Source: SAR202 cluster bacterium AC-647-P02_OGT_505m
GTDB taxonomy: Bacteria > Chloroflexota > Dehalococcoidia > Lucifugimonadales > UBA826
DNA length: 64,000 nucleotides
Direction of reading: 5' to 3'
NCBI GenBank assembly: GCA_009391195.1
Contig: VEXB01000002.1
Location: 20,214 to 84,213 of the forward strand
The notes under the pieces were generated by a model. That model did not search any database. It was given only the letters and a program-made list of their open reading frames with translations, and was not told the DNA's origin. Each line of letters starts with the position of its first letter. Positions within the stretch are counted from its first letter, which is position 1. Shown piece after piece: positions 1 through 64,000 of this stretch. Position numbers and translations under genes: made by a program.

Positions 1-1
1 A

Positions 2-631
2 TTCGCCGGACCTGGGGGCACCTCTCAAAATCTTATAAGAGCCCTCAGGGATCAAGGCGCAAGTGATTTAACAATTATAAGTAATACGGCGGGGTTAGCC
101 AGTGTTAGTGGCTTCGGTACTCTTCCTGGTCAAAAACCGATAGACATAGGTATTTTAGTTGATAACGGTCAGGTAGGTAAGGTGATAGCATCTTTTCCCG
201 TTTCTCCATCTCCTTCACGGCCCACTTCATTTGAGAAGGCATACCACAGAGGCGAAGTTGAACTTGAGCTTGTACCGCAAGGAACACTTGCAGAACGGAT
301 TCGTGCTGGTGGGGCAGGGATTCCCGCTTTCTTTACCCCCACTGGGATAGGAACATTTGTAACAGAGGGGAAAGAAACCAGGTCCTACGATGGGAAGGAA
401 TATGTATTGGAGACGGCTCTCAAGGCCGATTATGCTCTAATAAGAGGCTACATGGCGGACACCATGGGAAATCTCTCTTTTAGGGGTACTTCTATGAATT
501 TCAATGGGGTTATGGTTACTGCAGCGGCGATTTCTATTGTTGAGGTGGACAAAATCGTCGATGTGGGCGAAATTGATTCGTACAGAATAGATACCCCGGC
601 ACTCTACGTTAATAGAATAGTTGAGGTCTAG
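2..631 (+). CDS. Family I CoA-transferase subunit A (3-oxoacid/acetate CoA-transferase alpha), 5' end cut by the window
   Basis: The frame is open from base 2 into ORF 182..631. It contains ELELVPQGTLAERIRAGGAGIPAFFTPTGIGT, typical of ScoA/AtoD. The beta subunit starts 2 nt downstream. Confidence 0.85.
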   Translation, partial: FAGPGGTSQNLIRALRDQGASDLTIISNTAGLASVSGFGTLPGQKPIDIGILVDNGQVGKVIASFPVSPSPSRPTSFEKAYHRGEVELELVPQGTLAERIRAGGAGIPAFFTPTGIGTFVTEGKETRSYDGKEYVLETALKADYALIRGYMADTMGNLSFRGTSMNFNGVMVTAAAISIVEVDKIVDVGEIDSYRIDTPALYVNRIVEV

Positions 632-633
632 TT

Positions 634-1299
634 TTGGTTGCTGAGAGACTACCTAGAGAAGTGATTGCGATGCGAGTGGCGCAGGAACTGCAAGATGGCG
701 ATGTAGTTAACTTAGGCATTGGAATTCCCTCATTATGTTCACAATTTGTACCTGAAGGGAGAACTATTTTCTACCACAGTGAAAGTGGCGTTCTAAATTA
801 CGGCCCCATGGCGGAGGAAGGCAAAGAAGATCAAGATCTGATCAACGCCAGTGGTCAATTTCTGGCACCGGTGAAAGGAATGTCATTTTTTGATTCAGGT
901 GCAGCATTTGCGATGATTAGAGGTGGGCATATCGATGTCACTGTACTCGGTGCGTTACAGGTTTCCAGTAAAGGGGACTTAGCGAATTGGATGATTCCCT
1001 CTCGAGGCATTGGAAATGTAGGTGGTGCGATGGATTTGGCAGTTGGAGCAAAAAAAGTTATTGTCTCCATGGAGCACATTGATCGTGAAGGTAACCCTAA
1101 AATTGTTGATGATTGTACCTTCCCTCTTACCTGTCCTGCCTGTGTTGACATGATAGTGACAGATATTGCTGTCATATCAGTTCAAAATGAGGGACTGGTT
1201 CTACATGAGACCGCTCCCGGATGGTCCGCGGCCGACGTGCAAGCAGAGACGGACGCGAAATTAATCATCGCATCTGATTTGAAGAATGTCTCACTTTAA
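634..1299 (+). CDS. Family I CoA-transferase subunit B
   Basis: 221 aa. VNLGIGIPS and HSESGVLNYGP (SENG-like catalytic Glu motif) are typical of ScoB/AtoA. Non-ATG start. Confidence 0.85.
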   Translation: MVAERLPREVIAMRVAQELQDGDVVNLGIGIPSLCSQFVPEGRTIFYHSESGVLNYGPMAEEGKEDQDLINASGQFLAPVKGMSFFDSGAAFAMIRGGHIDVTVLGALQVSSKGDLANWMIPSRGIGNVGGAMDLAVGAKKVIVSMEHIDREGNPKIVDDCTFPLTCPACVDMIVTDIAVISVQNEGLVLHETAPGWSAADVQAETDAKLIIASDLKNVSL

Positions 1300-3884
1300 G
1301 TAAATACTCCCTCAATTCGGAAAGTGGCTCCCTCATCGGTTTTAAAAACCTCAATTTGCTCCTCAAAGCTCTCTTTCATCTGCTCAACGTGTGTGATCAC
1401 TATGATTTTTTCAAACTCTGTTTGCACTGACTGAATTGCTTCTGTTAAACGTTCCTGTCCTTTTGAATCTTGGGAACCAAAACCTTCATCTATAAATAGT
1501 ATGGGCAATGGGGCACCCGACCTTGAAGCAAGAAGTTTGGATAATGCAATTCTAAGTGTGAAATCTATGCGGAATGCTTCACCTCCACTGAAAGTTTCAT
1601 AACTTCTCGTGCCGACTTCGTCCGAGACGCGAATATCTAACTCTTCAGACGGCACACCAGTCAATCTATCCAATCTTCCGTCCCGGAGTTCCAATTTTAT
1701 TGCCATTCTGTTGTCTGTAAGCTTTGATAACAGTTCATTTGCTATCTCTTGAATCTGAGGGACAGCTCTTTCAATCATGAAAGCTTGTATGCCATTTCGA
1801 CCGAAAGCTGCGGTCAATTCATCGTAAGAGTCCTTTTCCTGTCTGCAAGAAGTAATCCGATTTCTTAACTTCACAACCTCTGCTTCAGTCTTTTCAATGG
1901 TGAGTAAGCGATCTTTCAAAATATCTCTTTTCGAAAGTGATGTTTGTAATTCGCTACGTTTATATTGGAGATTCTGTGACACTTCTTCCGATATTTGCAA
2001 ATTCTCTTCGCTCTGCTCTAGGCGAGTATCAATCTGTTCAAGTTCTTTGCGCCAGATGTTGACCTGCTCTTTTCGATTCTGGATCAAAATTCGATTTGAA
2101 TGACGGAATTGATCTATTTCACTTTTTCTGTTTTCGGCATTTTCAAGCTGATTGTAAAGTTGGAGATACTTTTGATGACTCGTTTCATTGTCCAGCAATA
2201 ATTTATGTGTTTCCTCGTCGTATCCAATTTCTTTTATTTGTGACTGAACGAATCTTAATTCCTTTCTGTTTTCTATTGAAAAATCATTGTTTATTTTTTT
2301 TGATTCTATTGATTTGATCGTATTACGAATAGTTGTGAGTTCCTGCTCTATTTTGCCGAGTTGTATGAGCTTGGTTTTTGACGATATGATCTCAGTGTTA
2401 TGACGATTTTCTTCATCCTGGATGAGTTTTCTCTTGCTTGTAATAATTTCAGATTGAGCACTGAGCGAAGCTTGTAATTCGGATATTTTCTGAGAATTAA
2501 CCTCGTAAGACTTTTTACTTTTCTCTCCTACGAGTTTCAGTTCATTTTGAAGGTGCGACTTTCCTTCCAATGCCAAGTTCTGATTACAAACAGGACATGA
2601 TGCGTCAGATTCTTCTAAAATATCAAACCTTTTTCTGGTTTCTGTCATTTGATTCATTAGAGAAATATTTTCTAATTCGAGCTGGTTTTTTTCTTCTCCT
2701 AACAGAGATATTTTTGCCTCAATAGATTCAAGTTCAGGTTCTTTACTTTTTAGGGCGGTTAATGCATGCTCACGGCTTTCTATTTCCTGTTTTATGTTGG
2801 GAATCTCCGATACAGCTGGCAGCATCTCTGAATTCATTCGGGTCTTTAGGATCCCCAATTCGACGGTTATGCTTTCCTCTTCTACAGCAATAGCCTGACT
2901 GATATCAGCAGATTTTTTTTCAAGTGCTCTTACGTTTCGCAGGTTTTGCTCTAGCTTTGACAGCTCCTTTGAATTTAGGTCGAGGTTTGTCTTACCTTCA
3001 GTTATCTCATCACTTCTGGAAATTAAATTTTTTAGTTCCAATAATTCGAGAGATAAGGTTTTTTCCTGTTCTTCAGCCTGTTTGATTTCTTTTGTGGCGA
3101 GACTTACAGAAGATTTAAAGGTTTTACTTTGCTCACGATCTCTATTGGCATTTTCGATAGTAGCTGATAGTTTGGTCAAATGCTCTTCGAGTGTTTTGAC
3201 TTGAGGAGCGAGTAATTCAATGGCGGCATTCGTTGTTCTTATAACGTCTACGACAGATTTCTTGTCAGACAATTCCGACGAGTGTATTTCGAGTGCGGTG
3301 TCATTTTTGTCTATTTGGGCCTGAAGTTCCTTAGCCTTTTCCTTGGCGGCCGTTTCCAGTTCTTGGTAATAGTCCAATGAAAGTACGTCGGCCAAAATCT
3401 GCTTGCGGTCCGCTGGATTACTTTTGGTGAAACGGTCGGCATCTCCTTGACGCAGATAAGATGTGCTGACGAAGGTGTCATAGTCCATGTGTAGGAGGTT
3501 TATAATCTGCTGCTCGGTGTCTCTAATGGTATTGCCCATTATTGAAGTGGGTTGATTCTCATTCAGCACAGCTAAGTTTAGTTCAGTTTTTCCGGAGCCT
3601 GAGCCCCTACTACGACTATGAACTCTGGTTACACGGTATTCCTGATCATTAGCTAAAAAATCTAATTCAACACTCATTGAAGTTTGTCCCTGATGGATCA
3701 ATTCCTCTTGAGTCCTGGCCCGTGCTTTTCCCCACAGCACCCAAGTGATTGAGTCAAGTAGAGCTGTCTTCCCATTTCCGTTGTCACCAGATAAGCAGGC
3801 CACATGTACATTCTCTAGATTTAGAGTGGGCAATCCCTGTCGGTAACACATGAAATTCTCAAGCGTGAGCCGGAGCGGTATCAA
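1296..3884 (-). CDS. sbcC: SbcC/Rad50-type SMC-like ATPase (double-strand break repair exonuclease ATPase subunit)
   Basis: 862 aa. Walker A GDNGNGKT, a long coiled coil with a central CPVC zinc hook, LSGGE signature and FIDEGF Walker B/D-loop. TTG start preceded by GGAGG (3891-3898 on the reverse complement). Confidence 0.8.
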   Translation of the reverse strand: MIPLRLTLENFMCYRQGLPTLNLENVHVACLSGDNGNGKTALLDSITWVLWGKARARTQEELIHQGQTSMSVELDFLANDQEYRVTRVHSRSRGSGSGKTELNLAVLNENQPTSIMGNTIRDTEQQIINLLHMDYDTFVSTSYLRQGDADRFTKSNPADRKQILADVLSLDYYQELETAAKEKAKELQAQIDKNDTALEIHSSELSDKKSVVDVIRTTNAAIELLAPQVKTLEEHLTKLSATIENANRDREQSKTFKSSVSLATKEIKQAEEQEKTLSLELLELKNLISRSDEITEGKTNLDLNSKELSKLEQNLRNVRALEKKSADISQAIAVEEESITVELGILKTRMNSEMLPAVSEIPNIKQEIESREHALTALKSKEPELESIEAKISLLGEEKNQLELENISLMNQMTETRKRFDILEESDASCPVCNQNLALEGKSHLQNELKLVGEKSKKSYEVNSQKISELQASLSAQSEIITSKRKLIQDEENRHNTEIISSKTKLIQLGKIEQELTTIRNTIKSIESKKINNDFSIENRKELRFVQSQIKEIGYDEETHKLLLDNETSHQKYLQLYNQLENAENRKSEIDQFRHSNRILIQNRKEQVNIWRKELEQIDTRLEQSEENLQISEEVSQNLQYKRSELQTSLSKRDILKDRLLTIEKTEAEVVKLRNRITSCRQEKDSYDELTAAFGRNGIQAFMIERAVPQIQEIANELLSKLTDNRMAIKLELRDGRLDRLTGVPSEELDIRVSDEVGTRSYETFSGGEAFRIDFTLRIALSKLLASRSGAPLPILFIDEGFGSQDSKGQERLTEAIQSVQTEFEKIIVITHVEQMKESFEEQIEVFKTDEGATFRIEGVFT

Positions 3885-3906
3885 GTCTTATTCCTCCCAA
3901 CCAAAA

Positions 3907-4416
3907 TCAAGTTACGGATATTTCATTGCCATTTAATAAACAAGTACTTACGAGAGGAATGGCATTTTTGACCAAGCTCTCTGCGAAGCATCCTTTCTTG
4001 GCTAGCATAATGACCTCTATAACCTTCGCCTCAGTTTCCTCTGAATCCACCTTGAAATAGCTTCTGACTTCAGTTACAGAATTATCTACGGTACCTTTGA
4101 TAACCGAACCTTGCAGAAAATAATCAAGCTCAACATTGACATTGGCTGATTTGATTTCTATTCTCCTCATTGAAGCGTACCGCTTCAAATTCGTAAGCAG
4201 TCAAAATCCTATTCCCCCTGCTATGTATGTCAGAGGAGAGGGAAAATTGTCATCGCCTCCAAGTCTTGGAGGCTCATCAGAGTAAAACGTGAATTTATCT
4301 CGTGTTCCCTTATGCAACATTTTTTCAATATGTTCACATTGCACTGAAACAGTCGATTGGAATTTTCCTTTGGGCAATTCCTTACCTACAATTGACTGGG
4401 GAATATCGCTGGGCAT
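3907..4416 (-). CDS. OsmC/Ohr-family peroxiredoxin-like protein with an in-frame TGA at 4201..4203 (candidate selenocysteine, otherwise a pseudogene)
   Basis: ORFs 4201..4416 and 3907..4188 share one frame and are separated only by a TGA plus 4 sense codons. Joined, they give 169 aa with DEPPRLGGDDNFPSPLTYIAGGIGF-[TGA]-LLTNL and a later AKKGCF. The TGA sits where the family's peroxidatic Cys lies. The ATG abuts the carB stop (TAAATG). Confidence 0.6.
4170..4188 (-). other. Candidate bacterial SECIS hairpin
   Basis: The mRNA reads UUGAAGCG-GUA-CGCUUCAA, a perfect 8-bp stem (or 7 bp with a GGUAC loop). It begins 12 nt after the UGA, and the apical G/U residues lie about 21-23 nt from the UGA. 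Confidence 0.45.
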
Positions 4417-7400
4417 TTAAGACTCTCTTTCCGGATGAAGATATTCTTGGATCGTAAGTACGTTGTAGTTTGCTCCTCCTTTACAAAGACTTTCCACTGC
4501 CGCCCTGGCTGTATCAAGTGATGTGAAGCATGGGATTCTATTATCTACTGCTGCTCTTCTTATATGGAATCCGTCTTGCATCACTTCTCTAGCCCCGGTT
4601 ACTGTATTAACAACCGCATCCACGGTTCCATTGCTTATAATGTCCACAACGTTTGGTCCATCATCGTCTAGTCTTTTAGGCACCATAACTACTGGTATTT
4701 CAAGCCCGTTTATAACGGCCGCTGTTCCTTCAGTAGCAAAGAATTTGTACCCAGCTTCATGAAGACCTTTTATGAGAGCTACACTATCTGATTTATCTTC
4801 GTCAGATATGCTAAGAAGTATGGCTCCATTTTCGGGAAGCATTAGGTCCGATGCCATTAAAGCTTTAGTGGCCGCTGCCTCAAAATTTTTATCGAGCCCC
4901 ATTACCTCACCAGTGGACTTCATTTCAGGACCGAGGAAAGTGTCTACACCAGCGAGTTTAGCCATAGAGAAAACGGGAGCTTTTACTCCTACCAAGTCTT
5001 GCTTTTTCCACAGACCTCCTTCATATCCCAAATCATTAAGCTTTTTTCCTAACATTGCTTTTACGGCTAGTTTAACCATGGGAACGCCAGTTATTTTTGA
5101 TATGAACGGGATTGTGCGACTGGATCTGGGATTGACCTCAATAACGTAAACTTGAGTATCTTCAGTTACTGCTTTGTTATTTCTAGGACTCCTGTATGAA
5201 GATCCTCCAATAATTACGTACTGGATATTCATAAGGCCTCGGACGTCTAAGGCTTTTCCAATTCTTGTGGTGTAGTCAACTACAGTTTTTATTTCGTCTT
5301 CAGACAATGTTAATCCTGGGTATATTGCCATTGAGTCTCCACTGTGTACCCCAGCTCTTTCAACATGTTCCATAATCCCAGGTATTAATACTGTTTCACC
5401 ATCACAAACAGCATCTACTTCTACTTCTCTACCTTCAAAATATTTATCAATTAGTACGTTTCTTCCTCCTCCAGCTTCAAAAGCATTGGTCATATAACGT
5501 GCTAACTCGGTTGCATTTTGCACTATCTCCATTGCTCTACCACCTAACACATAACTTGGCCTCACTAAAACTGGGTATCCAATCTCTTGAGCTACTTTTA
5601 AAGCCCCCTCTAGATCTATCACGGCGGATCCCGGTGGATTAGGAATGCCTACCCGGGCCAGAAACTCTTCGAAAAGGTGCCTGTCGGAAGCTGTGTCTAT
5701 AGAAGACGCAGTCGAACCCAGTATGGGTAGTCCTGCTGCATCTAGTGTTTGGGATAGATTAATGGCGGTTTGACCTCCAAACTGAACTATGGTGGGAGGA
5801 ATGTCAGCCTGACCGTCGTTTTTTTCTAGTTCTTCGTTTTCTAATATGTCTCGAATGCTTTCATCGTCAAGAGGCTCAAAGTAGAGTCTGTCACTGGTGT
5901 CAAAGTCTGTAGAAACGGTCTCTGGGTTTGAGTTCACCATTATGCTCCCAAGACCCTCTTCTTGAAGAGCCCATGCAGCGTGAACTGAGCAATAGTCAAA
6001 TTCAATACCCTGTCCGATTCTGATGGGTCCGCTTCCCACTACTAGAGATTTTGGTCCCGGTAGTGGTTCTGCTTCATTTTCCTCTTCATATGTACTATAG
6101 AAATAAGGGGTTAGAGCTTCAAATTCGGCTGCACAAGTATCGACCATTTTAAAAACAGGTTTCAACCCGTAACTTTTCCTTAATCGTCTTGTTTCCTCAG
6201 TGGTTCTATCAGTTAATATGGCTATTCGGTCATCCGGAAACCCTAGTCTTTTTGCCTCATACATTAAATTTTGATCAAGATGCTCATGAATGAGCCGATT
6301 TTCCATATTGGTGATTCTTTCGAAGGCTCTCAGAAACCAAGGATCTATGCCAGTTCTTCTTGAAAGTTCTTCCGGGCTGACATTTCTTCTCAAAGCCGAT
6401 AAAACTGCCCAGAGTCTTTCGTCATTGGGGCCTATTGGTAGTGTGCTGAGCATAGGTTGGTCGTCAGTTATCCAGTTGGGGTCCTCCCATAAAATTGATC
6501 TGTTAGTTATTTCTAATGATCTAACGGCTTTCTGAAAAGCAGCTTCAAAAGTTCTATCTATGGCCATTACTTCACCGGTAGCTTTCATCTGAGTACCGAG
6601 TGTCCTGTCACCGGTGGGGAATTTGTCAAATGGCCACCTAGGTATTTTTACAACACAGTAATCCAGCGCTGGCTCAAACGCTGCTACAGTTTTTTCTGTG
6701 ACTGCGTTAGGGATTTCGTCTAAAGTACGGCCAACAGCTATTTTTGCGGCTACACGAGCTATAGGGTATCCAGTAGCCTTACTTGCTAAGGCGGAGCTAC
6801 GGCTTACCCGCGGATTGACTTCAATAACGTAGTAACCTTCGCCTTCAGTCCCTTTATCTGTAAGGGTTTCACCTACAATTTCCCCTGGCGCCAATGCAAA
6901 CTGCACGTTGCAGCCCCCCTCGATCCCTAGTTCTCTGATAATTTTCAGGCTCGCACTGCGCAATTTTTGATAGTCATTGTCAGATAGCGTCTGACTTGGG
7001 GCGACTACTATGCTGTCCCCGGTGTGTACACCCATCGGATCAATGTTTTCCATGTTGCATATTGTGATGCAGTTGTCTGCACTATCTCGCATCACCTCAT
7101 ATTCGAGTTCTTTCCAGCCAACTATGGACTTCTCAATAAGTACCTGATTTATAGGACTTGCTGCTAGTCCTCCTTTAACGATCTCCTCAAACTCATCTTC
7201 GTTAGTTGCTATTCCTCCTCCGGTGCCACCGAGCGTATATGCTGGTCGAATAACGAGTGGAAGGCCGATTTCTGATTTTGCTGAAGCGGCTTCTTCCATG
7301 TTGTTTACTGTTGAACTTGGAGGTACGGGTTCCCCAATTTCAGCGAGCATTTTTCGGAACAAGTCTCTATCCTCAGCATTTTTTATCGTATCAATTCGAC

Positions 7401-7746
7401 TGCCAAGTAATAGCACATCATGTTTTTCCAGCACCCCTGCTTCGTGGAGTTCCATCGCAAGGTTGAGACCAGTTTGCCCTCCTAAAGTTGGGAGCAAACC
7501 GTCCGGTTTTTCACGTTCCATGATTCTATCCAACACAGGGACTGTTAATGGTTCTACGTAAACCCGATCAGCGACATCAGTGTCTGTCATGATGGTAGCT
7601 GGATTGGAATTTACAAGAATGGTCTCAATTCCTTCTTCACGAAGTGATTTACAAGCCTGTGTTCCTGCATAGTCAAATTCCGCTGCTTGGCCAATCACAA
7701 TTGGACCAGATCCAATAACTAGTATTTTCTGTAATTTTTTAGTCAA
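4417..7746 (-). CDS. carB: Carbamoyl-phosphate synthase large subunit
   Basis: 1109 aa with duplicated ATP-grasp halves. N-terminus [25 protein letters not shown], second half [19 protein letters not shown], and a C-terminal MGS-like domain. Confidence 0.97.
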
Positions 7747-8497
7747 TTAAGTAACCATTCTCCGATAAATAATCTCTTAGTTTGTCTGGGAAATTGATGG
7801 TCATTCCGTCGACACCACATTCAACGGCCTTTATCATCAGGTCTTCATCAAATACTCCATGGCATCTAACTTCTAGCCCTCCATTTTTAATTTTATTTAC
7901 AAGAGTTGGAGTGATTAATTCCGCCCTGGGGCATAGTTGGTTGAATTCGGCCTCAATAGCTTCATCTACAAACCGGTCATTCCATTGGCTTCCTGGCCCC
8001 AATGGGACTAACCACCCAGTTTTGATTTCAGGCGAATATGACTTAGTCTCTTCTACCCATTCTTTCCAAAATGAAGTGATAACAACATCATTTTCAATTC
8101 CATATTTTTTAACCATATCGCAGGTTTCACTAGCCAAGCCTGGTACATTTCGAGCTTTGATCTCTATGTGAAAATTTAGTTGACCACAGTATTTATCTAA
8201 TATTTCTGTGAGAGTACTGATTCGTTGATCTGCAAAATCTTTCCCAAACCAAGAGCCTGCATCAAGTTTTTTAAGTTGATCTAAAGTCATTTCTGATACA
8301 TAGCCGATCCCATTAGTGGTTCGGTTGACAGTGTCGTCATGGATTACCACGATGTGATGATCTTTGGTGAAATGAACATCTAATTCGATATCATTTACTC
8401 CGATATCTAGAGCTAGATCAAAGGCAGAAAAAGTGTTCTCTGGAGCGTATGAAGAGGCTCCTCGATGGGCTATATTTGTGATGCGCTTGCTGCTCAA
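7739..8497 (-). CDS. Glycerophosphodiester phosphodiesterase family protein (GDPD)
   Basis: 252 aa. The N-terminal [14 protein letters not shown] and IELDVH motifs are typical of GlpQ/UgpQ. It overlaps the carA stop by 4 nt and the carB start by 8 nt. Confidence 0.8.
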
Positions 8498-9600
8498 AGC
8501 TTAGCCTCTCTAACCATATCCAAGAAGCGATTAAATATGTATTCGTTATCTTTTGGCCCTGGGGAAGCTTCGGAGTGATATTGGATACTCATTGCAGGTA
8601 AAGATCTATGTCGTATGCCTTCGACTGTTTGGTCATTCATACTGATATGACTGATCTCCACCTCTGAGGGCAATGAGTCTGGGTCAATGGAGTAGCCATG
8701 ATTTTGTGCGGTTATATATACCCGCCCTGTAGAAACATCTTGTACAGGATGATTTGCTCCGCGATGCCCAAATTTGAGTTTATACGTTTTTCCACCTAGA
8801 GCTTGTGCTAGTACCTGATTACCTAGGCATATCCCCATTATTGGGACTCGTCCTAGTAAATCCTTAACAGTTTTCACCGTATATCCAAGTAGTTCAGGGT
8901 CACCGGGACCTGGTGACAGCATTATGCCATCAGGGTTTTGTTCCAGAAGTTCTTCAGCCGTTGTGTCAGAGGGGAATACCTCCACAGTGCACCCATTGGA
9001 CCTCAGTATTCTGAGTATGTTGTATTTAAGCCCAAAATCCGACACGAGAATTTTAATGTCCGGAGTTTTTGAGGGTATATTTTTTAGGGATTGAGTCCAG
9101 TTGTACGACTTGCTGGCACTTACCTGATCAACGTAATTCACATTTCCATATTCTGGCACATTTTCGAGCTGAGAAAGGGCTTCTTCAGGACTTATATCAA
9201 TTGCTAATGCACCCATCATTACCCCATGTGTTCTTATTCTTCGCGTGACGGCTCGAGTGTCAATTTCGCTGATTCCTGGGATATCGTGTGTAAGTAAAAA
9301 GTCGGCCAGGGTGGATGAACTCTCTCGATGGCTGGGTTCCTGGCATTGCTGTCTAACTACAAATCCTGAGACTTGAATTTCTTTGGACTCGTTGTCTTCT
9401 TTGGTTATTCCATAGTTACCTATCATAGGGTAGGTGGGTACAACAATTTGTCCTGAGTAAGATGGGTCAGTAAGCATTTCTTGGTACCCAGTCATGGATG
9501 TGTTGAAAACTACTTCACCGTAAGCCGCGCTATCGGAACCAAATGGGATACCTCTGAATGTGGATCCATCTTCTAACACTAGATAAGCTGTTTTTGACAA
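8494..9600 (-). CDS. carA: Carbamoyl-phosphate synthase small (glutaminase) subunit
   Basis: 368 aa. GICLGNQ nucleophile-elbow Cys and HRGANHPV / NHGY motifs of the class I amidotransferase domain. Confidence 0.95.
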   Translation of the reverse strand: MSKTAYLVLEDGSTFRGIPFGSDSAAYGEVVFNTSMTGYQEMLTDPSYSGQIVVPTYPMIGNYGITKEDNESKEIQVSGFVVRQQCQEPSHRESSSTLADFLLTHDIPGISEIDTRAVTRRIRTHGVMMGALAIDISPEEALSQLENVPEYGNVNYVDQVSASKSYNWTQSLKNIPSKTPDIKILVSDFGLKYNILRILRSNGCTVEVFPSDTTAEELLEQNPDGIMLSPGPGDPELLGYTVKTVKDLLGRVPIMGICLGNQVLAQALGGKTYKLKFGHRGANHPVQDVSTGRVYITAQNHGYSIDPDSLPSEVEISHISMNDQTVEGIRHRSLPAMSIQYHSEASPGPKDNEYIFNRFLDMVREAKL

Positions 9601-9637
9601 TTTTAGTTATCCTCTTATTAATTGACTTGACGATGAA

Positions 9638-10966
9638 TTAGTCGTTTCGGTACACATATTCTCCACCGTAAAATGTTGCCTTGACTCTTCCGGTTAATGA
9701 CGTGCCGTCCAGAGGAGTGTTTTTTCCTTTGGAAAAAAATAAACTTGAATTAACTCTCCAGGTTTCGTCGAGATCGAAAACTGTTACATCTGCTGTTCTA
9801 CCTATTTTCAAAGTGCCGAGGTTGCTTCCAAGGAATGATGCAGGATCGGAGGTAAGCTTTTTTATGAGGGTTCCTAACTCTACCTTTTTGTTGTGGTAAA
9901 GGGATAGTACAGACCCAAGAGCTGTTTCGAGGACGCTGATTCCAAAAGCTGCTTCCTGGAATGTGCATATCTTGTCAACACTGCTGTGTGGGGCATGATC
10001 AGTAGCAATAAAATCTATGGTGTTGTCATTGATTCCGTTAGCCATAATGGACATATCAGAGATATTTCGTAGTGGTGGGTTAACCTTTGCAGTGGTGTCG
10101 TATGCATTTGGAGTCAAAGGGTCAAATGATGTGCTTTCATCACCAATTGATAGTACAGCCTCGTCAGTGAGGGTGAGATGGTGCGGGGTTACTTCACAGG
10201 TTACATTGATTCCTCGTCGTTTGGCTTCTCTCACCATATCTAGCGTTCCCGCCGTACTTATGTGGGCTAAATGAACTTTTCCTCCTGTGAGTTCAGAAAG
10301 AGATATGTCTCTGGCTGCCATAACCTCTTCAGCAGAATTAGGCATGCCTTTTAATCCCAGTCTTGTAGCAATCCAACCTTCATTCATTGACGCTCCGTCT
10401 GCTAACTCGGGTACCTCACAATGGTTGATTATTGGCAACCCTAGACCGGCACTATAGGTTAGGGCCTGTCTCATTAAATTTGCATCGGATACAGGCTTAC
10501 CATCATCACTAAATCCTATTACCCCGGCATCAGCGAGTTCAGACATTTCTGACAACTCCTTACCGTGACTATTTTTTGTCACACAGCCTATCGGTAAAAC
10601 TCTTATAACCCCTTCTGTTAAGGCTTTGTTCTTCACGAAATCTACGACTGACTTTGTGTCCATTGGTGGATTTGTATTTGGCATGGCACAAACTGTAGTG
10701 AAACCACCTGCTGCTGCAGATTTAGTTCCTGTCGCAATAGTCTCTTTGTATTCTTCCCCTGGTTCCCTTAGATGGCAGTGGATATCAATAAACCCAGGCG
10801 TTACTACAAATCCTTTAGCATCATAAACTTCTACGTTTTGATCTTTTGAGTTGATTTGGCCGATTTCTGAAATTTTCCCATCGACAATTAGTAAATCGGC
10901 AACTTCATCCCTGTCAGAAGCAGGATCTATAATCCTTCCACTCTTAATAAGAATTGATTTCAACAA
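9638..10966 (-). CDS. pyrC: Dihydroorotase
   Basis: 442 aa amidohydrolase. PGFIDIHCHLREPG metal-binding motif and ATDHAPH. Lies in a pyr operon context. Confidence 0.9.
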   Translation of the reverse strand: MLKSILIKSGRIIDPASDRDEVADLLIVDGKISEIGQINSKDQNVEVYDAKGFVVTPGFIDIHCHLREPGEEYKETIATGTKSAAAGGFTTVCAMPNTNPPMDTKSVVDFVKNKALTEGVIRVLPIGCVTKNSHGKELSEMSELADAGVIGFSDDGKPVSDANLMRQALTYSAGLGLPIINHCEVPELADGASMNEGWIATRLGLKGMPNSAEEVMAARDISLSELTGGKVHLAHISTAGTLDMVREAKRRGINVTCEVTPHHLTLTDEAVLSIGDESTSFDPLTPNAYDTTAKVNPPLRNISDMSIMANGINDNTIDFIATDHAPHSSVDKICTFQEAAFGISVLETALGSVLSLYHNKKVELGTLIKKLTSDPASFLGSNLGTLKIGRTADVTVFDLDETWRVNSSLFFSKGKNTPLDGTSLTGRVKATFYGGEYVYRND

Positions 10967-10990
10967 TTTGATTCTCCGTTTGAAAAAGTA

Positions 10991-11977
10991 CTAAATTTCT
11001 AAGTTTTGCCCAGCTGCCATCGAATAGAGTAATGACATCCGGACTGCTACTCCACTTTTAACTTGCTCTTCTATAACCGACTGGGCACCATGGGCTATAT
11101 CTGTTTCTATTTCAACGCCCTCGTTCATGGGGCCGGGGTGCATTACTAATGCTCCATCTTTGGCAATTGCAAGTCGACGAGCGTTTAGTCCGTAGGTTTG
11201 AGAATATTCCCTAAGCGAAGGAAGATGTCCCGCTTTCTGTCTTTCTAGTTGCAGCCTGAGGGCCATAATTACATCGGCATCCTTTAGGGCAGTGTCCAGG
11301 TCAGTTTGTATTTCTACCGCAGCGAAGGGATGCCCCTCTTCTGTTCGATGGCCATTCAAGAAATCATTTGGGATCAAAGTTTGAGGTCCACAGAGAACTA
11401 CGCGTGCCCCCATTTTAGTAAGTCCCCATAAATTTGAGCGAGCCACCCTGGAATACATAATATCCCCTATGATGACAATTTTTTTTCCCTCAATGGTTCC
11501 TATATTCTTTCTGATTGTGTATAGATCTAGCAGACTTTGTGTGGGATGGGCATGAGTTCCATCCCCAGCATTTATAACTTTGGATCTTAATTGGCGTGCG
11601 AGAAAATGAGGAGCACCTGAGTGAGGATGTCTGATAACGATAATGTCAGCCTGCATTGCTTGTATCGTCAATGCTGTGTTGTAAAGAGACTCCCCTTTTT
11701 TGGTACTGCTTCCGCTACTTGAAACATTTATAACGTCAGCACTCAGAATCTTCGCAGCTTGCTCAAAGGATACCCTCGTTCGAGTACTGGACTCATAGAA
11801 TAATGTGACAACTGTTTTGCCTCGAAGTGCGGGCACTTTTCTGATTTCCCGCTCCAAAACTTGTTCCATCGCCAATGTATTGTCTAAAACATGAGTAATA
11901 TCTTGACTTGTGAAGCTATCTAGGTCGAGAACATGTTTTTGGCCAAAAGATTGTTGGGAAGCAGTTTCTAAGGTCAA
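10991..11977 (-). CDS. pyrB: Aspartate carbamoyltransferase catalytic subunit
   Basis: 328 aa. STRTR carbamoyl-phosphate motif, HPTQ, and HPGP near the C-terminus. Confidence 0.95.
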
Positions 11978-12534
11978 GTCTTGTCTCCCATGTCGTTATT
12001 ATTAGTAGTGATTACTATTTCATCTGCGCCGTCTATTTCCATAAGCCTTACCTGTACGTCTTCGTCCTTGGCAGTTGGCACGTTTTTTCCAACATAGTCG
12101 GCTCTTATTGGCAGTTCTCTGTGGCCTCTGTCGACCAGGACTCCAAGTTGCATCTGACTTGGTCGCCCGAAATCACTTATAGCATCCATCGCGGCCCTGA
12201 TAGATCTACCTGTGTAAAGAACATCGTCAATGATCACTACAGTTTTGCCATTGATGTCGGAAGGTATATCCGTTGGTTTCATCAATGGACTACCCTTTTC
12301 AGATATGTCGTCTCTATACATACCAATATCTAATTTACCCACAGGAACTTTTATTCCCTCAAAGCGTTCTATAGCTGTAGATATTCGTTGAGCAAGTGGG
12401 ACTCCTCTTGAATGCATCCCAACTAGAACAACATTGTCACCGCCGCCGTTTCTCTCAAGAATCTCGTGAGAAATACGTGTCAATGCCCTTTCAATTTGCA
12501 CTGGATTCTGTATACGTTTCTCGATCAACGGCAT
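11974..12534 (-). CDS. pyrR: Bifunctional pyrimidine operon regulator / uracil phosphoribosyltransferase PyrR
   Basis: 186 aa. PRPP-binding loop [17 protein letters not shown]. First gene of the pyr string, with a matching PyrR-binding RNA motif upstream. Confidence 0.9.
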
Positions 12535-12596
12535 AAACGCGCCATGAAGAAGAGAGGGGTAATCTCGATTCTAAAAGAGTACATGATCAGTACAAA

Positions 12597-12620
12597 CCTC
12601 CTGTTTTTCTGGACAAGAGG
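12597..12620 (-). promoter_or_regulatory. Candidate attenuator hairpin in the pyrR leader
   Basis: The mRNA reads CCUCUUGU-CCAGAAAA-ACAGGAGG (8-bp stem including one G-U pair) followed by UUUGU. It lies between the PyrR-binding motif and the pyrR ATG. The U-tract is weak. Confidence 0.35.
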
Positions 12621-12663
12621 TCGTTGCAGCTGAGGCGTGATATAAAACGCCGCGACATCTGCA

Positions 12664-12701
12664 CTTTCCTTGCCAGACTCTCTTGGACCGACTTAAAGGA
12701 C
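12664..12701 (-). promoter_or_regulatory. PyrR-binding leader RNA (anti-antiterminator binding loop)
   Basis: The mRNA reads GUCCUUUAAGUCGGUCCAAGAGAGUCUGGCAAGGAAAG. It contains UCCAAGAGAGUCUG flanked by UCCUU...AAGGA, close to the known PyrR binding-loop consensus (UCCAGAGAGGCU inside a UCCUU/AAGGA stem). Confidence 0.7.
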
Positions 12702-12722
12702 TGTGTAAAAAAACTCACTTCG

Positions 12723-12752
12723 ATAGTACACGTATGTAGCGAGATACTTCAA
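12723..12752 (-). promoter_or_regulatory. Candidate sigma-70-type promoter of the pyr operon
   Basis: On the reverse complement: TTGAAG, 18-nt spacer, TACTAT. It sits just upstream of the PyrR-binding leader. Confidence 0.35.
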
Positions 12753-12852
12753 GTATTTCCTAAATATACTGCAAATTTACATTTGGAACACAGTTCTTAA
12801 TACTAGTAATATGGTGAACGTAATCTTGAATAAATTCTGACTAGGAAGAACG

Positions 12853-13308
12853 ATGATTCCAGAGACAATGTTTAGTGGCCTTGTTTCCGCAGGAGGCGTT
12901 GTACATAAAGTTTGCGAGAACGGACTTCAGGTTGTGGTTTGCTCACGGGAAGAACCCCTATCGCATAACCTACCCAAAGGAACTCCTGAATATGGAGAGA
13001 CCTTAGAACAAACAGCTTGTAGGGAAGTGGAAGAGGAAACTGGACTTAAAGTAGAAATATTAGATTACATTGGGTTCATAGAGTACGATGTGCTCAATGG
13101 CAGAGTTGGCGGGAAAGCGTTGAAAAGGGTGTATTACTTTCTTATGCACCCGATAGGGGGCGATTTTTCGCTACATGATAAAGAGTTTGATGTCGTACAG
13201 TGGATTAGTGGGTCAAATATTCCATCGATGCTAACTTATGATAACGAGGTAGAAATTGTTCAAAAAGGCCTTTCCCTGGTCAAGAGAAGACCAAAAGGAA
13301 CTTCCTGA
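12853..13308 (+). CDS. NUDIX hydrolase
   Basis: 151 aa with the Nudix box GETLEQTACREVEEETGL. Confidence 0.85.
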   Translation: MIPETMFSGLVSAGGVVHKVCENGLQVVVCSREEPLSHNLPKGTPEYGETLEQTACREVEEETGLKVEILDYIGFIEYDVLNGRVGGKALKRVYYFLMHPIGGDFSLHDKEFDVVQWISGSNIPSMLTYDNEVEIVQKGLSLVKRRPKGTS

Positions 13309-13852
13309 GGTAGATATTACTGGAACTCTCGTTCGAATCAGAGAGAAGCGAACAGAAGATATTCCTGATGAGTACTCTTGGAGAGTAGATGAGGAGCTAT
13401 CTCGTCTGGATGCGACGAGACCTCTTACTATGTCGTACGAGGATTTTTTCCGATATACAAGTGAAGAGATGCAATTTCAAAGTTATCGTTCAAAGCGCTT
13501 GGCGGTCGATACTTTGGATGGTCTACATATTGGGAATGTCATGTACTATGACTTCAACCAAAGGAACGCCGAGGCTGAACTAGGCATAATGATTGGAGAT
13601 AAAGATTATTGGGGGAATGGGTACGGAACTGACATAGTTGTCACACTGTTAAATTATCTTTTTACAACTTTGGAATTGAAAAGGGTGTACCTTCATACTT
13701 TGGCCTGGAACTATCGTGCTCAGGCCTCATTCACAAAATCAGGATTCGTAGAGGTGCGTCCGGTCAGAAGAGGTGGGCAAGATTTTGTACTTATGGAGGC
13801 ACTTCGTGCTAACTGGGGGCCAGATAAACTAGTAGATCCGCCCCCAGAGTAA
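13256..13852 (+). CDS. GNAT family N-acetyltransferase (RimJ/RimL-like)
   Basis: 198 aa with WGNGYGTD and a YLHTLAWNYRAQASFTKSGF acetyl-CoA-binding-like core. TTG start at 13256 preceded by GAGGT. Overlaps the Nudix gene by 53 nt, and no other start candidate exists downstream of the Nudix stop. Confidence 0.7.
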   Translation: MFKKAFPWSREDQKELPEVDITGTLVRIREKRTEDIPDEYSWRVDEELSRLDATRPLTMSYEDFFRYTSEEMQFQSYRSKRLAVDTLDGLHIGNVMYYDFNQRNAEAELGIMIGDKDYWGNGYGTDIVVTLLNYLFTTLELKRVYLHTLAWNYRAQASFTKSGFVEVRPVRRGGQDFVLMEALRANWGPDKLVDPPPE

Positions 13853-13879
13853 TTGTGGGTTTGCAAGTACCTTACCGGA

Positions 13880-14743
13880 TTAGAGATCTATAGTCATGAG
13901 CTCATCTGAAAACAGGATTTCCCCATCGTAGATATTTCTTAGATCTTGAATGGTTCTGTCTTTTACTTCTTGCTGGGATAGATGTGGTCCTATATGGACC
14001 AGAACTAGTCGTTTAACTCCAGCTTCTTGAGCCATGGCAGCTGCTCCCTCCGTCCCGCACTGACCACTCGACTCTCCAGTTTCATCCATGACTGATTGTT
14101 CATCCCAGCACATACAAAGCATCATGTCAGCATTGTTTGCTAGGTTTGTGACTGAGTCGCAAGGCTGGGTGTCTCCGGTAAAAACTATGCTTCCCTCCGG
14201 GGTTTCAAATCTATAAGCGAGGGAGTCCAAATAGGGTTGGACGTGCTCTCCCGGAGCAGCATAAACTTCCCAATCTTTGGCTGTATAAACTTTTCCAGGA
14301 CCAACGTCTTTCGCGATTACGTTTGGGGGTTTTCTAGGAAGTGTGCCCCCCCTGTTCACATGTATCTTTTGACTTAAGGGGTGATTTACTCTCGCTATCC
14401 AGTCATGAGCAAATAGCCCGTCTTTTTCATCCAGAATGCCATGCGTGATTTTTTCTGTAAGTGTGGGGCCAAAGACTTTTAAAACATCCTCTTTCCCAAC
14501 GCTTTGATCCCATCTACATAGCAGAAAACAGGGATAGTCTATGTCGTGATCAAAATGATGATGAGTAAAAAATAAGTGATTTATATCTGTTGGCCATAAC
14601 CCAGCTTTTACTAGCTTGTGCGTAGTTGCCGGTCCGCAGTCAAGCATTATCTGATCGTCACTAATTTTTATCGCGAATGAGGATCCAAATCGGGTGGGAG
14701 TTGGAGTTGGTGTTCCGGCGCCGAGTACGTGTATAGATGTCAT
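13880..14743 (-). CDS. MBL-fold metallo-hydrolase (RNase Z-like family)
   Basis: 287 aa with the HHHFDH metal-binding motif and a later HIGPH. Confidence 0.75.
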   Translation of the reverse strand: MTSIHVLGAGTPTPTPTRFGSSFAIKISDDQIMLDCGPATTHKLVKAGLWPTDINHLFFTHHHFDHDIDYPCFLLCRWDQSVGKEDVLKVFGPTLTEKITHGILDEKDGLFAHDWIARVNHPLSQKIHVNRGGTLPRKPPNVIAKDVGPGKVYTAKDWEVYAAPGEHVQPYLDSLAYRFETPEGSIVFTGDTQPCDSVTNLANNADMMLCMCWDEQSVMDETGESSGQCGTEGAAAMAQEAGVKRLVLVHIGPHLSQQEVKDRTIQDLRNIYDGEILFSDELMTIDL

Positions 14744-14784
14744 GAGTTACTTACCTTATATGTTTTTTATGATTGAAAAATTGT

Positions 14785-16557
14785 CTAGTGATGTGAATAA
14801 ATTCGCACACCACCTGGTTCAGGAAGGACTACTACAAATTCTCCATTGCTGGTTTGTACCCTTTCAGCGATTTCTTCTGTTGAATCCTCTTCTAGCACCA
14901 AATTCTCGGAACCCGGATCAGCCCATTCAACGTAGGAGACTTTGTATCCTAGATTTTCTTCTAGAGCCGCTATGAAGAATTCACTGTTAGACGGCGTGAA
15001 CACGGTTACGTTTTTCACTTGGTTATATCTATCCTCTTCCGGCAATGTAGCTAAGTTTTCCCTCTCCTTTCTTAAATTTAGCCAATGATATGGAACTATG
15101 ACAGATGTGGCGGCAATGACTGACAGAGGAACACGAGAAGATCTTATGGCAGACATGATTGAGTCTTCTGACAAAAGAAATTTAATGAGGAAGAATATTA
15201 TCGATGCGATAGAAGGGACGGACACGAGTATTCCCAGACCAACCACACCGGTAAAAAAAATAATTTTGGTTTCCCCTTTTACGGAGGTCAGGTTGGGTAT
15301 TCGGTATCGCCATGTATACCACCATAAGGAAGCACCCAAGAATAAATTTGCTATACCAATTGCCGCTGAGACTCTCCAGGAGTCTTCTTCAGTAGCTAAC
15401 TCATTATTACTACCAGTGAGTGAGGTAAGTACAAGATTAGTCAGTATTGCTATTCCTATCGACGATGTAATGAGGCCAATGAATGAAAATGAATAATCTA
15501 AAACTTGGGAACCATTCTGTTCTTGTATTTCAGGTCTATTTGGAGACTTAATAATATAGCTATGGTAGGCAAATATAGTTATTCCAACTATAAGTAAGGT
15601 TAGTCCATTTGGGACTGGGCCAATGTCTCCCGGATCATTTTGAACGCTAAGTATAACTGCCAAAAACGTGAACAGTATTAGTAATATGCCAACAATACTT
15701 GTTACCCCTCCGCCAATAATAGCGCAGCAGTATATATATGCCGATTTCAACCTGCTAGTGTGTTTTTGGTTCTCTAGTACTAGCCAATGTAGGCCCCATA
15801 AAACTACGCCAGTAATGGCAATAGAAAGATTATCGCGAACGTTTTCAGAGAAGATGCCATTTTGGGGTTCTATTATAGTTTTGACACCAGCTATAGATTG
15901 ATAAGAATAGTCAAAGAGATGATGAAGAATGGAGCCGAGTCCGTTTGCGGCCATTATTAATCCAATCAGACTTGCGAAATATACATAAATATCACGAATG
16001 ATTGGCTTCAGATATGAACTTTCTTTTTGGTCACTAATACGCCAGTGAAAGATCCAAATGATAGTGAAAGGAATCAAGGTTGCCAATTGGTACCATGAAG
16101 AGTCTTTTGTGTCTAAAAGAAACTGAATTATTCCTGTGACGGAATGGGCTAGAATGCTGATCGATACAGCTAGGGTCAAAAATTTATATATTTTTCTTAT
16201 TTGGGATGATATCGCCCAGGTATTTCTTTGTAACTGATTGTCAATTATTCTCCAGTGGAGAATCCAAAGAGGAGCTCCCACAACAACTAGTGCAGTTCCA
16301 AGAGCCACTTTATCAGGTCCCGAAGACATAATATTTTCTGAAAGTAATTCTTGGAGAACGAATTGAATTAGAAGAGTGGAACCACTTCCGATCATCATCA
16401 GTGAAACGAAAGAGACTAGATAGAAATATAACCTTTGTAGGATTTTTCCAGTTTGTTCACTTGGCCCTTTATCTTTGTTAGCAAATATGAGGTATATCGA
16501 TGTAATGGCTACACTGACTAGCACCAGAAATGGTAATAATTCGAAAAAACCTATCAA
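14785..16557 (-). CDS. Polytopic membrane protein of unknown function with six tandem 2-TM repeats and a C-terminal soluble domain
   Basis: 590 aa. Each repeat ends in an aromatic motif: LWILHWRII, IWIFHWRIS, LWGLHWLVL, IFAYHSYII, LWWYTWRY, VPYHWLNL. Confidence 0.7.
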   Translation of the reverse strand: MIGFFELLPFLVLVSVAITSIYLIFANKDKGPSEQTGKILQRLYFYLVSFVSLMMIGSGSTLLIQFVLQELLSENIMSSGPDKVALGTALVVVGAPLWILHWRIIDNQLQRNTWAISSQIRKIYKFLTLAVSISILAHSVTGIIQFLLDTKDSSWYQLATLIPFTIIWIFHWRISDQKESSYLKPIIRDIYVYFASLIGLIMAANGLGSILHHLFDYSYQSIAGVKTIIEPQNGIFSENVRDNLSIAITGVVLWGLHWLVLENQKHTSRLKSAYIYCCAIIGGGVTSIVGILLILFTFLAVILSVQNDPGDIGPVPNGLTLLIVGITIFAYHSYIIKSPNRPEIQEQNGSQVLDYSFSFIGLITSSIGIAILTNLVLTSLTGSNNELATEEDSWRVSAAIGIANLFLGASLWWYTWRYRIPNLTSVKGETKIIFFTGVVGLGILVSVPSIASIIFFLIKFLLSEDSIMSAIRSSRVPLSVIAATSVIVPYHWLNLRKERENLATLPEEDRYNQVKNVTVFTPSNSEFFIAALEENLGYKVSYVEWADPGSENLVLEEDSTEEIAERVQTSNGEFVVVLPEPGGVRIYSHH

Positions 16558-16594
16558 TTAAGCCACCTCATCTTCTACAGATTGAGCCCGTTGA

Positions 16595-17059
16595 CTACCG
16601 TATTTTTGAATCCTTTGCACAATGTATGGGGAAAGACGTCTCTAAAATCTTCCATTCCAAATCTTCTTTTACCAGGATGTATGTCTGCCTACTTTTTCGT
16701 TCAGTCGATTCCAAAGGTATCGATGTTTCTATCGTCGATTTTTCGACAGTTACTATCGCTTCGTCGTTTATGATTTCTGATTTTACTAGGGTGATGGTTT
16801 CCACCTCATATGGGTCATAAGATAGTGAGGATGTGTTGATGAATTCACTATAACGGCAATTATCTCGCAACTCTTTTGCTATTAATTCATATGCCTCGAT
16901 AGACCTGTCGTTCAAGATGTTATCTATATAAATTTGGACGGTTCTTTCTGGGCTGCCTTCAGTCAGAGGTTCATTTTGTCTTGTTGTCGATATATAGATA
17001 CTTCCGATTACCAGTGCTGACAGGAAGGCTATTACTATGTACCCAAGAATTTTTATCAT
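16595..17059 (-). CDS. Hypothetical membrane-anchored protein
   Basis: 154 aa with an N-terminal TM helix (ILGYIVIAFLSALVIGSIYI) and a soluble domain. Lies 37 nt upstream of the 590-aa membrane protein on the same strand. Confidence 0.55.
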   Translation of the reverse strand: MIKILGYIVIAFLSALVIGSIYISTTRQNEPLTEGSPERTVQIYIDNILNDRSIEAYELIAKELRDNCRYSEFINTSSLSYDPYEVETITLVKSEIINDEAIVTVEKSTIETSIPLESTERKSRQTYILVKEDLEWKILETSFPIHCAKDSKIR

Positions 17060-17166
17060 CTAATGACCCTATTATGAGACATTGATTCACGACAATTGTT
17101 TGTTGTTTTCACGATTAAAATAATCTATTCCGTTGGGGAATAAGCTGGTGTATGAACAAATCTTGG

Positions 17167-17877
17167 TTACATGCCGGGTATTATTTTGTTTTGGACTGCA
17201 AACAGTTTTGTAATCCCTATCTCAGCTAGATCTAGTACTTTTTCAAGTGTATTTCTATTAAACCTACTTTCTTCAGCTCCCCCCTGGATCTCTATAAATT
17301 CCCCGTCTTCAGCCATAACAATATTGAAGTCGGCCCCTGCTGTAGAATCTTCTTCGTAACACAGGTCAAGCAATACTTTGTCCCCGTATGTACCAACACT
17401 TGTTGCTGCCACGTTCTTCAGCATAGAAGTATCGGGAAGTATTCCTTTTCGCACCAGTTCTTGTATCGCAAGGTGAAGGGCTACGTAACCCCCAGTTATT
17501 GAAGCTGTGCGAGTACCTCCATCCGCTTGGAGAACATCACAGTCAATGGTCACCGTCCGTTCCCCAAGTTTGGGTAAATCGGCTCCTGCACGAAGCGATC
17601 TTCCAATTAGTCTTTGGATCTCTTGGGATCTTCCCCTTCTCCTGTTTTCTCTCGAACTACGCGGAACTGTTGACCCAGGCAACATCGAATATTCTGCGGT
17701 TATCCAGCCTTGCCCAGTTCCAGACAAAAAACCGGGGACTCTTTCATCTACACTGGCGGAGCACAGTACTTTCGTATTTCCGGTAGATATAATTACGCAG
17801 CCATCAGCATAATCCATGGGTCCTTGCTGTATGTCGACGGCGCGAAGTTCATTATCATTCCTACCATCTATCCTCAT
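17167..17877 (-). CDS. rph: Ribonuclease PH
   Basis: MRIDGRNDNELR start typical of RNase PH, with GAGGA 7-8 nt upstream. TRTASITG phosphate-binding motif. The ORF is open up to 17922, but that extension is not typical of the family. Confidence 0.9.
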   Translation of the reverse strand: MRIDGRNDNELRAVDIQQGPMDYADGCVIISTGNTKVLCSASVDERVPGFLSGTGQGWITAEYSMLPGSTVPRSSRENRRRGRSQEIQRLIGRSLRAGADLPKLGERTVTIDCDVLQADGGTRTASITGGYVALHLAIQELVRKGILPDTSMLKNVAATSVGTYGDKVLLDLCYEEDSTAGADFNIVMAEDGEFIEIQGGAEESRFNRNTLEKVLDLAEIGITKLFAVQNKIIPGM

Positions 17878-18009
17878 TTGTATATCCTCAATAGAATTAT
17901 GTGCGTGTCCAGTCAATGACACTATTATGAATTGTTTGTTGTAGACTGGTTAGTAGTTTCCCACTGCGATTTTCTACGTATTATGTGTTAATTTGGATGC
18001 CAAATAATC

Positions 18010-18537
18010 ATGAATAACAATGTATATATCACAGGGTTTTCGGGTTCAGGTAAATCTACCTCAGGTAGAGAATTAGCAATTCTTTTAGAAAGAGAATTCG
18101 TCGATATGGATTCAGAGATTGAGAAGTTGCATGAACAGACAATTCGGGACATATTTGAAGAGCACGGAGAAGTGGGGTTTAGGGGTTTTGAAACCGGTTT
18201 GTTAACCCAAATTTCAGGAAAGTATGGTCAGATTGTGTCTACTGGTGGTGGGGTTCCTACCATTCCTCAAAATGTGAAAATAATGAAGCGTACTGGCAAA
18301 ATTGTTTGTCTCTTAGCAAGTGTTGAAACCCTGTCTAAACGTATCTCTGATCATTCAAACATAGCGGGAGGCAAAGCAGATAGACCGATGCTCTATTCCG
18401 ATGATAAAACTGAAAGAATTCGGGACTTACTGGACATAAGAAGGGACTCTTATAATCAGGCTGATTTACTGGTTGATACAGAAGACAAGTCTCCTAAAAT
18501 GGTAGCGATTGAAATTGCTAAGGTCCTTGAATTATGA
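18010..18537 (+). CDS. aroK: Shikimate kinase
   Basis: 175 aa. Walker A GFSGSGKST and a STGGG motif. Overlaps aroB by 4 nt. Confidence 0.9.
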   Translation: MNNNVYITGFSGSGKSTSGRELAILLEREFVDMDSEIEKLHEQTIRDIFEEHGEVGFRGFETGLLTQISGKYGQIVSTGGGVPTIPQNVKIMKRTGKIVCLLASVETLSKRISDHSNIAGGKADRPMLYSDDKTERIRDLLDIRRDSYNQADLLVDTEDKSPKMVAIEIAKVLEL

Positions 18538-19676
18538 GAACAAAAGAATATAGTGATTTGGCGGCTAGAGTGATGGCTTCAAGTGGAGATCACCCAATTT
18601 GGGTTGGTTGGGGGATAATCGAAGAAATCGGGGAGAGGATAAAGTCTCTTTTTACTCCACCGGTGGTATATGTCATTTCAGATGATCGTGTTTCAGAACA
18701 CGCTAGGATGGTTCAAATTGCTCTGGAAGCTGAGGCCATTCCTGCGCACATATTTATGATTCCTTCAGGTGAATCAAATAAGAATCTTGAAACCGTTCAG
18801 CATGTTTACAAATGGCTTGCCGACAGAAAGGCTGAGAGAGGACACATGATTGTGGCCGTTGGTGGAGGAGTAGTAGGAGATTTGGCTGGCTTTGTTGCGG
18901 CAACATATCTGCGTGGAATGCCATTTGCCCAAGTACCTACCACTTTGCTAGCAATGATGGATGCGGCAATAGGAGGTAAAGTGGCGGTAGATTTACCGCA
19001 AGGTAAGAACCTCGTAGGGGCATTTTATCAACCGCAGTTCGTGTTATCTGATGTTAGAACTCTCAGTACTTTACCTGATCGCGAATTATCATCCGGTTGG
19101 GCGGAAGCTATAAAACACGGACTAATTTTAGATAAAGAATTGCTAGCCATTTTTGAGAAAAACACAGGAAAAATAAAATCTCTCGACCCAGAGATAGCAA
19201 CCCAGATAATAAGAGATAGTGTTGCTATCAAGGCTAACATCGTATCTCAGGATGAAAGGGAGACACTTGGCATTCGAATCCTGCTGAATTATGGGCATAC
19301 GATTGGCCATGCAATCGAATCAACTACTCAATATACTCAGTATCTTCATGGGGAAGCTGTGAGCGTAGGGATGATGGCTGCTGCATCCATAAGTCGCTCG
19401 ATGGGTCTGTTAGACGAGTCTGAAGTTAAAAGACAAAGATTGATCCTAGCCAGCTACGGGTTACCTATAAAAGCCCAAGGTCTTAATTCTTCTGACATAT
19501 TAGAGGCTATGAGGTCTGATAAGAAAACTTCTAGGGGGCAAATCAATTGGGTGTTGCTCGATGGCATAGGTAATGCCGTTACCAATAATCGCGTTCCTGA
19601 CAATTATGTTGCCGAAGCGTTGGATTCGATACTAACAGATGATGGTAAGGCGGAAGAGTTAGGGCAAGGCTGTTAA
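18534..19676 (+). CDS. aroB: 3-dehydroquinate synthase
   Basis: 380 aa. GGGVVGDLAGF, AIGGK and NYGHTIGHAIE metal-binding motifs. Confidence 0.92.
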   Translation: MRTKEYSDLAARVMASSGDHPIWVGWGIIEEIGERIKSLFTPPVVYVISDDRVSEHARMVQIALEAEAIPAHIFMIPSGESNKNLETVQHVYKWLADRKAERGHMIVAVGGGVVGDLAGFVAATYLRGMPFAQVPTTLLAMMDAAIGGKVAVDLPQGKNLVGAFYQPQFVLSDVRTLSTLPDRELSSGWAEAIKHGLILDKELLAIFEKNTGKIKSLDPEIATQIIRDSVAIKANIVSQDERETLGIRILLNYGHTIGHAIESTTQYTQYLHGEAVSVGMMAAASISRSMGLLDESEVKRQRLILASYGLPIKAQGLNSSDILEAMRSDKKTSRGQINWVLLDGIGNAVTNNRVPDNYVAEALDSILTDDGKAEELGQGC

Positions 19677-20582
19677 TTGGACGGTCTATATGAGGCCATA
19701 CCATATTTAGTCCTCGGTGTTGGCACAGGGGTTTATGGAATCTTAGTTGGAGCTGGAGGCGGAGTGATTTTAGCGCCTGCTCTGATGATATTTTTTGGAG
19801 TAGAACCTACAGTTGCTGCTGGGACATCCCTCGCTTTGGTGTCAATAAACAGTGTGTCAGGTACTGTCGCCTATAAAAGAAGAGGCCTTGTGGATATAAG
19901 GAGTGGATGGGTATTCGCTTTGTCAGCTGTCCCAGGGTCAATAATTGCTCCTATGGTTTTGGATTCAGCCTCTACAACACTTTTTAAAATATTATTTGGG
20001 TTTCTGTTGCTATTATTGGCTCTCATCATTCTTCTAAGGCCACAATATAGAGAAGATGAATCTGTGTCCGATTCATCTGAGTCTGATCAGGAGTTCGATA
20101 CGATAAATAGAGTTCCATATTGGTTGGATTTCACTCTCACTGATAGAAATATTGTTACAAGAAGAGGGAATACATATAAATATCGTTTCAATGAGTCGCT
20201 TTCCGCTTTTTTTAATCTGTTGCTGGGATTTATTTCCAGCTTTTTTGGGACAGGAGGAGGATTCCTTAGAACACCTATTTTAGTATCCGTTTTTGGATTT
20301 CCTGTTCATGTAGCGGTCGCGACATCTATATTCTCTCTCTCTATTTATGCCACAGTAGGTGCTTTGGTTCATGTCTATCTCGGTCATGTAGATTGGTATC
20401 CTGCACTCGTATGGTCCGGCTTGGGCTTGATCATAGGAGGCCAAATTGGTGCGCGGTTGGTAGAGGTCATTAAGGGAGTTATTATTCTCAGAATACTATT
20501 AGTGGTAGTGATGATAATGGGGATACAGTTGATATTGCAGGGAGCTTGGCCTTCGACGTTTACTTTTACAGGGACGTATTAA
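19677..20582 (+). CDS. TauE/SafE family sulfite/anion exporter
   Basis: 301 aa polytopic protein with two related halves, each carrying GAGGG / GTGGG motifs. Non-ATG start immediately after the aroB stop. Confidence 0.7.
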   Translation: MDGLYEAIPYLVLGVGTGVYGILVGAGGGVILAPALMIFFGVEPTVAAGTSLALVSINSVSGTVAYKRRGLVDIRSGWVFALSAVPGSIIAPMVLDSASTTLFKILFGFLLLLLALIILLRPQYREDESVSDSSESDQEFDTINRVPYWLDFTLTDRNIVTRRGNTYKYRFNESLSAFFNLLLGFISSFFGTGGGFLRTPILVSVFGFPVHVAVATSIFSLSIYATVGALVHVYLGHVDWYPALVWSGLGLIIGGQIGARLVEVIKGVIILRILLVVVMIMGIQLILQGAWPSTFTFTGTY

Positions 20583-20583
20583 C

Positions 20584-21756
20584 TTGGTAAAAAATGGGTT
20601 TTTTAGAATTAATTCTCATTCCGGATCTGCTAGATCTGGAATTATAAAAACTGACCATGGCACAGTAGAAACTCCTGTGTTCATGCCTGTGGCCACCCAA
20701 GGTTCCGTTAAAGCTCTGGACCCACATGATCTGAAGGAATTGGGTGCCAGAGTGGTATTGGGAAACGCATATCATCTCTACCTGAGACCAGGAGATGAGT
20801 TGATACATGGCTTGGGTGGCCTTCACAAGTTTATGGGTTGGGACGGACCAATCCTGACAGATAGTGGCGGATTCCAGGGCTTTAGTTTGAAACATTTGAG
20901 AAATTTACATAAAAACGGAATTACTTTCAGGTCTCACATAGACGGAAGTACTCACACATTGAGTCCGGAATCGATCATGCAAATTCAAGCCAATCTTGGT
21001 TCAGATATAGCTATGCCACTGGATGTGTGTCTTCCATCTGATGCGACTCATGATTCTGTATCTGACGGAATACTAACCACATTCGACTGGGTACAGAGAT
21101 GTAAGGACGCTTGCAGATCTAGGAACCAATTTCTTTTTGGTATTGTCCAAGGGGGTATCTTTAAGGATCTGCGTAAGGAATCAATTGATCAGATGATATC
21201 TTTGGACATGCCAGGGTACTCTATTGGAGGATTGAGCGTCGGAGAATCAAAAAGCCAGCTATACGAAACAGCTGGATTCACCGCTGATCGATTGCCAAAA
21301 AACAAACCAAGATATCTTATGGGTGTGGGCTCCCCAGAAGATTTGGTTGAATGTGTGGCTAGAGGAGTGGATATGTTTGATTGTGTCCTTCCTAGCCGAG
21401 TTGCTCGTAATGGTGCTCTTTATACGAAGAAGGGTAGATTCAATATCACCTCAGCAAGATTCAAAAATATTAACGACCCATTTGACGTTGATTGTGACTG
21501 TTACGCATGTAGTAAGTTTTCCGCTGCCTACATCCATCACTTATTTCGGGCCAAGGAGTATCTTGCATATCGTTTGGCCACAATCCACAATTTAAGGTTT
21601 GTAATCAGGTTAATGGAAGAGATGAGAACTGCTATAGAAGCAGATTGTTTCCCAGTTTACAGAAAGAAATTTTGGGAAAATTATCGTGTCTCAAATGAAA
21701 CTGTACGTGTCAACGAAAGAGAAAAATGGTTGAAGTCATCTGGGATAACCGGATAA
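20584..21756 (+). CDS. tgt: Queuine tRNA-ribosyltransferase
   Basis: 390 aa. VFMPVATQGSVK, LTDSGGFQ, GGLSVGE and the zinc motif CDCYAC...H. Confidence 0.95.
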   Translation: MVKNGFFRINSHSGSARSGIIKTDHGTVETPVFMPVATQGSVKALDPHDLKELGARVVLGNAYHLYLRPGDELIHGLGGLHKFMGWDGPILTDSGGFQGFSLKHLRNLHKNGITFRSHIDGSTHTLSPESIMQIQANLGSDIAMPLDVCLPSDATHDSVSDGILTTFDWVQRCKDACRSRNQFLFGIVQGGIFKDLRKESIDQMISLDMPGYSIGGLSVGESKSQLYETAGFTADRLPKNKPRYLMGVGSPEDLVECVARGVDMFDCVLPSRVARNGALYTKKGRFNITSARFKNINDPFDVDCDCYACSKFSAAYIHHLFRAKEYLAYRLATIHNLRFVIRLMEEMRTAIEADCFPVYRKKFWENYRVSNETVRVNEREKWLKSSGITG

Positions 21757-21776
21757 CTATGAAGTTAATTTTATAG

Positions 21777-22055
21777 TCAGAATCCCCCTGCCACAGCTGG
21801 TACGATGCTAACTTCATCTCCAGATGATACCGAGCTGTTCATTCCGTTCAAGAAACGGACATCTTCTCCGTTAATATAGACGTTGACAAAACTCCTTAGT
21901 TCGCCATCATCGTCACATATACGAGCTTTAAGCCCAGGGAACTGTACCTCTAGTGACTTTACAACTTCTGCCATAGTTCCAGCGTCTACAGAGGCTTTAT
22001 CCTCTCCATTGGTAACCTTACGAAGCGGTGTTGGAATCCTGACGATAGCACTCAT
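21777..22055 (-). CDS. MoaD/ThiS/CysO-type ubiquitin-like sulfur carrier protein, C-terminus AVAGG-F
   Basis: 92 aa. FVNVYINGEDVRF...GDEVSIVPAVAGGF matches the CysO/MoaD pattern but has one residue after the Gly-Gly. Confidence 0.8.
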   Translation of the reverse strand: MSAIVRIPTPLRKVTNGEDKASVDAGTMAEVVKSLEVQFPGLKARICDDDGELRSFVNVYINGEDVRFLNGMNSSVSSGDEVSIVPAVAGGF

Positions 22056-22101
22056 TTTATTATCCTCTTTACTAAGATCTACTTATTATTGAGATCTAGA
22101 A

Positions 22102-22344
22102 CTAACCTTCTATTATGTCTCCGCCAACTGGGTCCACGCGTACACCGGTTGAAGCTACCCAGTCCAACCCGTCCTTAATGATTTCGTCGTCACCCTCTAA
22201 TTCTAAGACTACCCAACCCATTGAGTCCCGTACATCCGCTCTTCTTATGTTGGTGACGATTTCAAAATCAATACCTAGTTTGTAAATAACGGGTTCTTTT
22301 ATCAACTCGGAAGGAAATGTAAATCGCACTCTTTTGGTAGACAT
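22102..22344 (-). CDS. NIL domain-containing protein
   Basis: 80 aa. VRFTFPSELIKEPVIYKLGIDFEIVTNIRRADV...GWVVLELEG fits the NIL (MetN C-terminal-like) domain pattern. Confidence 0.7.
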   Translation of the reverse strand: MSTKRVRFTFPSELIKEPVIYKLGIDFEIVTNIRRADVRDSMGWVVLELEGDDEIIKDGLDWVASTGVRVDPVGGDIIEG

Positions 22345-22355
22345 TCGGATATATC

Positions 22356-23588
22356 CTAGGATTTTTGGGCTGCTGCCAAGGCGGTTTGAAACGTCTCGTA
22401 GTCAGGAGTGGTTTGAATAGGTTCTACAAAGTCTCCCATCGCTTCCATAGTTTTCAGACCATTTCCCGTCACATATGCAACGGTAACTTCATCTCTCTTA
22501 ATTTTTCCCTGCTCTACTAGTTTTTTTAGACTGGATATAACTACTCCTCCAGCTGTTTCGGTGAATATACCTTCGGTTTCAGCGAGTAGTTTTATTCCAT
22601 CTATTATAGTATTTTCTTCTGCGTAAACACCTGTTCCATCTGTTTCTTTCAAGACTTCTAGGGAGTATGGTCCCGCTGCAGGATTGCCGATTGCCAGTGA
22701 TTTTGCCAGTGTCTCTGGCCTGACTGGCGTAACATGGTCGCTTCCTGTTTCAAAAGCACCAACAATAGGGGAACAACCTTCTGGTTGAGCAAGGTGCATC
22801 TTTGTTTTGAGGTTTTCTATCAAACCTATGTCGTTAAATTCTTGAAGGCCTTTCCATATTTTTGTGTGAAGCTCTCCAGATGCCCCGGGGACCACGCAAT
22901 GATCCGGAGCCTTCCAACCGAGTTGCTCTGCTACTTCATATCCTAGTGTCTTGCTACCTTCAGCATAAAACGGTCTCATATTGATATTTACGAAAGCCCA
23001 GCGGTGATTATCCGCTAGTTCACTACAAAATCTATTGGCATGATCATAATTGCCTGTGACAGCTACCATAGTCGGACCATAGACTGCCGCCCCTTGGATT
23101 TTTCCCTGTTCCAGGTCAGCAGGATAAAAAACCATGGTTTTCATGCCAGCCTTTGCGCCATGAGCGGCAACGGACCCCATCAAATTACCTGTAGATACGC
23201 ATGCAAGTACTTCAAACTCAAATTCCAGAGCCTTAGTAGTTGTTACGGATACAGGACGATCTTTAAACGAGTAGGTCGGGTTTACACTGTCATTTTTTAT
23301 ATAAAGTTTGTCTAGTCCTAACTGGCTTCCTAGGTTTTTAGCATGAATCAGAGGAGTAAACCCAGTCGATATATCAATGGCTAACTCTCTGTCCACAGGT
23401 AGGAAGTCATGGTATCTCCACATTGTATTTGGACCAGCAGCAATAGATTCTCTACTCACGGCTTTGGAAATAGATTCATAATCGTACTCTACCTCAAGTG
23501 GGCCGAAGCAGAATTCGCAAGCGTTAAGCGGCTCTATAGGGTACTCGCTTCCACATTCACGGCACCTTAGACACTTTACGTGTGGCAA
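22356..23588 (-). CDS. Threonine synthase-like PLP enzyme with an N-terminal zinc ribbon (possible carrier-dependent homocysteine/cysteine synthase)
   Basis: 410 aa. CLRCRECG...CEFC ribbon and the SFKDR PLP-lysine motif. TTG start with AGGAG 7 nt upstream. Confidence 0.8.
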   Translation of the reverse strand: MPHVKCLRCRECGSEYPIEPLNACEFCFGPLEVEYDYESISKAVSRESIAAGPNTMWRYHDFLPVDRELAIDISTGFTPLIHAKNLGSQLGLDKLYIKNDSVNPTYSFKDRPVSVTTTKALEFEFEVLACVSTGNLMGSVAAHGAKAGMKTMVFYPADLEQGKIQGAAVYGPTMVAVTGNYDHANRFCSELADNHRWAFVNINMRPFYAEGSKTLGYEVAEQLGWKAPDHCVVPGASGELHTKIWKGLQEFNDIGLIENLKTKMHLAQPEGCSPIVGAFETGSDHVTPVRPETLAKSLAIGNPAAGPYSLEVLKETDGTGVYAEENTIIDGIKLLAETEGIFTETAGGVVISSLKKLVEQGKIKRDEVTVAYVTGNGLKTMEAMGDFVEPIQTTPDYETFQTALAAAQKS

Positions 23589-23660
23589 CTCATCGCTCCT
23601 ATAACTGAAAAGGGACTCTATTTGAATATCGGGTTGGGAGGCCCTTTAGGTCAGGAAAAA

Positions 23661-23690
23661 ATATTAGCAATCCGTTAGTAAGAGTGTCAA
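23661..23690 (-). promoter_or_regulatory. Candidate sigma-70-type promoter for the thrC-like cluster
   Basis: On the reverse complement: TTGACA, 18-nt spacer, TAATAT. It lies about 70 nt upstream of the TTG start. Confidence 0.4.
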
Positions 23691-23703
23691 GGAATACATT
23701 GTT

Positions 23704-24993
23704 TCACTTAAACCTCCGAGGGTCATGATGAGATTCCGCAGGGCCTACAACGGCAATGTTCATATTTTCTTCAAGGAGATACTCAGAGCTAACATTCATT
23801 ATTTCATCTAAACTTACATCGGTAAGTTTCTTCACATAGTCTTTGGTAGACTGGAACGGGTCTTCATTGAGAGTTTGATTGCAATTCCAGTTTGCTACTG
23901 ACCGCGTATCTTCCCTGTTTAACTTCAGGCGCCCTGTAAATAGTGACTTTACTTTGTCAAGTTCTTCGATATTAGTATTGGTTTTTATTTCTTGTAACTC
24001 TTTAGATATCAGGTGAATAGCCGTTTCATATTTATTTTTGTCTACCGCTGCGTATATATTTATCGCTCCAGTGTCTGTATGGTGACTGACGCCAGCACCT
24101 ATATCGTAGGCTAGTCCTCGTTTTTCCCGAATTTCTTGAAACAATCGACTGCTCATACCTTCTCCAAGTATCGCTATAAGAAGGTCTAGAGCATAGCGAG
24201 ATTTACTGTGCCGGCTTGCTCCTGGGAACCCTATCGATATATGTGACTGCTCCAATGCTCTTTCTTCACTTATGAATCGAGGTTTATTCGCCACATAATT
24301 CACGTCATCAAAAGTATTGGACACGCTACGATTCAGTGATTCCGTCAGAGGTTGCACGAACTCAATTATTTCATTGTGATTCAATTTGCCTGCTACGCTG
24401 ACTACCAGGTTATTAGAGCTGTATTTATTTTGCATGAATTCGACGAGAGATTCATGAGTTAGTTGCGATACTGACTCAATAGTTCCGGCGATATCTCTTC
24501 CCAGAGAGGTTCCAGGCCACATTAGCTCGTCAAGCATTACTTCCGCTCGTGAATTTGGGTAATCGCCAACGCTGTTAATTTCTTCAATAATGACTTGGCG
24601 TTCCAATTCTAGGTCGACAGGTTTGAGGAGAGGTTCTGTGATCAATTGCAAAAGCAGTTGAATACTTTCTTGGGTTTTTTCTGCTAGTGAGCGACACCAA
24701 TATATAGTGGTTTCATAATCGGTTGCGGCGTTAAGAGACCCTCCACTCATTTCTATTATTTCACTTATTTTAGAAGGGTCCGGGACGCTTTCCGTTCCCT
24801 TGAACAACATGTGCTCAATCAGGTGGGCCATTCCTTCTAGTCCAGGAGGTTCATGTCTTGAACCACACCTGACCCCAACATTTATAGCAATTGATTCTAC
24901 GTAAGGAATTTCCTCAGTTATGATGGTCAATCCGTTGGCAAGAGTGTGCGTCTGGACATTTCTTTGAGGCCTGGCTAACCTGGAGTTAGTCAA
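23704..24993 (-). CDS. M16 family (pitrilysin-like) zinc peptidase
   Basis: 429 aa with the HLIEHMLFKGT inverted zinc motif (HxxEH). Confidence 0.85.
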   Translation of the reverse strand: MTNSRLARPQRNVQTHTLANGLTIITEEIPYVESIAINVGVRCGSRHEPPGLEGMAHLIEHMLFKGTESVPDPSKISEIIEMSGGSLNAATDYETTIYWCRSLAEKTQESIQLLLQLITEPLLKPVDLELERQVIIEEINSVGDYPNSRAEVMLDELMWPGTSLGRDIAGTIESVSQLTHESLVEFMQNKYSSNNLVVSVAGKLNHNEIIEFVQPLTESLNRSVSNTFDDVNYVANKPRFISEERALEQSHISIGFPGASRHSKSRYALDLLIAILGEGMSSRLFQEIREKRGLAYDIGAGVSHHTDTGAINIYAAVDKNKYETAIHLISKELQEIKTNTNIEELDKVKSLFTGRLKLNREDTRSVANWNCNQTLNEDPFQSTKDYVKKLTDVSLDEIMNVSSEYLLEENMNIAVVGPAESHHDPRRFK

Positions 24994-25876
24994 CTTGTCT
25001 AATTTCTACGCCAGCGCGTTCTTCTTGTAACTTGGCAATCGCTACTGTTGATTGGCCTCCCCAACCCTTGTTTTGCGCCTCAACATATTTCTGTTGAATT
25101 AGATTTGACACATCCATCGGAACTCTTAAGCTTCTACCCAAATTTGTGGCTAGGCCGACATCTTTTGAACCCAGATCTAGTTTGAACCCAGGTTCGAAAT
25201 TGCCTTCGAATAGCCCAGTTGGGAATGTGTGCATTTGCCTTGTTTCTCCTGAGCTCATTGAGACAGCATTGTAAAGGGTCATTGGGTCTACTCCGGCCTT
25301 TACTCCAAGACTGAAAGCCTCTGATAATACAACTCCTAGAGTCATTCCGATTAAGTTATTAACAATCTTACAGACAGCGCCCGCACCCAAATTGCCACAG
25401 TACACGACCTGATTTCCTATGAGGTCTAGTACAGATTTGTAATCATCGTATTTATTTTTGTCTCCTCCCACCATTACACATAATGTTCCTTGCTCGGCGC
25501 CAATAGTTCCACCACTCACAGGCGCATCAAGAACGCTCATACCCTTTTGGGCAGCCGCATTGGAAATACGAGATATTGTCTCAGGATCAGTAGTGCTTAA
25601 ATCAAAAAATGTTGTTCCTTCTAATGCACCAGCCAATATGCCCCCCTCCCCCATCACAACTTGTTCAACATCTTGTGGCGTCGGCAGGGAAGTGAATATA
25701 ACTTCGCTAACAGCAGCAACTTTGCTAGGGCTGGGTGCCCATTTAGCCCCCGCTGTAATTAATTCTTTAGCGGCAGTTTCGGAAATATCGTAGATGGTCA
25801 GGTCGTGCCCTCCATCTACGATGTGTTTAGCCATATGTTGTCCCATGAAACCTACACCAATAAAACCAACTTTCAT
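24986..25876 (-). CDS. NAD(P)-dependent 3-hydroxyisobutyrate / beta-hydroxyacid dehydrogenase family oxidoreductase
   Basis: MKVGFIGVGFMG Rossmann start with GGAGAA upstream. The ORF is open to an earlier ATG at 25897. Overlaps the M16 gene by 8 nt. Confidence 0.8.
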   Translation of the reverse strand: MKVGFIGVGFMGQHMAKHIVDGGHDLTIYDISETAAKELITAGAKWAPSPSKVAAVSEVIFTSLPTPQDVEQVVMGEGGILAGALEGTTFFDLSTTDPETISRISNAAAQKGMSVLDAPVSGGTIGAEQGTLCVMVGGDKNKYDDYKSVLDLIGNQVVYCGNLGAGAVCKIVNNLIGMTLGVVLSEAFSLGVKAGVDPMTLYNAVSMSSGETRQMHTFPTGLFEGNFEPGFKLDLGSKDVGLATNLGRSLRVPMDVSNLIQQKYVEAQNKGWGGQSTVAIAKLQEERAGVEIRQVD

Positions 25877-26061
25877 ATTTTCTTTTCTCCAGCCCATTGA
25901 TTTATTATTTAAGCAGTTAATGTGACTCTAGAACTTTACTTCACTTGAGATATTATTGCTCACGTGAAGTTAAATTATAGCGAGACAATAAAATTGACTT
26001 ATTAGTTTCCAGTCTTAGAGATCTAAAAAGGAAAGATTTAAAAGTGTGGTTTAAATTGTAA

Positions 26062-26370
26062 TTGAGGCTGTATATTTCAGATATGTCATTCTTAGATTTC
26101 GTTATGTTCCCATTTATCAAATTTATTCAAGCGATGATTTCATTTGTTGATTCGTGTCCGCCATATATACACATAGAGGGACTTCTGGAGGGAAAGGAAG
26201 TATTGGAAGACAATGATAAAACCGTCATTTATATATCATCAAAGCGAGTAGAAGTGGATCCATACACCTTTGGGATTTTAATGATAGGAGAAAATCTGAG
26301 AATAAGATCTACGAGGAGTTACAGGGCTGTTAGCATAGACAGAATTATTCCAGAGCAGGGACCTGTGTAA
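26062..26370 (+). CDS. Hypothetical protein
   Basis: The only ORF of 60 aa or more in a 486-nt gap. 102 aa with a hydrophobic N-terminus. No recognisable motif, and an internal ATG at 26083 may be the real start. Confidence 0.35.
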   Translation: MRLYISDMSFLDFVMFPFIKFIQAMISFVDSCPPYIHIEGLLEGKEVLEDNDKTVIYISSKRVEVDPYTFGILMIGENLRIRSTRSYRAVSIDRIIPEQGPV

Positions 26371-26383
26371 ATATCTTTAGGAG

Positions 26384-29284
26384 TTAAATATACTCTGATA
26401 GTAGCTCAACAAGGTGTTTGGTTTCCCTCTTTGTTCCCTGTTGAATCTGTTGCCTGCAGGAGACACCTTCACTCACAATTATAACGTCTTCATTTTCTTT
26501 TCTGATTGCTGGGAAAAGAGTGTCTTCCCCTATTTGCATGGAGATGTCAAAGTGATCTTTATAAAAGCCGAATGACCCTGCCATTCCACAGCAACCTGAT
26601 TTTATTTCCATGGATTCCACACCTGGTATTGTTTTCAATACCTCCATCGCAGAGGTTGTTCCCACGAGAGCTTTCTGATGGCAGTGACCATGAAATGCGA
26701 CTTTCTGTCCTTGAGGAGGATTGGAGAATTGGAATTGCTCTTCTTTCTTGATCGCGTATAGAAAGAAATCTTCTATCAGCATAGTGTTTTTGGATATCTC
26801 TTTCGCTTTTTCCGGCTCTGAGGCGAGATCAGTGAAGTCACTGATAAAGCCAAGAACACAGCTGGGTTCTATTCCTACTAGTTTGGCTCCCATCTCTATG
26901 TAGGGGTAAATAGAGGAAATGTTGAAATCTACATTTGATTTTGCATGAGACATCATTCCATTGGATAACATGGGCCTTCCACAGCAACGGGAGTCTGGCA
27001 ATATCACTTTGTATCCTAACTTTTCGATAATATTGACGGTGGCAATTCCCAGTTCTGGGTGATTGTAATTAGTTGTAGTATCTGGGAATAGAACGACCAA
27101 ACCTTTGGGAATTTTTGGAATTGCTTTACCGTCCCGTGACCGGAACCATTGCTGAAAAGTTTGTGGGGCAAAGTTTGGTAGGCTTCTCCTTTTATCTATT
27201 CCAATCGTTTTTTCCAACACTTGTTTGGAAAGTGAACTGTTCATAATCCAGTTTGAAATTGGCGCAAAAAAAGAGCCGATCTTGCTTAGTAGATCCACAT
27301 TCCCAAAAAACCTGTTATTTAGTTTGTAACCATTTTCCGAATGATAGATGTTCAAAAACTCGTACTTCAATTTCGCCATATCCACATTTGAAGGACATTC
27401 CGCTTTGCAAGCCTTGCATTCAAGGCATAAGTCCATAACTTGGTAGAGCCTGTCACTAGTTAACATGTCAGTAGGAATGGCCCCGGACATAGCGGCTCTT
27501 AAAGCGTTTGCACGTCCTCTTGTAGAGTGTTCTTCATCGCGAGTTGCCATATAAGAAGGGCACATAGTACCGCCATGTACTTTTCTACAGGCTCCTTGGC
27601 CATTGCACATTTCCACTGCTGTTGCGAAGTTTCCTTCCTCTGCGAATTCGAAACCTGTTTTAGGAGACAATGTTCTATATGTTGTCCCATAGCGAAGGTT
27701 TTCGGTCATTGGTGGTGAGTCCACTATCTTCCCGGGGTTCATTATTCTCTTGGGATCGAAAGTGGTTTTAACATCTCTGAATGCTTGATAGATTTGACTT
27801 CCGAACATTTTCTCGTTGTAGCCACTTCGGACTAAACCATCACCATGTTCTCCACTCATTGATCCACCGAATTCTAGGACTAGGTCACTTATTTCATCAG
27901 AAATTGCGACCATACGATCTATACCTTCTTGGTTTTTTAGATTGATGAGTGGTCGAATATGGAGGCATCCCACGCTAGCGTGGCCGTAGTATCCTGCTTC
28001 CGTGCCATGCTTTCTTACGATTGAGTCGAATCTTCGGACAAACTCAGGGAGTACATCAGGGGATACGGCAGTATCTTCAACGAACGGAAGAGGCTTGGCA
28101 TCGCCTGGAACATTCATCATCAAACCAAGGCCTGCTTTTCTTACATCCCATACCTTTTCCTGGTCTGAGGAGTCGGTCATCCAGACCAGCGAATATCCCC
28201 ATCCACCTCCAGTCATCTTTGCCTTAAGCAAATTAAATTTGTGCTCTAATTCGTTCTCTGAGTCAGCAACTAATTCAATGGCTAATAAGGCCTCAGGTTG
28301 ACCTTCTATAAAGTCAGTAATTCTCGAATAAGCTAGGTTGGATTGGGCCTGGCGGATAATCATGCTTCCTATCAGTTCAATTGCAGATGGATCTAAGTCC
28401 AAGGCCGCTACAGTGGCTTCCATCGATTCTATCAATTCCAAACAGTGTAGTACTGCCAAACCTTTATATTTTGGGGTTGGAACGACTCTTAATTTAGCCT
28501 CCGTGATTGTAACCAATGTACCTTCGGAACCGACCACAAACCTGGCCATGTTGAAATTGTTTCCACCTACAAATTCATCCAAGTTATAGCCAGAGACACG
28601 CCTTTGTATTTTAGGATATCGTGAGAGAACCTCGTCCCTGTTAGCCTCTCCAATTTCAAAGAGTGACCTATATATGTCGCCTTCGAAAGCGCTTCCGCGC
28701 ATCTTTGCTTCAAGAGTATCTCCAGTTAATTGGCCAAATGTCACCGGGTCCCCGTTTGAGAGAATAACATCAAGCTCATGAACATTATCAACTGTTTTTC
28801 CCCACATAATTGAATGGGCTCCACACGAGTTATTGCCCAGCGCGCCACCTACATTTCCTCTGCTACTTGTACTTGGATCAGGCGCGAAGAGAACGTTATG
28901 TGGAGCAAGTATTCGGTTCAGCTCATCGAGAATGATGCCCGGTTGAGTACGGACCCAGCCTTCATCTGCGTTGATTTCGACAACATCTCTCATATATCTT
29001 GAAAAATCTAAAATTATAGATTCTCCCACTGTTTGGCCGGCTAGACTGGTACCACCTCCTCGGGGTAGTACCGAAACTCCGTATTTATGAGCAGTTTCTA
29101 GTACTGCGATAACGTCATCATTTGATTTTGGTAGGACTACGCCAACTGGTTCAATCTGGTAAATACTCGCGTCTGTACTCCAAAGAGCCCTAGACATTTT
29201 GTCAAATCTCACTTCTCCCTGAACCTGTGAAGTGAGTTCTTCTACTAATTGTTGGGTATCTGAGGCGTTAGCTTGAACGGTCAT
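26384..29284 (-). CDS. Fused FAD-binding oxidase (GlcD/D-lactate dehydrogenase-like) and Fe-S/CCG-domain (GlcF-like) protein
   Basis: 966 aa. N-terminal FAD PCMH domain (PRGGGTSLAGQ), two 4Fe-4S-type Cys clusters (CNGQGAC...CPSY and CLECKACKAECP) and C-terminal CCG motifs. Confidence 0.85.
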   Translation of the reverse strand: MTVQANASDTQQLVEELTSQVQGEVRFDKMSRALWSTDASIYQIEPVGVVLPKSNDDVIAVLETAHKYGVSVLPRGGGTSLAGQTVGESIILDFSRYMRDVVEINADEGWVRTQPGIILDELNRILAPHNVLFAPDPSTSSRGNVGGALGNNSCGAHSIMWGKTVDNVHELDVILSNGDPVTFGQLTGDTLEAKMRGSAFEGDIYRSLFEIGEANRDEVLSRYPKIQRRVSGYNLDEFVGGNNFNMARFVVGSEGTLVTITEAKLRVVPTPKYKGLAVLHCLELIESMEATVAALDLDPSAIELIGSMIIRQAQSNLAYSRITDFIEGQPEALLAIELVADSENELEHKFNLLKAKMTGGGWGYSLVWMTDSSDQEKVWDVRKAGLGLMMNVPGDAKPLPFVEDTAVSPDVLPEFVRRFDSIVRKHGTEAGYYGHASVGCLHIRPLINLKNQEGIDRMVAISDEISDLVLEFGGSMSGEHGDGLVRSGYNEKMFGSQIYQAFRDVKTTFDPKRIMNPGKIVDSPPMTENLRYGTTYRTLSPKTGFEFAEEGNFATAVEMCNGQGACRKVHGGTMCPSYMATRDEEHSTRGRANALRAAMSGAIPTDMLTSDRLYQVMDLCLECKACKAECPSNVDMAKLKYEFLNIYHSENGYKLNNRFFGNVDLLSKIGSFFAPISNWIMNSSLSKQVLEKTIGIDKRRSLPNFAPQTFQQWFRSRDGKAIPKIPKGLVVLFPDTTTNYNHPELGIATVNIIEKLGYKVILPDSRCCGRPMLSNGMMSHAKSNVDFNISSIYPYIEMGAKLVGIEPSCVLGFISDFTDLASEPEKAKEISKNTMLIEDFFLYAIKKEEQFQFSNPPQGQKVAFHGHCHQKALVGTTSAMEVLKTIPGVESMEIKSGCCGMAGSFGFYKDHFDISMQIGEDTLFPAIRKENEDVIIVSEGVSCRQQIQQGTKRETKHLVELLSEYI

Positions 29285-29456
29285 AGTTAGGGTCTACTTC
29301 TCCAATAAAATGACGAATGTATGAGTCTAAGTGGGCTAAAGAGTAGCACAGTCATATGAGTGCGATTGGGTCAGAACTATGAAAATATCTTTTGAGATTG
29401 GAACGTGTCCGTGTTGTCCTATGAGCCGGGATCGAAGAAAAACTACACAAGTATAA

Positions 29457-30266
29457 TTACGATATATCTATTATTTTGAAAGTTGTGCTTCCTTTTGGGG
29501 TATCAGCAACTGCCAACTGTCCTGCTCTCTTGCCGATAAACGCTTTGCCCAAAGGGGATGCGTCGGAGATTTTTCCCTCTAAGGGATTGGCTTCTGATGG
29601 ACTAACCAAAGTGTATTTGGATTTTTTCTTTTTGGAAACTTCCTCTACCCGTATGGTTGCTCCTACCCTAGCACTTTTCGTGCCCTTTCCACTTCCGTCT
29701 GCAATTATTGCCGTACGAAGCATTGAGTCGATTTCTTTGATTCTCGCTTCTTCACGTCCCTGCTGTTCTCTCGCGGCCTCCAGAGGAGCATTTTCCCTAA
29801 CATCACCATCCGAGGCAGCTCTATGAATTGCCTCGCTGATGGGGACTCGATTAGATTCTAAACCAGACTTTTCGGTGACGAGTTGGTTGTAGCCTTCTTG
29901 AGTCATCTGCTGACCACGGTTGAGTACCTCATCTCCCTTGGAGTCTAACGAAGTTCTTGGTCTTCTAATTCGAAAATGAGTTGAAAGATTTACTTGGGTC
30001 TGGCTGTTATCAAATGCAAACTTCAGAAACTTTCGGACTGATTGAAGCCCTTCTAAAGCTTCTGGTGCACTGCTATTTTTGCAGGCCTCTTCTGCGTATG
30101 TGCCAATTTGGGAAGGAGTTATTGTTGCTAGATCGGTATCTCCCTGAAAATGTTTGACGAATCTGTTTAGCTCCCTCACAGCGGCTGGTGTTTTATCTTT
30201 GTCTTTCAAACCCTCTGTGTAGGTTCCGACAGCTGGAAGAAGTCTTTTAGTTTCATCGTTAACCAA
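29457..30266 (-). CDS. GreA/GreB-family transcript cleavage factor with a 120-aa N-terminal extension
   Basis: Residues 121-269 form a complete GreA-like unit (MTQEGYNQL..., GDVRENAPLEAAREQQ acidic tip, C-terminal globular domain). The frame stays open for 120 more codons to a TTG with a GGAGG RBS. Confidence 0.7.
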   Translation of the reverse strand: MVNDETKRLLPAVGTYTEGLKDKDKTPAAVRELNRFVKHFQGDTDLATITPSQIGTYAEEACKNSSAPEALEGLQSVRKFLKFAFDNSQTQVNLSTHFRIRRPRTSLDSKGDEVLNRGQQMTQEGYNQLVTEKSGLESNRVPISEAIHRAASDGDVRENAPLEAAREQQGREEARIKEIDSMLRTAIIADGSGKGTKSARVGATIRVEEVSKKKKSKYTLVSPSEANPLEGKISDASPLGKAFIGKRAGQLAVADTPKGSTTFKIIDIS

Positions 30267-30556
30267 GGCAGAACCTCCAAAATTTCACGTTAATCCGATA
30301 ACCATGTTAGCAAAACAGGTTGGTTGCCTGTCAACGACCCAGCCTTCGCAATAGCATATAACAAAAAGAGCGGGGAGATTCTTTTCGGATGTTTAAGTAA
30401 TCTTGTTCGATAGGTTATCATCGGTTTTCATGATAGATTTCCAGTGATGTTGGGGAAAAGTTCTATTTGATAACCATGATAGGTATAAACATGGCGATAC
30501 TTCTCGACAGATGTTAAATTACTCGTTGGATTTTATAAGGGGAGTTTTACTCAGGA

Positions 30557-32119
30557 ATGAATACATCTGAGTTTCTAAATATCACGTCTTTGATTGTTCC
30601 AGATCGAACCGCGGTAATTTTTGATGGCAGGAGAATTACTTATTCCGACCTTGCATTGAGGGTGGCTAAACTTGCAAATGCACTACGTCAATTGGGTGTT
30701 GAGAAAGGTGACCGAATTGCGACGATGGAGGTCAATTGCAACGAACATATTGAAACTTACTTTGCCGCTGCCAAATTGGACGCAATATATGTCCCGATCA
30801 ATTTTAGGGCTTCCCAATCAGAACTTGAATATATGCTTAATGATTCATCTCCCACGGTGTTGCTTGCGGGTTCCAGATATACGGACATGATTGAGCTTAT
30901 ATCGTCCAAAGTAGAAAGCCTAAAGGCATTGATTGTGATAGATGGTGTTGCGGAAGGTTGGCATACATACGAGAGAATAGTGGATTCTGCGCCTGATGAC
31001 GAAATATATCCAGAATCAGATGAAGATGACTTGACGATGCTGATGTTCACGGCGGGAACTACTGGTTTTCCCAAAGGTGTGATGTTGAGTCACGATAGTT
31101 TTTCTTCCTATATTCTCAGCAATGTTTCTCCTCCAGATATGGAAGTAGAGGAAAAAAATATTTTAACGGTTCCTCTCTACCACATAGCGGGGGTACAGGC
31201 AGTAATGGCGGCTGTCTATGGTGGAAGAACTCTGATTATTCAAAGACAATTTGAACCTGTTGAGTGGATGACTTTGGTTGAACAGGAAAAAGCCAATAGG
31301 GCAATGATGGTACCCACTATGTTGAAGATGATTTTGGACCATCAGGAATTTCAAAACCATGACTTATCAAGTCTTGAAGTTATTACCTATGGTGCAGCCC
31401 CAATGCCATTAGAAGTTATACGTCGTGCGATAGCGATGTTACCTGGGACATTTTTTATAAATGCTTTCGGGCAAACTGAGACGGCTGCCACTATAACTAT
31501 GTTGCCTCCCGAGGATCATATCTTGGAGGGCTCTGATGAAGAAATAGAAGTGAAATTAAAGAGGTTAACTTCTATTGGGAAACCATTAGAGGATGTGGAA
31601 GTTAGAATTGTGAGCGATGAGGGGAAGCAGGTTGAGTTAGGGGAAACAGGGGAAATAGTTGCGAGAGGATCACGATTGATGAAGGGGTATTGGAAGCAAG
31701 AACAGGCCACCGCTGAAGCTTTGAGGGGAGGATGGCTCTATACGGGAGACCTTGGCTATTTTGATGAGGATGGTTATATATTTTTATCTGGTAGAGCTAA
31801 GGACTTTATAAAAAGGGGAGGGGAAATGGTTTCTCCGGAAGAGGTAGAGCAGGTTCTGCATTCTCATCCAGCGATTGACGAGGCTGCCATCATTGGTGTG
31901 CCTGATCTAGATTGGGGGGAGCGAGTCCGGGCTATCGTGGTCGCCAAGTCAGGAGAGACGATAGATAGTTCTGAGGTGATTGAGTATTGCAGATCTCGGC
32001 TATCCAGTTTTAAGAAACCCGAGTCAGTTGTAGTTGTGGATGAACTACCAAGAAATCCACTTGGCAAGGTTTTGAAGAGAATTTTGAGGGAGAACTACAA
32101 TTATCCAATAGTTGGGTGA
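30557..32119 (+). CDS. AMP-dependent acyl-CoA synthetase/ligase
   Basis: 520 aa. FTAGTTGFPKGV AMP-binding motif, YGQTE-like FGQTE, and GDLGYFDEDGY. Confidence 0.9.
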   Translation: MNTSEFLNITSLIVPDRTAVIFDGRRITYSDLALRVAKLANALRQLGVEKGDRIATMEVNCNEHIETYFAAAKLDAIYVPINFRASQSELEYMLNDSSPTVLLAGSRYTDMIELISSKVESLKALIVIDGVAEGWHTYERIVDSAPDDEIYPESDEDDLTMLMFTAGTTGFPKGVMLSHDSFSSYILSNVSPPDMEVEEKNILTVPLYHIAGVQAVMAAVYGGRTLIIQRQFEPVEWMTLVEQEKANRAMMVPTMLKMILDHQEFQNHDLSSLEVITYGAAPMPLEVIRRAIAMLPGTFFINAFGQTETAATITMLPPEDHILEGSDEEIEVKLKRLTSIGKPLEDVEVRIVSDEGKQVELGETGEIVARGSRLMKGYWKQEQATAEALRGGWLYTGDLGYFDEDGYIFLSGRAKDFIKRGGEMVSPEEVEQVLHSHPAIDEAAIIGVPDLDWGERVRAIVVAKSGETIDSSEVIEYCRSRLSSFKKPESVVVVDELPRNPLGKVLKRILRENYNYPIVG

Positions 32120-32159
32120 CCATTCATCTCTAGATAATAAATTTTGAAGGATGTCATAA

Positions 32160-33398
32160 ATGAAAATCACTAATATAGAAAACTTTATCGTTGATGCTGG
32201 TTGGAGACCTTGGGGATTCGTCAAAGTGGAGACGGACGAGGGTATAACTGGGTGGGGTGAGTGTAGTGACGGGCGGTCGCCAAATGGAGTTGCAGGCACA
32301 ATCGAGGATTTGAAACCTGTCTTGATAGGAACTGATCCTAGGGAATTTGAGATGAGATTTTGGGATATGTTTAGGGCCACCCGTCAAAGCCCGGGAGGGA
32401 TTGCGGCAAAGGCTCTTGCGGGGTTGGACTGCGCCTTCATAGATATCAAAGCCAAAAGCCTTGGAATTTCAGTTCCAGAGCTTTTTGGGGGTCCAACTCG
32501 TGAAAGAGTACGTGTGTACTGGTCTCACTGCGGGACTTCTCGAGTTGGGAATAATGAACTTATTGGAGTACCTGCTCTTAGGACGTGGGATGATATTACT
32601 AATTTAGGTAAAGAAGTAGTTGAACGAGGATTTACAGCTCTAAAGACGAATATTATTGGTCCTGGCGATACCCCCGTACATTTTGGTGGCGGATTTGGAG
32701 GTGGTAAAGGGAGTACTGATCAGGTGGTCACGAAAGGTGTGCTTCGCCATGTGGAGAAGTTGATCGGTACATTTAGAGATGCAGTTGGTCCAGATGTTGA
32801 TATAAACCTTGATATTAACTTCAATTTTAAAACCGAGGCGTGTCTCAGGATAGCTCAAGTATTGGAACAGTTCGATATGCTTTGGTTAGAGATAGATATG
32901 TATCAACCTGAGAGTATAAGGCAAATAAAAGACTCAACTACTACTAGGATATGTACAGGTGAAAATCTTTTTTACATGAGGGATTATTTACCTTATTTTC
33001 AACAACATGCTGCGGATATGTTCATGATTGACGTGCCCTGGAATGGGTTCAGCCAATCCAAGAAAGTGGGAGATTTGGCCGAGGTTTTTCAGCATAACGT
33101 GGCTCCTCACAATTACTATAGCCATCTATCTACTTTTGTGAGTGCTTCTCTTTGTGCCTCTTTACCAAATATTCGAATCATGGAAATTGATATAGACGAT
33201 GTACCATGGAAAGACGAGTTGACAACTTCTAAGCCCGAAATTATTGATGGTTATATGACGGTTCCAGCTGGACCGGGTTGGGGGGCAGACATAAATGAGG
33301 AAGTTGCAAGAGCTCATCCATGGAAAGGTACCAGGGTCGGATATAGTTCTAGGGGAAACACCCCGTCAGAATTGTCATATGGGTTACCTTCCATCTAA
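32160..33398 (+). CDS. Enolase-superfamily enzyme (mandelate racemase / muconate lactonizing / acid-sugar dehydratase family)
   Basis: 412 aa. N-terminal capping domain MKITNIENF...VETDEGITGWGE and barrel motifs LWLEID and TGENL. Confidence 0.8.
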   Translation: MKITNIENFIVDAGWRPWGFVKVETDEGITGWGECSDGRSPNGVAGTIEDLKPVLIGTDPREFEMRFWDMFRATRQSPGGIAAKALAGLDCAFIDIKAKSLGISVPELFGGPTRERVRVYWSHCGTSRVGNNELIGVPALRTWDDITNLGKEVVERGFTALKTNIIGPGDTPVHFGGGFGGGKGSTDQVVTKGVLRHVEKLIGTFRDAVGPDVDINLDINFNFKTEACLRIAQVLEQFDMLWLEIDMYQPESIRQIKDSTTTRICTGENLFYMRDYLPYFQQHAADMFMIDVPWNGFSQSKKVGDLAEVFQHNVAPHNYYSHLSTFVSASLCASLPNIRIMEIDIDDVPWKDELTTSKPEIIDGYMTVPAGPGWGADINEEVARAHPWKGTRVGYSSRGNTPSELSYGLPSI

Positions 33399-34240
33399 AT
33401 TTCTTCTGGAATAGCTTGTCCGGATTGAAGGGTTTTTATAAGTGTAGCGGTTGCCTGTGGACGCTCCATATACATGTTGTGGCCAGTGTTCATGACAGTG
33501 CAGAAGTGAATATTGTTTTTGATCCGTGAGAGTTCCTTTACAGGTTGAAATACGCTTTGTCTTTCCTCACTGGCCATAAAAAGTGTTGGAACCTTTAATT
33601 TTTGGAGTGTTGGGAGCAAGTCAAAGTAGTCACCATCTCGATCTTTCCAACTCAGAGTCTGCGTTGCCCATTTCATGTCAAGCCGGCCATCTTCATTTAT
33701 AAATGTCTCGTGTTCAACAACGTCCTTGATAACCTCTGACGTCCATTTTTTTGTTACCTCGTGTTTTGATAAAACCTGGGTGAGCTCTTCCTTATTTGAC
33801 CACGTGGTTCTGGGTCGAGTTTCCCGAGCTGAAACCATTCGCTGAAATTTTTCATCTACGGTTATCATCGGTTCCAATAAAACAATGAAATTAAATGCAC
33901 TTGGTTTTCGAGCAGCATAAAGTGCTAGGGCAATTCCTCCTGTGGAATGAGCCACCACTGTGTCAGCATGCCCGTCAAAAACATTATTCACAAAATTTTC
34001 GATGTTATGTGAGCGTTCGACAAATCTATAGCCAGAAAACGGCCAATCACTGTTGCCATGTCCAAAAAGATCCATTGCTGTGACGGTATGTGTCAAAGCT
34101 AATTTCCGGGACAAAGCATCAAAGCTTCTGGATGTTCTCATATCTCCATGAATGAGAAGTATGGTGCTATTTCCGGTGCCCATTTGCACATAATGTGACT
34201 TGAGTCCTTCTAGCTCTACAAAATGATTCGTGGGTTTCAT
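33395..34240 (-). CDS. Alpha/beta hydrolase
   Basis: 281 aa. HG oxyanion motif (LIHGD), nucleophile elbow AHSTGG, and a C-terminal GH. Confidence 0.8.
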   Translation of the reverse strand: MKPTNHFVELEGLKSHYVQMGTGNSTILLIHGDMRTSRSFDALSRKLALTHTVTAMDLFGHGNSDWPFSGYRFVERSHNIENFVNNVFDGHADTVVAHSTGGIALALYAARKPSAFNFIVLLEPMITVDEKFQRMVSARETRPRTTWSNKEELTQVLSKHEVTKKWTSEVIKDVVEHETFINEDGRLDMKWATQTLSWKDRDGDYFDLLPTLQKLKVPTLFMASEERQSVFQPVKELSRIKNNIHFCTVMNTGHNMYMERPQATATLIKTLQSGQAIPEEI

Positions 34241-34284
34241 CAGTTATATATCAGATATTTCAGTTGTCTTACATTGCTGGGACT

Positions 34285-34324
34285 AAAAAAGCCAGTTCCG
34301 AAATATTTCGGAACTGGCTTTTTT
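34285..34324. terminator. Bidirectional rho-independent terminator
   Basis: AAAAAA-GCCAGTTCCGAAAT/ATTTCGGAACTGGC-TTTTTT. This is a perfect palindrome flanked by A6 and T6, located 17 nt past the stop of the MoaD-like gene. Confidence 0.85.
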
Positions 34325-34340
34325 CACTTAATTGATCGCT

Positions 34341-34607
34341 TCATACACCGCCGGATATGGCCGGAAGAAAGTGAACTTCACTGTCTGTCGAGACTTTTTC
34401 TATCATACCTAAAGGGGTTATTTCCCCATCAATTGCTACAGCTATATTAGGCTTAACCCTTCCGTCTTCCACAAGCCGTTCTTTAAAACCAGGGAATATC
34501 TCGTCTAGGTTGTCAATCACCTGTCTTACATTGTTACCCTCCACTGATACTCTTTGCTCTCCATTGGAGAGTTTCTGCATCAGTGAAGGTATGAAAACAA
34601 GTGCCAT
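34341..34607 (-). CDS. MoaD/ThiS-family ubiquitin-like sulfur carrier protein, C-terminus AISGG-V
   Basis: 88 aa, same fold pattern as 21777..22055 (FPGFKERL..., HFLPAISGGV). Last gene of the Mo-hydroxylase operon. Confidence 0.75.
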   Translation of the reverse strand: MALVFIPSLMQKLSNGEQRVSVEGNNVRQVIDNLDEIFPGFKERLVEDGRVKPNIAVAIDGEITPLGMIEKVSTDSEVHFLPAISGGV

Positions 34608-34620
34608 TACAGATGTATAT

Positions 34621-36867
34621 TTATTCTGCGTCAGCAGATTGTATAGCTCCCGGACTCATCGGTAGAGAAGTCATGCGCTTTCCTGTCGCGTCATATATAG
34701 CATTCGCTAAAGCGGGTGTGGGGGGCACTATGTTCGCCTCTCCAACCCCTCTGACTCCGAATGGATGTCCTGGGTTTGCTACTTCTACTATAACTGTATC
34801 TATCATTGGAAGATCTAGGGATGTTGGCATTCTGTAGTCTAGTAGACTAGAGTTTGTCATCGTTCCCTCGTCGTTCATGAAGTATTCTTCATTCAAGGCC
34901 CAACCAATGCCTTGGACGCTACCACCCTGCATTTGGCCTTCGACGTAACTCGGATGAATTGCTTTGCCTACGTCTTGGACGCATGTGAATCTTTCTACGG
35001 TGGTTTTTCCGGTGTCGGGATCTACTGACACATCAGCGATGTTTCCCGCAAATGATCCGCCCACACCCGATGGGTTCACCGAGGCTGAACCAGAGATTCC
35101 ACCTCCTGTGTCACTTAGTTGCTCTGCCAATTCTTTGAAGGTCATCTTGAGTTCAGAGTCACTCTGGGAACTTATGACGCCGTCTTCCATCTGAAGATTG
35201 TTGGCATCGACATCCCATATTATTGCAGCTCTATCAATACATTGTTTCTTCACATCTTGAGCCGCTTCATATGCTGCCCAACCAGTGGCAAAAGTTGTTC
35301 TGCTGCCCCCAGTTACTGCAGTGAATCCAATGGTATCTGTGTCTACAACAGAAGGTCTAACGTCTTCAACGGGAATTCCCAGAACCTCGGCTGCGTGCAT
35401 CGCGATGGAGGTTCTAGATCCTCCAATATCTGTGGAGCCCTCTGTCAGGTTGACTGAGCCATCTTTGTTAACAGCTATGTTGCATGCTGAGTCGAATCCG
35501 ATGTTGAACCAAAATCCTATGGATATTCCTCTGCCGGTTCCTTCTGCTTTTGCAGACTGGTAATGAGGATGATCGCGCATGGCTTCGAGCACTTCCTTTG
35601 CTCCAATTCTGCCAAACACCGGTCCGTCAGGTCTTCTGGTTCCTTCTGTAGCGACGTTTTTAAGGCGTAGTTCTATTGGATCCATTCCAAGTTTTTCAGC
35701 CAGTTCATTGATAGCTTGTTCTGCTCCAAAAGCCGCGTTGGGTGCTCCAGGGGCTCGGTAGGCCGCTGTTTTGGGCTTATTGACGACCACATCAAAACCG
35801 TCAATTGTGGAGTTTTCAACATCATAGGTGGAGAACACGCATTGAACTGCTGCTCCCACTGGAGATCCAGGGTATGCTCCGGCTTCCATAGCCATCCATG
35901 CATATGCAGCAGTGATCGTACCATCGTGTTTAGCCCCGATCTTGATCTTTATTTGTGATCCTGGAGTCGGACCTGAGGCCTCAAAAGTTTCTTTTCGGCT
36001 CATCACTATTTTCACAGGAGCCCCAGTTTTACGGGAAAGTAGAGCAGCCACTGGTTCCAAATAAATTGGAATCTTTCCACCGAATCCGCCCCCAATCTCC
36101 GTTGGAGTTACTCTTACCATCGAGACGGGCATGTCAAGTAACTCAGCTAGGCTATCCCTAACAACAAATGATCCCTGAGTACTACACCAAACGTGTAGTC
36201 TTCCGTCAGGGCTCCAGAGAGCAGTAGCGTTATGGGGTTCTATGTACCCTTGGTGAACTGTTTTTGTGTTGTATTCCCTTTCAACAACTACGTCAGCTTC
36301 CGCGAATCCTTTTGATATGTCGCCTTTTACATGTTGCGTATGAGAGGCTACGTTACTAACAACCCCTGTATCTTTTCCGAGTTCTTCAGTAGTTAAAGAG
36401 TCGTGTAGTATCGAGGCGTTTGTTGCCATCGCTTCCTGGGTTGTTAACACCGGCGTAAGTACTTCGTATTCTACGTCAATAAGGCCAAGAGCCGATTCTG
36501 CGACGTGAGGATTTGAGGCCGCAACTCCGACGATTGCTTGACCAACGTACAGAGCCTTATCGCTCGCTAGGATATTGTCTTTTAGCCATTGGTTACCGAC
36601 TTCTGGAAAGTCTTTTGAAGTAACAACAGCCTTAACCCCGTCCAGTTTTTCCGCCTTGCTAGTGTCAATTGAAACTATTTTAGCGTGGGCGTGTGGACTT
36701 CTCAAAATTTTTCCGTGAAGTAACCCTGCGGCATCAAAGTCAGCCCCATAAATCGCTCTGCCGGTTACTTTGTCTGCGCCGTCGTGGCGGACTGGTCTTG
36801 TTCCTATTACCTTATAGTCAGTGTCGGTAGCAAGGACCATATTTCTTTCATAGTCGGCCGTTGTCAT
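34621..36867 (-). CDS. Xanthine dehydrogenase / aldehyde oxidase family molybdopterin-binding large subunit
   Basis: 748 aa. GGGFGGK motif, AAYRAPGAP active-site loop region, and a C-terminal GVGE motif. Confidence 0.88.
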   Translation of the reverse strand: MTTADYERNMVLATDTDYKVIGTRPVRHDGADKVTGRAIYGADFDAAGLLHGKILRSPHAHAKIVSIDTSKAEKLDGVKAVVTSKDFPEVGNQWLKDNILASDKALYVGQAIVGVAASNPHVAESALGLIDVEYEVLTPVLTTQEAMATNASILHDSLTTEELGKDTGVVSNVASHTQHVKGDISKGFAEADVVVEREYNTKTVHQGYIEPHNATALWSPDGRLHVWCSTQGSFVVRDSLAELLDMPVSMVRVTPTEIGGGFGGKIPIYLEPVAALLSRKTGAPVKIVMSRKETFEASGPTPGSQIKIKIGAKHDGTITAAYAWMAMEAGAYPGSPVGAAVQCVFSTYDVENSTIDGFDVVVNKPKTAAYRAPGAPNAAFGAEQAINELAEKLGMDPIELRLKNVATEGTRRPDGPVFGRIGAKEVLEAMRDHPHYQSAKAEGTGRGISIGFWFNIGFDSACNIAVNKDGSVNLTEGSTDIGGSRTSIAMHAAEVLGIPVEDVRPSVVDTDTIGFTAVTGGSRTTFATGWAAYEAAQDVKKQCIDRAAIIWDVDANNLQMEDGVISSQSDSELKMTFKELAEQLSDTGGGISGSASVNPSGVGGSFAGNIADVSVDPDTGKTTVERFTCVQDVGKAIHPSYVEGQMQGGSVQGIGWALNEEYFMNDEGTMTNSSLLDYRMPTSLDLPMIDTVIVEVANPGHPFGVRGVGEANIVPPTPALANAIYDATGKRMTSLPMSPGAIQSADAE

Positions 36868-36872
36868 ACTCT

Positions 36873-37352
36873 TTACGCCTCCTGTAGTCGCTTCGCAGCG
36901 TCTTGGACTGCTCTAACAATTTTGTCATAGCCTGTGCATCGGCATAGGTTATTGGCAAGCCAAAACCTTATCTCATGCTCAGTCGGGTTCGGATTCTGTT
37001 CTAGCAGTGCTTTAGATGAAATTATGAAGCCCGGTGTACAGATTCCACACTGCAAGGCCGCATTTTCTAGGAACGCTAGTTGCAGTGGATGGAGATTGCT
37101 CCCGTCCGCGACACCCTCGATTGTCTCAATGTTGGCACCTTCTGCTTCTACACCGAGTACAAGGCAAGAAGTGACTATCCGTCCGTCTATGTTGACGGTG
37201 CAAGCTCCACAGTTCCCATCGTTGCAGCCCTCTTTGGTGCCTGTGAGACCTATCTCGTCCCTAAGGCATTCAAGTAAGCTCTGTCTGGGTTCACACAGGA
37301 AATCAACATGTTCCCCGTTTATCGTTGTTTGTACGTATGTTTTTCCTGGCAT
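36873..37352 (-). CDS. (2Fe-2S)-binding small subunit of the Mo-hydroxylase
   Basis: 159 aa. CNDGNCGACTV and CGICTPG...CRCTGY cluster motifs. Confidence 0.92.
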   Translation of the reverse strand: MPGKTYVQTTINGEHVDFLCEPRQSLLECLRDEIGLTGTKEGCNDGNCGACTVNIDGRIVTSCLVLGVEAEGANIETIEGVADGSNLHPLQLAFLENAALQCGICTPGFIISSKALLEQNPNPTEHEIRFWLANNLCRCTGYDKIVRAVQDAAKRLQEA

Positions 37353-38231
37353 TTAGCTCGCTCCCTGTGCTCTCTCTACTGCTGTGGTGAGGGCACGTCG
37401 TGTAAGAACATCGCAAAGATGTTTTCGGTAGTCTGCAGTGCCTCTCATATCGGATATTGGTTTCGCTGCGGCCTTGGCGAGATCTGCAGCCTTCTGAATT
37501 GCGCCTTCGCTGACTGGCTGTCCAACAAGGGCCTCTCCTGCTTCCTCTACCAAGAGTGGGGTGGGTGCGACTGAGGCCAAGCTTACTCTCGCAGATGTAA
37601 ATTTGCCGTCCTCAATAGTTACGGAGGCACCTACTCCCGCCACCGCAATGTCCATCTCATTTCTCGGAATGAATCTAATGTAATTAGCCCCAAACCCGGC
37701 GCCATTGCTGGGGAAGTTAATAGATATCAGTAGTTCGTCACTCTCAATGGATGTTTGTCCGGGCCCCGTGCATATATCTTCTACAGGGACTTCTCTCGTA
37801 CCAGAAGGACCTGTGATCGTCGCTACTGCTCTATGTGCAATCATATTTGGGATTGAGTCCCCGCTAGGAGCTGCATTACAAAGGTTCCCACCGAATGAGG
37901 CACGCCCCTGAATCTGGGTACCACCTATGAGCGTGGCAGAGTCGTTCAAAGCAGAGAAATGGCTGTTGACATTGTCGTCGCCATAAATCTTGTAGCATTC
38001 CACTGCTGCCCCTACAGTCAACCCTTTGTTGGCATCGTAACTGAGTTCGTTAAGTTCCGGAATGCTCTTTATGTCTACCACCACGTCAGGATTGACCCGA
38101 GGGTGTCCTACTCTTAGCATGACTATCAGGTCTGTACCACCTGCCATAGCTCTAGCGTTTCCACCTGAATCTGAAAGAAGTTTAACGGCATCTTCTACCG
38201 TATTGGGTTTCTCAAAATCTATCCACTTCAA
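37353..38231 (-). CDS. FAD-binding medium subunit of the Mo-hydroxylase (CoxM/XdhB-like)
   Basis: 292 aa. AGGTDL FAD motif and a C-terminal CO-dehydrogenase flavoprotein domain. Abuts the small-subunit gene with no gap. Confidence 0.88.
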   Translation of the reverse strand: MKWIDFEKPNTVEDAVKLLSDSGGNARAMAGGTDLIVMLRVGHPRVNPDVVVDIKSIPELNELSYDANKGLTVGAAVECYKIYGDDNVNSHFSALNDSATLIGGTQIQGRASFGGNLCNAAPSGDSIPNMIAHRAVATITGPSGTREVPVEDICTGPGQTSIESDELLISINFPSNGAGFGANYIRFIPRNEMDIAVAGVGASVTIEDGKFTSARVSLASVAPTPLLVEEAGEALVGQPVSEGAIQKAADLAKAAAKPISDMRGTADYRKHLCDVLTRRALTTAVERAQGAS

Positions 38232-38475
38232 AAGCCTGCCTCCTTATGCTGCGTCTGAATCATGCATTACACACGCTAAGTTATCCATTTTTACGTCTAT
38301 GACTATGATGGACTTCCCTGTCTGGAAGAACCGAACCAAAGCCAATGTTATAGCCCGATTTGCCGGATCAGTCTAACATATGGATTAAAGGGGAACAATA
38401 AACCAGATTAGTCACTATATATATATAGGAAAAGACGGCTAAACTATCTGCCCGTGGATGGTTAAAATACTCAGG

Positions 38476-41412
38476 TTAGTCGGCCACAGCACCCATTGGA
38501 ATTTTGGCTAGCAAAGAGTTTAGATAGGAACCTGTGTGAGATCCTTCAACTTTGGCCACGTCTTCGGGTGTCCCAACGCAAACTATTTCGCCTCCCCTGT
38601 CACCAGCACCTGGTCCCATGTCGATTAGCCAATCCGCGTTTTTGATTAGATCAAGATGATGTTCTATTAATACTACAGAGTTACCAGAATCAACTAGACG
38701 ATGCATAACTTTTAACAGATGTGCACAGTCTTCAAACGATAATCCAGTCGTTGGTTCATCCAATATGTAAAGGGTTTGTCCCGTAGCTCTTTTTGAGAGT
38801 TCAGTGGCAAGCTTGACTCTCTGTGCCTCTCCACCACTTAGTTGGGTTGCTGGTTGTCCTAGCCTTATATAACCCAGCCCAACATCTTTTAGCGTCTGCA
38901 ACTTGTTGCTGACTCTTGGGATATTTGAGAACAGATCGACGGCTTCGGTTACAGTCATTGAAAGTACGTCAGCTATGCTATGCCCCCTGTAAAGAATTTC
39001 GAGGGCTTCTCTGTTATATCTGCTCCCCACACAATCTTCACACGGCACACTGACGTCAGGAAGGAATTGCATTTCGATATTTATCTGCCCATCGCCTGAA
39101 CACGCCTCACATCTACCCCCTTTAACATTAAAGGAGAATCTGCCAGGTTTATACCCTCTACTTCTCGCTTCGGGTACTTGAGCAAAAAGTTCTCTTATAG
39201 GAGTGAATGTGCCGGTATAGGTTGCGGGATTACTTCGTGGAGTTCTACCAATCGGAGACTGGTCAATGTTCACAACTTTATCTAGGTTGTCTATTCCGCG
39301 AATTTCTTTGAAAGATCCAGGACGGTCTCTTGAACTATAGAAATGTTGTGAAAGTTTTTTGTAAAGAATTTCATTTATCAGTGTGCTTTTACCGGAGCCT
39401 GACACACCAGTGACGCAGACAAATATACCTAAAGGAATGTCCACATCTATGTCTTTGAGATTGTTTTGGGCCGCTCCTTCTATAGTGAGATACGACCCGT
39501 TGTAGGTGCGCCTGCTGGCGGGAATGTCGATCTTCTTTTTTCCTGACAGGTATTGCCCTGTAAGGGACCTAGGATTAGACATTACCTTTTTGGGTGTTCC
39601 TGATGCGACTATGTGCCCCCCGTGTTCTCCAGCTCCCGGGCCCAAATCTACAATATGATCTGCGGCCCTCATAATCGCTTCATCGTGCTCAACGATAAGT
39701 ACAGTATTCCCAACATCCCGAAGACCTTTTAGGGTATTAATTAGTCGGTCATCATCCGCAGGGTGAAGACCTATGGAAGGTTCATCACAGACATATAGTA
39801 CCCCCATCAGGCCTGAACCTATTTGGGTGGCTAGTCTGATCCTTTGTGCCTCTCCGCCACTTAAAGTTGAAGCTGTTCTGCTAAGAGTCAGATAGTCCAG
39901 CCCAATGTTTAAAAGGAATTCAAGTCGAGCCCCTATTTCCTTCAGTATCTGGGAGGCAATTGATATTTGCCTTTCAGTCAGTACCCCTTTTTCATTCAGA
40001 TTAGTAGTCCATTCATAACACGCCCTTATTGACAGGTCGGTCACGTCCATGATGGTATCTTCGTTAACAGTCACAGCAAGTGCTTCAGGTCTTAAGCGTC
40101 TTCCTTTGCAACTTTGGCAGGGTAGTGACGTCATGTATCGTTCGATATCTTTTCTAACGCTTTCGGATTCTGTCTCAGTATGCCGTCTCTCCAGATTATT
40201 AATCACTCCTTCGAATTTCGTTTTCCAACGGTACGTTCTTCCCCTTCTTGTTTTGTGATTAATCTGGATTCTCTTGCCACCGGTGCCTTGGAGAATGATG
40301 TTAAGGTGATCATCAGTTAATTTATCTATCGGTGCATTAGGATCAAATCCTATTGAGTCTGCTAGTGACAGTAATTGACTTGAATACCACGGAGACATGG
40401 ATCCTGAACGTGCCCACCCCACGATTCCTCCGTCTGTGATTGATTGTGATTTGTTTGGGATGACTAAATCTGGATCAACTACTAGTTTGTACCCGAGGCC
40501 GGCACAGATAGTGCAGGCGCCGTGTGGATTGTTAAAGCTAAAGGTGCGTGGTTCTAATTCCCCTAGATTTACATTGCAGTGCACACATGCAAAGTCTTCG
40601 GAAAAAATCATCTCGTCTCCACCTTGAACATCCACCATCACGAGACCTTCAGATTGAGATAGAGCGGCCTCCGCACTCTCCGTTACCCTGCCCTGGTCAA
40701 CAGAGCTATTGATAATGAGCCTATCAACAACAACATCGATGTTGTGCCATTTTTGTTTGTCTAAGTCGAATTTGTCCGACAGATCATGTGTCTCTCCGTC
40801 AACTCGAACTCTAACGAATCCAGCGCGCCTTGCTGATTCAAAAACGTCACGATGCTCACCCTTTCTTCTCCTCACCACTGGCGCCAGTATTTGAATCCTG
40901 CTTTCGTCGGGTAGCGATAGGATTGAATCGGCTATTTGCTGCACCGTTTGTTTTTGGATCACACGTCCACACTTGAAGCAATGTGGTGTACCTATTCGAG
41001 CAAACAAAAGTCTTAGGTAGTCATAAATTTCAGTGACTGTACCGACCGTGGATCTGGGATTGTGTGATGTCCCTTTCTGGTCGATTGAAATGGCTGGTGA
41101 GAGGCCCTCTATGTAATCGACTTCTGGCTTGTCCATTCGCCCCAGAAATTGTCTGGCATACGATGAAAGTGATTCTACATATCTTCGTTGACCTTCAGCG
41201 TAAATTGTGTCAAAAGCCAGAGAGCTTTTGCCTGAACCAGAAACGCCGGTAATAACGACCAGCTTGTTTCTAGGTATAGTCACATCAACGTTTTTGAGGT
41301 TGTGCTCCCTCGCGCCTTTGACAATTATGTTTTTAGCTAACCCATTTGATGCCAAAATTGCTGCCCTTGAAAGCTTATCTAATGAATGCAGTGCTCGATG
41401 TGATTCTATCAT
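38476..41412 (-). CDS. uvrA: Excinuclease ABC subunit A
   Basis: Two ABC modules ([10 protein letters not shown] and [15 protein letters not shown] twice) plus zinc fingers. The start is uncertain. The ORF is open to 41541, and I chose Met44 (41412) because the earlier Mets collide with the divergent aminotransferase start. Confidence 0.9.
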
Positions 41413-41503
41413 CCAAATTGAGGTTCTTAAGCTTGATGTATCTTGTGATATGGATATAGAATCCTTCGGATATCCACGATATTTATTTTTCAAGGAGATA
41501 TTC

Positions 41504-42697
41504 ATGGCACTCGACTTCCGCTCCCTTCTCGCTGACCACATCCCTGATGGAGGAAGAGGGGCACGTCCACGCAGAGGAAAGTATGACTTTGCAGTCGCAT
41601 ATCCAGATCCGGTTTCTTTGCCTCATGACAAGATAATGGAATGCCTGAGCGAGGCTTTATCAGAAACAGGGGATGATTTAGCTGTTTATCCCCATCCTCA
41701 GGGCAATACTCCTTTGAGAGAATATGTGGCTGAAAAAATTAAACGCGAAAGAGATATAAACGCGACTGCGGATGACATCATACTTGGTAATGGCTCTGGC
41801 CAACCTATAGACATGATATCCGCCATATTAGTTAACCCGGGAGATGTGGTCATAACTGATGAGTGGGTATATGGCGGGACTCTCAATACTTTAAGAAGGC
41901 ACTCGGCTGATATTCGGGGTGTATCTTCTGATGAAGAAGGAATGGATCCAGAAGCTCTGGATTTTGAGATCGCAAAGGCTGTACAAGAGGGGAAGAGACC
42001 AAAATATGTTTACCTTATTGCTACTTTCCAAAACCCACAGGGATTCACGATTACCAAAAGACGTAGAGAGCAGTTATTGGAAGTGACACACAGGCATGGA
42101 GTCCCCATTTTAGAGGACGATTGTTACGCCGATAATCGATATGGTGGGGAGCAGGTTACCTCGATGTATAACCTGGACGATCAAAACAGCGTGATGTATG
42201 TGGGCTCATTCTCAAAAATTATTGCGCCTGGAATGAGCTTGGGATATATGACAGGTCCAGACGACGTTTTGGATCGTGCAATGACTGTTAAAAGCGGTCG
42301 TATAAGTGAATTTACCGCTATGGCCGTTGAAAAATTTGCGCGCAGGTATCTAGACGCCCACGTGGAGGAGATCAACAGTATCCAGCGTGTTAAACGCGAC
42401 GCGATGCTGGCTTCGCTTGGCGAAAATTTCGGAACTGGAGCTGAGTGGAGTGATCCAGACGGTGGACTGTATATCTGGATGAAATTGAATGATGATGCGG
42501 ATATGGTTTCACTAAGTGCAAAGGCCTTAGAAGAAATAGATGTAGGTTTTCACCCAGGTACCAACTATTCTCCAGATGGTGCCAGCGGAAGGAGTTACAT
42601 AAGATTATGCTATGGCTATAACCAGCCGGAGGAAATAGAGGAAGGGATAGGTAAGCTTGGTGACTTTCTTGCCAAAGAGGGAGCCTTGCAGTCCTGA
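41504..42697 (+). CDS. PLP-dependent aminotransferase (class I/II fold)
   Basis: ATG at 41504 preceded by [19 protein letters not shown]-lysine motif. The upstream part of ORF 41207.. is antisense to uvrA and is not counted. Confidence 0.82.
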
Positions 42698-42706
42698 TAG
42701 GTTTTT

Positions 42707-43357
42707 TTAATGCCTACTGAACCTAAGTTTCACTTCTAATTCTGACTGAATTAACAGGTTGGCGTTTGCCTTTTCCAGATGGTCTTTGCACGCGGCTAGG
42801 CGCTCACGGCACGAATTATTACCTAAGATGTCTTGCTTTTTAGCCATGTCTATTTGAAGTAATTGTGCTAGGAAGTAGGATAATTCAACTGGGTGTGGTG
42901 GGGTGCGGGTATGATCCACCCACCCTCCGCTTATGCTTAAAAGATGTTTAACGTGTGTAGACGCCGCTTCTTTAGTTGATTCCAGCTCAATTTCAGGAAT
43001 GTATGGGTCATCATCTAATTCCCCGACCTCAACCTTGGCATTCAGGTATGGAGTATCTTGCAAAATCTCTCTTATTTTGAAACGTTCTGTACCTAACGCA
43101 CTAAGGTATATTCGACCACCTGAAATCTCTCTCATATTTGTTATCTTCGCGACGGTGCCAACTTCGTGAGGAATCGATGGCCCTCCTACCTCTTCACCTT
43201 CCTTGATCAAGACCACGCCAAACATATCGTCGGTAGCCCGACAGTCATTAATCATTGTTTTATATCTATCTTCAAATATATTTAGAGGTATGGTTGATCC
43301 TGGAAAGAGGACTGTGTGAAGAGGGAACAGAGGTAGGTCTCTTATTTCTATTGTCAT
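42707..43357 (-). CDS. LON N-terminal (substrate-binding) domain protein
   Basis: 216 aa. LPLFPLHTVLFPGSTIPLNIFEDRY is typical of the Lon N-terminal domain. No ATPase or protease domain. Confidence 0.75.
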   Translation of the reverse strand: MTIEIRDLPLFPLHTVLFPGSTIPLNIFEDRYKTMINDCRATDDMFGVVLIKEGEEVGGPSIPHEVGTVAKITNMREISGGRIYLSALGTERFKIREILQDTPYLNAKVEVGELDDDPYIPEIELESTKEAASTHVKHLLSISGGWVDHTRTPPHPVELSYFLAQLLQIDMAKKQDILGNNSCRERLAACKDHLEKANANLLIQSELEVKLRFSRH

Positions 43358-43540
43358 TGTCGACTAGGTCCTCTGTTGCTGAACGTAATTCATAGGTTAC
43401 ATTTGGGTCGCTAATGTCCAAAATATGAATTTTAAGTTTGACAGTAATTTATCACTTGATACCCTAGATATGAAGAATGTGCATCTAAAGCAGATATAAA
43501 CAGAGTAGCATGCTGCCTAGGTCAGTTGGGAGTTAACCTT

Positions 43541-44695
43541 ATGAAAGAGGTATTTGAAGACGCTGTAGAAAAGCTTGGAAAAGGTGAGCCTGTAGTTGTT
43601 GCTACTGTTATTAGAACGAAAGGATCGACGCCTCAGAAACCCGGAGCCAAGCTTTTAGTAAGACAGGATGGCTCTGGAACCGGAACGTTGGGCGGAGGCT
43701 GTGTGGAAGGAGATATATGGTTTGCAGCCAAGCAACTTATGCAGAGGGGTGGAGCAGCGGAATATAAGGAATACGAACTCAATGAAGAACTTGCTGCAGA
43801 GGATGGCCTCGTCTGCGGTGGAACTATGTATTTTCTAATTGATCCCGTTTACAGCCCAGGCGATTATCTCCCCTATGCTGAAGAAATCTCAGGAGCTTAT
43901 CAGGGAGAAGGATCTGTTGCTTTAGCCACTGTTATTAAATCGGGTGATGATGGGACTTCAGTGATAGGTGATAAATTATTCATTCGCGAAAATGGTGAAA
44001 CTGAGGGATCTCTGGGAAGTGAAGATTTAGACGTAGCAGCTATTGACAAGGCTTTTGAACTAATGGTGCATGGGCGTAATGAATATGTAACCACGGCTAC
44101 AGGAGCCGAGTACTTTATTGAGGCTTATACAACCCCACCGCAACTTGTAATTTGTGGAGGCGGACATGTGTCAAGAGCCTTAGCTTCCTTGGCCAAACCT
44201 TTGGAATTTCGATTGTTTATAACGGATGATAGAGAAGAATTTGCCAACCAAACTAGATTTCCCGAAGCTGACATTGTTGTTAATGAAAAACCTGAAGAGG
44301 CTTTGCCCACCCTTCCGATTAACCCGAACACATTCATCGTTGTCGCAACCAGGGGCCACAGATATGACAATACAGCTCTTCTTGCCGCAGCCAAAACCCC
44401 TGCCAAGTATGTTGGGTTGATGGGGAGTAAGAGAAAAACAATTTTAATATATGAAGATTTGATGAGAGGTGAACTGACTCTAGAAAGAATTAGGGAAATT
44501 CGTTCACCGATTGGTCTTGATATCAGAGCGAGAACACCTGAAGAGATAGCCATCAGCATAATGTCGGAAATATTGATGTTCCGACTTGGTGGTAGCGGCT
44601 CACCAATGAAATTAGATGACTCTCAACTCGAAAGAATTGAGAAAAAGGTGGCAGGAACACCTAATCAGCCTTCTGGGCAGCCAATAAACCTTTAG
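43541..44695 (+). CDS. XdhC/CoxI family molybdenum-cofactor insertion chaperone
   Basis: N-terminal VATVIRTKGSTPQKPGAK and a Rossmann-like ICGGGHV. ATG at 43541 with GGGAG upstream. Confidence 0.85.
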   Translation: MKEVFEDAVEKLGKGEPVVVATVIRTKGSTPQKPGAKLLVRQDGSGTGTLGGGCVEGDIWFAAKQLMQRGGAAEYKEYELNEELAAEDGLVCGGTMYFLIDPVYSPGDYLPYAEEISGAYQGEGSVALATVIKSGDDGTSVIGDKLFIRENGETEGSLGSEDLDVAAIDKAFELMVHGRNEYVTTATGAEYFIEAYTTPPQLVICGGGHVSRALASLAKPLEFRLFITDDREEFANQTRFPEADIVVNEKPEEALPTLPINPNTFIVVATRGHRYDNTALLAAAKTPAKYVGLMGSKRKTILIYEDLMRGELTLERIREIRSPIGLDIRARTPEEIAISIMSEILMFRLGGSGSPMKLDDSQLERIEKKVAGTPNQPSGQPINL

Positions 44696-44701
44696 TCAAA
44701 A

Positions 44702-45298
44702 GTGTTTCATGCTACAGCTATATTAACCGCTGCTGGATACTCAAGTAGAATGGGTCGCTCGAAGTCCCTTTTACCTTGGAACGGAACTACCCTAATCAAA
44801 CATCAAGTATGTTCACTCCGTCGGGGTGGATGCTGTGAGGTTGTTGTTGTTCTTGGTCATCAGTCGGATGAGCTTAGTAGTGAACTTGACGGGCTGGATG
44901 TCATTCTGGCAGAAAATATTGACTACAAGACGGGGCGGATTTCCTCCATTAAGTGTGGGGTACAGACCGCGTCATCAGAGACTGATTGTTATGTTTTGCT
45001 GGGTGTGGATCAGCCCAGACATTTTTCTATAGTAGCCACTTTAATAAAAAGTCACGTGAGAACAAAATCACTTGTAACGTCTCCAAGATTTGAGGAAAAA
45101 GGCGGGCACCCAGTCATTTTTTCTTCCAAATTGAGGGAGGAGATTCTCGCTCTTGAAGAGGGGGATGGAGGTTTGCGCAAGGTGTTTAATGAATACAGAG
45201 ATGTGGTGAATGAAGTTAAATTCTCGGATCAAGAAATACATCTTGACCTTAATACATTGGAAGAATATGAAACAGCTTTATCTAAATATTCCAGATAA
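44702..45298 (+). CDS. MobA/MocA-like nucleotidyltransferase (molybdenum cofactor cytidylyl/guanylyl transferase)
   Basis: 198 aa. AILTAAGYSSRMGRSKSLLPW N-terminal motif. Lies directly after xdhC. Confidence 0.78.
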   Translation: MFHATAILTAAGYSSRMGRSKSLLPWNGTTLIKHQVCSLRRGGCCEVVVVLGHQSDELSSELDGLDVILAENIDYKTGRISSIKCGVQTASSETDCYVLLGVDQPRHFSIVATLIKSHVRTKSLVTSPRFEEKGGHPVIFSSKLREEILALEEGDGGLRKVFNEYRDVVNEVKFSDQEIHLDLNTLEEYETALSKYSR

Positions 45299-45308
45299 CC
45301 TACTTCGC

Positions 45309-47216
45309 TTAATTTACCCACTGATCTAAGGCATTCCGTAATTCCTCGTTAAGTGCGCTGTGCTCAATTCCGAGATCTCTAATTCGTTCTAGGTCAGCGT
45401 CTCCGGTGGATACAGACAGCTCTATCTCAATTTCTTGAACCCGTTTTTCAAGCCTGTCTATTATCTCTTCTCGGTTTGGTTTCGTATTGTGCTTCTTTGA
45501 TTTGATCCTATTTTTGGGTCGTTGTTTCTTTTGTTTTTTACCTTTACCAGGGATTTGTATTTTCTGGTCTGGCAATTTGGATTTGGAGGGTAGGGGAGTG
45601 GAGATTTTCTGACTGTTTTGCCCCTGCCATTCTTCATATGTTCCGTCGAACGTATCAACTTTTCCACCGTGGATGATCCATAAATTGTTAGCGAGCAGAG
45701 AAATTAGATGTCTATCGTGGGTTACAAATAAAATAGTACCTTTAAAGCCAGTAAGCATTTCCTCTAGAGCTTCTCTACTCGGAATATCCAAGTGTGTAGT
45801 AGGTTCGTCTAAAATCAGGACATTTGGTTCTAGGATCAGTAACCGTGCAAGAGCGAGTCTGCCTCTCTCCCCTCCACTGAGAGAGGAAACTTTCTCGAAT
45901 ATTTCTTCACCTCTAAAAAGGAAACGTGCCAAAAACCCGCGGGCCTCTCCTATTGGGAGGTTTTTTATTTGGAGCAAAGCTTCCATAACTGTTAAATTTG
46001 GAGGGATTTCGTCAGAGCCTTGGCGAAAGTAGCCTGTTTTCACATTGTGGCCCAGAGATGACTTTCCTTCGAGAGCAGGTATATCGCTGAGTAATGTTTT
46101 TAGAAGAGTTGTCTTTCCTATGCCGTTATTACCTATAATTGCGGTTGTTGTTCCCCTATGGATTTCCGTGTCAGGCACTTCGAATAAGGTTACTTTTCCG
46201 CCCTCACTGTCGATAAAACCTACTTCGAGGTCTGTTGTTCTGAGGACAATTTCACCCGTTCTGGTCGCTTCGGATGATCGGATGGCTACAGTTTCTTCTA
46301 CAGCCGGAGCATCAATCATATTAATCTTATCTAGCCTTTTCGCTCTACCTCTGGCCTCTTTTGATCTCTGGCCTGCGTGATAGCGCGCTATGAAGTATTC
46401 CTCCCTGCGGATATGCTCCTGTTGTTTTCGATATTCTTTTGAAAGTCGTTCATTTTCCTCAGCTTTCAAAATTTTATATTTTGAGTAATTACCTGGAAAA
46501 GTCTTCATTCTAGCCCTGTCGATTTCCCATATTTCAGTTACTACCCGATCTAAAAAATACCTGTCATGGGAGACCACAATGAAAGCATTACGGAATGTTG
46601 AAAGAAACCCTTCGAGCCACTCTAAACCATTGAAGTCCAGATAGTTTGTTGGCTCGTCTAGAACCAATATATCTGGATCTCCAAGTAAGGCTGTTGCTAA
46701 AGCTGCTCGAGTTCGCTCTCCGCCACTTGCATCTATGGTGAGGGTGTCCAGTATTTCTTCAGATAAGCCAACGCCAGCTACCACACGTTCTATTGCGTTG
46801 TGATAATCGTATCCGCCCTCTGACTCATATCTGTCAACTAGGGAAGAGTATCTTCGTTCTGCTCTTTTACGACCGGATCCTTGGGTCTGTTGAATTTCCA
46901 GAGCACTTTCAGCCATTTGCTCTTCTAGGTCTATTAAATGACGAAAAGTTTCTATTATTTGTTCTCGTAACGTACCTGACCCTGATTGCATGGCGGTCTG
47001 AGGTACGTAACCTATTCGAAGTTGTTCAGGACGAAATATTGTCCCGCTATCATAGTCTTGTTCGCCTAGGAGAACTCTCAGTAAAGATGTCTTGCCACTA
47101 CCATTGGGTCCAACTATCCCTATCCGTGCCTTCTCATTTACTTGAAGAGTTATATCGCCGAAAATTTCCATTTCAGCGTAGTGAAGTCCAAGTTGTGAAG
47201 CGCCTATTACAGCCAT
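45309..47216 (-). CDS. ABC-F family ATPase (translation/ribosome-associated type)
   Basis: 635 aa. Two ABC cassettes (GPNGSGKTS and GNNGIGKTT, two LSGGE signatures) without TM domains, and a Lys-rich C-terminal coiled coil. Confidence 0.88.
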   Translation of the reverse strand: MAVIGASQLGLHYAEMEIFGDITLQVNEKARIGIVGPNGSGKTSLLRVLLGEQDYDSGTIFRPEQLRIGYVPQTAMQSGSGTLREQIIETFRHLIDLEEQMAESALEIQQTQGSGRKRAERRYSSLVDRYESEGGYDYHNAIERVVAGVGLSEEILDTLTIDASGGERTRAALATALLGDPDILVLDEPTNYLDFNGLEWLEGFLSTFRNAFIVVSHDRYFLDRVVTEIWEIDRARMKTFPGNYSKYKILKAEENERLSKEYRKQQEHIRREEYFIARYHAGQRSKEARGRAKRLDKINMIDAPAVEETVAIRSSEATRTGEIVLRTTDLEVGFIDSEGGKVTLFEVPDTEIHRGTTTAIIGNNGIGKTTLLKTLLSDIPALEGKSSLGHNVKTGYFRQGSDEIPPNLTVMEALLQIKNLPIGEARGFLARFLFRGEEIFEKVSSLSGGERGRLALARLLILEPNVLILDEPTTHLDIPSREALEEMLTGFKGTILFVTHDRHLISLLANNLWIIHGGKVDTFDGTYEEWQGQNSQKISTPLPSKSKLPDQKIQIPGKGKKQKKQRPKNRIKSKKHNTKPNREEIIDRLEKRVQEIEIELSVSTGDADLERIRDLGIEHSALNEELRNALDQWVN

Positions 47217-47344
47217 TTTGTTAGTACTATATTATTCCAGTTGGATTCAATAAATTTTACCAAAGCTTTTATGCCAGTACTTTGTTATTAAAATGATCCA
47301 GCATTTAATAACGCCGATACTGTTACTTTTTGGAGGTTTTTAAT

Positions 47345-47542
47345 TTGCTCGGGTTTCTACTTAATTTTCCTCTGCATCATTCTGAAGCGGCTGACCCTGA
47401 TCTAATGGTTTGGATAATTGACAAACTGACCCATCTATTTGGGGGAGATTTGGCAACAATCGCAATAGCTTTATTAATACTAATTGTTTTAATTCCCATA
47501 GTAATAGTTATTTCGAGGAGGCTATTCAATACCTTTGATTAA
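47345..47542 (+). CDS. Hypothetical small membrane protein
   Basis: 65 aa from a TTG at 47345, 8 nt after GGAGG (47332-47336). C-terminal TM helix IAIALLILIVLIPIVIVI. No family recognised. Confidence 0.35.
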   Translation: MLGFLLNFPLHHSEAADPDLMVWIIDKLTHLFGGDLATIAIALLILIVLIPIVIVISRRLFNTFD

Positions 47543-48123
47543 AATGGTGCGTCCCACAAGGCAAACCAGTTTTCTGGCGTTTCTACCGGTAACCCACTGG
47601 ATCTAAATAATTGTCCCAGCGCCATTTCTTTTTCATGATTCCTTCCTCGAGATGCTGGAGCCATATTGTGATCTTCGTTTGATTCAGTCTTTTTTTCGGG
47701 AATAAAAGGATAAAACCTGGCTGTTCTGTAGTTGCAAATCCAGTACGATTCCTCTTTTTCGAAGGTCCCTTTAAATATTGCCGCGATCATGCGGTCTCCT
47801 GTTTCCTGTACCCAAATTGCTGCACTAATATCATCTATTGCCGTGACCAAATCATGAAACGGAGCCTTTTCTAAAATAATCCATTTTGTGCCATGATCAT
47901 CTGATCCTAACTTGAATTGCGGAGGATTCTTAGTTTGATCCATTAAATGGATCACAGTGTTATGCAAATCCCTGAAAAATTCTCGGTCGTCAGGACTTAG
48001 TAGTATGGCTGCTTTTGTGTGTGGGGTTACTGCTTCAAGTTCGGCAAATAAAGAGATTTTCTTAAGTATTTCAGAAGCTGTAAGCTTGGGGGTTTTGGAG
48101 AACAAGGATCGCAAAAAAAACAT
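47539..48123 (-). CDS. Hypothetical protein, co-directional with htpX
   Basis: 194 aa soluble protein with no motif I can name. Lies 26 nt downstream of htpX on the same strand. Confidence 0.6.
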   Translation of the reverse strand: MFFLRSLFSKTPKLTASEILKKISLFAELEAVTPHTKAAILLSPDDREFFRDLHNTVIHLMDQTKNPPQFKLGSDDHGTKWIILEKAPFHDLVTAIDDISAAIWVQETGDRMIAAIFKGTFEKEESYWICNYRTARFYPFIPEKKTESNEDHNMAPASRGRNHEKEMALGQLFRSSGLPVETPENWFALWDAPF

Positions 48124-48149
48124 AAATTTTTACTTAATATACCTTCAGA

Positions 48150-49085
48150 CTATCTTGAAAGTATGTGCCAGTTATTTCGCTGGATTTCCATAAGACGTTC
48201 TACTCGGCTTTCGGTTGAAGGATGGCTGGACATCATTGAAGCTATCGACATACCTTGCAATGCTGGCACTATAAAAAACGCGTTAGCATGTTCAACTTGT
48301 CGCAGGTCTTTTTCGGGAATTATGGCTATTTGGCCACTGATTTTTTGGAGTGCTGAGGCAAGTGCTTGCGGTGTTCCAGTGATTATTGCTCCGTCTCTGT
48401 CAGCAGCGTACTCGCGGTATCGTGACAATGCCATCGTTAGCATTTGACTCACAAAATATACGATTATTATCCCTATATATGCCATCATTATCATAGCCCA
48501 AATTTGGCCCCCACCTTCTCTTCTATGTCCTCCCCCAAATCCTCCAAACAGACTCATCCAGAACATCATTTGCATAAGGTATCCAGATACAACGACAATC
48601 AGGCTGGCCCATGTCATTACTGCAACATCCCTATTTTTGACGTGTGCTAGTTCATGTCCAAGAACTGCCTCCAATTCTTCTTCATTTAGTCTATTTAACA
48701 GGCCTCTGGTTACGGCTACCGTAGCTTGTTTTGGACTTCGGCCTGTTGCAAATGCATTTGGTACCTCAACCTCCATGATAGCTATATTCTTTGGTTTTGG
48801 TATTTTTGCCTCCACGGACAAGCGCTCTATTATTTCGTGAAGTTTAGGTTCTTCGGTATTGGTTACAACCTTTGCTCCAGTAGTCTTGAGAACCAATTTG
48901 TCTGAGAAGAAGTACTGAAAAAACACCATTCCGATACCCATAATAATCACAAGTTCAAAGGGTAATCCTGTGAAAAGTAAGATACCAAATAATGCGACGT
49001 ATGTGAGTGCGAGCAGGAAACCAGTGAATATCATTCTAATAGTAAGGCCATGGTCCTTACCTATAGCTTTACCACGTTCATTCAT
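48150..49085 (-). CDS. htpX: M48 family zinc metalloprotease HtpX
   Basis: 311 aa with HELAHVKNRD and four TM segments. Confidence 0.9.
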   Translation of the reverse strand: MNERGKAIGKDHGLTIRMIFTGFLLALTYVALFGILLFTGLPFELVIIMGIGMVFFQYFFSDKLVLKTTGAKVVTNTEEPKLHEIIERLSVEAKIPKPKNIAIMEVEVPNAFATGRSPKQATVAVTRGLLNRLNEEELEAVLGHELAHVKNRDVAVMTWASLIVVVSGYLMQMMFWMSLFGGFGGGHRREGGGQIWAMIMMAYIGIIIVYFVSQMLTMALSRYREYAADRDGAIITGTPQALASALQKISGQIAIIPEKDLRQVEHANAFFIVPALQGMSIASMMSSHPSTESRVERLMEIQRNNWHILSR

Positions 49086-49250
49086 AAAACTTACTCACAT
49101 TGAGAATCAAACAGTATCTTATGGTTTTTTAATTCAATCTGGTTATTATTTATTATAACTTGCTATAACGGGAAGTTTTGTATGGTAATTTCACCGCCTC
49201 TGTTAACATTTATTTAATTTCTCTACCCACACTCATACCAATGGGAAATA

Positions 49251-50297
49251 ATGAAGAATAGGAACTGGACCACCATAGGCCATGATCAGATCCTCGAGAT
49301 ACTGGGCAAAGCTGTAGAACTGGATCGAATGTCCCACTCCTTTGTGATAACTGGAATTGAAAGTGTTGGGAAGATGACCGTCGCGCTTGATATTGCTAAA
49401 GCAGCAAATTGCGAAATCTCAAATACAGAACAGCGACCTTGTGGCGAGTGTTCTCAATGTCAACGAATTCAGTCCGGATATCACACTGATGTCTTTATAT
49501 ATGATTTAGAAATTAAAGATGGTACAAGTGGGCAATTATCCACCACAATTACAATGGAGCAACTTAGAGAAGATTTTCTGAAACAGATACACAGAAAACC
49601 ATTTGAAGGGAAAACAAGAGTATTTATTATCGCCTCCGCTGACCTGATGAGGTTAGAACAGTCGAATATATTGCTCAAAACCTTGGAAGAACCTCCAGAC
49701 GACACGATAATAATTCTCCTTGCAACCGGGACGGAAAACTTACTTGAGACAATCGTTTCCAGATGCCAGCTTTTGCAATTAAAACCGGCTAGTACTGAGA
49801 AAATAATGGAAGTGATATCCGATAGTGATTTTCATACTGAAATTGAAAGAAATAAAATTGCGAGACTTGCCAGAGGTAGGATTGGTTGGGCTATTCGAGC
49901 TTCAGGCGACTCCACCGTTGTGATGGATTTAGAAAAATATCTTGATTCAGTTGAATCTGCTGTTACAGGTTCCTTGGAAGATAGGTTTGAATTTTCTCGT
50001 GTCCTAGCAATGAGATTTCGTGAGGACACTAGAATCGGAATGTACGATATGGATTTAATGCTGACTTGGTGGAGAGATCTATTGATGTTGAGTATTGATA
50101 GTGACATGGAAATAGTTAATATTTCTAGGAGAACTACCATGGAGGACATATTGAGGTCCTTGACCACGGCGGAGATCGTAAAAGCAATATCTCAAGTAAG
50201 AATAGCGCTTGATAATATTCAAAAAAATCTGAATCCGCGACTTGTTTGTGACAACATGATGCTCAAGTTTCCGGTGACTACTATCTCATCAAGTTAG
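49251..50297 (+). CDS. holB: DNA polymerase III subunit delta'
   Basis: 348 aa. AAA+-like N-terminus, zinc module CGECSQCQRI, and SRCQ sensor motif. Confidence 0.8.
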   Translation: MKNRNWTTIGHDQILEILGKAVELDRMSHSFVITGIESVGKMTVALDIAKAANCEISNTEQRPCGECSQCQRIQSGYHTDVFIYDLEIKDGTSGQLSTTITMEQLREDFLKQIHRKPFEGKTRVFIIASADLMRLEQSNILLKTLEEPPDDTIIILLATGTENLLETIVSRCQLLQLKPASTEKIMEVISDSDFHTEIERNKIARLARGRIGWAIRASGDSTVVMDLEKYLDSVESAVTGSLEDRFEFSRVLAMRFREDTRIGMYDMDLMLTWWRDLLMLSIDSDMEIVNISRRTTMEDILRSLTTAEIVKAISQVRIALDNIQKNLNPRLVCDNMMLKFPVTTISSS

Positions 50298-50349
50298 TGA
50301 TTGCTCATGGCTATCGCGAAATTTTGTTATTCATGAATAATGATTCGAC

Positions 50350-50883
50350 TTAATTTTCCCAAGGTATGAATTGGCGCCATTCATCCTCTAGTTTCCTATG
50401 GTAAAAAATGTAATAGGGATTGGGCCTGGGGGCTCTAGGGTTTGTTCGAAGCCTCATACTGGCTTCTCTGGGAGTTAAACCAGCTTTTTTATGGTTGCAT
50501 CTGCTGCATGCACTGACCACATTCTCCCATATGTGTTTTCCACCTTTGCACCTAGGCTGAATGTGATCAATCGTTAATTTTTTTGTTCCCTTTCCACAAT
50601 ATTGGCACGTAAAGTTATCTCTGTAAAAAAGTGCTTGCCTAGATAACTTTCTTTTGACCAATGGTTTTTTAACCATGTAAAACAGGCGAACAACGGAGGG
50701 AAGTGGAAATATGTCAGCTACGCTACGTACTTCTCCGGCCCCATCTATTATTGATTCTGCTTTTCCCCGCCCCATTAGAATTAATGCGCGACGAGCGCTG
50801 CAAATATTCAGCGGCTGGTAGTTTTGATTTAATACCAACACTGGTGAATCAATTGTACCCATAGCTGAAGTCGCCATATTCAC
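50350..50883 (-). CDS. HNH endonuclease
   Basis: 177 aa. CQYCG...DHIQP...NVVSACSRCNHKK is an HNH/zinc motif. Confidence 0.85.
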   Translation of the reverse strand: MNMATSAMGTIDSPVLVLNQNYQPLNICSARRALILMGRGKAESIIDGAGEVRSVADIFPLPSVVRLFYMVKKPLVKRKLSRQALFYRDNFTCQYCGKGTKKLTIDHIQPRCKGGKHIWENVVSACSRCNHKKAGLTPREASMRLRTNPRAPRPNPYYIFYHRKLEDEWRQFIPWEN

Positions 50884-50885
50884 TT

Positions 50886-51509
50886 CTACCGTCTTGAATC
50901 CATTATTTCCAGAGCTGCCATAAAGTCGCCAGGCAAAAAACCTAGTGCATTGCCTGGAAGATTTTTGAATACTTTGACGTATGCCGATGCAATAGTGGAG
51001 CCAGTTAAACCTTCATCTGTCAATTGTTTGCTGTTTTCTACACTTGCCACCACGGAACCGGTGTTAACAATGAATGACGTGGGGCCGGGGGCTACACCTT
51101 GAATCGATTCATGTAAATCAAATTCATAGGTGAACCTCGCCATAACTATGACTAGGACAGCACTTATAATTAATCCTGTTAACAGCCCAATAATTAGACC
51201 TGCCAATCTATTAATTCCTAAGGTTGCGATATCGACAACCGTAGTGACAGGTTTGATTAATTTAACTGCTGAACGCGTAAGCACGATTGAAATGCTTATG
51301 ACCAGTAAGTAGGTCAACACGGTTATGCTTGAATCCATACTTCTAGAAAGTTGTAGAGAATCTCCGACCATCTCGGAAACTCTTCCCGCAATAAACCACC
51401 CAATCAGAATCCCGAGGAAAAATAATGAAGTCCCCAATAAACCGTTGCGCATACCCCAAAAAACGGATATTGCGATACATATAATTATAATTACATCAAG
51501 CCAATTCAT
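50886..51509 (-). CDS. CvpA family membrane protein
   Basis: 207 aa. MNWLDVIIIICIAISVFWGMRNG start and 4 TM helices, typical of CvpA. Confidence 0.75.
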   Translation of the reverse strand: MNWLDVIIIICIAISVFWGMRNGLLGTSLFFLGILIGWFIAGRVSEMVGDSLQLSRSMDSSITVLTYLLVISISIVLTRSAVKLIKPVTTVVDIATLGINRLAGLIIGLLTGLIISAVLVIVMARFTYEFDLHESIQGVAPGPTSFIVNTGSVVASVENSKQLTDEGLTGSTIASAYVKVFKNLPGNALGFLPGDFMAALEIMDSRR

Positions 51510-51592
51510 AGTAGCCAGAGTCTAGCATAGGTTTATTTCTGTATAGCTATATTTCTTGTCTATATTTCACCTTGTAAACAAGTTAAAGATGA

Positions 51593-52534
51593 CTAACTTC
51601 TTGGTTGTTCTGCCGGGACGGGATTGATCAGTCCGTCTGCGAGAGAAAATGGGATCAGGTCATCCAATTCATCCAGAGTCCATCTTCCGTTCTTATGGAT
51701 GCTTTTTATCACGTGCCTCGGTGAGTAAAGTGAAAGTGCCCAACCACTCGTCCCAAATACCTGTCCCGAGATACCCTCCGCAGCCTCTGAAGATAAGTAG
51801 ACGACCTTTGGTGCGTTGTTTGCAGGGTCTCTACTTTCTTCTGGGAGTTCAGTGGGGCTAGGTTGGGGAGCAAGCCCAGATGCTGCCCTCTGTACTTGTC
51901 TCAATTCTGTTGTACTTTGAGGGACCGTATCAGTCATTCTGGTAGATCCACCTGGATATACCGCATTTACCATAATGCCATACGGATGTAGTTCTTTGGC
52001 TACCGCTCTTGTGAAACCTACCATTCCTTCTTTAGCAGCAGCATAGTTGGCTTGCCCTGAAGCGCCCAATCCAGAGCCGGATGAAAAGAGAACGATTCGC
52101 CCATAATTTTGGTTTATCATGTATGGGGACACACTCCTAACCATATTGAAGGCCCCATAGAGGTGCACTTGGAGTACGGCGTCCCATTCTGCCTCAGTCA
52201 TGTTGAATATCATCCGATCCCTTAAAATTCCAGCAGGATGACAAAGAATATCTATTTTCCCAAAGTTATCAATAGCTGTTTTGACGATGCTTTGGGCTCC
52301 CTCATAATCTGCAACGGAGTCATAGCATGCAACAGCCTCTCCTCCCAGCGCCTTTATTTCTTCCACCACCTGATCTGCGGGAGTTGCTGAATCACCACTT
52401 CCGTCGACTGCCGCTCCTAGATCATTGACGACTATTTTTGCTCCGTCTCTAGCCAGCCATAAAGCTACCTCTCGCCCAATGCCTCTTCCAGAACCCGTTA
52501 CTATAGCGACTCTCTCTTTTACTCTGTCTCCCAT
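51593..52534 (-). CDS. SDR family oxidoreductase (canonical catalytic motif)
   Basis: 313 aa. TGSGRGIG cofactor motif and an intact NYAAAK (YxxxK). Confidence 0.85.
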   Translation of the reverse strand: MGDRVKERVAIVTGSGRGIGREVALWLARDGAKIVVNDLGAAVDGSGDSATPADQVVEEIKALGGEAVACYDSVADYEGAQSIVKTAIDNFGKIDILCHPAGILRDRMIFNMTEAEWDAVLQVHLYGAFNMVRSVSPYMINQNYGRIVLFSSGSGLGASGQANYAAAKEGMVGFTRAVAKELHPYGIMVNAVYPGGSTRMTDTVPQSTTELRQVQRAASGLAPQPSPTELPEESRDPANNAPKVVYLSSEAAEGISGQVFGTSGWALSLYSPRHVIKSIHKNGRWTLDELDDLIPFSLADGLINPVPAEQPRS

Positions 52535-52599
52535 GGTATTTCTCTCCGTAGTTCGTTTTTTATATAGGAACTGTTCATGAACATTTAATTGTGTTTGAA

Positions 52600-53523
52600 T
52601 CAGAAACCAGTCCCCATCATCTTAGGGAATAATGTGTCCATTTCCTCCATGCTGAAGTTGCCCCATTTATTGACAACCTTTTCGATTTGGGGATTGGAAT
52701 AGACGTAAAGACTTCCGCCTCTTACCCCCAGCACGTAGCCATTTATATTAGGAGATCTGTCCGTACATAGGTAAACGGCTAGTGGAGCCACATTGTCTGG
52801 ATGGTCTGGATAACCTTCTCCATCCCACGTTACAATTTCAGGAGAGGGCCCTATGCCCGCTCTTTGGTCCCTCGTTGGTCCCAAAACCTCGCTTATTCGT
52901 TTCTCTTCGACTGATCCCGTATAGAGACGAGTTTCGGCGAGGGGAGATATAGCGTTAGCAGTGACTCCATATTTCCCGAGGTCTTTAGCAGTAGTCCTTG
53001 TCAGACCGATAATTGCTTCGGAAGCGGCTGCATAGTTTGAACGTCCAACATCTCCTAGTCCCGAGTCGGCAGTCATGTTTACAATTCTGCCCCCTCTTTG
53101 TTGCCTGAACAAAATGGCTGCAAATTTCGTCGTTGTGAATGCACTCTTGGCATTATTTCTTAAAACTGAGTCAAAATCGGTTGCTGTCATTTGGTAAATC
53201 ATCCGGTCTCTTAGCGAACCAGCAGAGTTAACAAGAATATCGACGCTTCCGAAAGCGTCGACGGCATTTTGCACCACTGATTCCCCTCCCTCCATTAACG
53301 AAACGTCGTCGTAATTAGCAACTGCTGTGCCCCCATTCGATCTTATTTCCTCCACTACCATGTCAGCAGGTTCCATGGACGATCCTGTCCCGTCAACCTC
53401 TGTGCCTTTATCGTTAACTACGACGGCAGCTCCCTCTTCAGAGAGAAGCTTGGCTATACCTTTTCCTATGCCCCTGCCACCTCCCGTCACGATGGCTACC
53501 TTGCCTTCCAGCCTGTTACCCAT
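52600..53523 (-). CDS. SDR family protein, paralog of 51593..52534 with YxxxK changed to YxxxS
   Basis: 307 aa. TGGGRGIG is present. The catalytic segment reads NYAAAS (Tyr164 codon 53032-53034, Ser168 codon 53020-53022). Confidence 0.8.
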   Translation of the reverse strand: MGNRLEGKVAIVTGGGRGIGKGIAKLLSEEGAAVVVNDKGTEVDGTGSSMEPADMVVEEIRSNGGTAVANYDDVSLMEGGESVVQNAVDAFGSVDILVNSAGSLRDRMIYQMTATDFDSVLRNNAKSAFTTTKFAAILFRQQRGGRIVNMTADSGLGDVGRSNYAAASEAIIGLTRTTAKDLGKYGVTANAISPLAETRLYTGSVEEKRISEVLGPTRDQRAGIGPSPEIVTWDGEGYPDHPDNVAPLAVYLCTDRSPNINGYVLGVRGGSLYVYSNPQIEKVVNKWGNFSMEEMDTLFPKMMGTGF

Positions 53524-53661
53524 TTTTAAACTTCTCCTTGTTTATACCAAACATTTACAAAGCCTGTGTTAGTGCGCGAAGAACGCCTAATTTTCTGATT
53601 CGTTATTATATGGGGACGATACATTTTTTTTGCAAGTCATAATTTCAGGAGTATAAGCTAT

Positions 53662-54354
53662 ATGATTCACCAAGATTTCCATTGTGACTTCTTTTTTATT
53701 CGGCACGGCGAGTCCGAGTCTAACGCTACACCAGGTCTGGCAGCTGGCGCTAATTATGACGCTCCTCTCACTCATCTTGGTCAGGAACAAGCTCTTCTTC
53801 TAGGAAAAAGGATCAAACTAGAAGAATGGGATTTTGATCGTATTTATAGTTCTAGCCTTACCAGAACCGTACAGACTACAGAGTTAATGCTAGAGGGAAT
53901 GGGACAAAAAGGCCGATCTTTTAACAAGGTTGACGCTATTATCGAACAGCAGGTGGCGGGTTGGAGAGGAAGACCAATATCCGAGGTGATGACGAATGAG
54001 ACTAAATTATATATGGCCACAAAAGGAAGAGATTTTGTGGGCCCCGACGGAGAATCCATTCGGGAAGTACAGCGCAGGGCCACCAATTGGTTGGAGGACG
54101 AGTTAGTCTACAATCGGGAATTGAGTTCACAACCTCTTTCTTTGAAAATTGCCATAGTAGGACACGGGAATACCAGTAGGTCAATATTTCAATATATTAT
54201 GGGATTCGATGACAGGTTGATTTATAGATTGGGGATAGACAATACTTCGATTTCAAGATTCATGTTCGACAAAAATGGATGGTCTATATTATTTCTTAAT
54301 GATAGATCTCATTTACAGGGTTGGACGAACGGTAATTTCGAAGTCAGAAATTGA
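53662..54354 (+). CDS. Histidine phosphatase family protein (phosphoglycerate mutase-like)
   Basis: 230 aa with the FIRHGESESN catalytic RHG motif and a later GHG. Confidence 0.82.
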   Translation: MIHQDFHCDFFFIRHGESESNATPGLAAGANYDAPLTHLGQEQALLLGKRIKLEEWDFDRIYSSSLTRTVQTTELMLEGMGQKGRSFNKVDAIIEQQVAGWRGRPISEVMTNETKLYMATKGRDFVGPDGESIREVQRRATNWLEDELVYNRELSSQPLSLKIAIVGHGNTSRSIFQYIMGFDDRLIYRLGIDNTSISRFMFDKNGWSILFLNDRSHLQGWTNGNFEVRN

Positions 54355-54405
54355 GATTTATGTAGTGTCTTATAAAGGGTATTAGGTACGGCTTTCGCAG
54401 TAGGG

Positions 54406-57048
54406 TCAAACAGGATTTCCATAAAAGTCGCAAATTGTTATTGGTGACTGAATTTCAGACAGCCCATCTTCTATAGTTGCTTTATCTCCAACTACTACGA
54501 TTACTAGGTTTTCAGGATTCACATGTGTTTTGGCAGCATCCAATGTATCGTTTCTCTGGAGCGATTCAATGGATTCAAGACTGTGTTGAAAATAGTCGTC
54601 CTGAAGGTCATGGGCTGCTATGCTTACAAGTGAAGACATCATTTGAGAATTAGTTTCAAAGTTTGAGGGCATGCCTTTCAGTATTCCCTCCTTTGCTCGA
54701 TCAAATTCATCTTCTCCGATAGGCCTGCCTGAATGCAGTTTGGCAAACTCACCTATGATTTCTTTCACGGCTTCTTGAGTTACGTCAGTTTGCACACTAC
54801 CTCTTGCGAGCCATATTGAGTTTTCTTGGAGCCATTCAATTCTGGAATAAAATCCGTAGCTGTAACCTTTTTCTTGTCTCAAGTTCAGGTTGAGACGACT
54901 GGTATAGTCACCTCCCAATACATAATTTACGAAAGAAAGAGCAAAAAAGTCTTTGTGAGTTCTTGGAACTGTTAAATGCCCTGCGCGTATGACTGATTGA
55001 GGTGCTCCTGGCCTGTCAATAATGTATATTCCCGGCTTACCGTATATGGCAGTAGTATCTGGGATATCAGTTGGGGTTTGTTTTTCTTCATCATTAAAAT
55101 ACGTCTCGATTTTAGTCACGATGTCTTCTAGTTTTTCGCTGCCAACAGCCACAAAAAATTTGGGATTTTTTAAAATACTTTTTTGGTAATGGTCTTTGAG
55201 TCTCTGTCTGGTTATAAGTAATAGAGATTCTTCAGATCCAGACATCGAATGTCCATAGGCTGAAGTCTGACCAAATAATATTCCTGCACTTGCTATATCA
55301 GCTATTAAATCAGCATTATCTTTGAAGGTACTAAGATCAGCCATCTTTTCATTGCGCACTCTTGCAATCTCATTGTCGGGGAACTCAGAGTTAGTAACTG
55401 TATCGGCCAGTATTTCAATTCCTGTTTCCATATGGTTTGATAAGCCACTAACAGAGGCAATTGAATATTCTCGAGTAGTGCGATGAGAAATGCTGGAACC
55501 TAGAAATTCAATTTCTTCTGCTATTTCGGAACTGTTTCTGCTCCTAGTTCCTTCCCCGAGCATTGTCGTGGCAAACCTAGTGAGACCTGGTATGTTTTTT
55601 GGATCACCGATTCCGCCATTACCGAGAAGTACCGCAATATTTGTAATGGGTAGTTGTGGATTGTTCAAATAAAGGATTTTGTTGCCATTTGAGAGTTCTA
55701 CTCGTTCCGGTTTAGGTGGCGTGAAAGATACTGAACCGGATTCTTTCGGCATCTTACTTCTGTCCAGGCTGGGAATCGAGACCGTTTTTTCTATTCTTGG
55801 AACGACTACCATTCTCACCATATCTTTTCCAAGTGAGAGTGCGACTTTGGATACGTCTTCAGCCGTCACCGACCGATAGCGTTCTATATCTTTGTTTATA
55901 AGTTCTGGATCGCCTCCAAGAACGTTATAAAAATTTATCTGGTCCGCTCTACCTCCGAATCCTCCGATTTTTTCAAGTTGTCGAGTATGGTAGCTCTCAA
56001 TTCTATTTCGCGCCCGGTCCATTTCATTTTGACTTGGAGGTGTTATCGATATATTTCTTACCTGATCAAACAGATCGACTTCAATAGATTCAAGTTCGAT
56101 GCCGGGTGCTGCAGTCACCGTAAGATGAAACTCTCCTGCTATTTCCTGGCCATGATTGAATGAACTAACGTCATAGGCTTTTTGAGTTTCATACACTAAC
56201 TTTTTTTCAAGTCTGGAACTTCTTCCATCCGCCAAGATAACCGATAAGACGTCAAATGCGGCTTGTTCCTTAGTAAAGTCAGGTGGGGTAGGCCACGCCA
56301 AATATAATCGTGGAAGTTGAACTGAATCATGTAGAGTCACAGAAGTGGTCCCAGTAATAGGGGAAGCCATTTGGTGAAGTGTTGGTACACTTTCACCTGG
56401 CTTTATATCACCGAAGTATTTTTCGGCACTTCGGAATGCCTCATCTGGGTCCACATTTCCAGCGATCGCGAGGCTCGCATTTGATGGATGATAATATCGA
56501 CGAAAGAAATCTTTGACATCATTCAGACTTGCGGCGTCTAGGTCTTTCTGAGAACCAATAACTGGCCAGTTATATGGATGAGGGGCTGGAAAAAGTAATT
56601 CTTGAAGCTTGAGCGATGCTAGTCCGTATGGTCTATTTTCATAACTTTGCCTTCGTTCGTTTTTTACAACATCTCGTTGTAAGTCGAATCTCTCCTGGTC
56701 TAGAGCTTCTAGTAAGAAACCCATTCGGTCAGATTCCAACCAGAGTGCGAGATCCATATAGTTGGAGGGAAGTGTTTCCCAGTAATTGGTTCGGTCACTG
56801 GTCGTAGAACCATTTATGTTGGCACCTATTTTTTGAAGAGGTTCGAAGTAGTCCTTATTGTGATTCTTTGAACCCTCGAACATAACATGTTCAAAAAGAT
56901 GGGCAAATCCGGTTTTTCCTGGTTCTTCGTTTTTTGCCCCGACGTGGTACCACACATTTACTGCGACCATAGGAATTGAATGGTCTCTGTGGACTATTAC
57001 GTCAAGTCCGTTTGAAAGGGAGCGTTTTTCGAATTTTATAGAGGTCAT
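54406..57048 (-). CDS. Double-module M16 family zinc peptidase
   Basis: About 880 aa. The first module carries HLFEHVMFEGS (HxxEH), and a second M16 pair follows. I took the start at MTSIKFEKR (57048), because the earlier ATG at 57099 would overlap the upstream hotdog gene by 32 nt. Confidence 0.85.
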   Translation of the reverse strand: MTSIKFEKRSLSNGLDVIVHRDHSIPMVAVNVWYHVGAKNEEPGKTGFAHLFEHVMFEGSKNHNKDYFEPLQKIGANINGSTTSDRTNYWETLPSNYMDLALWLESDRMGFLLEALDQERFDLQRDVVKNERRQSYENRPYGLASLKLQELLFPAPHPYNWPVIGSQKDLDAASLNDVKDFFRRYYHPSNASLAIAGNVDPDEAFRSAEKYFGDIKPGESVPTLHQMASPITGTTSVTLHDSVQLPRLYLAWPTPPDFTKEQAAFDVLSVILADGRSSRLEKKLVYETQKAYDVSSFNHGQEIAGEFHLTVTAAPGIELESIEVDLFDQVRNISITPPSQNEMDRARNRIESYHTRQLEKIGGFGGRADQINFYNVLGGDPELINKDIERYRSVTAEDVSKVALSLGKDMVRMVVVPRIEKTVSIPSLDRSKMPKESGSVSFTPPKPERVELSNGNKILYLNNPQLPITNIAVLLGNGGIGDPKNIPGLTRFATTMLGEGTRSRNSSEIAEEIEFLGSSISHRTTREYSIASVSGLSNHMETGIEILADTVTNSEFPDNEIARVRNEKMADLSTFKDNADLIADIASAGILFGQTSAYGHSMSGSEESLLLITRQRLKDHYQKSILKNPKFFVAVGSEKLEDIVTKIETYFNDEEKQTPTDIPDTTAIYGKPGIYIIDRPGAPQSVIRAGHLTVPRTHKDFFALSFVNYVLGGDYTSRLNLNLRQEKGYSYGFYSRIEWLQENSIWLARGSVQTDVTQEAVKEIIGEFAKLHSGRPIGEDEFDRAKEGILKGMPSNFETNSQMMSSLVSIAAHDLQDDYFQHSLESIESLQRNDTLDAAKTHVNPENLVIVVVGDKATIEDGLSEIQSPITICDFYGNPV

Positions 57049-57067
57049 GTGGGAATCGTAACTGAGT

Positions 57068-57505
57068 TTATGGCTTGCTGGGAAGAGCAAACTCAGCATG
57101 GCCTATAACAAGTCGGACACCTTCTTGGTTTTCCATAACGATATCGCATTCAAGATCAGTACTGTTTCCAGAATCGTCTTTATCCGTAACTATCCCGCTG
57201 AAAGTTAGAGGTTTCTCATGGGGAACCATTCCTCTAAAGACAACGTCAATTTTTTTGAGGCAAACAGTTGGGGACCAGTCAGTAAGAATCTGTGACATCA
57301 AAGCTATATTCATTGCCCCAGGCACTATTGCATTTGGAAGCCCTTCTTCTTTAGCAGCCGCTTCAGAAGTGAATCGTGATGGCTTTGGATCAGGTTCTCT
57401 GAGTGATACAAACTCAAGTACTTGATCACTTTCCACTGTTCTTGTGATGGGTCCTATGTCGTCACCGAGTTCAACGTCTTCGAAATAAACTATGTTTGTG
57501 TTCAC
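57068..57505 (-). CDS. MaoC-like hotdog-fold protein
   Basis: 145 aa single hotdog fold. The segment where DxNPxHxD is expected reads DPKPSRFT. Confidence 0.7.
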   Translation of the reverse strand: MNTNIVYFEDVELGDDIGPITRTVESDQVLEFVSLREPDPKPSRFTSEAAAKEEGLPNAIVPGAMNIALMSQILTDWSPTVCLKKIDVVFRGMVPHEKPLTFSGIVTDKDDSGNSTDLECDIVMENQEGVRLVIGHAEFALPSKP

Positions 57506-57954
57506 TTACTACGATTCCTCCTGACAAATGACTCATTGACAAGTGCTACTGTGTCATCTTTCTGGTTTGTAAAGGTTGTGCGCCAGACAGAAAACACCAT
57601 TTTCCCAGATCTTCCTGTTTTTGCGTAAACTTCTTCCAGTCTCGTCGTGGCTGAAAGAGTGTCACCTGGCTTTATCTCAGATTTGCATTCTATGGATTGG
57701 CCTGCGAAAAAGCTTAAATCTCCGAATTCCAGACTTATGTCAGGCCTGGATACTCCGTTTACGAATATGTTACATATTGTCGAAGGCGCAACAACATCGC
57801 CAGTGCCGTCAGGTGATCCGATATATTTTTCATCGGTCTCTCCAGTTGATCTTGCAAATCCCACTATCATTTCTCTAGTAACACTGAATGTCCCTATGGG
57901 GTGCTCTACTCCTAAAAGACTTCTGTCGTACTTGATACCTTCATCAGTTGTCAT
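57502..57954 (-). CDS. MaoC N-terminal-type (HadA/FAS1-like) hotdog-fold protein
   Basis: 150 aa. FARSTGETDEKY...VVAPSTI pattern. Overlaps the partner gene by 4 nt. Confidence 0.7.
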   Translation of the reverse strand: MTTDEGIKYDRSLLGVEHPIGTFSVTREMIVGFARSTGETDEKYIGSPDGTGDVVAPSTICNIFVNGVSRPDISLEFGDLSFFAGQSIECKSEIKPGDTLSATTRLEEVYAKTGRSGKMVFSVWRTTFTNQKDDTVALVNESFVRRNRSK

Positions 57955-57988
57955 ATCTCATTCCTTTTTATATGGATATTGTTGCTGA

Positions 57989-58639
57989 TTATTCAATGGT
58001 TTCTTCTAGGCGTACAGGTTTAAATGTACCCTTGCGAAGCTTTTCCACGAGATCAACTTCATCTCTGATATCTTCGTTGAAACTAGTCATGCAAGTGCCT
58101 ATTGCACTAACGATATGAGCGTCACTACCACCGGTCGCCTTATACCCCTTCTCTTTGATTAAGTCCTGTGCTCTTTCTCCTTCTCCCGGACGATTGGACC
58201 CATTCAGTCCCTCAACTATTTTGACTGAATCAAATCCCGTGCGCCCATCAGCAAGATATTCCGCAAATCCTATTCCACTTCTCCCGGGATGGGCTGGTAT
58301 TGCTATTGCCCCCATATGGTCACAAATGTCGACAAGCTTTTCTGCATCCATGTTCACATCTGAAAAATCTATTCTTGAAGTGATTTCTTCAGTAACTCCG
58401 TAAACTAAAAAGTGACCGCAATCTGTATCTAATTCGGCCCCCTTAAGGATTAGAATCTGATTCTCAGCAGATAACGCTGAGTAATCAATATCGTGGTTAA
58501 ACTGCCTGTGTTCAGTGAGGACGAAACCGTCTATGGTGTTTCCCTTCTTGCGAAGGACCCCAGCCCAACGAACGTACTGCTCGACAGTGGCTCTGGAGTC
58601 GTCTGAAGCGATGGAATGAGTGTGGAGGTCCAAGAACAT
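57989..58639 (-). CDS. PHP domain metal-dependent phosphoesterase
   Basis: 216 aa. LDLHTHSIASDD N-terminal motif, with later AHPG and GGSDAH. Confidence 0.8.
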   Translation of the reverse strand: MFLDLHTHSIASDDSRATVEQYVRWAGVLRKKGNTIDGFVLTEHRQFNHDIDYSALSAENQILILKGAELDTDCGHFLVYGVTEEITSRIDFSDVNMDAEKLVDICDHMGAIAIPAHPGRSGIGFAEYLADGRTGFDSVKIVEGLNGSNRPGEGERAQDLIKEKGYKATGGSDAHIVSAIGTCMTSFNEDIRDEVDLVEKLRKGTFKPVRLEETIE

Positions 58640-58832
58640 ATGGCTATGAATACTAGGTTAGTACCTTTGTTCAGTCAAGAAAAAGTTATGTAAAAAGCCC
58701 TGGAGAATTCCAGAAAATTAGATTGTAGCGGATTTTGTTTGGAGAAATAGAAAGGTGATTCTTGGATATAAAGGTACTATCAGATAGACTCGGGTTGATG
58801 GATATTATTTCCAAAATTAAGGAGCGAATCAA

Positions 58833-59609
58833 ATGGATCTAGGTATAACCGGCAAAGTTGCACTGATTACTGGGGGGAGCAGAGGGCTTGGGAGACAGAG
58901 TGCTTTGGCACTGGCTAGTGAAGGGGTGAAAGTGGCGATTTGTGGAAGAACAAATTCCTCACTTGACTCCACTGTAAAAGAAATTGAAGAATTTGGGGTA
59001 GATGTTGTTGGAATTCTCGCGGACGTTACTGAGTTAGATGACATACGATCTTTGCATAGCGAAGTGTGTAATTCGCTTGGAGCTGTGGATATACTCGTCA
59101 ATAATGCCGGAGGATCCCTATCACGAGAGGATATTCAAGGTACAAGTCTAGACGATTTCAAAAAGACCTTCGACCTTAATGTGTTTGGAGGGTTTGAGTT
59201 GATGAAACTCGCTATACCCCACATGAAAGAAAACAAGTGGGGGAGAATTATAAACATAGCTTCCATATATGGAAGAGAATATGGCGGTAATATCTCCTAT
59301 ATGTCAGCGAAGGCTGCATTGATAGCGGCCACGAAGCATTCAGCAATTTCGTTGGCAAAGGACGGAATACTGGTCAATTCTATTGCGCCTGGTTCAATAG
59401 AAGTTCCAGGCGGCAGCTGGGAGAGATTTCAAAATGACAATACTCCTGATGTCGTAGAAACGTTTATTAGCAACAATTTGCCGATGGGTAGGTTCGGATG
59501 GCCAGAGCCGTTGGGAGATCTTGTCGCATTCTTGTCTTCAAATAGATCTGGGTTAATAACTGGTTCATGTATCGTGATCGATGGAGGACAGAGTATTTCA
59601 ATGATCTAG
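58833..59609 (+). CDS. SDR family oxidoreductase (FabG-like)
   Basis: 258 aa. TGGSRGLG, NNAG and YMSAK motifs. Confidence 0.88.
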   Translation: MDLGITGKVALITGGSRGLGRQSALALASEGVKVAICGRTNSSLDSTVKEIEEFGVDVVGILADVTELDDIRSLHSEVCNSLGAVDILVNNAGGSLSREDIQGTSLDDFKKTFDLNVFGGFELMKLAIPHMKENKWGRIINIASIYGREYGGNISYMSAKAALIAATKHSAISLAKDGILVNSIAPGSIEVPGGSWERFQNDNTPDVVETFISNNLPMGRFGWPEPLGDLVAFLSSNRSGLITGSCIVIDGGQSISMI

Positions 59610-59679
59610 GCAATAGGCAATTTACGATTGAGTCTTTGAAATTATGGACTCTATGTTCTTGTAAAAATGTAGTAAGGAT

Positions 59680-60681
59680 CTATGACTGAAGTTTTCTCCG
59701 TGGAGATGGATGGTTTAACACATCTCCATTGTAAAGATTATCTGGCATTAGTCCTTGATAAACATTTACTACTTCAGTAGCAGCACGCTGTTCCAATTCT
59801 AAAGTTGATTCTTGAGAAAAAAATGCTGTGTGTGGGGTAATTATTGTGTTGTCTAGTTGCAAAAGCGGATGACTTTTGGCAGGAACATTATCCTCCATTA
59901 CGTCAAGGCCGGCTCCAGCGATATTCCCGTTCTTCAGGGCTTTGTATAACGCATTTTCATCGATCAATGGACCTCTAGCGGCATTAATTAAGAAGGCTTC
60001 TTTTTTCATTAAATTCAACTCCGATTCCCCGATCATGTGGTGAGTTGAGGGAATCAAAGGTGCGTGAAGAGTCACAAAGTCAGATAGTGTTAGAAGTTCT
60101 TGTAAATCTACCAATTGTGCTCCGTGTTCTTTAGCTGTTGTCTCAGATATAACTGGATCATGAGCTAGAACGGTCATTCCAAAGGCTGCGGCTTTTTTTG
60201 CTACCGCTTGACCGATTCTTCCAAACCCTACTATTCCTATTGTTTTTCCCCTTAGTCTCATTATTCGCATCGTCAAGCCTAGGTGTCCCCACCCGTCTCT
60301 TTTCACAGATTGATCAAATATACTTATTTTTCTGTTCCAAGTATTCAACATGGCCATAACGTGATCTGAAACCTCATCAATGCAGTAATCAGGTACATAG
60401 GTAACAGCTATCCCTAGCTCTGTAGCGGTGTCAACAGCGATATTGTCTGTTCCAACGCCGAATCTTCCTATAACTACACATTTTTTTGCCGCTCTGACAA
60501 CATTTTCGGTGACTTGGGCGAAACAGGTCATAATTGCATCAACATCTTTTGATAGTTCTATCAGTGTGCTTTCCTCACCATCTGGTGCTATCAAGACTTC
60601 TGCGCCTGCAGCCTCCAACACTTTCCTTTCTGGATCTGTATTCGGCCACACATGATCTGTTATTAATACCTTCCAACTCAT
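59680..60681 (-). CDS. D-isomer-specific 2-hydroxyacid dehydrogenase (CtBP/phosphoglycerate dehydrogenase-like)
   Basis: 333 aa. GIVGFGRIGQAVA NAD motif, ARG, and a C-terminal TPHTA. Confidence 0.88.
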   Translation of the reverse strand: MSWKVLITDHVWPNTDPERKVLEAAGAEVLIAPDGEESTLIELSKDVDAIMTCFAQVTENVVRAAKKCVVIGRFGVGTDNIAVDTATELGIAVTYVPDYCIDEVSDHVMAMLNTWNRKISIFDQSVKRDGWGHLGLTMRIMRLRGKTIGIVGFGRIGQAVAKKAAAFGMTVLAHDPVISETTAKEHGAQLVDLQELLTLSDFVTLHAPLIPSTHHMIGESELNLMKKEAFLINAARGPLIDENALYKALKNGNIAGAGLDVMEDNVPAKSHPLLQLDNTIITPHTAFFSQESTLELEQRAATEVVNVYQGLMPDNLYNGDVLNHPSPRRKLQS

Positions 60682-60708
60682 ACGATAACCCCTTTTTAGC
60701 TGGCAGCT

Positions 60709-62340
60709 TTAAAATATTTCTCGTGGCATTGGCTTGAACATACAACCTTCAACGAATATATCGAAAAAATCTGGTGTTGTTTCCAATTCTATATGTTCAA
60801 CTTTTCTGACCAGTTGCTCTATCGATATTCTTGAAGAGACAGATTTGAGCATAATGGTTGCTCCCTCGAGAGAAGCATTTCCTACCTTGGATATTTTTTC
60901 CGTGGGGAAGTCCGCTATGAATCCTATCGACTTAGCATTATCGGCATTTATATAGTTTGCAAACCCGCCGGCAAGATATAGAGTTTCCAAATCTTCTATC
61001 GATTTCCCAAAATGTCTCATGGCGATGAACTGACCAGAATAGTTCGCCGATTTAGCCTGGGCTAAAGCACTTATGTCAGATCTATATAGGTACATTTCAT
61101 GGTCAGGGGCAAAGGCGAATTGATTAGAATCATTAGAATATTTTCCAAGTTCATCCATGGCCTCTGTTCTGCGAAGTTCGGAGAGGAGATCGACGAGACC
61201 AGAACCACAAATACCTTCAACGTCTGCATCACCTATGGTAGAAAGATTGACTTTTCCTTCCCGTATTGAAACTGCTTCAACGGCTCCGTCATATCCAGGC
61301 ATTCCGTAGGTGACCTCTCCACCTTCAAAAGCCGGCCCGGCAGGACAGGAAGCGGTTACCATTCCGGAACTGTCACCAATCACAACCTCAGTGTTGGTAC
61401 CTATGTCCACAAGCATTCTTGGGGATTTTGCTGTATCCATCCCAATGGCCAACATGTCCGCTGCCACATCAGTTCCTACATGCGATCCTACTAGTGGTCC
61501 GCTGTATACTTTTGCATCTGGGTGCACTCTCAATCCCATGTTGGAGGCAGAGCATTCCACTGCCGTAGATTCACGTGTTTTATTTTCAAATTCCGTTTGA
61601 ATCAGAGATTTGTAGGGTTTTTGGCCGACAGATTGAACATCTATTCCAAATAATAGATCTCTCATTGTCGTGTTTCCTACTAGCACTACGTCATATATAC
61701 AACGTCGACGGAGCGATTTCCTGTCAGGATTTCGAGTCATTGCTCCAATTTCAAAATTGATGGAGGAGAGCATCACCTGTTTTAACTCTCCCTGAAAGAC
61801 TCCCCCGTCATAAGAAATACGGTTCATGACGTCTCCCCCACCGAATCTTTGGGGATTCTCAAATGAGGAGGTTTGAATTATTTCTCCAGATTCCAGATCT
61901 ACCAGGTTTAAAACGACAGTCGTGGTACCTATGTCTCCAGCTATTCCGAAGATACCGCCTCTATATTTATCGATGACCTGGCCATCCGCAATAACGTTGT
62001 CACTATCCCTGGTTACCCTTGGTTCTAACTTTATTTTTCTCTGTATGCTTTTAGACAGAATACGGGGCTGCCGTCTTAGAGTCGCAAATTCAACTGTTGC
62101 CCGTGAATCCTCTAGGGTCGTTCTACAAGCAAGCCTGTAATTGCCTCTGAGAAATTTTTCCTGATCAGTAATGAGATTTAAAGAGTTCATCCCGTTTCGA
62201 ATCTCAACAATGCATTCGTGGCATTCTCCTGTTCTACCACATGAAGTGGGGACACGTACGTCAAGAGAGTCCGCATAATCAAATAAAGTATTTTTTTCTC
62301 TATATTGGACTTCTCGTCCATCGGCTATTACAGGAGACAT
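60709..62340 (-). CDS. Corrinoid reductive activation protein (RACo/RamA-like: 2Fe-2S ferredoxin domain plus ASKHA ATPase)
   Basis: 543 aa. N-terminal plant-type ferredoxin Cys pattern (CGRTGECHEC...LACRT), followed by actin-like ATPase motifs (GIAGDIGTTT, VDIGTNTE). Confidence 0.8.
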   Translation of the reverse strand: MSPVIADGREVQYREKNTLFDYADSLDVRVPTSCGRTGECHECIVEIRNGMNSLNLITDQEKFLRGNYRLACRTTLEDSRATVEFATLRRQPRILSKSIQRKIKLEPRVTRDSDNVIADGQVIDKYRGGIFGIAGDIGTTTVVLNLVDLESGEIIQTSSFENPQRFGGGDVMNRISYDGGVFQGELKQVMLSSINFEIGAMTRNPDRKSLRRRCIYDVVLVGNTTMRDLLFGIDVQSVGQKPYKSLIQTEFENKTRESTAVECSASNMGLRVHPDAKVYSGPLVGSHVGTDVAADMLAIGMDTAKSPRMLVDIGTNTEVVIGDSSGMVTASCPAGPAFEGGEVTYGMPGYDGAVEAVSIREGKVNLSTIGDADVEGICGSGLVDLLSELRRTEAMDELGKYSNDSNQFAFAPDHEMYLYRSDISALAQAKSANYSGQFIAMRHFGKSIEDLETLYLAGGFANYINADNAKSIGFIADFPTEKISKVGNASLEGATIMLKSVSSRISIEQLVRKVEHIELETTPDFFDIFVEGCMFKPMPREIF

Positions 62341-62474
62341 AACTCAATCCTAACAAATGTAAAGAATATTAAATGGAGAATGGGCATATAGAAAGAGTAA
62401 ATAACCAGTGGCGTCTTTCATAGAGTTATGAGTACGTCGGGATGGATTTCTGGATTGAATGAAATGTACGTAAG

Positions 62475-62753
62475 CTAACTTATTGGAGTCTCAGATTCCC
62501 AGGCGTCACGGTAATCTAAATCATCACTACCAATGCAAATATATAGCTCTCCCGGGGACACCTTTACATCTTGATTTCTACAGCCAAACTTTGCTGTGCA
62601 TCTGTCCTGAGCATTTTTGTAGGGACAACGAGATTTTGAGATTTCATTTACGGATTTAGATATGTCTCTAAATATGCCGTCAAGTCTTTTGAGGCTGGTA
62701 GCATATTTGTCTTTGTCGAATTTTGGCTGGTTATCGCCTACGTTGGCTGGCAC
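62475..62753 (-). CDS. Small Cys-containing hypothetical protein within the corrinoid module
   Basis: 92 aa with four Cys (CPYKNAQDRCTAKFGC...YIC). Lies 18 nt downstream of the corrinoid protein gene. Confidence 0.55.
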   Translation of the reverse strand: MPANVGDNQPKFDKDKYATSLKRLDGIFRDISKSVNEISKSRCPYKNAQDRCTAKFGCRNQDVKVSPGELYICIGSDDLDYRDAWESETPIS

Positions 62754-62771
62754 TTTTCAAGTCCTCTTTGA

Positions 62772-63530
62772 TTAGAAGGCTACACCAGTTTCTTTTCCAA
62801 GTCCCAGAAAAGACTTGGCTAGGTCTACGCATTCTATAGCGTCCTTTCCATACCCGTCCGCTCCCATATCATCTGCAAACTCCTGTGAAAGTGGAGCACC
62901 ACCAACCATTACTTTGACCAGGTCTCTCATTTCAACTTCTTCTATCGCCTCTATGGTTCTCCCCATATTTGGCATTGTGGTAGTGAGAAGAGCTGACATC
63001 CCAAGAACGCTAGCCTCGGTTTCTTCTAATGCTTCGATAAATTCATCAGACGATGTATCAACCCCAAGGTCCACGACCGTAAATCCCGCTCCTCTAAGCA
63101 TCATTATGCATAGGTTTTTACCGATATCGTGCAGGTCACCTTTGACAGTTCCCATTATCACAGTCCCCATCGGTTCTACCCCTGAAGCAGAAAGAATAGG
63201 TTCAACGTGTTCCATTCCAGCTTTCATGGCCCTGGCCGCCACAAGTACTTCGGGCACAAAGATTATGTTGTCTCTAAACTTGACTCCCACTATCGCCATA
63301 CCGGCGATCAAACCATCATCCAGAATAGTGTTCGCACTGAATCCTTCGTCTAAGGCCTTCTTCGTCAAGTCGTATACGTCATTGTTATTTCCGTGAATAA
63401 GGTTTACGGAAATTTCTTGCATCAGTGGGTCAGCGTCATTCCAGAGTGATCTAATATGAGATTCCTCTGATGGGTTGGTCACGTATGTTAATTCTTTTTC
63501 AAGATCCTCATTAACAACTGGCATTTGCAT
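62772..63530 (-). CDS. Cobalamin-binding corrinoid protein (MtaC/MttC/MtgC-like)
   Basis: 252 aa. N-terminal helical cap plus a B12-binding domain with GDLHDIGKN (DxHxxG), MSALLTTT (SxL) and MVGGAP (GG). Confidence 0.9.
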   Translation of the reverse strand: MQMPVVNEDLEKELTYVTNPSEESHIRSLWNDADPLMQEISVNLIHGNNNDVYDLTKKALDEGFSANTILDDGLIAGMAIVGVKFRDNIIFVPEVLVAARAMKAGMEHVEPILSASGVEPMGTVIMGTVKGDLHDIGKNLCIMMLRGAGFTVVDLGVDTSSDEFIEALEETEASVLGMSALLTTTMPNMGRTIEAIEEVEMRDLVKVMVGGAPLSQEFADDMGADGYGKDAIECVDLAKSFLGLGKETGVAF

Positions 63531-63636
63531 TCCTTATGAGATTGGTTTCTTAAACAATCCCTTTATTTAATCTGTTGTTATGCTTTGTAAAACAAGATCC
63601 AACGTCTAATTATACGGCTGGTTGGACAGCGCTGGG

Positions 63637-64000
63637 TTATTGGCTGATTCGCTCTCCAGTCCAATCTTTAACGGCAAGGGGAATTTCCATGAGATTTTGT
63701 ATCTTTGTTGCGAGCGGTATAGCGCACTCTGGGGCAATCATTTGAACACCGGCTTCTAGGCATTTGTATACTTCCTGCCTAACTTCTTCAGGACCCCGGG
63801 CGTACAGTGTCTCTGGATTGTTTATATTACCCACCAATCCAATACCTCCGTTGACAGCATCCATGGCCTCTTGCGGGTCGTTTTTTGAATCGAAATGAAA
63901 TGAAGCCATACCAGTCTGTGCAATATAAGGCATTCTGTCCACAGTTCTACCGCATATGTGTAGGATTAAAGGCACTGGTAGTGCTTCCACCATGTCTGTA
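63637..64000 (-). CDS. Uroporphyrinogen-decarboxylase-family methyltransferase (MtaA/MtbA-like methylcorrinoid transferase), C-terminal part only
   Basis: The frame runs past the window edge. LILHICGRT and MIAPECAIP match the zinc-ligand regions of MT2-type methyltransferases. Confidence 0.75.
   Translation of the reverse strand, partial: TDMVEALPVPLILHICGRTVDRMPYIAQTGMASFHFDSKNDPQEAMDAVNGGIGLVGNINNPETLYARGPEEVRQEVYKCLEAGVQMIAPECAIPLATKIQNLMEIPLAVKDWTGERISQ

Follow-up and report, generated by a model that had tools for sequence, protein, structure and literature searches.

What does an operon make if it encodes an enzyme named threonine synthase together with a small sulfur carrier? In a marine SAR202 bacterium, three genes on the minus strand encode, in order, a ThrC-family PLP enzyme, a NIL protein and a ThiS/MoaD-type carrier. 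An earlier reading of this DNA (the sequence-only reading) had proposed carrier-dependent synthesis of a sulfur amino acid and had warned that the label "threonine synthase" may be wrong. A precedent for such a route is MetM/MetO of Streptomyces albulus, which forms homocysteine from O-phospho-L-homoserine (Hasebe et al., 2024, AEM 90:e01247-24, as summarized in GapMind 2026, doi 10.1101/2024.10.14.618325); the same preprint defines MetM, MetO, MoeZ and Mec and describes MetM as "often misannotated" as threonine synthase. We compared the operon, together with the whole 64,000-nt stretch of DNA analysed (the window), with orthologous loci and with known systems. By analogy with the latter, the operon probably specifies homocysteine synthesis by a protein-thiocarboxylate pathway like MetM/MetO, together with a further component, the NIL protein; the substrate and chemistry given below are those that the analogy would predict.

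Organization of the operon

The enzyme and NIL genes are separated by 11 nt and the NIL and carrier genes by 46 nt, and no terminator-like site was found on the operon's strand. The features of the locus are collected in Table 1. All of the open reading frames were recovered as the sequence-only reading had described them, and its domain assignments agreed with profile matches: a ThrC-family enzyme with a Cys4 ribbon and an SFKDR motif (PF00291 and TIGR00260), a NIL protein (PF09383) and a CysO/MoaD-type carrier ending in AVAGG-F (PF02597). The three co-directional genes lie behind the TTGACA-18-TAATAT promoter that had been pointed out. Region-wide, promoter-like sites were found without enrichment (six vs 4.7 expected). 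The -35 hexamer and a TGCTAnnAT element are kept in four relatives (L001, L004, L009 and L010) despite different flanks and upstream genes, and the TTG start of the enzyme gene is kept in the same four. The leader sequence varies among relatives. No Rfam family matched within the 64-kb window, and a SAM riboswitch is therefore absent from it.

The window had been said to lack an activating enzyme and a peptidase for the carrier, and indeed no ThiF/MoeB or JAMM homologs were detected in the 64 kb by phmmer (E ≤ 1e-3) and Pfam scans. E1 and JAMM genes are also absent within ±10 kb of the module in two of the relatives (L001 and L004). Among the window ORFs scanned with Pfam, none matched DUF39.

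Table 1. Features of the SAR202 operon, in order of transcription (positions in the window)
Feature	Position	Strand	Basis
Sigma-70-type promoter, TTGACA-18-nt spacer with TG-TAATAT	23661..23690	-	Consensus scan, 10/12 matches, extended -10
5´ leader, ~70 nt, without recognisable riboswitch	23589..23660	-	Rfam scan
MetM-like homocysteine synthase candidate, ThrC-family fold-type II PLP enzyme, 410 aa, TTG start	22356..23588	-	
N-terminal Cys4 ribbon C9/C12/C24/C27, missing from short canonical ThrCs	23508..23564	-	
Codon of K109, PLP Schiff-base Lys in S107-F-K109-D-R	23262..23264	-	Alignment
Stand-alone NIL protein, 80 aa	22102..22344	-	PF09383 match
Codon of N32 in T-N-I-R motif	22249..22251	-	Aligned with N295 of E. 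coli MetN
MetO-like ThiS/MoaD-type carrier, 92 aa, ending ...PAVAGG-F	21777..22055	-	
Codons G90-G91-F92, predicted diglycine to be activated and one-residue cap to be removed	21780..21788	-	

The enzyme groups with carrier-linked homologs

The enzyme matches PF00291 (E = 7.9e-66) and the NCBI thrC equivalog model TIGR00260 (262.1 bits, above the cutoff of 167.1). With a closer model, NF006050, it scores 287 bits, under the cutoff of 303, and with the CysK/M model TIGR01136 only 27 bits (cutoff 344). Identity to the threonine synthases of Aquifex, Thermus, Bacillus and M. tuberculosis (2ZSJ, 1UIM, 6CGQ and 2D1F) is 34-35%, vs 55-58% to carrier-linked homologs from five phyla, among them Cyanobacteria, Nitrospirota and Actinomycetota; the value is 56% for the Microcystis homolog (L084) and 49% for one actinobacterial carrier-linked homolog. 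In a quick neighbor-joining tree, computed without support values, the enzyme falls in a carrier-linked clade that includes Microcystis, and the four solved ThrCs form a separate clade. By these alignments, the enzyme is outside the clade of verified threonine synthases and groups with carrier-linked homologs, as the doubt about its label had implied.

An active-site comparison with ThrC pointed in the same direction, with 27 clade-discriminating positions at which the enzyme and canonical ThrC differ. The PLP Lys, which pairs with K61 of T. thermophilus ThrC and is invariant in the carrier-linked and canonical clades, is retained, as is the STGN motif. The clade-wide replacements of canonical ThrC positions are T88L, S155N, N157R, R160Y, N188S and W249G (Thermus numbering). 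Thermus T88, S155, R160 and N188, which we take to be conserved residues around the substrate phosphate, correspond to L136, N203, Y208 and S237 in the window enzyme; each of the four substitutions is shared by at least 98% of 82 carrier-linked sequences, and the ThrC residues are kept in 7/7 canonical ones. The alignments of PDB ThrCs to the enzyme begin only at query residue 53-57. The Cys4 region gives a weak NinF zinc-ribbon match; all four Cys are invariant in one alignment (A2), and C9 and C24 are invariant, with C27 nearly so, in another (A1).

The ThrC of M. aeruginosa PCC7806, which adjoins a metO-like gene, is 51.6% identical to S. albulus MetM (PMC12172450). Because the S. albulus sequence was not compared directly, the tie to MetM consists of published percent identities, the common gene order and the riboswitch described below. 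According to published work, the Microcystis member of the clade acts in vitro as a threonine synthase, making threonine from O-phosphohomoserine, and as a deaminase; it reportedly did not raise methionine in vivo. No second ThrC homolog was found within the 64-kb window.

The carrier and its C-terminal tail

The carrier matches PF02597 (E = 1.5e-14) and the SAMP1 model NF041918 (67 bits, cutoff 60), and its gene lies about 290 nt downstream of the enzyme gene in the same operon. It is 46-69% identical to the carriers encoded after MetM-like genes in other phyla and only 25-29% identical to the CysO-type carriers of those same operons. The carriers linked to MetM-like genes form one orthologous group, in which GG is kept in every adjacent carrier whose C-terminus is present (73/74). 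What follows the diglycine varies: a stop codon, one to seven residues (R, F, V, SA, LL, CF and others) or a whole domain, with GG+X tails being common. Even among close relatives the cap can be F, R or absent. The window holds a second MoaD-like carrier, a potential competitor for an E1.

Conservation of the module and its neighbors

The three genes proved to be syntenic in relatives, with the enzyme/NIL/carrier trio recurring with different flanks and across phyla. An orthologous carrier follows the enzyme gene directly in 70/80 genome loci, and the module has a housekeeping-like distribution in free-living autotrophs and heterotrophs. A link to methionine or homocysteine had been suggested for the operon, and it is strengthened by nine orthologous loci with an RF00162 SAM-I riboswitch directly upstream of the enzyme gene (L025, L026, L029, L032, L033, L041, L050, L057 and L076), one of them from Actinomycetota and the others from Chloroflexota. 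Since the window has none, the SAM riboswitch is a feature of only some family members, the SAR202 locus not among them. S. albulus metM reportedly has a SAM riboswitch upstream, and Microcystis does not.

ThiF or rhodanese-ThiF genes and JAB genes adjoin the module in Nitrospirota, Syntrophaceae, Nitrospinales and one Dehalococcoidia locus. This, together with the frequent GG+X tails, fits the earlier expectation that the carrier would need both an E1-like activator and removal of its cap. One operon type has the gene order CysD/N/H, JAB, CysO, CysM, MetM-like, ThiS-NIL. Separate CysO and 309-aa CysM-type genes share operons with the MetM-like gene, and the CysO/CysM and MetM-like/carrier pairs coexist separately in L087-L092. 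In L063 and L067 the gene order is MetM-like, carrier, NIL, ThrC-type gene, HomK-type kinase and aspartokinase, which brings a substrate-supplying kinase and a separate ThrC into one gene string. Against Aquifex ThrC (2ZSJ), the ThrC-type copy of L067 reaches 508 bits, and it groups with the solved ThrCs. The module is found together with a canonical ThrC in Nitrospirota and in one Chloroflexota locus; in L031 the canonical ThrC gene is nearby.

A NIL protein is a widespread partner of the module

NIL accompanies the enzyme in 31/80 enzyme-anchored loci, in either gene order and also as ThiS-GG-NIL fusions, for which at least 120 protein clusters were counted. By phylum, it is present in 20/32 Chloroflexota, 8/8 Nitrospirota and 0/34 cyanobacterial loci. 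The linkage holds both ways, as a NIL-anchored metagenome scan found the enzyme gene adjoining NIL in 87/92 informative loci. NIL thus emerges as a widespread partner of the MetM/MetO-type route, a finding that is new here: literature searches found neither such a partner nor a defined role for it, in line with what the sequence-only reading had remarked for the stand-alone protein. Gene order in NIL-containing modules differs between phyla, and NIL is missing from many functional-looking modules (those of Cyanobacteria, one Actinomycetota locus and 12/32 Chloroflexota loci). Thirteen metagenome loci, as well as L028 and L072, have NIL behind the enzyme gene and lack a carrier gene in the vicinity. 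In operons with both carriers, NIL is borne by the MetM-side carrier only, not by CysO. NIL and the SAM riboswitch occur together in four loci, and NIL is therefore not simply a riboswitch substitute.

The NIL protein of the window (PF09383, E = 2.3e-13, 50.2 bits vs a cutoff of 24) is a single domain with zero Cys and no ferredoxin domain. The best PDB matches to its AF2 model (pLDDT 77.7) are MetN C2/NIL domains (TMq 0.77-0.81), with 2QRR, 2QSW, 3DHX and 3DHW as top Foldseek matches (E = 3e-6 to 9e-6); the next best are ACT domains of phosphoglycerate dehydrogenase. The C2 domain of E. coli MetN binds L-methionine via N295 (PMC6233128). By hhalign this residue pairs with N32 of the NIL protein, in a match that is weak alone (E = 0.014, probability 3%), the residue numbers of the MetN sequence used agreeing with PMC6233128. 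N32 does not vary among 28 close homologs or among nine sequences from three phyla, and conservation within the NIL protein is highest in the T-N-I-R-type motif, the one through which MetN contacts methionine. No Cys is found among the NIL positions conserved across phyla. An AF2 model of a ThiS-NIL fusion has a disordered junction and no fixed interdomain packing (pTM 0.49).

Discussion

At the level of comparative genomics, each element of the interpretation offered by the sequence-only reading is supported. A MetM/MetO-type route fits because of what the relatives encode around the module: SAM riboswitches, ThiF-type E1s, JAMM proteins, CysO/CysM and sulfate-assimilation genes and, in Nitrospirota, aspartokinase, a HomK-type kinase and a separate canonical ThrC. 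Speaking against it, the SAR202 window contains no riboswitch, E1 or JAMM gene. On the model of MetM/MetO and CysM/CysO, the terminal Phe would be cut from the MetO-like carrier, and an E1-like enzyme encoded outside the window would then adenylate the exposed Gly-Gly for conversion to a thiocarboxylate. The MetM-like PLP enzyme would eliminate phosphate from O-phosphohomoserine, and the carrier thiocarboxylate, instead of water, would add at the gamma carbon, with hydrolysis of the adduct giving homocysteine.

For this route to be wrong and the annotation right, the enzyme would have to be a threonine synthase, possibly a bifunctional synthase/deaminase as in Microcystis, with NIL and ThiS neighbors that serve otherwise. 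The TIGR00260 score (262 bits against a cutoff of 167), the intact catalytic Lys and STGN motif, the in vitro activities of the Microcystis homolog and the lack of a second ThrC homolog within the 64-kb window all accord with that. We nevertheless consider it quite improbable, given the carrier linkage in 70/80 loci across phyla, the nine orthologs under SAM riboswitches and not threonine-related control, the canonical ThrC in the same gene string at L063 and L067 and nearby in L031, and a clade that lies apart from verified ThrCs with canonical positions replaced, in a family that is commonly misannotated according to GapMind. It is very improbable that the module makes cysteine from O-phosphoserine, in the manner of CysM/CysO, or a sulfur-containing cofactor or natural product, and not homocysteine. 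The logic of a carrier with a PLP enzyme is indeed that of CysO/CysM, and the carrier passes a SAMP1-type HMM; however, the CysK/M score of 27 bits is set against a cutoff of 344, separate CysO and 309-aa CysM-type genes accompany the MetM-like gene within operons, the riboswitches indicate methionine, the HomK-type kinase and aspartokinase neighbors indicate O-phosphohomoserine, and the distribution is housekeeping-like.

As for NIL, we tentatively favor a dedicated subunit of the methionine branch, which would most likely act as a methionine-binding sensor of the MetN-C2/ACT type and give post-translational feedback on the enzyme or on carrier use. Against this role stand the weakness of the hhalign match, the fusion model in which the domains do not pack, and the many modules that do without NIL. 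A narrower version, which we think rather unlikely, would have the methionine sensor control the pathway through the sulfur carrier, and not through the enzyme or transcription. NIL caps the carrier Gly-Gly in the fused forms, and we propose that the fused carrier could for this reason be made as an inactive precursor; NIL-bound methionine would control JAMM cleavage or E1 activation, and in the split form, as in the SAR202 window, NIL would act in trans. It also seems unlikely to us that the pathway is as proposed and NIL is a structural adaptor or chaperone of the carrier, shielding or delivering the thiocarboxylate or marking the carrier for an E1/JAMM shared with MoaD, ThiS and CysO. The fusion of NIL right behind the carrier Gly-Gly, its restriction to the MetM-side carrier where CysO is also present, and a second carrier in the window that would compete for the E1 would suit an adaptor. 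Such a fusion must, however, be cut before the carrier works, the modeled junction is disordered without confident domain packing, NIL stands behind the enzyme gene at loci that lack a nearby carrier gene (L028, L072 and 13 from metagenomes), and its conservation is strongest in the motif corresponding to the methionine contact of MetN. We also considered an iron-sulfur or persulfide sulfur-relay function for NIL, as several members are named "FeS-binding protein" by NCBI and the L-ASST subunit MA1822 combines a NIL domain with a ferredoxin domain. We give this reading next to no weight: the 80-aa protein is Cys-free, no Cys is conserved across phyla at aligned positions, and a ferredoxin domain is absent, so that the sequence contradicts it.

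Database names conceal the module. The enzyme and its named relatives are called "threonine synthase" and their partners "FeS-binding protein", "hypothetical" or "molybdopterin synthase sulfur carrier"; because of such names, reconstructions of SAR202, Nitrospirota, Omnitrophota and other groups would miss the homocysteine route, and methionine auxotrophy could be wrongly predicted for groups that have the module. The system offers a handle on how methionine feedback acts on carrier-dependent sulfur transfer and on how a shared E1 is divided among the carriers where a cell has several. If NIL control at the carrier level is true, feedback on an amino-acid pathway would run through the processing of a ubiquitin-like precursor.

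The operon resembles MetM/MetO in having a ThrC-homologous PLP enzyme followed by a ThiS/MoaD-type Gly-Gly carrier, in the SAM riboswitch that Chloroflexota and Actinomycetota orthologs share with the one reported for S. albulus metM, in the ThiF/MoeZ-type and JAMM/Mec-type genes that adjoin the module in several phyla, and in the annotation of the enzyme as threonine synthase. It differs in the stand-alone NIL gene between enzyme and carrier, as NIL is not among the steps given in the pathway summaries, in the lack of a riboswitch and of a linked E1 and peptidase at the SAR202 locus, and in a carrier capped by one residue (GG-F), the sequences being set against S. albulus only indirectly. An unlinked, shared E1 (MoeZR) has a precedent in the M. 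tuberculosis CysO system, as outlined in PMC3227635. By analogy with CysO/CysM/Mec/MoeZ, a carrier thiocarboxylate would supply sulfide to a fold-type II PLP enzyme and a JAMM hydrolase would act at the carrier C-terminus, although the SAR202 enzyme is of the ThrC family and not of CysK/M.

NIL shares the fold, the Pfam family and a methionine-related setting with MetN C2 of E. coli MetNI (3DHW, 3DHX, 3TUI, 3TUZ and 6CVL), and its N32 aligns with N295, the Asn that hydrogen-bonds bound L-methionine; unlike MetN C2, which forms the tail of an ABC ATPase, NIL is made as a free protein of 80 aa or, in relatives, would be a carrier-released domain, and sequence identity is only 17-21%. Small ACT-type regulatory subunits, IlvN and IlvH, are known from acetohydroxyacid synthase, where IlvN confers end-product feedback. 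Like them, NIL is a small beta-alpha-beta-beta-alpha-beta protein encoded right after a catalytic subunit, but its Pfam family differs and its interaction with the enzyme is putative. The ThiS-GG-NIL proteins of relatives recall the MoaD-MoaE fusion MoaX of M. tuberculosis (PMC4326299) and ubiquitin fusions, which need cutting before the carrier functions; in the window, by contrast, NIL and carrier are separate genes, and in the fusions, unlike MoaX, the downstream partner is a putative ligand-binding domain rather than a catalytic partner, with cleavage being predicted. L-ASST, composed of the DUF39/COG1900 protein MA1821 and the NIL-ferredoxin MA1822 (PMC5764234), is likewise a non-canonical homocysteine route with a recruited NIL domain, hypothesized to be a methionine feedback sensor (PMC12068725). 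The SAR202 operon differs from it in having no DUF39 and no ferredoxin domain, in its Cys-free NIL and in substrate and chemistry. L-ASST and MetM/MetO, two non-canonical homocysteine pathways that are unrelated to each other, have each recruited a NIL domain, and in the MetM/MetO-type route it also occurs fused behind the ubiquitin-like carrier.

The three-gene operon and its surroundings

ORFs and Pfam matches confirmed the three co-directional genes described in the sequence-only reading, which are separated by gaps of 11 and 46 nt and follow a promoter-like site (Table). We found six promoter-like sites in the region against 4.7 expected, that is, no over-representation. The site and the TTG start of the enzyme gene are, however, kept in four relatives (L001, L004, L009 and L010) whose upstream genes and surroundings differ, and we therefore consider the operon promoter to be real. 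No terminator-like site was found on the strand of the operon, and an Rfam scan of the whole window gave zero matches. The closest homologues carry the names SAR202 or Dehalococcoidia.

Table. Features of the operon and nearby genes in the window.
Feature	Position	Strand	Description
ThrC-family PLP enzyme	23588..22356	minus	410 aa, TTG start
NIL protein	22344..22102	minus	80 aa, single NIL domain (PF09383, E = 2.3e-13)
ThiS/MoaD-type carrier	22055..21777	minus	92 aa, C-terminus AVAGG-F
Promoter-like site	23690..23661	minus	TTGACA, 18-nt spacer, TAATAT; TG extended -10
M16 peptidase	23704-24993	minus	directly upstream of operon
TauE/SafE-family transporter	19677-20582	plus	near operon
Second ThiS/MoaD-like gene	34341-34607	minus	88 aa, C-terminus AISGG-V
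CoxS/M/L-like molybdoenzyme genes	34621-38231		directly before second ThiS/MoaD-like gene
XdhC	43526-44695		near second ThiS/MoaD-like gene
MobA-like	44702-45298		near second ThiS/MoaD-like gene

Pfam scans covered most of the larger window ORFs (those outside 62,772-63,993 that do not overlap a larger gene) and revealed housekeeping and catabolic genes: pyrimidine synthesis, shikimate kinase, DHQ synthase, TauE, tgt, two M16 peptidases, a CoxSML-like molybdoenzyme with XdhC and MobA, uvrA and short-chain dehydrogenases. No further methionine or sulfur-assimilation genes were found among the scanned ORFs, and the window has no ThrC-type locus besides the operon. Using phmmer with queries from related loci, we detected no ThiF, JAMM, HomK-type kinase or aspartokinase homologues in the window, in agreement with the earlier statement that JAMM and MoeB/ThiF genes are missing here. 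The M16 peptidase and the TauE/SafE-family transporter were rejected as members of the system, given that they lie beside the three genes in L001-L003 only and not in L004-L006; both are probably unrelated to it. The second ThiS/MoaD-like gene has a hairpin after it; its product shares 38% identity with the operon carrier and is probably a Moco-related MoaD. It would need the same E1, absent from the window, and the same C-terminal trimming as the operon carrier.

The enzyme differs in sequence from canonical threonine synthases

The enzyme matched PF00291 (E = 7.9e-66), has an N-terminal CxxC...CxxC ribbon and an SFKDR lysine motif, and passed the NCBI thrC equivalog TIGR00260 (262 bits, cutoff 167); its best model, NF006050, was below cutoff (287 bits, cutoff 303). 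The doubt previously cast on the annotation "threonine synthase" nevertheless gained support. Identity is 34-35% to the verified ThrC proteins of Aquifex, Thermus, Bacillus and M. tuberculosis, compared with 55-58% to the carrier-linked homologues of other phyla; a Micromonosporaceae protein shares 49%. In a quick neighbor-joining tree, built without support values, the four PDB ThrC structures grouped with the "second" ThrC-type genes of one Chloroflexota locus (L031) and two Nitrospirota loci (L063 and L067), with the carrier-linked clade apart. The second gene of L067 scored 508 bits against Aquifex ThrC and, as in L063, lies directly 3´ of the enzyme, carrier and NIL genes. The presence of both ThrC-type genes in one string indicates that the two enzyme types occur side by side rather than as redundant copies.

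The PLP lysine and the STGN motif are common to both groups, but at 27 positions the carrier-linked clade shows invariant residues of its own. Replacements from the Thermus to the window enzyme include T88 to L136, S155 to N203, N157 to R205, R160 to Y208, N188 to S237 and W249 to G306, and several of the replaced Thermus positions presumably bind the substrate phosphate. In ThrC, this phosphate directs water addition, and a remodelled phosphate site would fit a changed nucleophile and regiochemistry. Collectively, the sequence comparisons support an enzyme that is not a canonical threonine synthase. It may still have residual or dual threonine synthase activity, as threonine synthase and deaminase activities in vitro are reported for a Microcystis member of the clade.

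Distant long-form ThrC homologues (35-40% identity) are enzyme-regulator fusions with a C-terminal PadR-type winged-helix domain or LeuA allosteric/dimerisation domain (proteins P0311, P0324, P0344, P0361, P0364 and P0386; P0309, P0314 and P0369). We had considered that NIL might sometimes be fused to the enzyme, but the long homologues checked bear PadR or LeuA_dimer domains instead.

The module is conserved across phyla

The flanks of an 85%-identical relative (L001, in the MAG GCA_029936035.1) are the same as those in the window. In a 76%-identical relative, the PALP-NIL-ThiS order is kept though the flanks are entirely different (G6PD upstream, methyltransferase and ftsZ downstream), so the three genes are syntenic in relatives. 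A genome scan with eight close enzyme sequences gave 80 loci with at least 55% identity to the enzyme, from Chloroflexota, Cyanobacteria, Nitrospirota, Aquificaceae, Syntrophaceae, Planctomycetia, Omnitrophota, Actinomycetota and Nitrospinales. Carrier and NIL genes were counted by six-frame phmmer/hmmsearch with the window proteins (Table). NIL lies between enzyme and carrier in Chloroflexota but after the carrier (enzyme-carrier-NIL) in Nitrospirota.

Table. Carrier and NIL genes at enzyme loci.
Group	Adjacent carrier	NIL
Chloroflexota	26/32	20/32
Cyanobacterial type	31/34	0/34
Nitrospirota	8/8	8/8
Other groups	5/6	3/6
All loci	70/80	31/80

Identity to the window carrier is 46-69% for the adjacent carriers, compared with 25-29% for the CysO-type carriers of the same operons. 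Most loci encode a carrier ending in GG-stop, with GG followed by 1-7 variable residues in many Chloroflexota and Nitrospirota loci and by a whole domain in some carriers. Given these variable tails, the terminal Phe of the window carrier is one case of a common, presumably removable cap. At three loci (L060, L071 and L085), carrier and NIL form one ORF consisting of ThiS, Gly-Gly, a linker and NIL. When one such fusion served as query, each of the best 120 clusters had the ThiS+NIL architecture and a length of 172-193 aa. Another carrier-precursor architecture was seen in L032 (7388-8350), where the Gly-Gly of a MetO-like carrier continues into a carboxymuconolactone-decarboxylase/AhpD-like (CMD) domain rather than NIL.

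In an Aquificaceae locus (L046, 148-1805), a MetM-like gene, 58% identical to that of the window, precedes an AhpC/TSA-type redoxin gene, and neither ThiS nor NIL lies within 6 kb. Aquifex has been listed as lacking every known homocysteine route (Price et al., 2018), and the L046 gene may be relevant to this gap.

Riboswitches and neighboring genes point to homocysteine synthesis

In nine loci (L025, L026, L029, L032, L033, L041, L050, L057 and L076), a SAM-I riboswitch (RF00162, 65-91 bits) precedes the enzyme gene by 75-415 nt and shares its strand; a motif regex applied to all loci, with Rfam confirmation, gave the same nine. According to a secondary source, S. albulus metM has the same upstream SAM riboswitch arrangement. 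Carrier chemistry is also represented among the neighbors. The Nitrospirota modules are flanked by two ThiF genes, a JAB gene and a 309-aa PALP gene; the order is enzyme, ThiS-NIL, rhodanese-ThiF and JAB in L060, and enzyme, carrier and ThiF in L078. In L063 (118-6029) and L067 (5986-11384), the MetM-like, carrier, NIL and ThrC-type genes are followed by a phosphoglycerate-mutase-like kinase, the type listed as HomK in GapMind 2026, and then by an aspartokinase. Judging from its gene content, this Nitrospirota string would be a compact branch-point operon around O-phosphohomoserine. Around three fusion proteins, a single string runs from CysD/N/H-type sulfate activation genes through JAB, CysO, a gene for a 309-aa CysM-type enzyme and one for a 420-aa MetM-like enzyme to ThiS-NIL.

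In GapMind 2026 the pathway comprises MetO, Mec, MoeZ and MetM, the last of these often misannotated as threonine synthase. Together with this pathway, the riboswitches and neighboring genes make synthesis of homocysteine from O-phosphohomoserine, with the carrier thiocarboxylate, the best-supported predicted function of the module. The carrier-dependent route proposed from the sequence alone thus gained support from relatives, which supports enzyme and carrier as a probable further case of the recently described MetM/MetO.

We also noted a T-box leader (RF00230, 104 bits) immediately 3´ of the carrier gene in L031 (7116-7542), with an aspartokinase and a canonical-type ThrC upstream. In one operon type (L087-L092, for example L091, 332-6552), genes of sulfate activation and reduction (PAPS_reduct, EF-Tu-like CysN) are joined to JAB, CysO, CysM, MetM-like and ThiS-NIL fusion genes and followed 3´ by an Rrf2 regulator, and L087 and L088 encode a CysO-CysM fusion (ThiS+PALP, 379 aa). 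A literature search gave nothing relevant on SAR202 methionine biosynthesis or auxotrophy.

The NIL protein as a new component and its possible role

Linkage, order shuffling and fusions with the carrier all indicate that NIL belongs to the system. A NIL-anchored metagenome scan, with the motif VTNIRRADV expressed as a degenerate DNA pattern, yielded 120 loci, with a NIL ORF in 119 and sufficient flank to judge in 92. Of these 92, 87 had a MetM-like gene next to NIL on the same strand, and one more had it on the other strand; NIL lay before and after the carrier with similar frequency (the two orders in 35 and 30 loci). Where CysO and a MetM-side carrier occur together in the fusion-context operons, NIL is found only on the MetM-side carrier. 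We also observed NIL after a MetM-like gene with no carrier nearby (L028, 6981-7605; L072, 7118-7510; and 13 metagenome loci), which suggests that the association of NIL with the enzyme is as close as that with the carrier, if not closer. Rare exceptions to the linkage are ThiS-NIL pairs or lone NIL genes (L093, L151, L184 and L212) for which more than 1.5 kb of upstream sequence contains no MetM-like gene. A full-text literature search for "NIL domain" found no link to ThiS/MetO, consistent with the earlier remark that the role of a stand-alone NIL protein is undefined, and no earlier description of NIL as a component of the module was found. This component, with its widespread ThiS-GG-NIL fusions, is what is new relative to MetM/MetO.

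An AF2 model of the NIL protein (pLDDT 77.7) has a beta-alpha-beta-beta-alpha-beta fold, best matched by MetN C2/NIL domains (TMq 0.77-0.81) and then by phosphoglycerate dehydrogenase ACT domains; a NIL profile search of PDB sequences gave nothing significant. The MetN C2 dimer binds L-methionine, which is hydrogen-bonded to N295, and N295A abolishes binding (PMC6233128). T31-N32-I-R34, where the NIL protein is most strongly conserved, aligns with this N295 motif. In L-ASST, a homocysteine enzyme unrelated to the one studied here, a NIL domain has likewise been proposed to mediate methionine feedback (PMC12068725). Our preferred, still tentative, reading is that NIL could be a methionine-sensing regulatory subunit. 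The main alternative, a carrier adaptor or specificity factor, seems rather unlikely. The AF2 model of one fusion, with two confident domains and a disordered Gly-Gly junction (pTM 0.49), is compatible with a cleavable precursor and does not support a fixed carrier-NIL interface. As the NIL protein has zero cysteines, we dismissed both FeS binding and a role as persulfide relay. Nor does NIL replace the SAM riboswitch, since L029, L032, L033 and L050 have both; if regulatory, NIL would add a second layer of control.

Database names are inconsistent: cysteine-free NIL proteins are listed as "FeS-binding protein" or "ABC-type methionine transport system ATPase" (P0121, P0156, P0182, P0207 and P0222), and ThiS-NIL fusions "molybdopterin synthase sulfur carrier subunit" (P0438, P0442 and P0482).

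Follow-up and report, generated by a model that had tools for sequence, protein, structure and literature searches.

MoaD genes have been described in strict linkage to tungsten aldehyde oxidoreductases (AOR) and were read as dedicated to the cofactor of these enzymes (Iyer, Burroughs and Aravind, 2006, PMC1779556; PMC6365974). The MoaD-like proteins AorD/AorE of Aromatoleum aromaticum are absent from the purified tungsten enzyme (PMC6365974). In Streptomyces, the MetO-MetM-Mec-MoeZ thiocarboxylate pathway leads to homocysteine (Hasebe et al., 2024, as cited in the GapMind 2026 preprint), and in the account given by that preprint Mec matures carriers possessing tails after Gly-Gly. Carriers of roughly 90 aa whose C-terminus is of the PAVAGG type are found in CysO-CysM-Mec of M. 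tuberculosis and in BexX/CysO of Amycolatopsis, and PDTC/quinolobactin-type operons encode a sulfur carrier next to an E1 (MoeZ) and a JAMM peptidase, together with CaiB and an AMP ligase. In the canonical molybdopterin synthase MoaD-MoaE, a beta-grasp protein with a C-terminal Gly-Gly for thiocarboxylate formation supplies the sulfur of the molybdenum cofactor. Enzymes of the xanthine dehydrogenase (XDH) family additionally require a terminal Mo=S ligand. Factors of the XdhC/PaoD/CoxI type, encoded by the 'fourth gene' after the structural genes in xdhABC/paoABCD, serve insertion of the sulfurated cofactor.

We analyzed a small carrier gene that follows the genes of a molybdenum hydroxylase in SAR202 cluster bacterium AC-647-P02_OGT_505m. 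The window, that is the whole stretch of DNA analyzed, comprises 64,000 nucleotides and contains the following features.

37353-38231, minus strand: M subunit, FAD-binding, 292 aa, TTG start (Pfam FAD_binding_5, 4.7e-39; CO_deh_flav_C, 1.1e-26)
36873-37352, minus strand: S subunit, two [2Fe-2S] clusters, 159 aa (Pfam Fer2_2, 4.5e-30; Fer2)
34621-36867, minus strand: L subunit, molybdopterin-binding, 748 aa (Pfam Ald_Xan_dh_C, MoCoBD_1 and MoCoBD_2, E 1e-28 to 6e-70)
34341-34607, minus strand: carrier, ThiS/MoaD-fold, 88 aa, C-terminus PAISGG-V (Pfam ThiS, 33.5 bits, cut-off 22.5)
34285-34324, no strand assigned: hairpin, perfect 18-bp stem and 4-nt loop, lying between an A-run and a T-run (folding energy)
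33395-34240, minus strand: alpha/beta hydrolase (Pfam), same strand as the operon with the hairpin in between
43526-44695, plus strand: XdhC-family Moco-insertion chaperone (Pfam XdhC_C, 6e-40; XdhC_CoxI, 6e-31)
44702-45298, plus strand: MocA-like nucleotidyltransferase (Pfam NTP_transf_3, 1.6e-32)
21777-22055: second carrier, ending in AVAGG-F

The gene order M-S-L, the gaps of 0 nt (M-S) and 5 nt (S-L), the 88-aa carrier 13 nt behind L and the perfect hairpin all agree with the initial annotation, as do xdhC and mocA about 5 kb away; Pfam confirms both, on the plus strand. The carrier holds the 'fourth gene' place familiar from XdhC/PaoD/CoxI but has an unrelated fold, whereas XdhC itself lies about 5.3 kb from the start of the operon on the opposite strand. 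The xdhC gene is syntenic in three other SAR202 loci (L012, L013 and L030) and does not occur among the annotated neighbours of the rhizobial and roseobacter operons described below. The MocA-like gene predicts the cytosine dinucleotide form of the cofactor.

M, S and L carry the FAD, 2x[2Fe-2S] and MoCoBD domains of a three-subunit enzyme and belong to the xanthine dehydrogenase/Mo-hydroxylase family by Pfam. The catalytic Glu of L lies in GVGEANIV and the active-site Gln in STQG, and both align with their equivalents in CO dehydrogenase and 4-hydroxybenzoyl-CoA reductase. The alpha subunit of the latter is the nearest solved structure to L (326 bits). Two assignments were rejected. Form I CO dehydrogenase (CoxL) does not fit because L has KTAAYRAPGAP where the alignment places the VAYRCSFR loop of CO dehydrogenase, and its AAYRAPGAP lacks the Cu-binding Cys (TIGR02416, 292 versus 991); the initial annotation had already pointed to this loop, and the alignment bears it out. 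For 4-hydroxybenzoyl-CoA reductase, the equivalog scores were 477 versus 995 (alpha), 133 versus 405 (beta) and 167 versus 258 (gamma), and the M subunit reached no NCBIfam equivalog cut-off. L is 49-50% identical to its counterparts on S. meliloti pSymA and the R. pomeroyi megaplasmid (50% for R. pomeroyi). An AAYRAP[GS] loop is common to the L subunits of the carrier-linked clade, and the R. pomeroyi L has the same loop.

The carrier scored above the gathering score of the ThiS profile (PF02597) and under every NCBIfam cut-off. Canonical MoaD was rejected (TIGR01682, 17.4 bits versus 66.15; no moaE or moa linkage in 174 loci), and the carrier also stayed below SAMP1 (NF041918, 38.8 versus 60) and archaeal-type MoaD (TIGR01687, 31.8 versus 49.5). 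Its AF2 model (pLDDT 89.4) adopts a beta-grasp fold and matched CysO, SAMP1, MoaD and Urm1 with a Foldseek probability of 1.0, with TM values of 0.89-0.90 for CysO, 0.71 for SAMP1 and 0.66 for MoaD. The closest solved sequence relative is the CysO-type 4n6e_B (E 1.6e-6). By sequence and predicted fold, the carrier is CysO/SAMP1-like and not a canonical MoaD.

Both glycines, G86 and G87, are invariant, and members throughout the carrier family retain the motif PA[IL]xGG. What follows Gly-Gly varies between 0 and 14 residues among orthologs, a single Val being present here, and a bare GG end was found in 94 of the 120 closest homologs, in 21 of 82 SAR202 species loci and in the rhizobial and roseobacter orthologs. 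The initial annotation correctly saw exactly one residue after Gly-Gly in both window carriers (LPAISGG-V and AVAGG-F), but the 'masked' GG-V is not a designed feature, as the tail is variable and many orthologs end bare. The two window carriers share 39% identity. The second one lies beside a ThrC-like gene and, measured against the MetO system as outlined in the GapMind preprint, is likely MetO-type, whereas the operon carrier has no ThrC-like partner. Both carriers could be served by a shared MoeZ and Mec.

We found the pairing of L and carrier to be widely conserved. M-S-L lies upstream of the carrier on the same strand in 74 of 79 SAR202 species loci, with a gap of at most 150 nt in 49, and L adjoins the carrier in 37 of 59 informative loci from a diverse metagenome set (GC 46 to 68%). 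All six distant homologs looked up, with labels including Tectomicrobia and Alphaproteobacteria, showed the pairing; four lack M and S and consist of L and carrier only, and transposases flank one of the four. When the search was reversed and started from L, every one of 37 plasmid records whose L is at least 59% identical to that of R. pomeroyi carried the carrier beside L (S. meliloti pSymA, Mesorhizobium, Ruegeria pomeroyi), while a Thermomicrobium L (38% identical) had none. The rhizobial and roseobacter operons consist of M-S-L-carrier only. That the two genes adjoin in different phyla, whichever of them the search starts from, speaks against the possibility, raised earlier, that the carrier is not conserved beside orthologous hydroxylases. 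On the carrier tree, carriers with and without linkage to L intermingle, and the linkage therefore looks ancestral.

The 3' side of the carrier is less uniform. The hairpin folds with -27.5 kcal/mol (z = -6.4; none of 200 shuffles folded equally well) and was missed by a simple terminator pattern scan. It could act as a terminator in both directions and close the M-S-L-carrier unit. Similar hairpins lie 3' of the carrier in other SAR202 lineages; in locus L013 the hairpin is missing and the carrier overlaps the next gene. Downstream, 63 of 80 SAR202 loci have an alpha/beta hydrolase gene, and in L001-L004 and L013 this gene overlaps with the carrier stop. A PIG-L gene overlaps or directly follows the end of the carrier gene in about 30 SAR202 lineages, with toxin-antitoxin or other genes inserted between L and carrier, and in one low-GC lineage a gene for a D-serine-dehydratase-like PLP enzyme starts 3 nt after the carrier; we counted these neighbours and insertions against a dedicated carrier. 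The assignment of the carrier to the hydroxylase unit is supported for this locus, where the carrier gene closes the row ahead of a strong hairpin and its pairing with L is conserved. It is not supported in this form for the many SAR202 lineages in which the carrier is translationally coupled to PIG-L and lies apart from L behind toxin-antitoxin genes. Taken as a whole, the earlier reading of the operon is supported in part.

We screened the 6-10 kb around the carrier in 174 loci (2.2 Mb in all), with validated MoaE and MoeB queries, and found no E1, MoeB, MoaE, MoaA, MoaC or canonical MoaD; Prok-JAB genes were seen at a distance of 3-9 kb in no more than about 10 SAR202 loci. In the window there is no E1, and no CysM-type PLP or ThiG-type acceptor and no Mec or other JAMM peptidase adjoins the carrier. 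This sets the locus apart from the CysO systems, as does its constant partner, a Mo-binding subunit, and from the PDTC/quinolobactin operons, which contain no Mo enzyme and whose carrier, though broadly of one type with this one, is 32% identical; some SAR202 loci do share CaiB-type transferases and AMP ligases with the latter. Canonical MoaD supplies sulfur to the very cofactor that L binds, but the carrier reaches a TM of only 0.66 with it and never adjoins moaE in the 174 loci. R. pomeroyi DSS-3 possesses the orthologous operon and chromosomal moaD/moaE (SPO3634/SPO3633), and its carrier (SPO_RS21930) is therefore an extra paralog. The alternative raised by the initial annotation, a carrier that is the only moaD of the genome, thus fails in this relative. 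The likeness to the AOR-linked MoaD is that of a ThiS/MoaD-fold gene adjoining the pterin-binding subunit of one enzyme family, sporadically across phyla and outside a moa operon, and strict adjacency to that subunit was found across distant lineages. The differences are that the enzyme here is of the XDH family with molybdenum instead of AOR with tungsten, that the carrier is CysO-like instead of MoaD-like, and that MoeB is frequent, and MoaE or MoaA occasional, in AOR clusters, whereas none of them accompanied the carrier in its 174 loci.

We give an even chance to the idea that the carrier is an enzyme-dedicated thiocarboxylate sulfur carrier, which would mature the Mo cofactor of one XDH-family hydroxylase clade. 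Counted against it are the absence of E1 and moa genes near the carrier in the 174 loci, a fold nearer to CysO than to MoaD and the roughly 20% of the family that are not beside L, located in Planctomycete-like contexts and in five SAR202 loci. Such unrelated housekeeping contexts would suit a general-purpose MoaD/CysO-type carrier for Moco synthesis as a whole and possibly for further thiolations, in which case its place beside a Moco enzyme would say nothing about that enzyme; the lack of a linked dedicated E1 or MoaE and the source annotation as molybdopterin synthase sulfur carrier point the same way. We nevertheless regard a general role as unlikely, given the co-occurrence with one L clade in all 37 plasmid records, the linkage across phyla, the additional canonical moaD/moaE of R. 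pomeroyi, a score of 17 bits with the canonical MoaD model, whose cut-off is 66, and the absence of moa genes beside the family in 174 loci when canonical MoaD usually resides in moa operons (PMC1779556). That the pair merely reflects inherited gene order without function is very improbable. Within SAR202, uvrA, M-S-L, carrier, hydrolase, enolase and ligase are all syntenic, as vertical descent would predict, but the pair recurs with unrelated flanks under Tectomicrobia and Alphaproteobacteria labels, with Planctomycete-like flanking genes, on rhizobial and roseobacter plasmids and once between transposases, and these cross-phylum data already contradict such an origin.

The sulfur might instead reach a small molecule of the pathway, as a thioacid or thiol product or in a CysO-like reaction with a neighbouring PLP enzyme or amidase. 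The carrier is closest in fold and sequence to CysO, which feeds sulfur to metabolites, it is translationally coupled to PIG-L in many SAR202 lineages and lies 3 nt from the PLP-enzyme gene in another, one family member is fused to an alpha/beta hydrolase, and CaiB-type CoA transferases and AMP ligases lie near some loci as in PDTC-type thioacid operons. We still consider this destination quite doubtful: the CaiB and AMP-ligase genes show no conservation across the diverse set, downstream partners vary by lineage while L is constant, minimal L-carrier pairs have no such enzymes nearby, and the rhizobial and roseobacter operons hold nothing beyond M-S-L-carrier. Roles other than sulfur transfer are conceivable for this fold, since the beta-grasp subunit TmoB docks in toluene monooxygenase and SAMPs are conjugated ubiquitin-like modifiers. 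A structural or chaperone partner docking on L, or a modifier of L or other targets, would agree with tight pairing to L even where M and S are missing, with the lack of a linked E1 or sulfurtransferase, with the weak SAMP1 similarity and with tails that block activation unless removed. It appears equally doubtful, as the invariant C-terminal Gly-Gly and PA[IL]xGG are typical of adenylated carriers, no conjugation machinery lies nearby, and the absence of AorD/AorE from the purified tungsten enzyme sets a precedent for maturation and not for a subunit (PMC6365974).

If the carrier is indeed a dedicated sulfur donor, a peptidase encoded elsewhere, with Mec/JAMM-type enzymes as candidates, would trim any residues behind Gly-Gly, such as the single Val here. 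A MoeZ/MoeB-type E1, also encoded elsewhere, would then adenylate the C-terminal Gly and turn it into a thiocarboxylate, whose sulfur would be used in maturing the Mo cofactor for the L encoded alongside. The destination of the sulfur may be the dithiolene, in a MoaD-like role with the MoaE of the cell, or the terminal Mo=S ligand, and we lean slightly towards the dithiolene. We found no description of the L-carrier pairing in the searchable literature. As the pairing recurs in marine Chloroflexota and as far afield as Sinorhizobium and Ruegeria, the carrier may well be a helper of this hydroxylase clade that has so far gone undescribed.

The molybdenum hydroxylase operon and its associated carrier gene lie on the minus strand of the window, which has a GC content of 43% and whose nearest relatives are SAR202/Dehalococcoidia MAGs. 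The features, with gene products assigned by open reading frame (ORF) and Pfam, are as follows.

37353-38231, minus strand: M, FAD subunit
36873-37352, minus strand: S, double [2Fe-2S] subunit
34621-36867, minus strand: L, molybdopterin-binding subunit
34341-34607, minus strand: carrier, 88 aa, ThiS family
34285-34324: hairpin with a perfect 18-bp stem and a 4-nt loop, an A-run on one side and a T-run on the other
43526-45298, opposite strand to the operon: XdhC and a MocA-like transferase (Pfam)

M, S, L and the carrier are arranged head-to-tail with spacings of 0, 5 and 13 nt. The ORF check bore out the coordinates and spacings of the initial annotation, and its other factual statements hold as well: Pfam agrees with the subunit identities and the ThiS-like fourth gene, the perfect hairpin follows the carrier, and xdhC and mocA lie away from the operon. 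The hairpin was not detected by a crude terminator pattern scan; a folding computation gave -27.5 kcal/mol (z = -6.4). As the initial annotation had also noted, L carries the loop KTAAYRAPGAP at the alignment counterpart of VAYRCSFR in CO dehydrogenase, and it retains the catalytic Glu and the active-site Gln. The nearest solved structure to L is the alpha subunit of 4-hydroxybenzoyl-CoA reductase, a distant relation at approximately 326 bits. None of M, S, L and the carrier reached an NCBIfam equivalog cut-off, and the neighbours inspected for clues to the substrate (enolase-superfamily, DHDPS-family, PIG-L, CoA transferase and enoyl-CoA hydratase genes) likewise stayed under every equivalog cut-off.

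Elsewhere in the window, the mechanically called ORFs for uvrA (38476-41541, 1021 aa) and an aminotransferase (41207-42697, 496 aa) overlap each other; in relatives the called products reach only 959 and 397 aa, respectively, and the true starts are probably internal. Near the window end a corrinoid methyltransferase module (60709-63993, minus strand) encodes three proteins: a RACo-type corrinoid activator (Fer2 and RACo domains), a corrinoid protein that binds B12 and, truncated there, a URO-D/MtaA-like methyltransferase.

The carrier gene is usually annotated as "MoaD/ThiS family protein". Its closest solved proteins by sequence are the CysO carriers 4n6e_B and 3dwg_C, and it scores 17 bits against the canonical MoaD model, which has a cut-off of 66. 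An AlphaFold2 model built with 45 homologs (pLDDT 89) adopts a beta-grasp fold, and Foldseek returned TM scores of 0.89-0.90 for CysO, 0.71 for SAMP1 and 0.66 for E. coli MoaD. At 50% identity the family comprises 913 representatives, of which 292 reach an E-value of 1e-10 or better, and the motif SEVHF-PA-GG is common to it. Some homologous proteins depart from this simple architecture. A predicted protein of 7571 residues (P0121) contains 15 stretches that match this ThiS-like carrier at 23% identity, and could be a giant protein built of tandem beta-grasp repeats. Two others (P0156 and P0230) are fusions: in one (372 aa) the carrier is joined to an alpha/beta hydrolase, in the other (350 aa) to a SAM methyltransferase, and both keep the Gly-Gly at the junction. 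Similarity between the hydrolase domain of the fusion and the hydrolase of the window was not detectable by BLAST.

We analyzed gene order around the carrier in SAR202 using one genome per GTDB species and retaining the best 80 of 541 relatives, all of which are Dehalococcoidia or Chloroflexota MAGs. The adjacency of carrier and hydroxylase seen in the window is kept: M-S-L lies upstream on the same strand in 74 of the 79 informative loci. The spacing between L and the carrier does not exceed 40 nt in 36 loci; with a limit of 150 nt, the count is 49. No hydroxylase was present within 10 kb in six loci, namely L010 and a further five (L033, L035, L047, L052 and L088) that belong to the 80 scanned species loci. 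Two layouts recur. The first, which includes the window, places the carrier 8-30 nt after L and ends in a strong hairpin. In the second, a PIG-L gene overlaps or abuts the carrier stop and is followed by DHDPS-family and alpha/beta-hydrolase genes, and the interval between L and carrier measures 0.1-4 kb. The genes inserted there are not cofactor genes; they are HicAB or RelE-type toxin-antitoxin modules, an NYN-domain gene or an ABC binding protein gene. Such uptake of toxin-antitoxin genes is repeated across L025, L029, L038, L039, L044, L046 and L048, where the inserts are HicA/HicB-like, RelE-like with an antidote, an NYN-domain gene or an ABC substrate-binding protein gene.

The genes that overlap or abut the carrier stop in about 30 SAR202 loci encode PIG-L/LmbE-family deacetylases or amidases (for example 10267-10992 in L009), an overlap that suggests translational coupling. 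In 19 of 80 SAR202 loci the gene directly downstream of the carrier encodes a small retropepsin-like aspartic protease (PF13650, 30.6 bits; 10317-10676 in L010). The pair recalls the Ubl and retropepsin domain combination of eukaryotic Ddi1.

The pairing of L with the carrier extends beyond SAR202. A profile of distant members retrieved carriers labelled Chloroflexi, Tectomicrobia and Alphaproteobacteria, and in all six distant homologs looked up an L gene was found 2-250 nt upstream of the carrier. In four of these six loci M and S are lacking and L stands with the carrier alone; one such pair sits between transposase genes. In metagenomes, which were scanned with a profile from a second alignment since the first was too diverse, L lies directly upstream in 37 of 59 informative loci (80 loci, GC 46-68%) and is 55-64% identical to the L of the window; the 22 exceptions are found in unrelated, Planctomycete-like contexts. 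In a low-GC lineage with Planctomycete-like flanks, a gene for a D-serine-dehydratase-like PLP enzyme follows the carrier after 3 nt and precedes a Dabb-domain protein gene (6264-7388 in L132 and nine similar loci; 5590-6690 in L136), and a CysO-like pairing of this enzyme with the carrier is possible.

In a plasmid collection, several cultured organisms have M-S-L with a gene annotated "MoaD/ThiS family protein" next in order, as listed here.

Sinorhizobium meliloti pSymA: 32 records, strain 1021 among them (carrier gene at 1151646-1151888); M-S-L and carrier
Mesorhizobium sp. AR07: M-S-L and carrier
Ruegeria pomeroyi DSS-3 megaplasmid: SPO_RS21915-21930; M-S-L and carrier (SPO_RS21930)
Marivivens: M-S-L and carrier
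Shinella and a Rhizobium: identified by sequence match alone

Over their full length the plasmid L proteins share 49-50% identity with the window L, and they likewise carry an AAYRAP[GS] loop, and the plasmid carriers are 32-35% identical to the window carrier. A reverse search with L as the query, which rests on about six independent genera, returned 37 plasmid records of the L clade, equal in genera and numbers to the 37 carrier records, and L and carrier were adjacent in every case inspected. The more distant L of Thermomicrobium (38% identity) is not followed by a ThiS-like ORF.

No MoaE, MoeB/ThiF, MoaA, MoaC or canonical MoaD was found within 6-10 kb of the carrier across 174 loci (2.2 Mb), using E. 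coli queries validated against the PDB for MoaE and MoeB and further queries for MoaA, MoaC and MoaD. The same proteins were not seen among the other ORFs of the window, judged from translations and, for ambiguous ORFs, Pfam. The annotations around the rhizobial and roseobacter operons show no XdhC.

The initial annotation described the carrier C-terminus as a masked Gly-Gly. The single Val after Gly-Gly is indeed present in the window, but it is not a conserved or designed feature. The end is a bare Gly-Gly in 94 of the 120 closest homologs and in the rhizobial and roseobacter orthologs. In SAR202 (82 loci), nothing comes after the motif P-A-[IL]-x-G-G in 21 loci, one residue, mostly Ala, in 47, and 2-14 residues of variable sequence in the rest; cluster representatives at 50% identity have the same spread. 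Because its length and sequence vary and it is often absent, we regard the tail as tolerated rather than designed. Where a tail is present, trimming is implied, and the published account of the MetO/MetM route offers Mec-type peptidases as a precedent. The window encodes no JAMM/Prok-JAB peptidase. About 10 SAR202 loci do have a Prok-JAB (Mec-like) metallopeptidase gene, with an adjoining PDZ-domain protein gene, at a distance of 3-9 kb from the carrier, as at 2878-3297 in L020 and 1344-1781 in L076 (both minus strand, upstream of the M-S-L-carrier cluster), and the linkage is only a loose one. In L020, a sulfite-oxidase-like molybdenum enzyme gene lies between the Prok-JAB/PDZ pair and the cluster. 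Tails were found in 32 of 35 carriers with a PIG-L neighbour versus 29 of 47 without, in lineages that are not independent.

What might the carrier do? Four rival readings, each considered less probable than the one favoured below, are a general carrier, a sulfur donor to a metabolite, a non-sulfur partner or modifier, and mere synteny. In R. pomeroyi, the chromosome encodes moaD and moaE (SPO3634 and SPO3633; PMC10041152), so the L-linked carrier there is an additional paralog. Elsewhere in the window, a gene for a ThrC-like PLP enzyme is followed 300 nt downstream by a second carrier (21777-22055, minus strand; 92 aa, C-terminus AVAGG-F; the pair spans 21777-23588). This 39%-identical paralog scores 67 bits against the NCBIfam SAMP1 model (cut-off 60). 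The arrangement agrees with a recently described thiocarboxylate pathway to homocysteine, that of MetO and MetM: Mec matures the carrier, MoeZ activates it, and MetM is frequently misannotated as threonine synthase. At equal search threshold, the plasmid carriers match the L-linked carrier and not this ThrC-linked paralog. A neighbour-joining tree built from 166 carriers mixes L-linked members with unlinked ones, a pattern in favour of an ancestral link that was lost repeatedly.

The genes downstream of the carrier differ between loci (PIG-L, aspartic protease, DHDPS-family gene, hydrolase, D-serine-dehydratase-like enzyme); the constant partner of the family is the molybdenum-binding subunit of one hydroxylase clade. 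In the literature, the nearest analogue is a MoaD gene found in strict linkage with tungsten aldehyde oxidoreductases and read as a cofactor-dedicated carrier (PMC1779556; PMC6365974); the paper giving that reading does not mention the XDH family. On the strength of the constant partner and this analogue we favour, from comparative genomics and at roughly even odds, a thiocarboxylate carrier dedicated to maturing the cofactor of the co-encoded hydroxylase, as the initial annotation had proposed from sequence. Enzymes encoded elsewhere would activate such a carrier and, where it has a tail, trim it; a MoaD-like role would fit the tungsten precedent. A search of the open-access literature, with subscription literature outside its scope, found no description of a carrier paired with the XDH family.

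A bolder and rather improbable version is that the carrier thiocarboxylate installs or restores the terminal Mo=S (sulfido) ligand in one widespread XDH-family clade. It is kept alive by the lack of a linked MoaE, the coexistence of canonical moaD and moaE in R. pomeroyi and the operon position of the carrier, which in classical operons is normally held by xdhC-type genes, whose place the carrier would occupy. To our knowledge, all sulfido insertions known so far proceed by a cysteine-desulfurase persulfide.

Few enzyme families have expanded as far as the XDH-family hydroxylases, both in SAR202 and in many bacteria of soils and the sea, and we know of only a few model systems in which maturation of the hydroxylase cofactor is understood (XdhC with NifS/IscS). 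From Chloroflexota to Alphaproteobacteria, one hydroxylase clade is accompanied by a small sulfur-carrier gene, which suggests an unstudied maturation step or a cofactor variant; if the carrier were indeed the sulfido donor, its family would represent a previously unrecognised maturation factor. As the same operon is present in the genetically tractable S. meliloti 1021 (pSymA) and R. pomeroyi DSS-3 (megaplasmid), the maturation question is directly testable.
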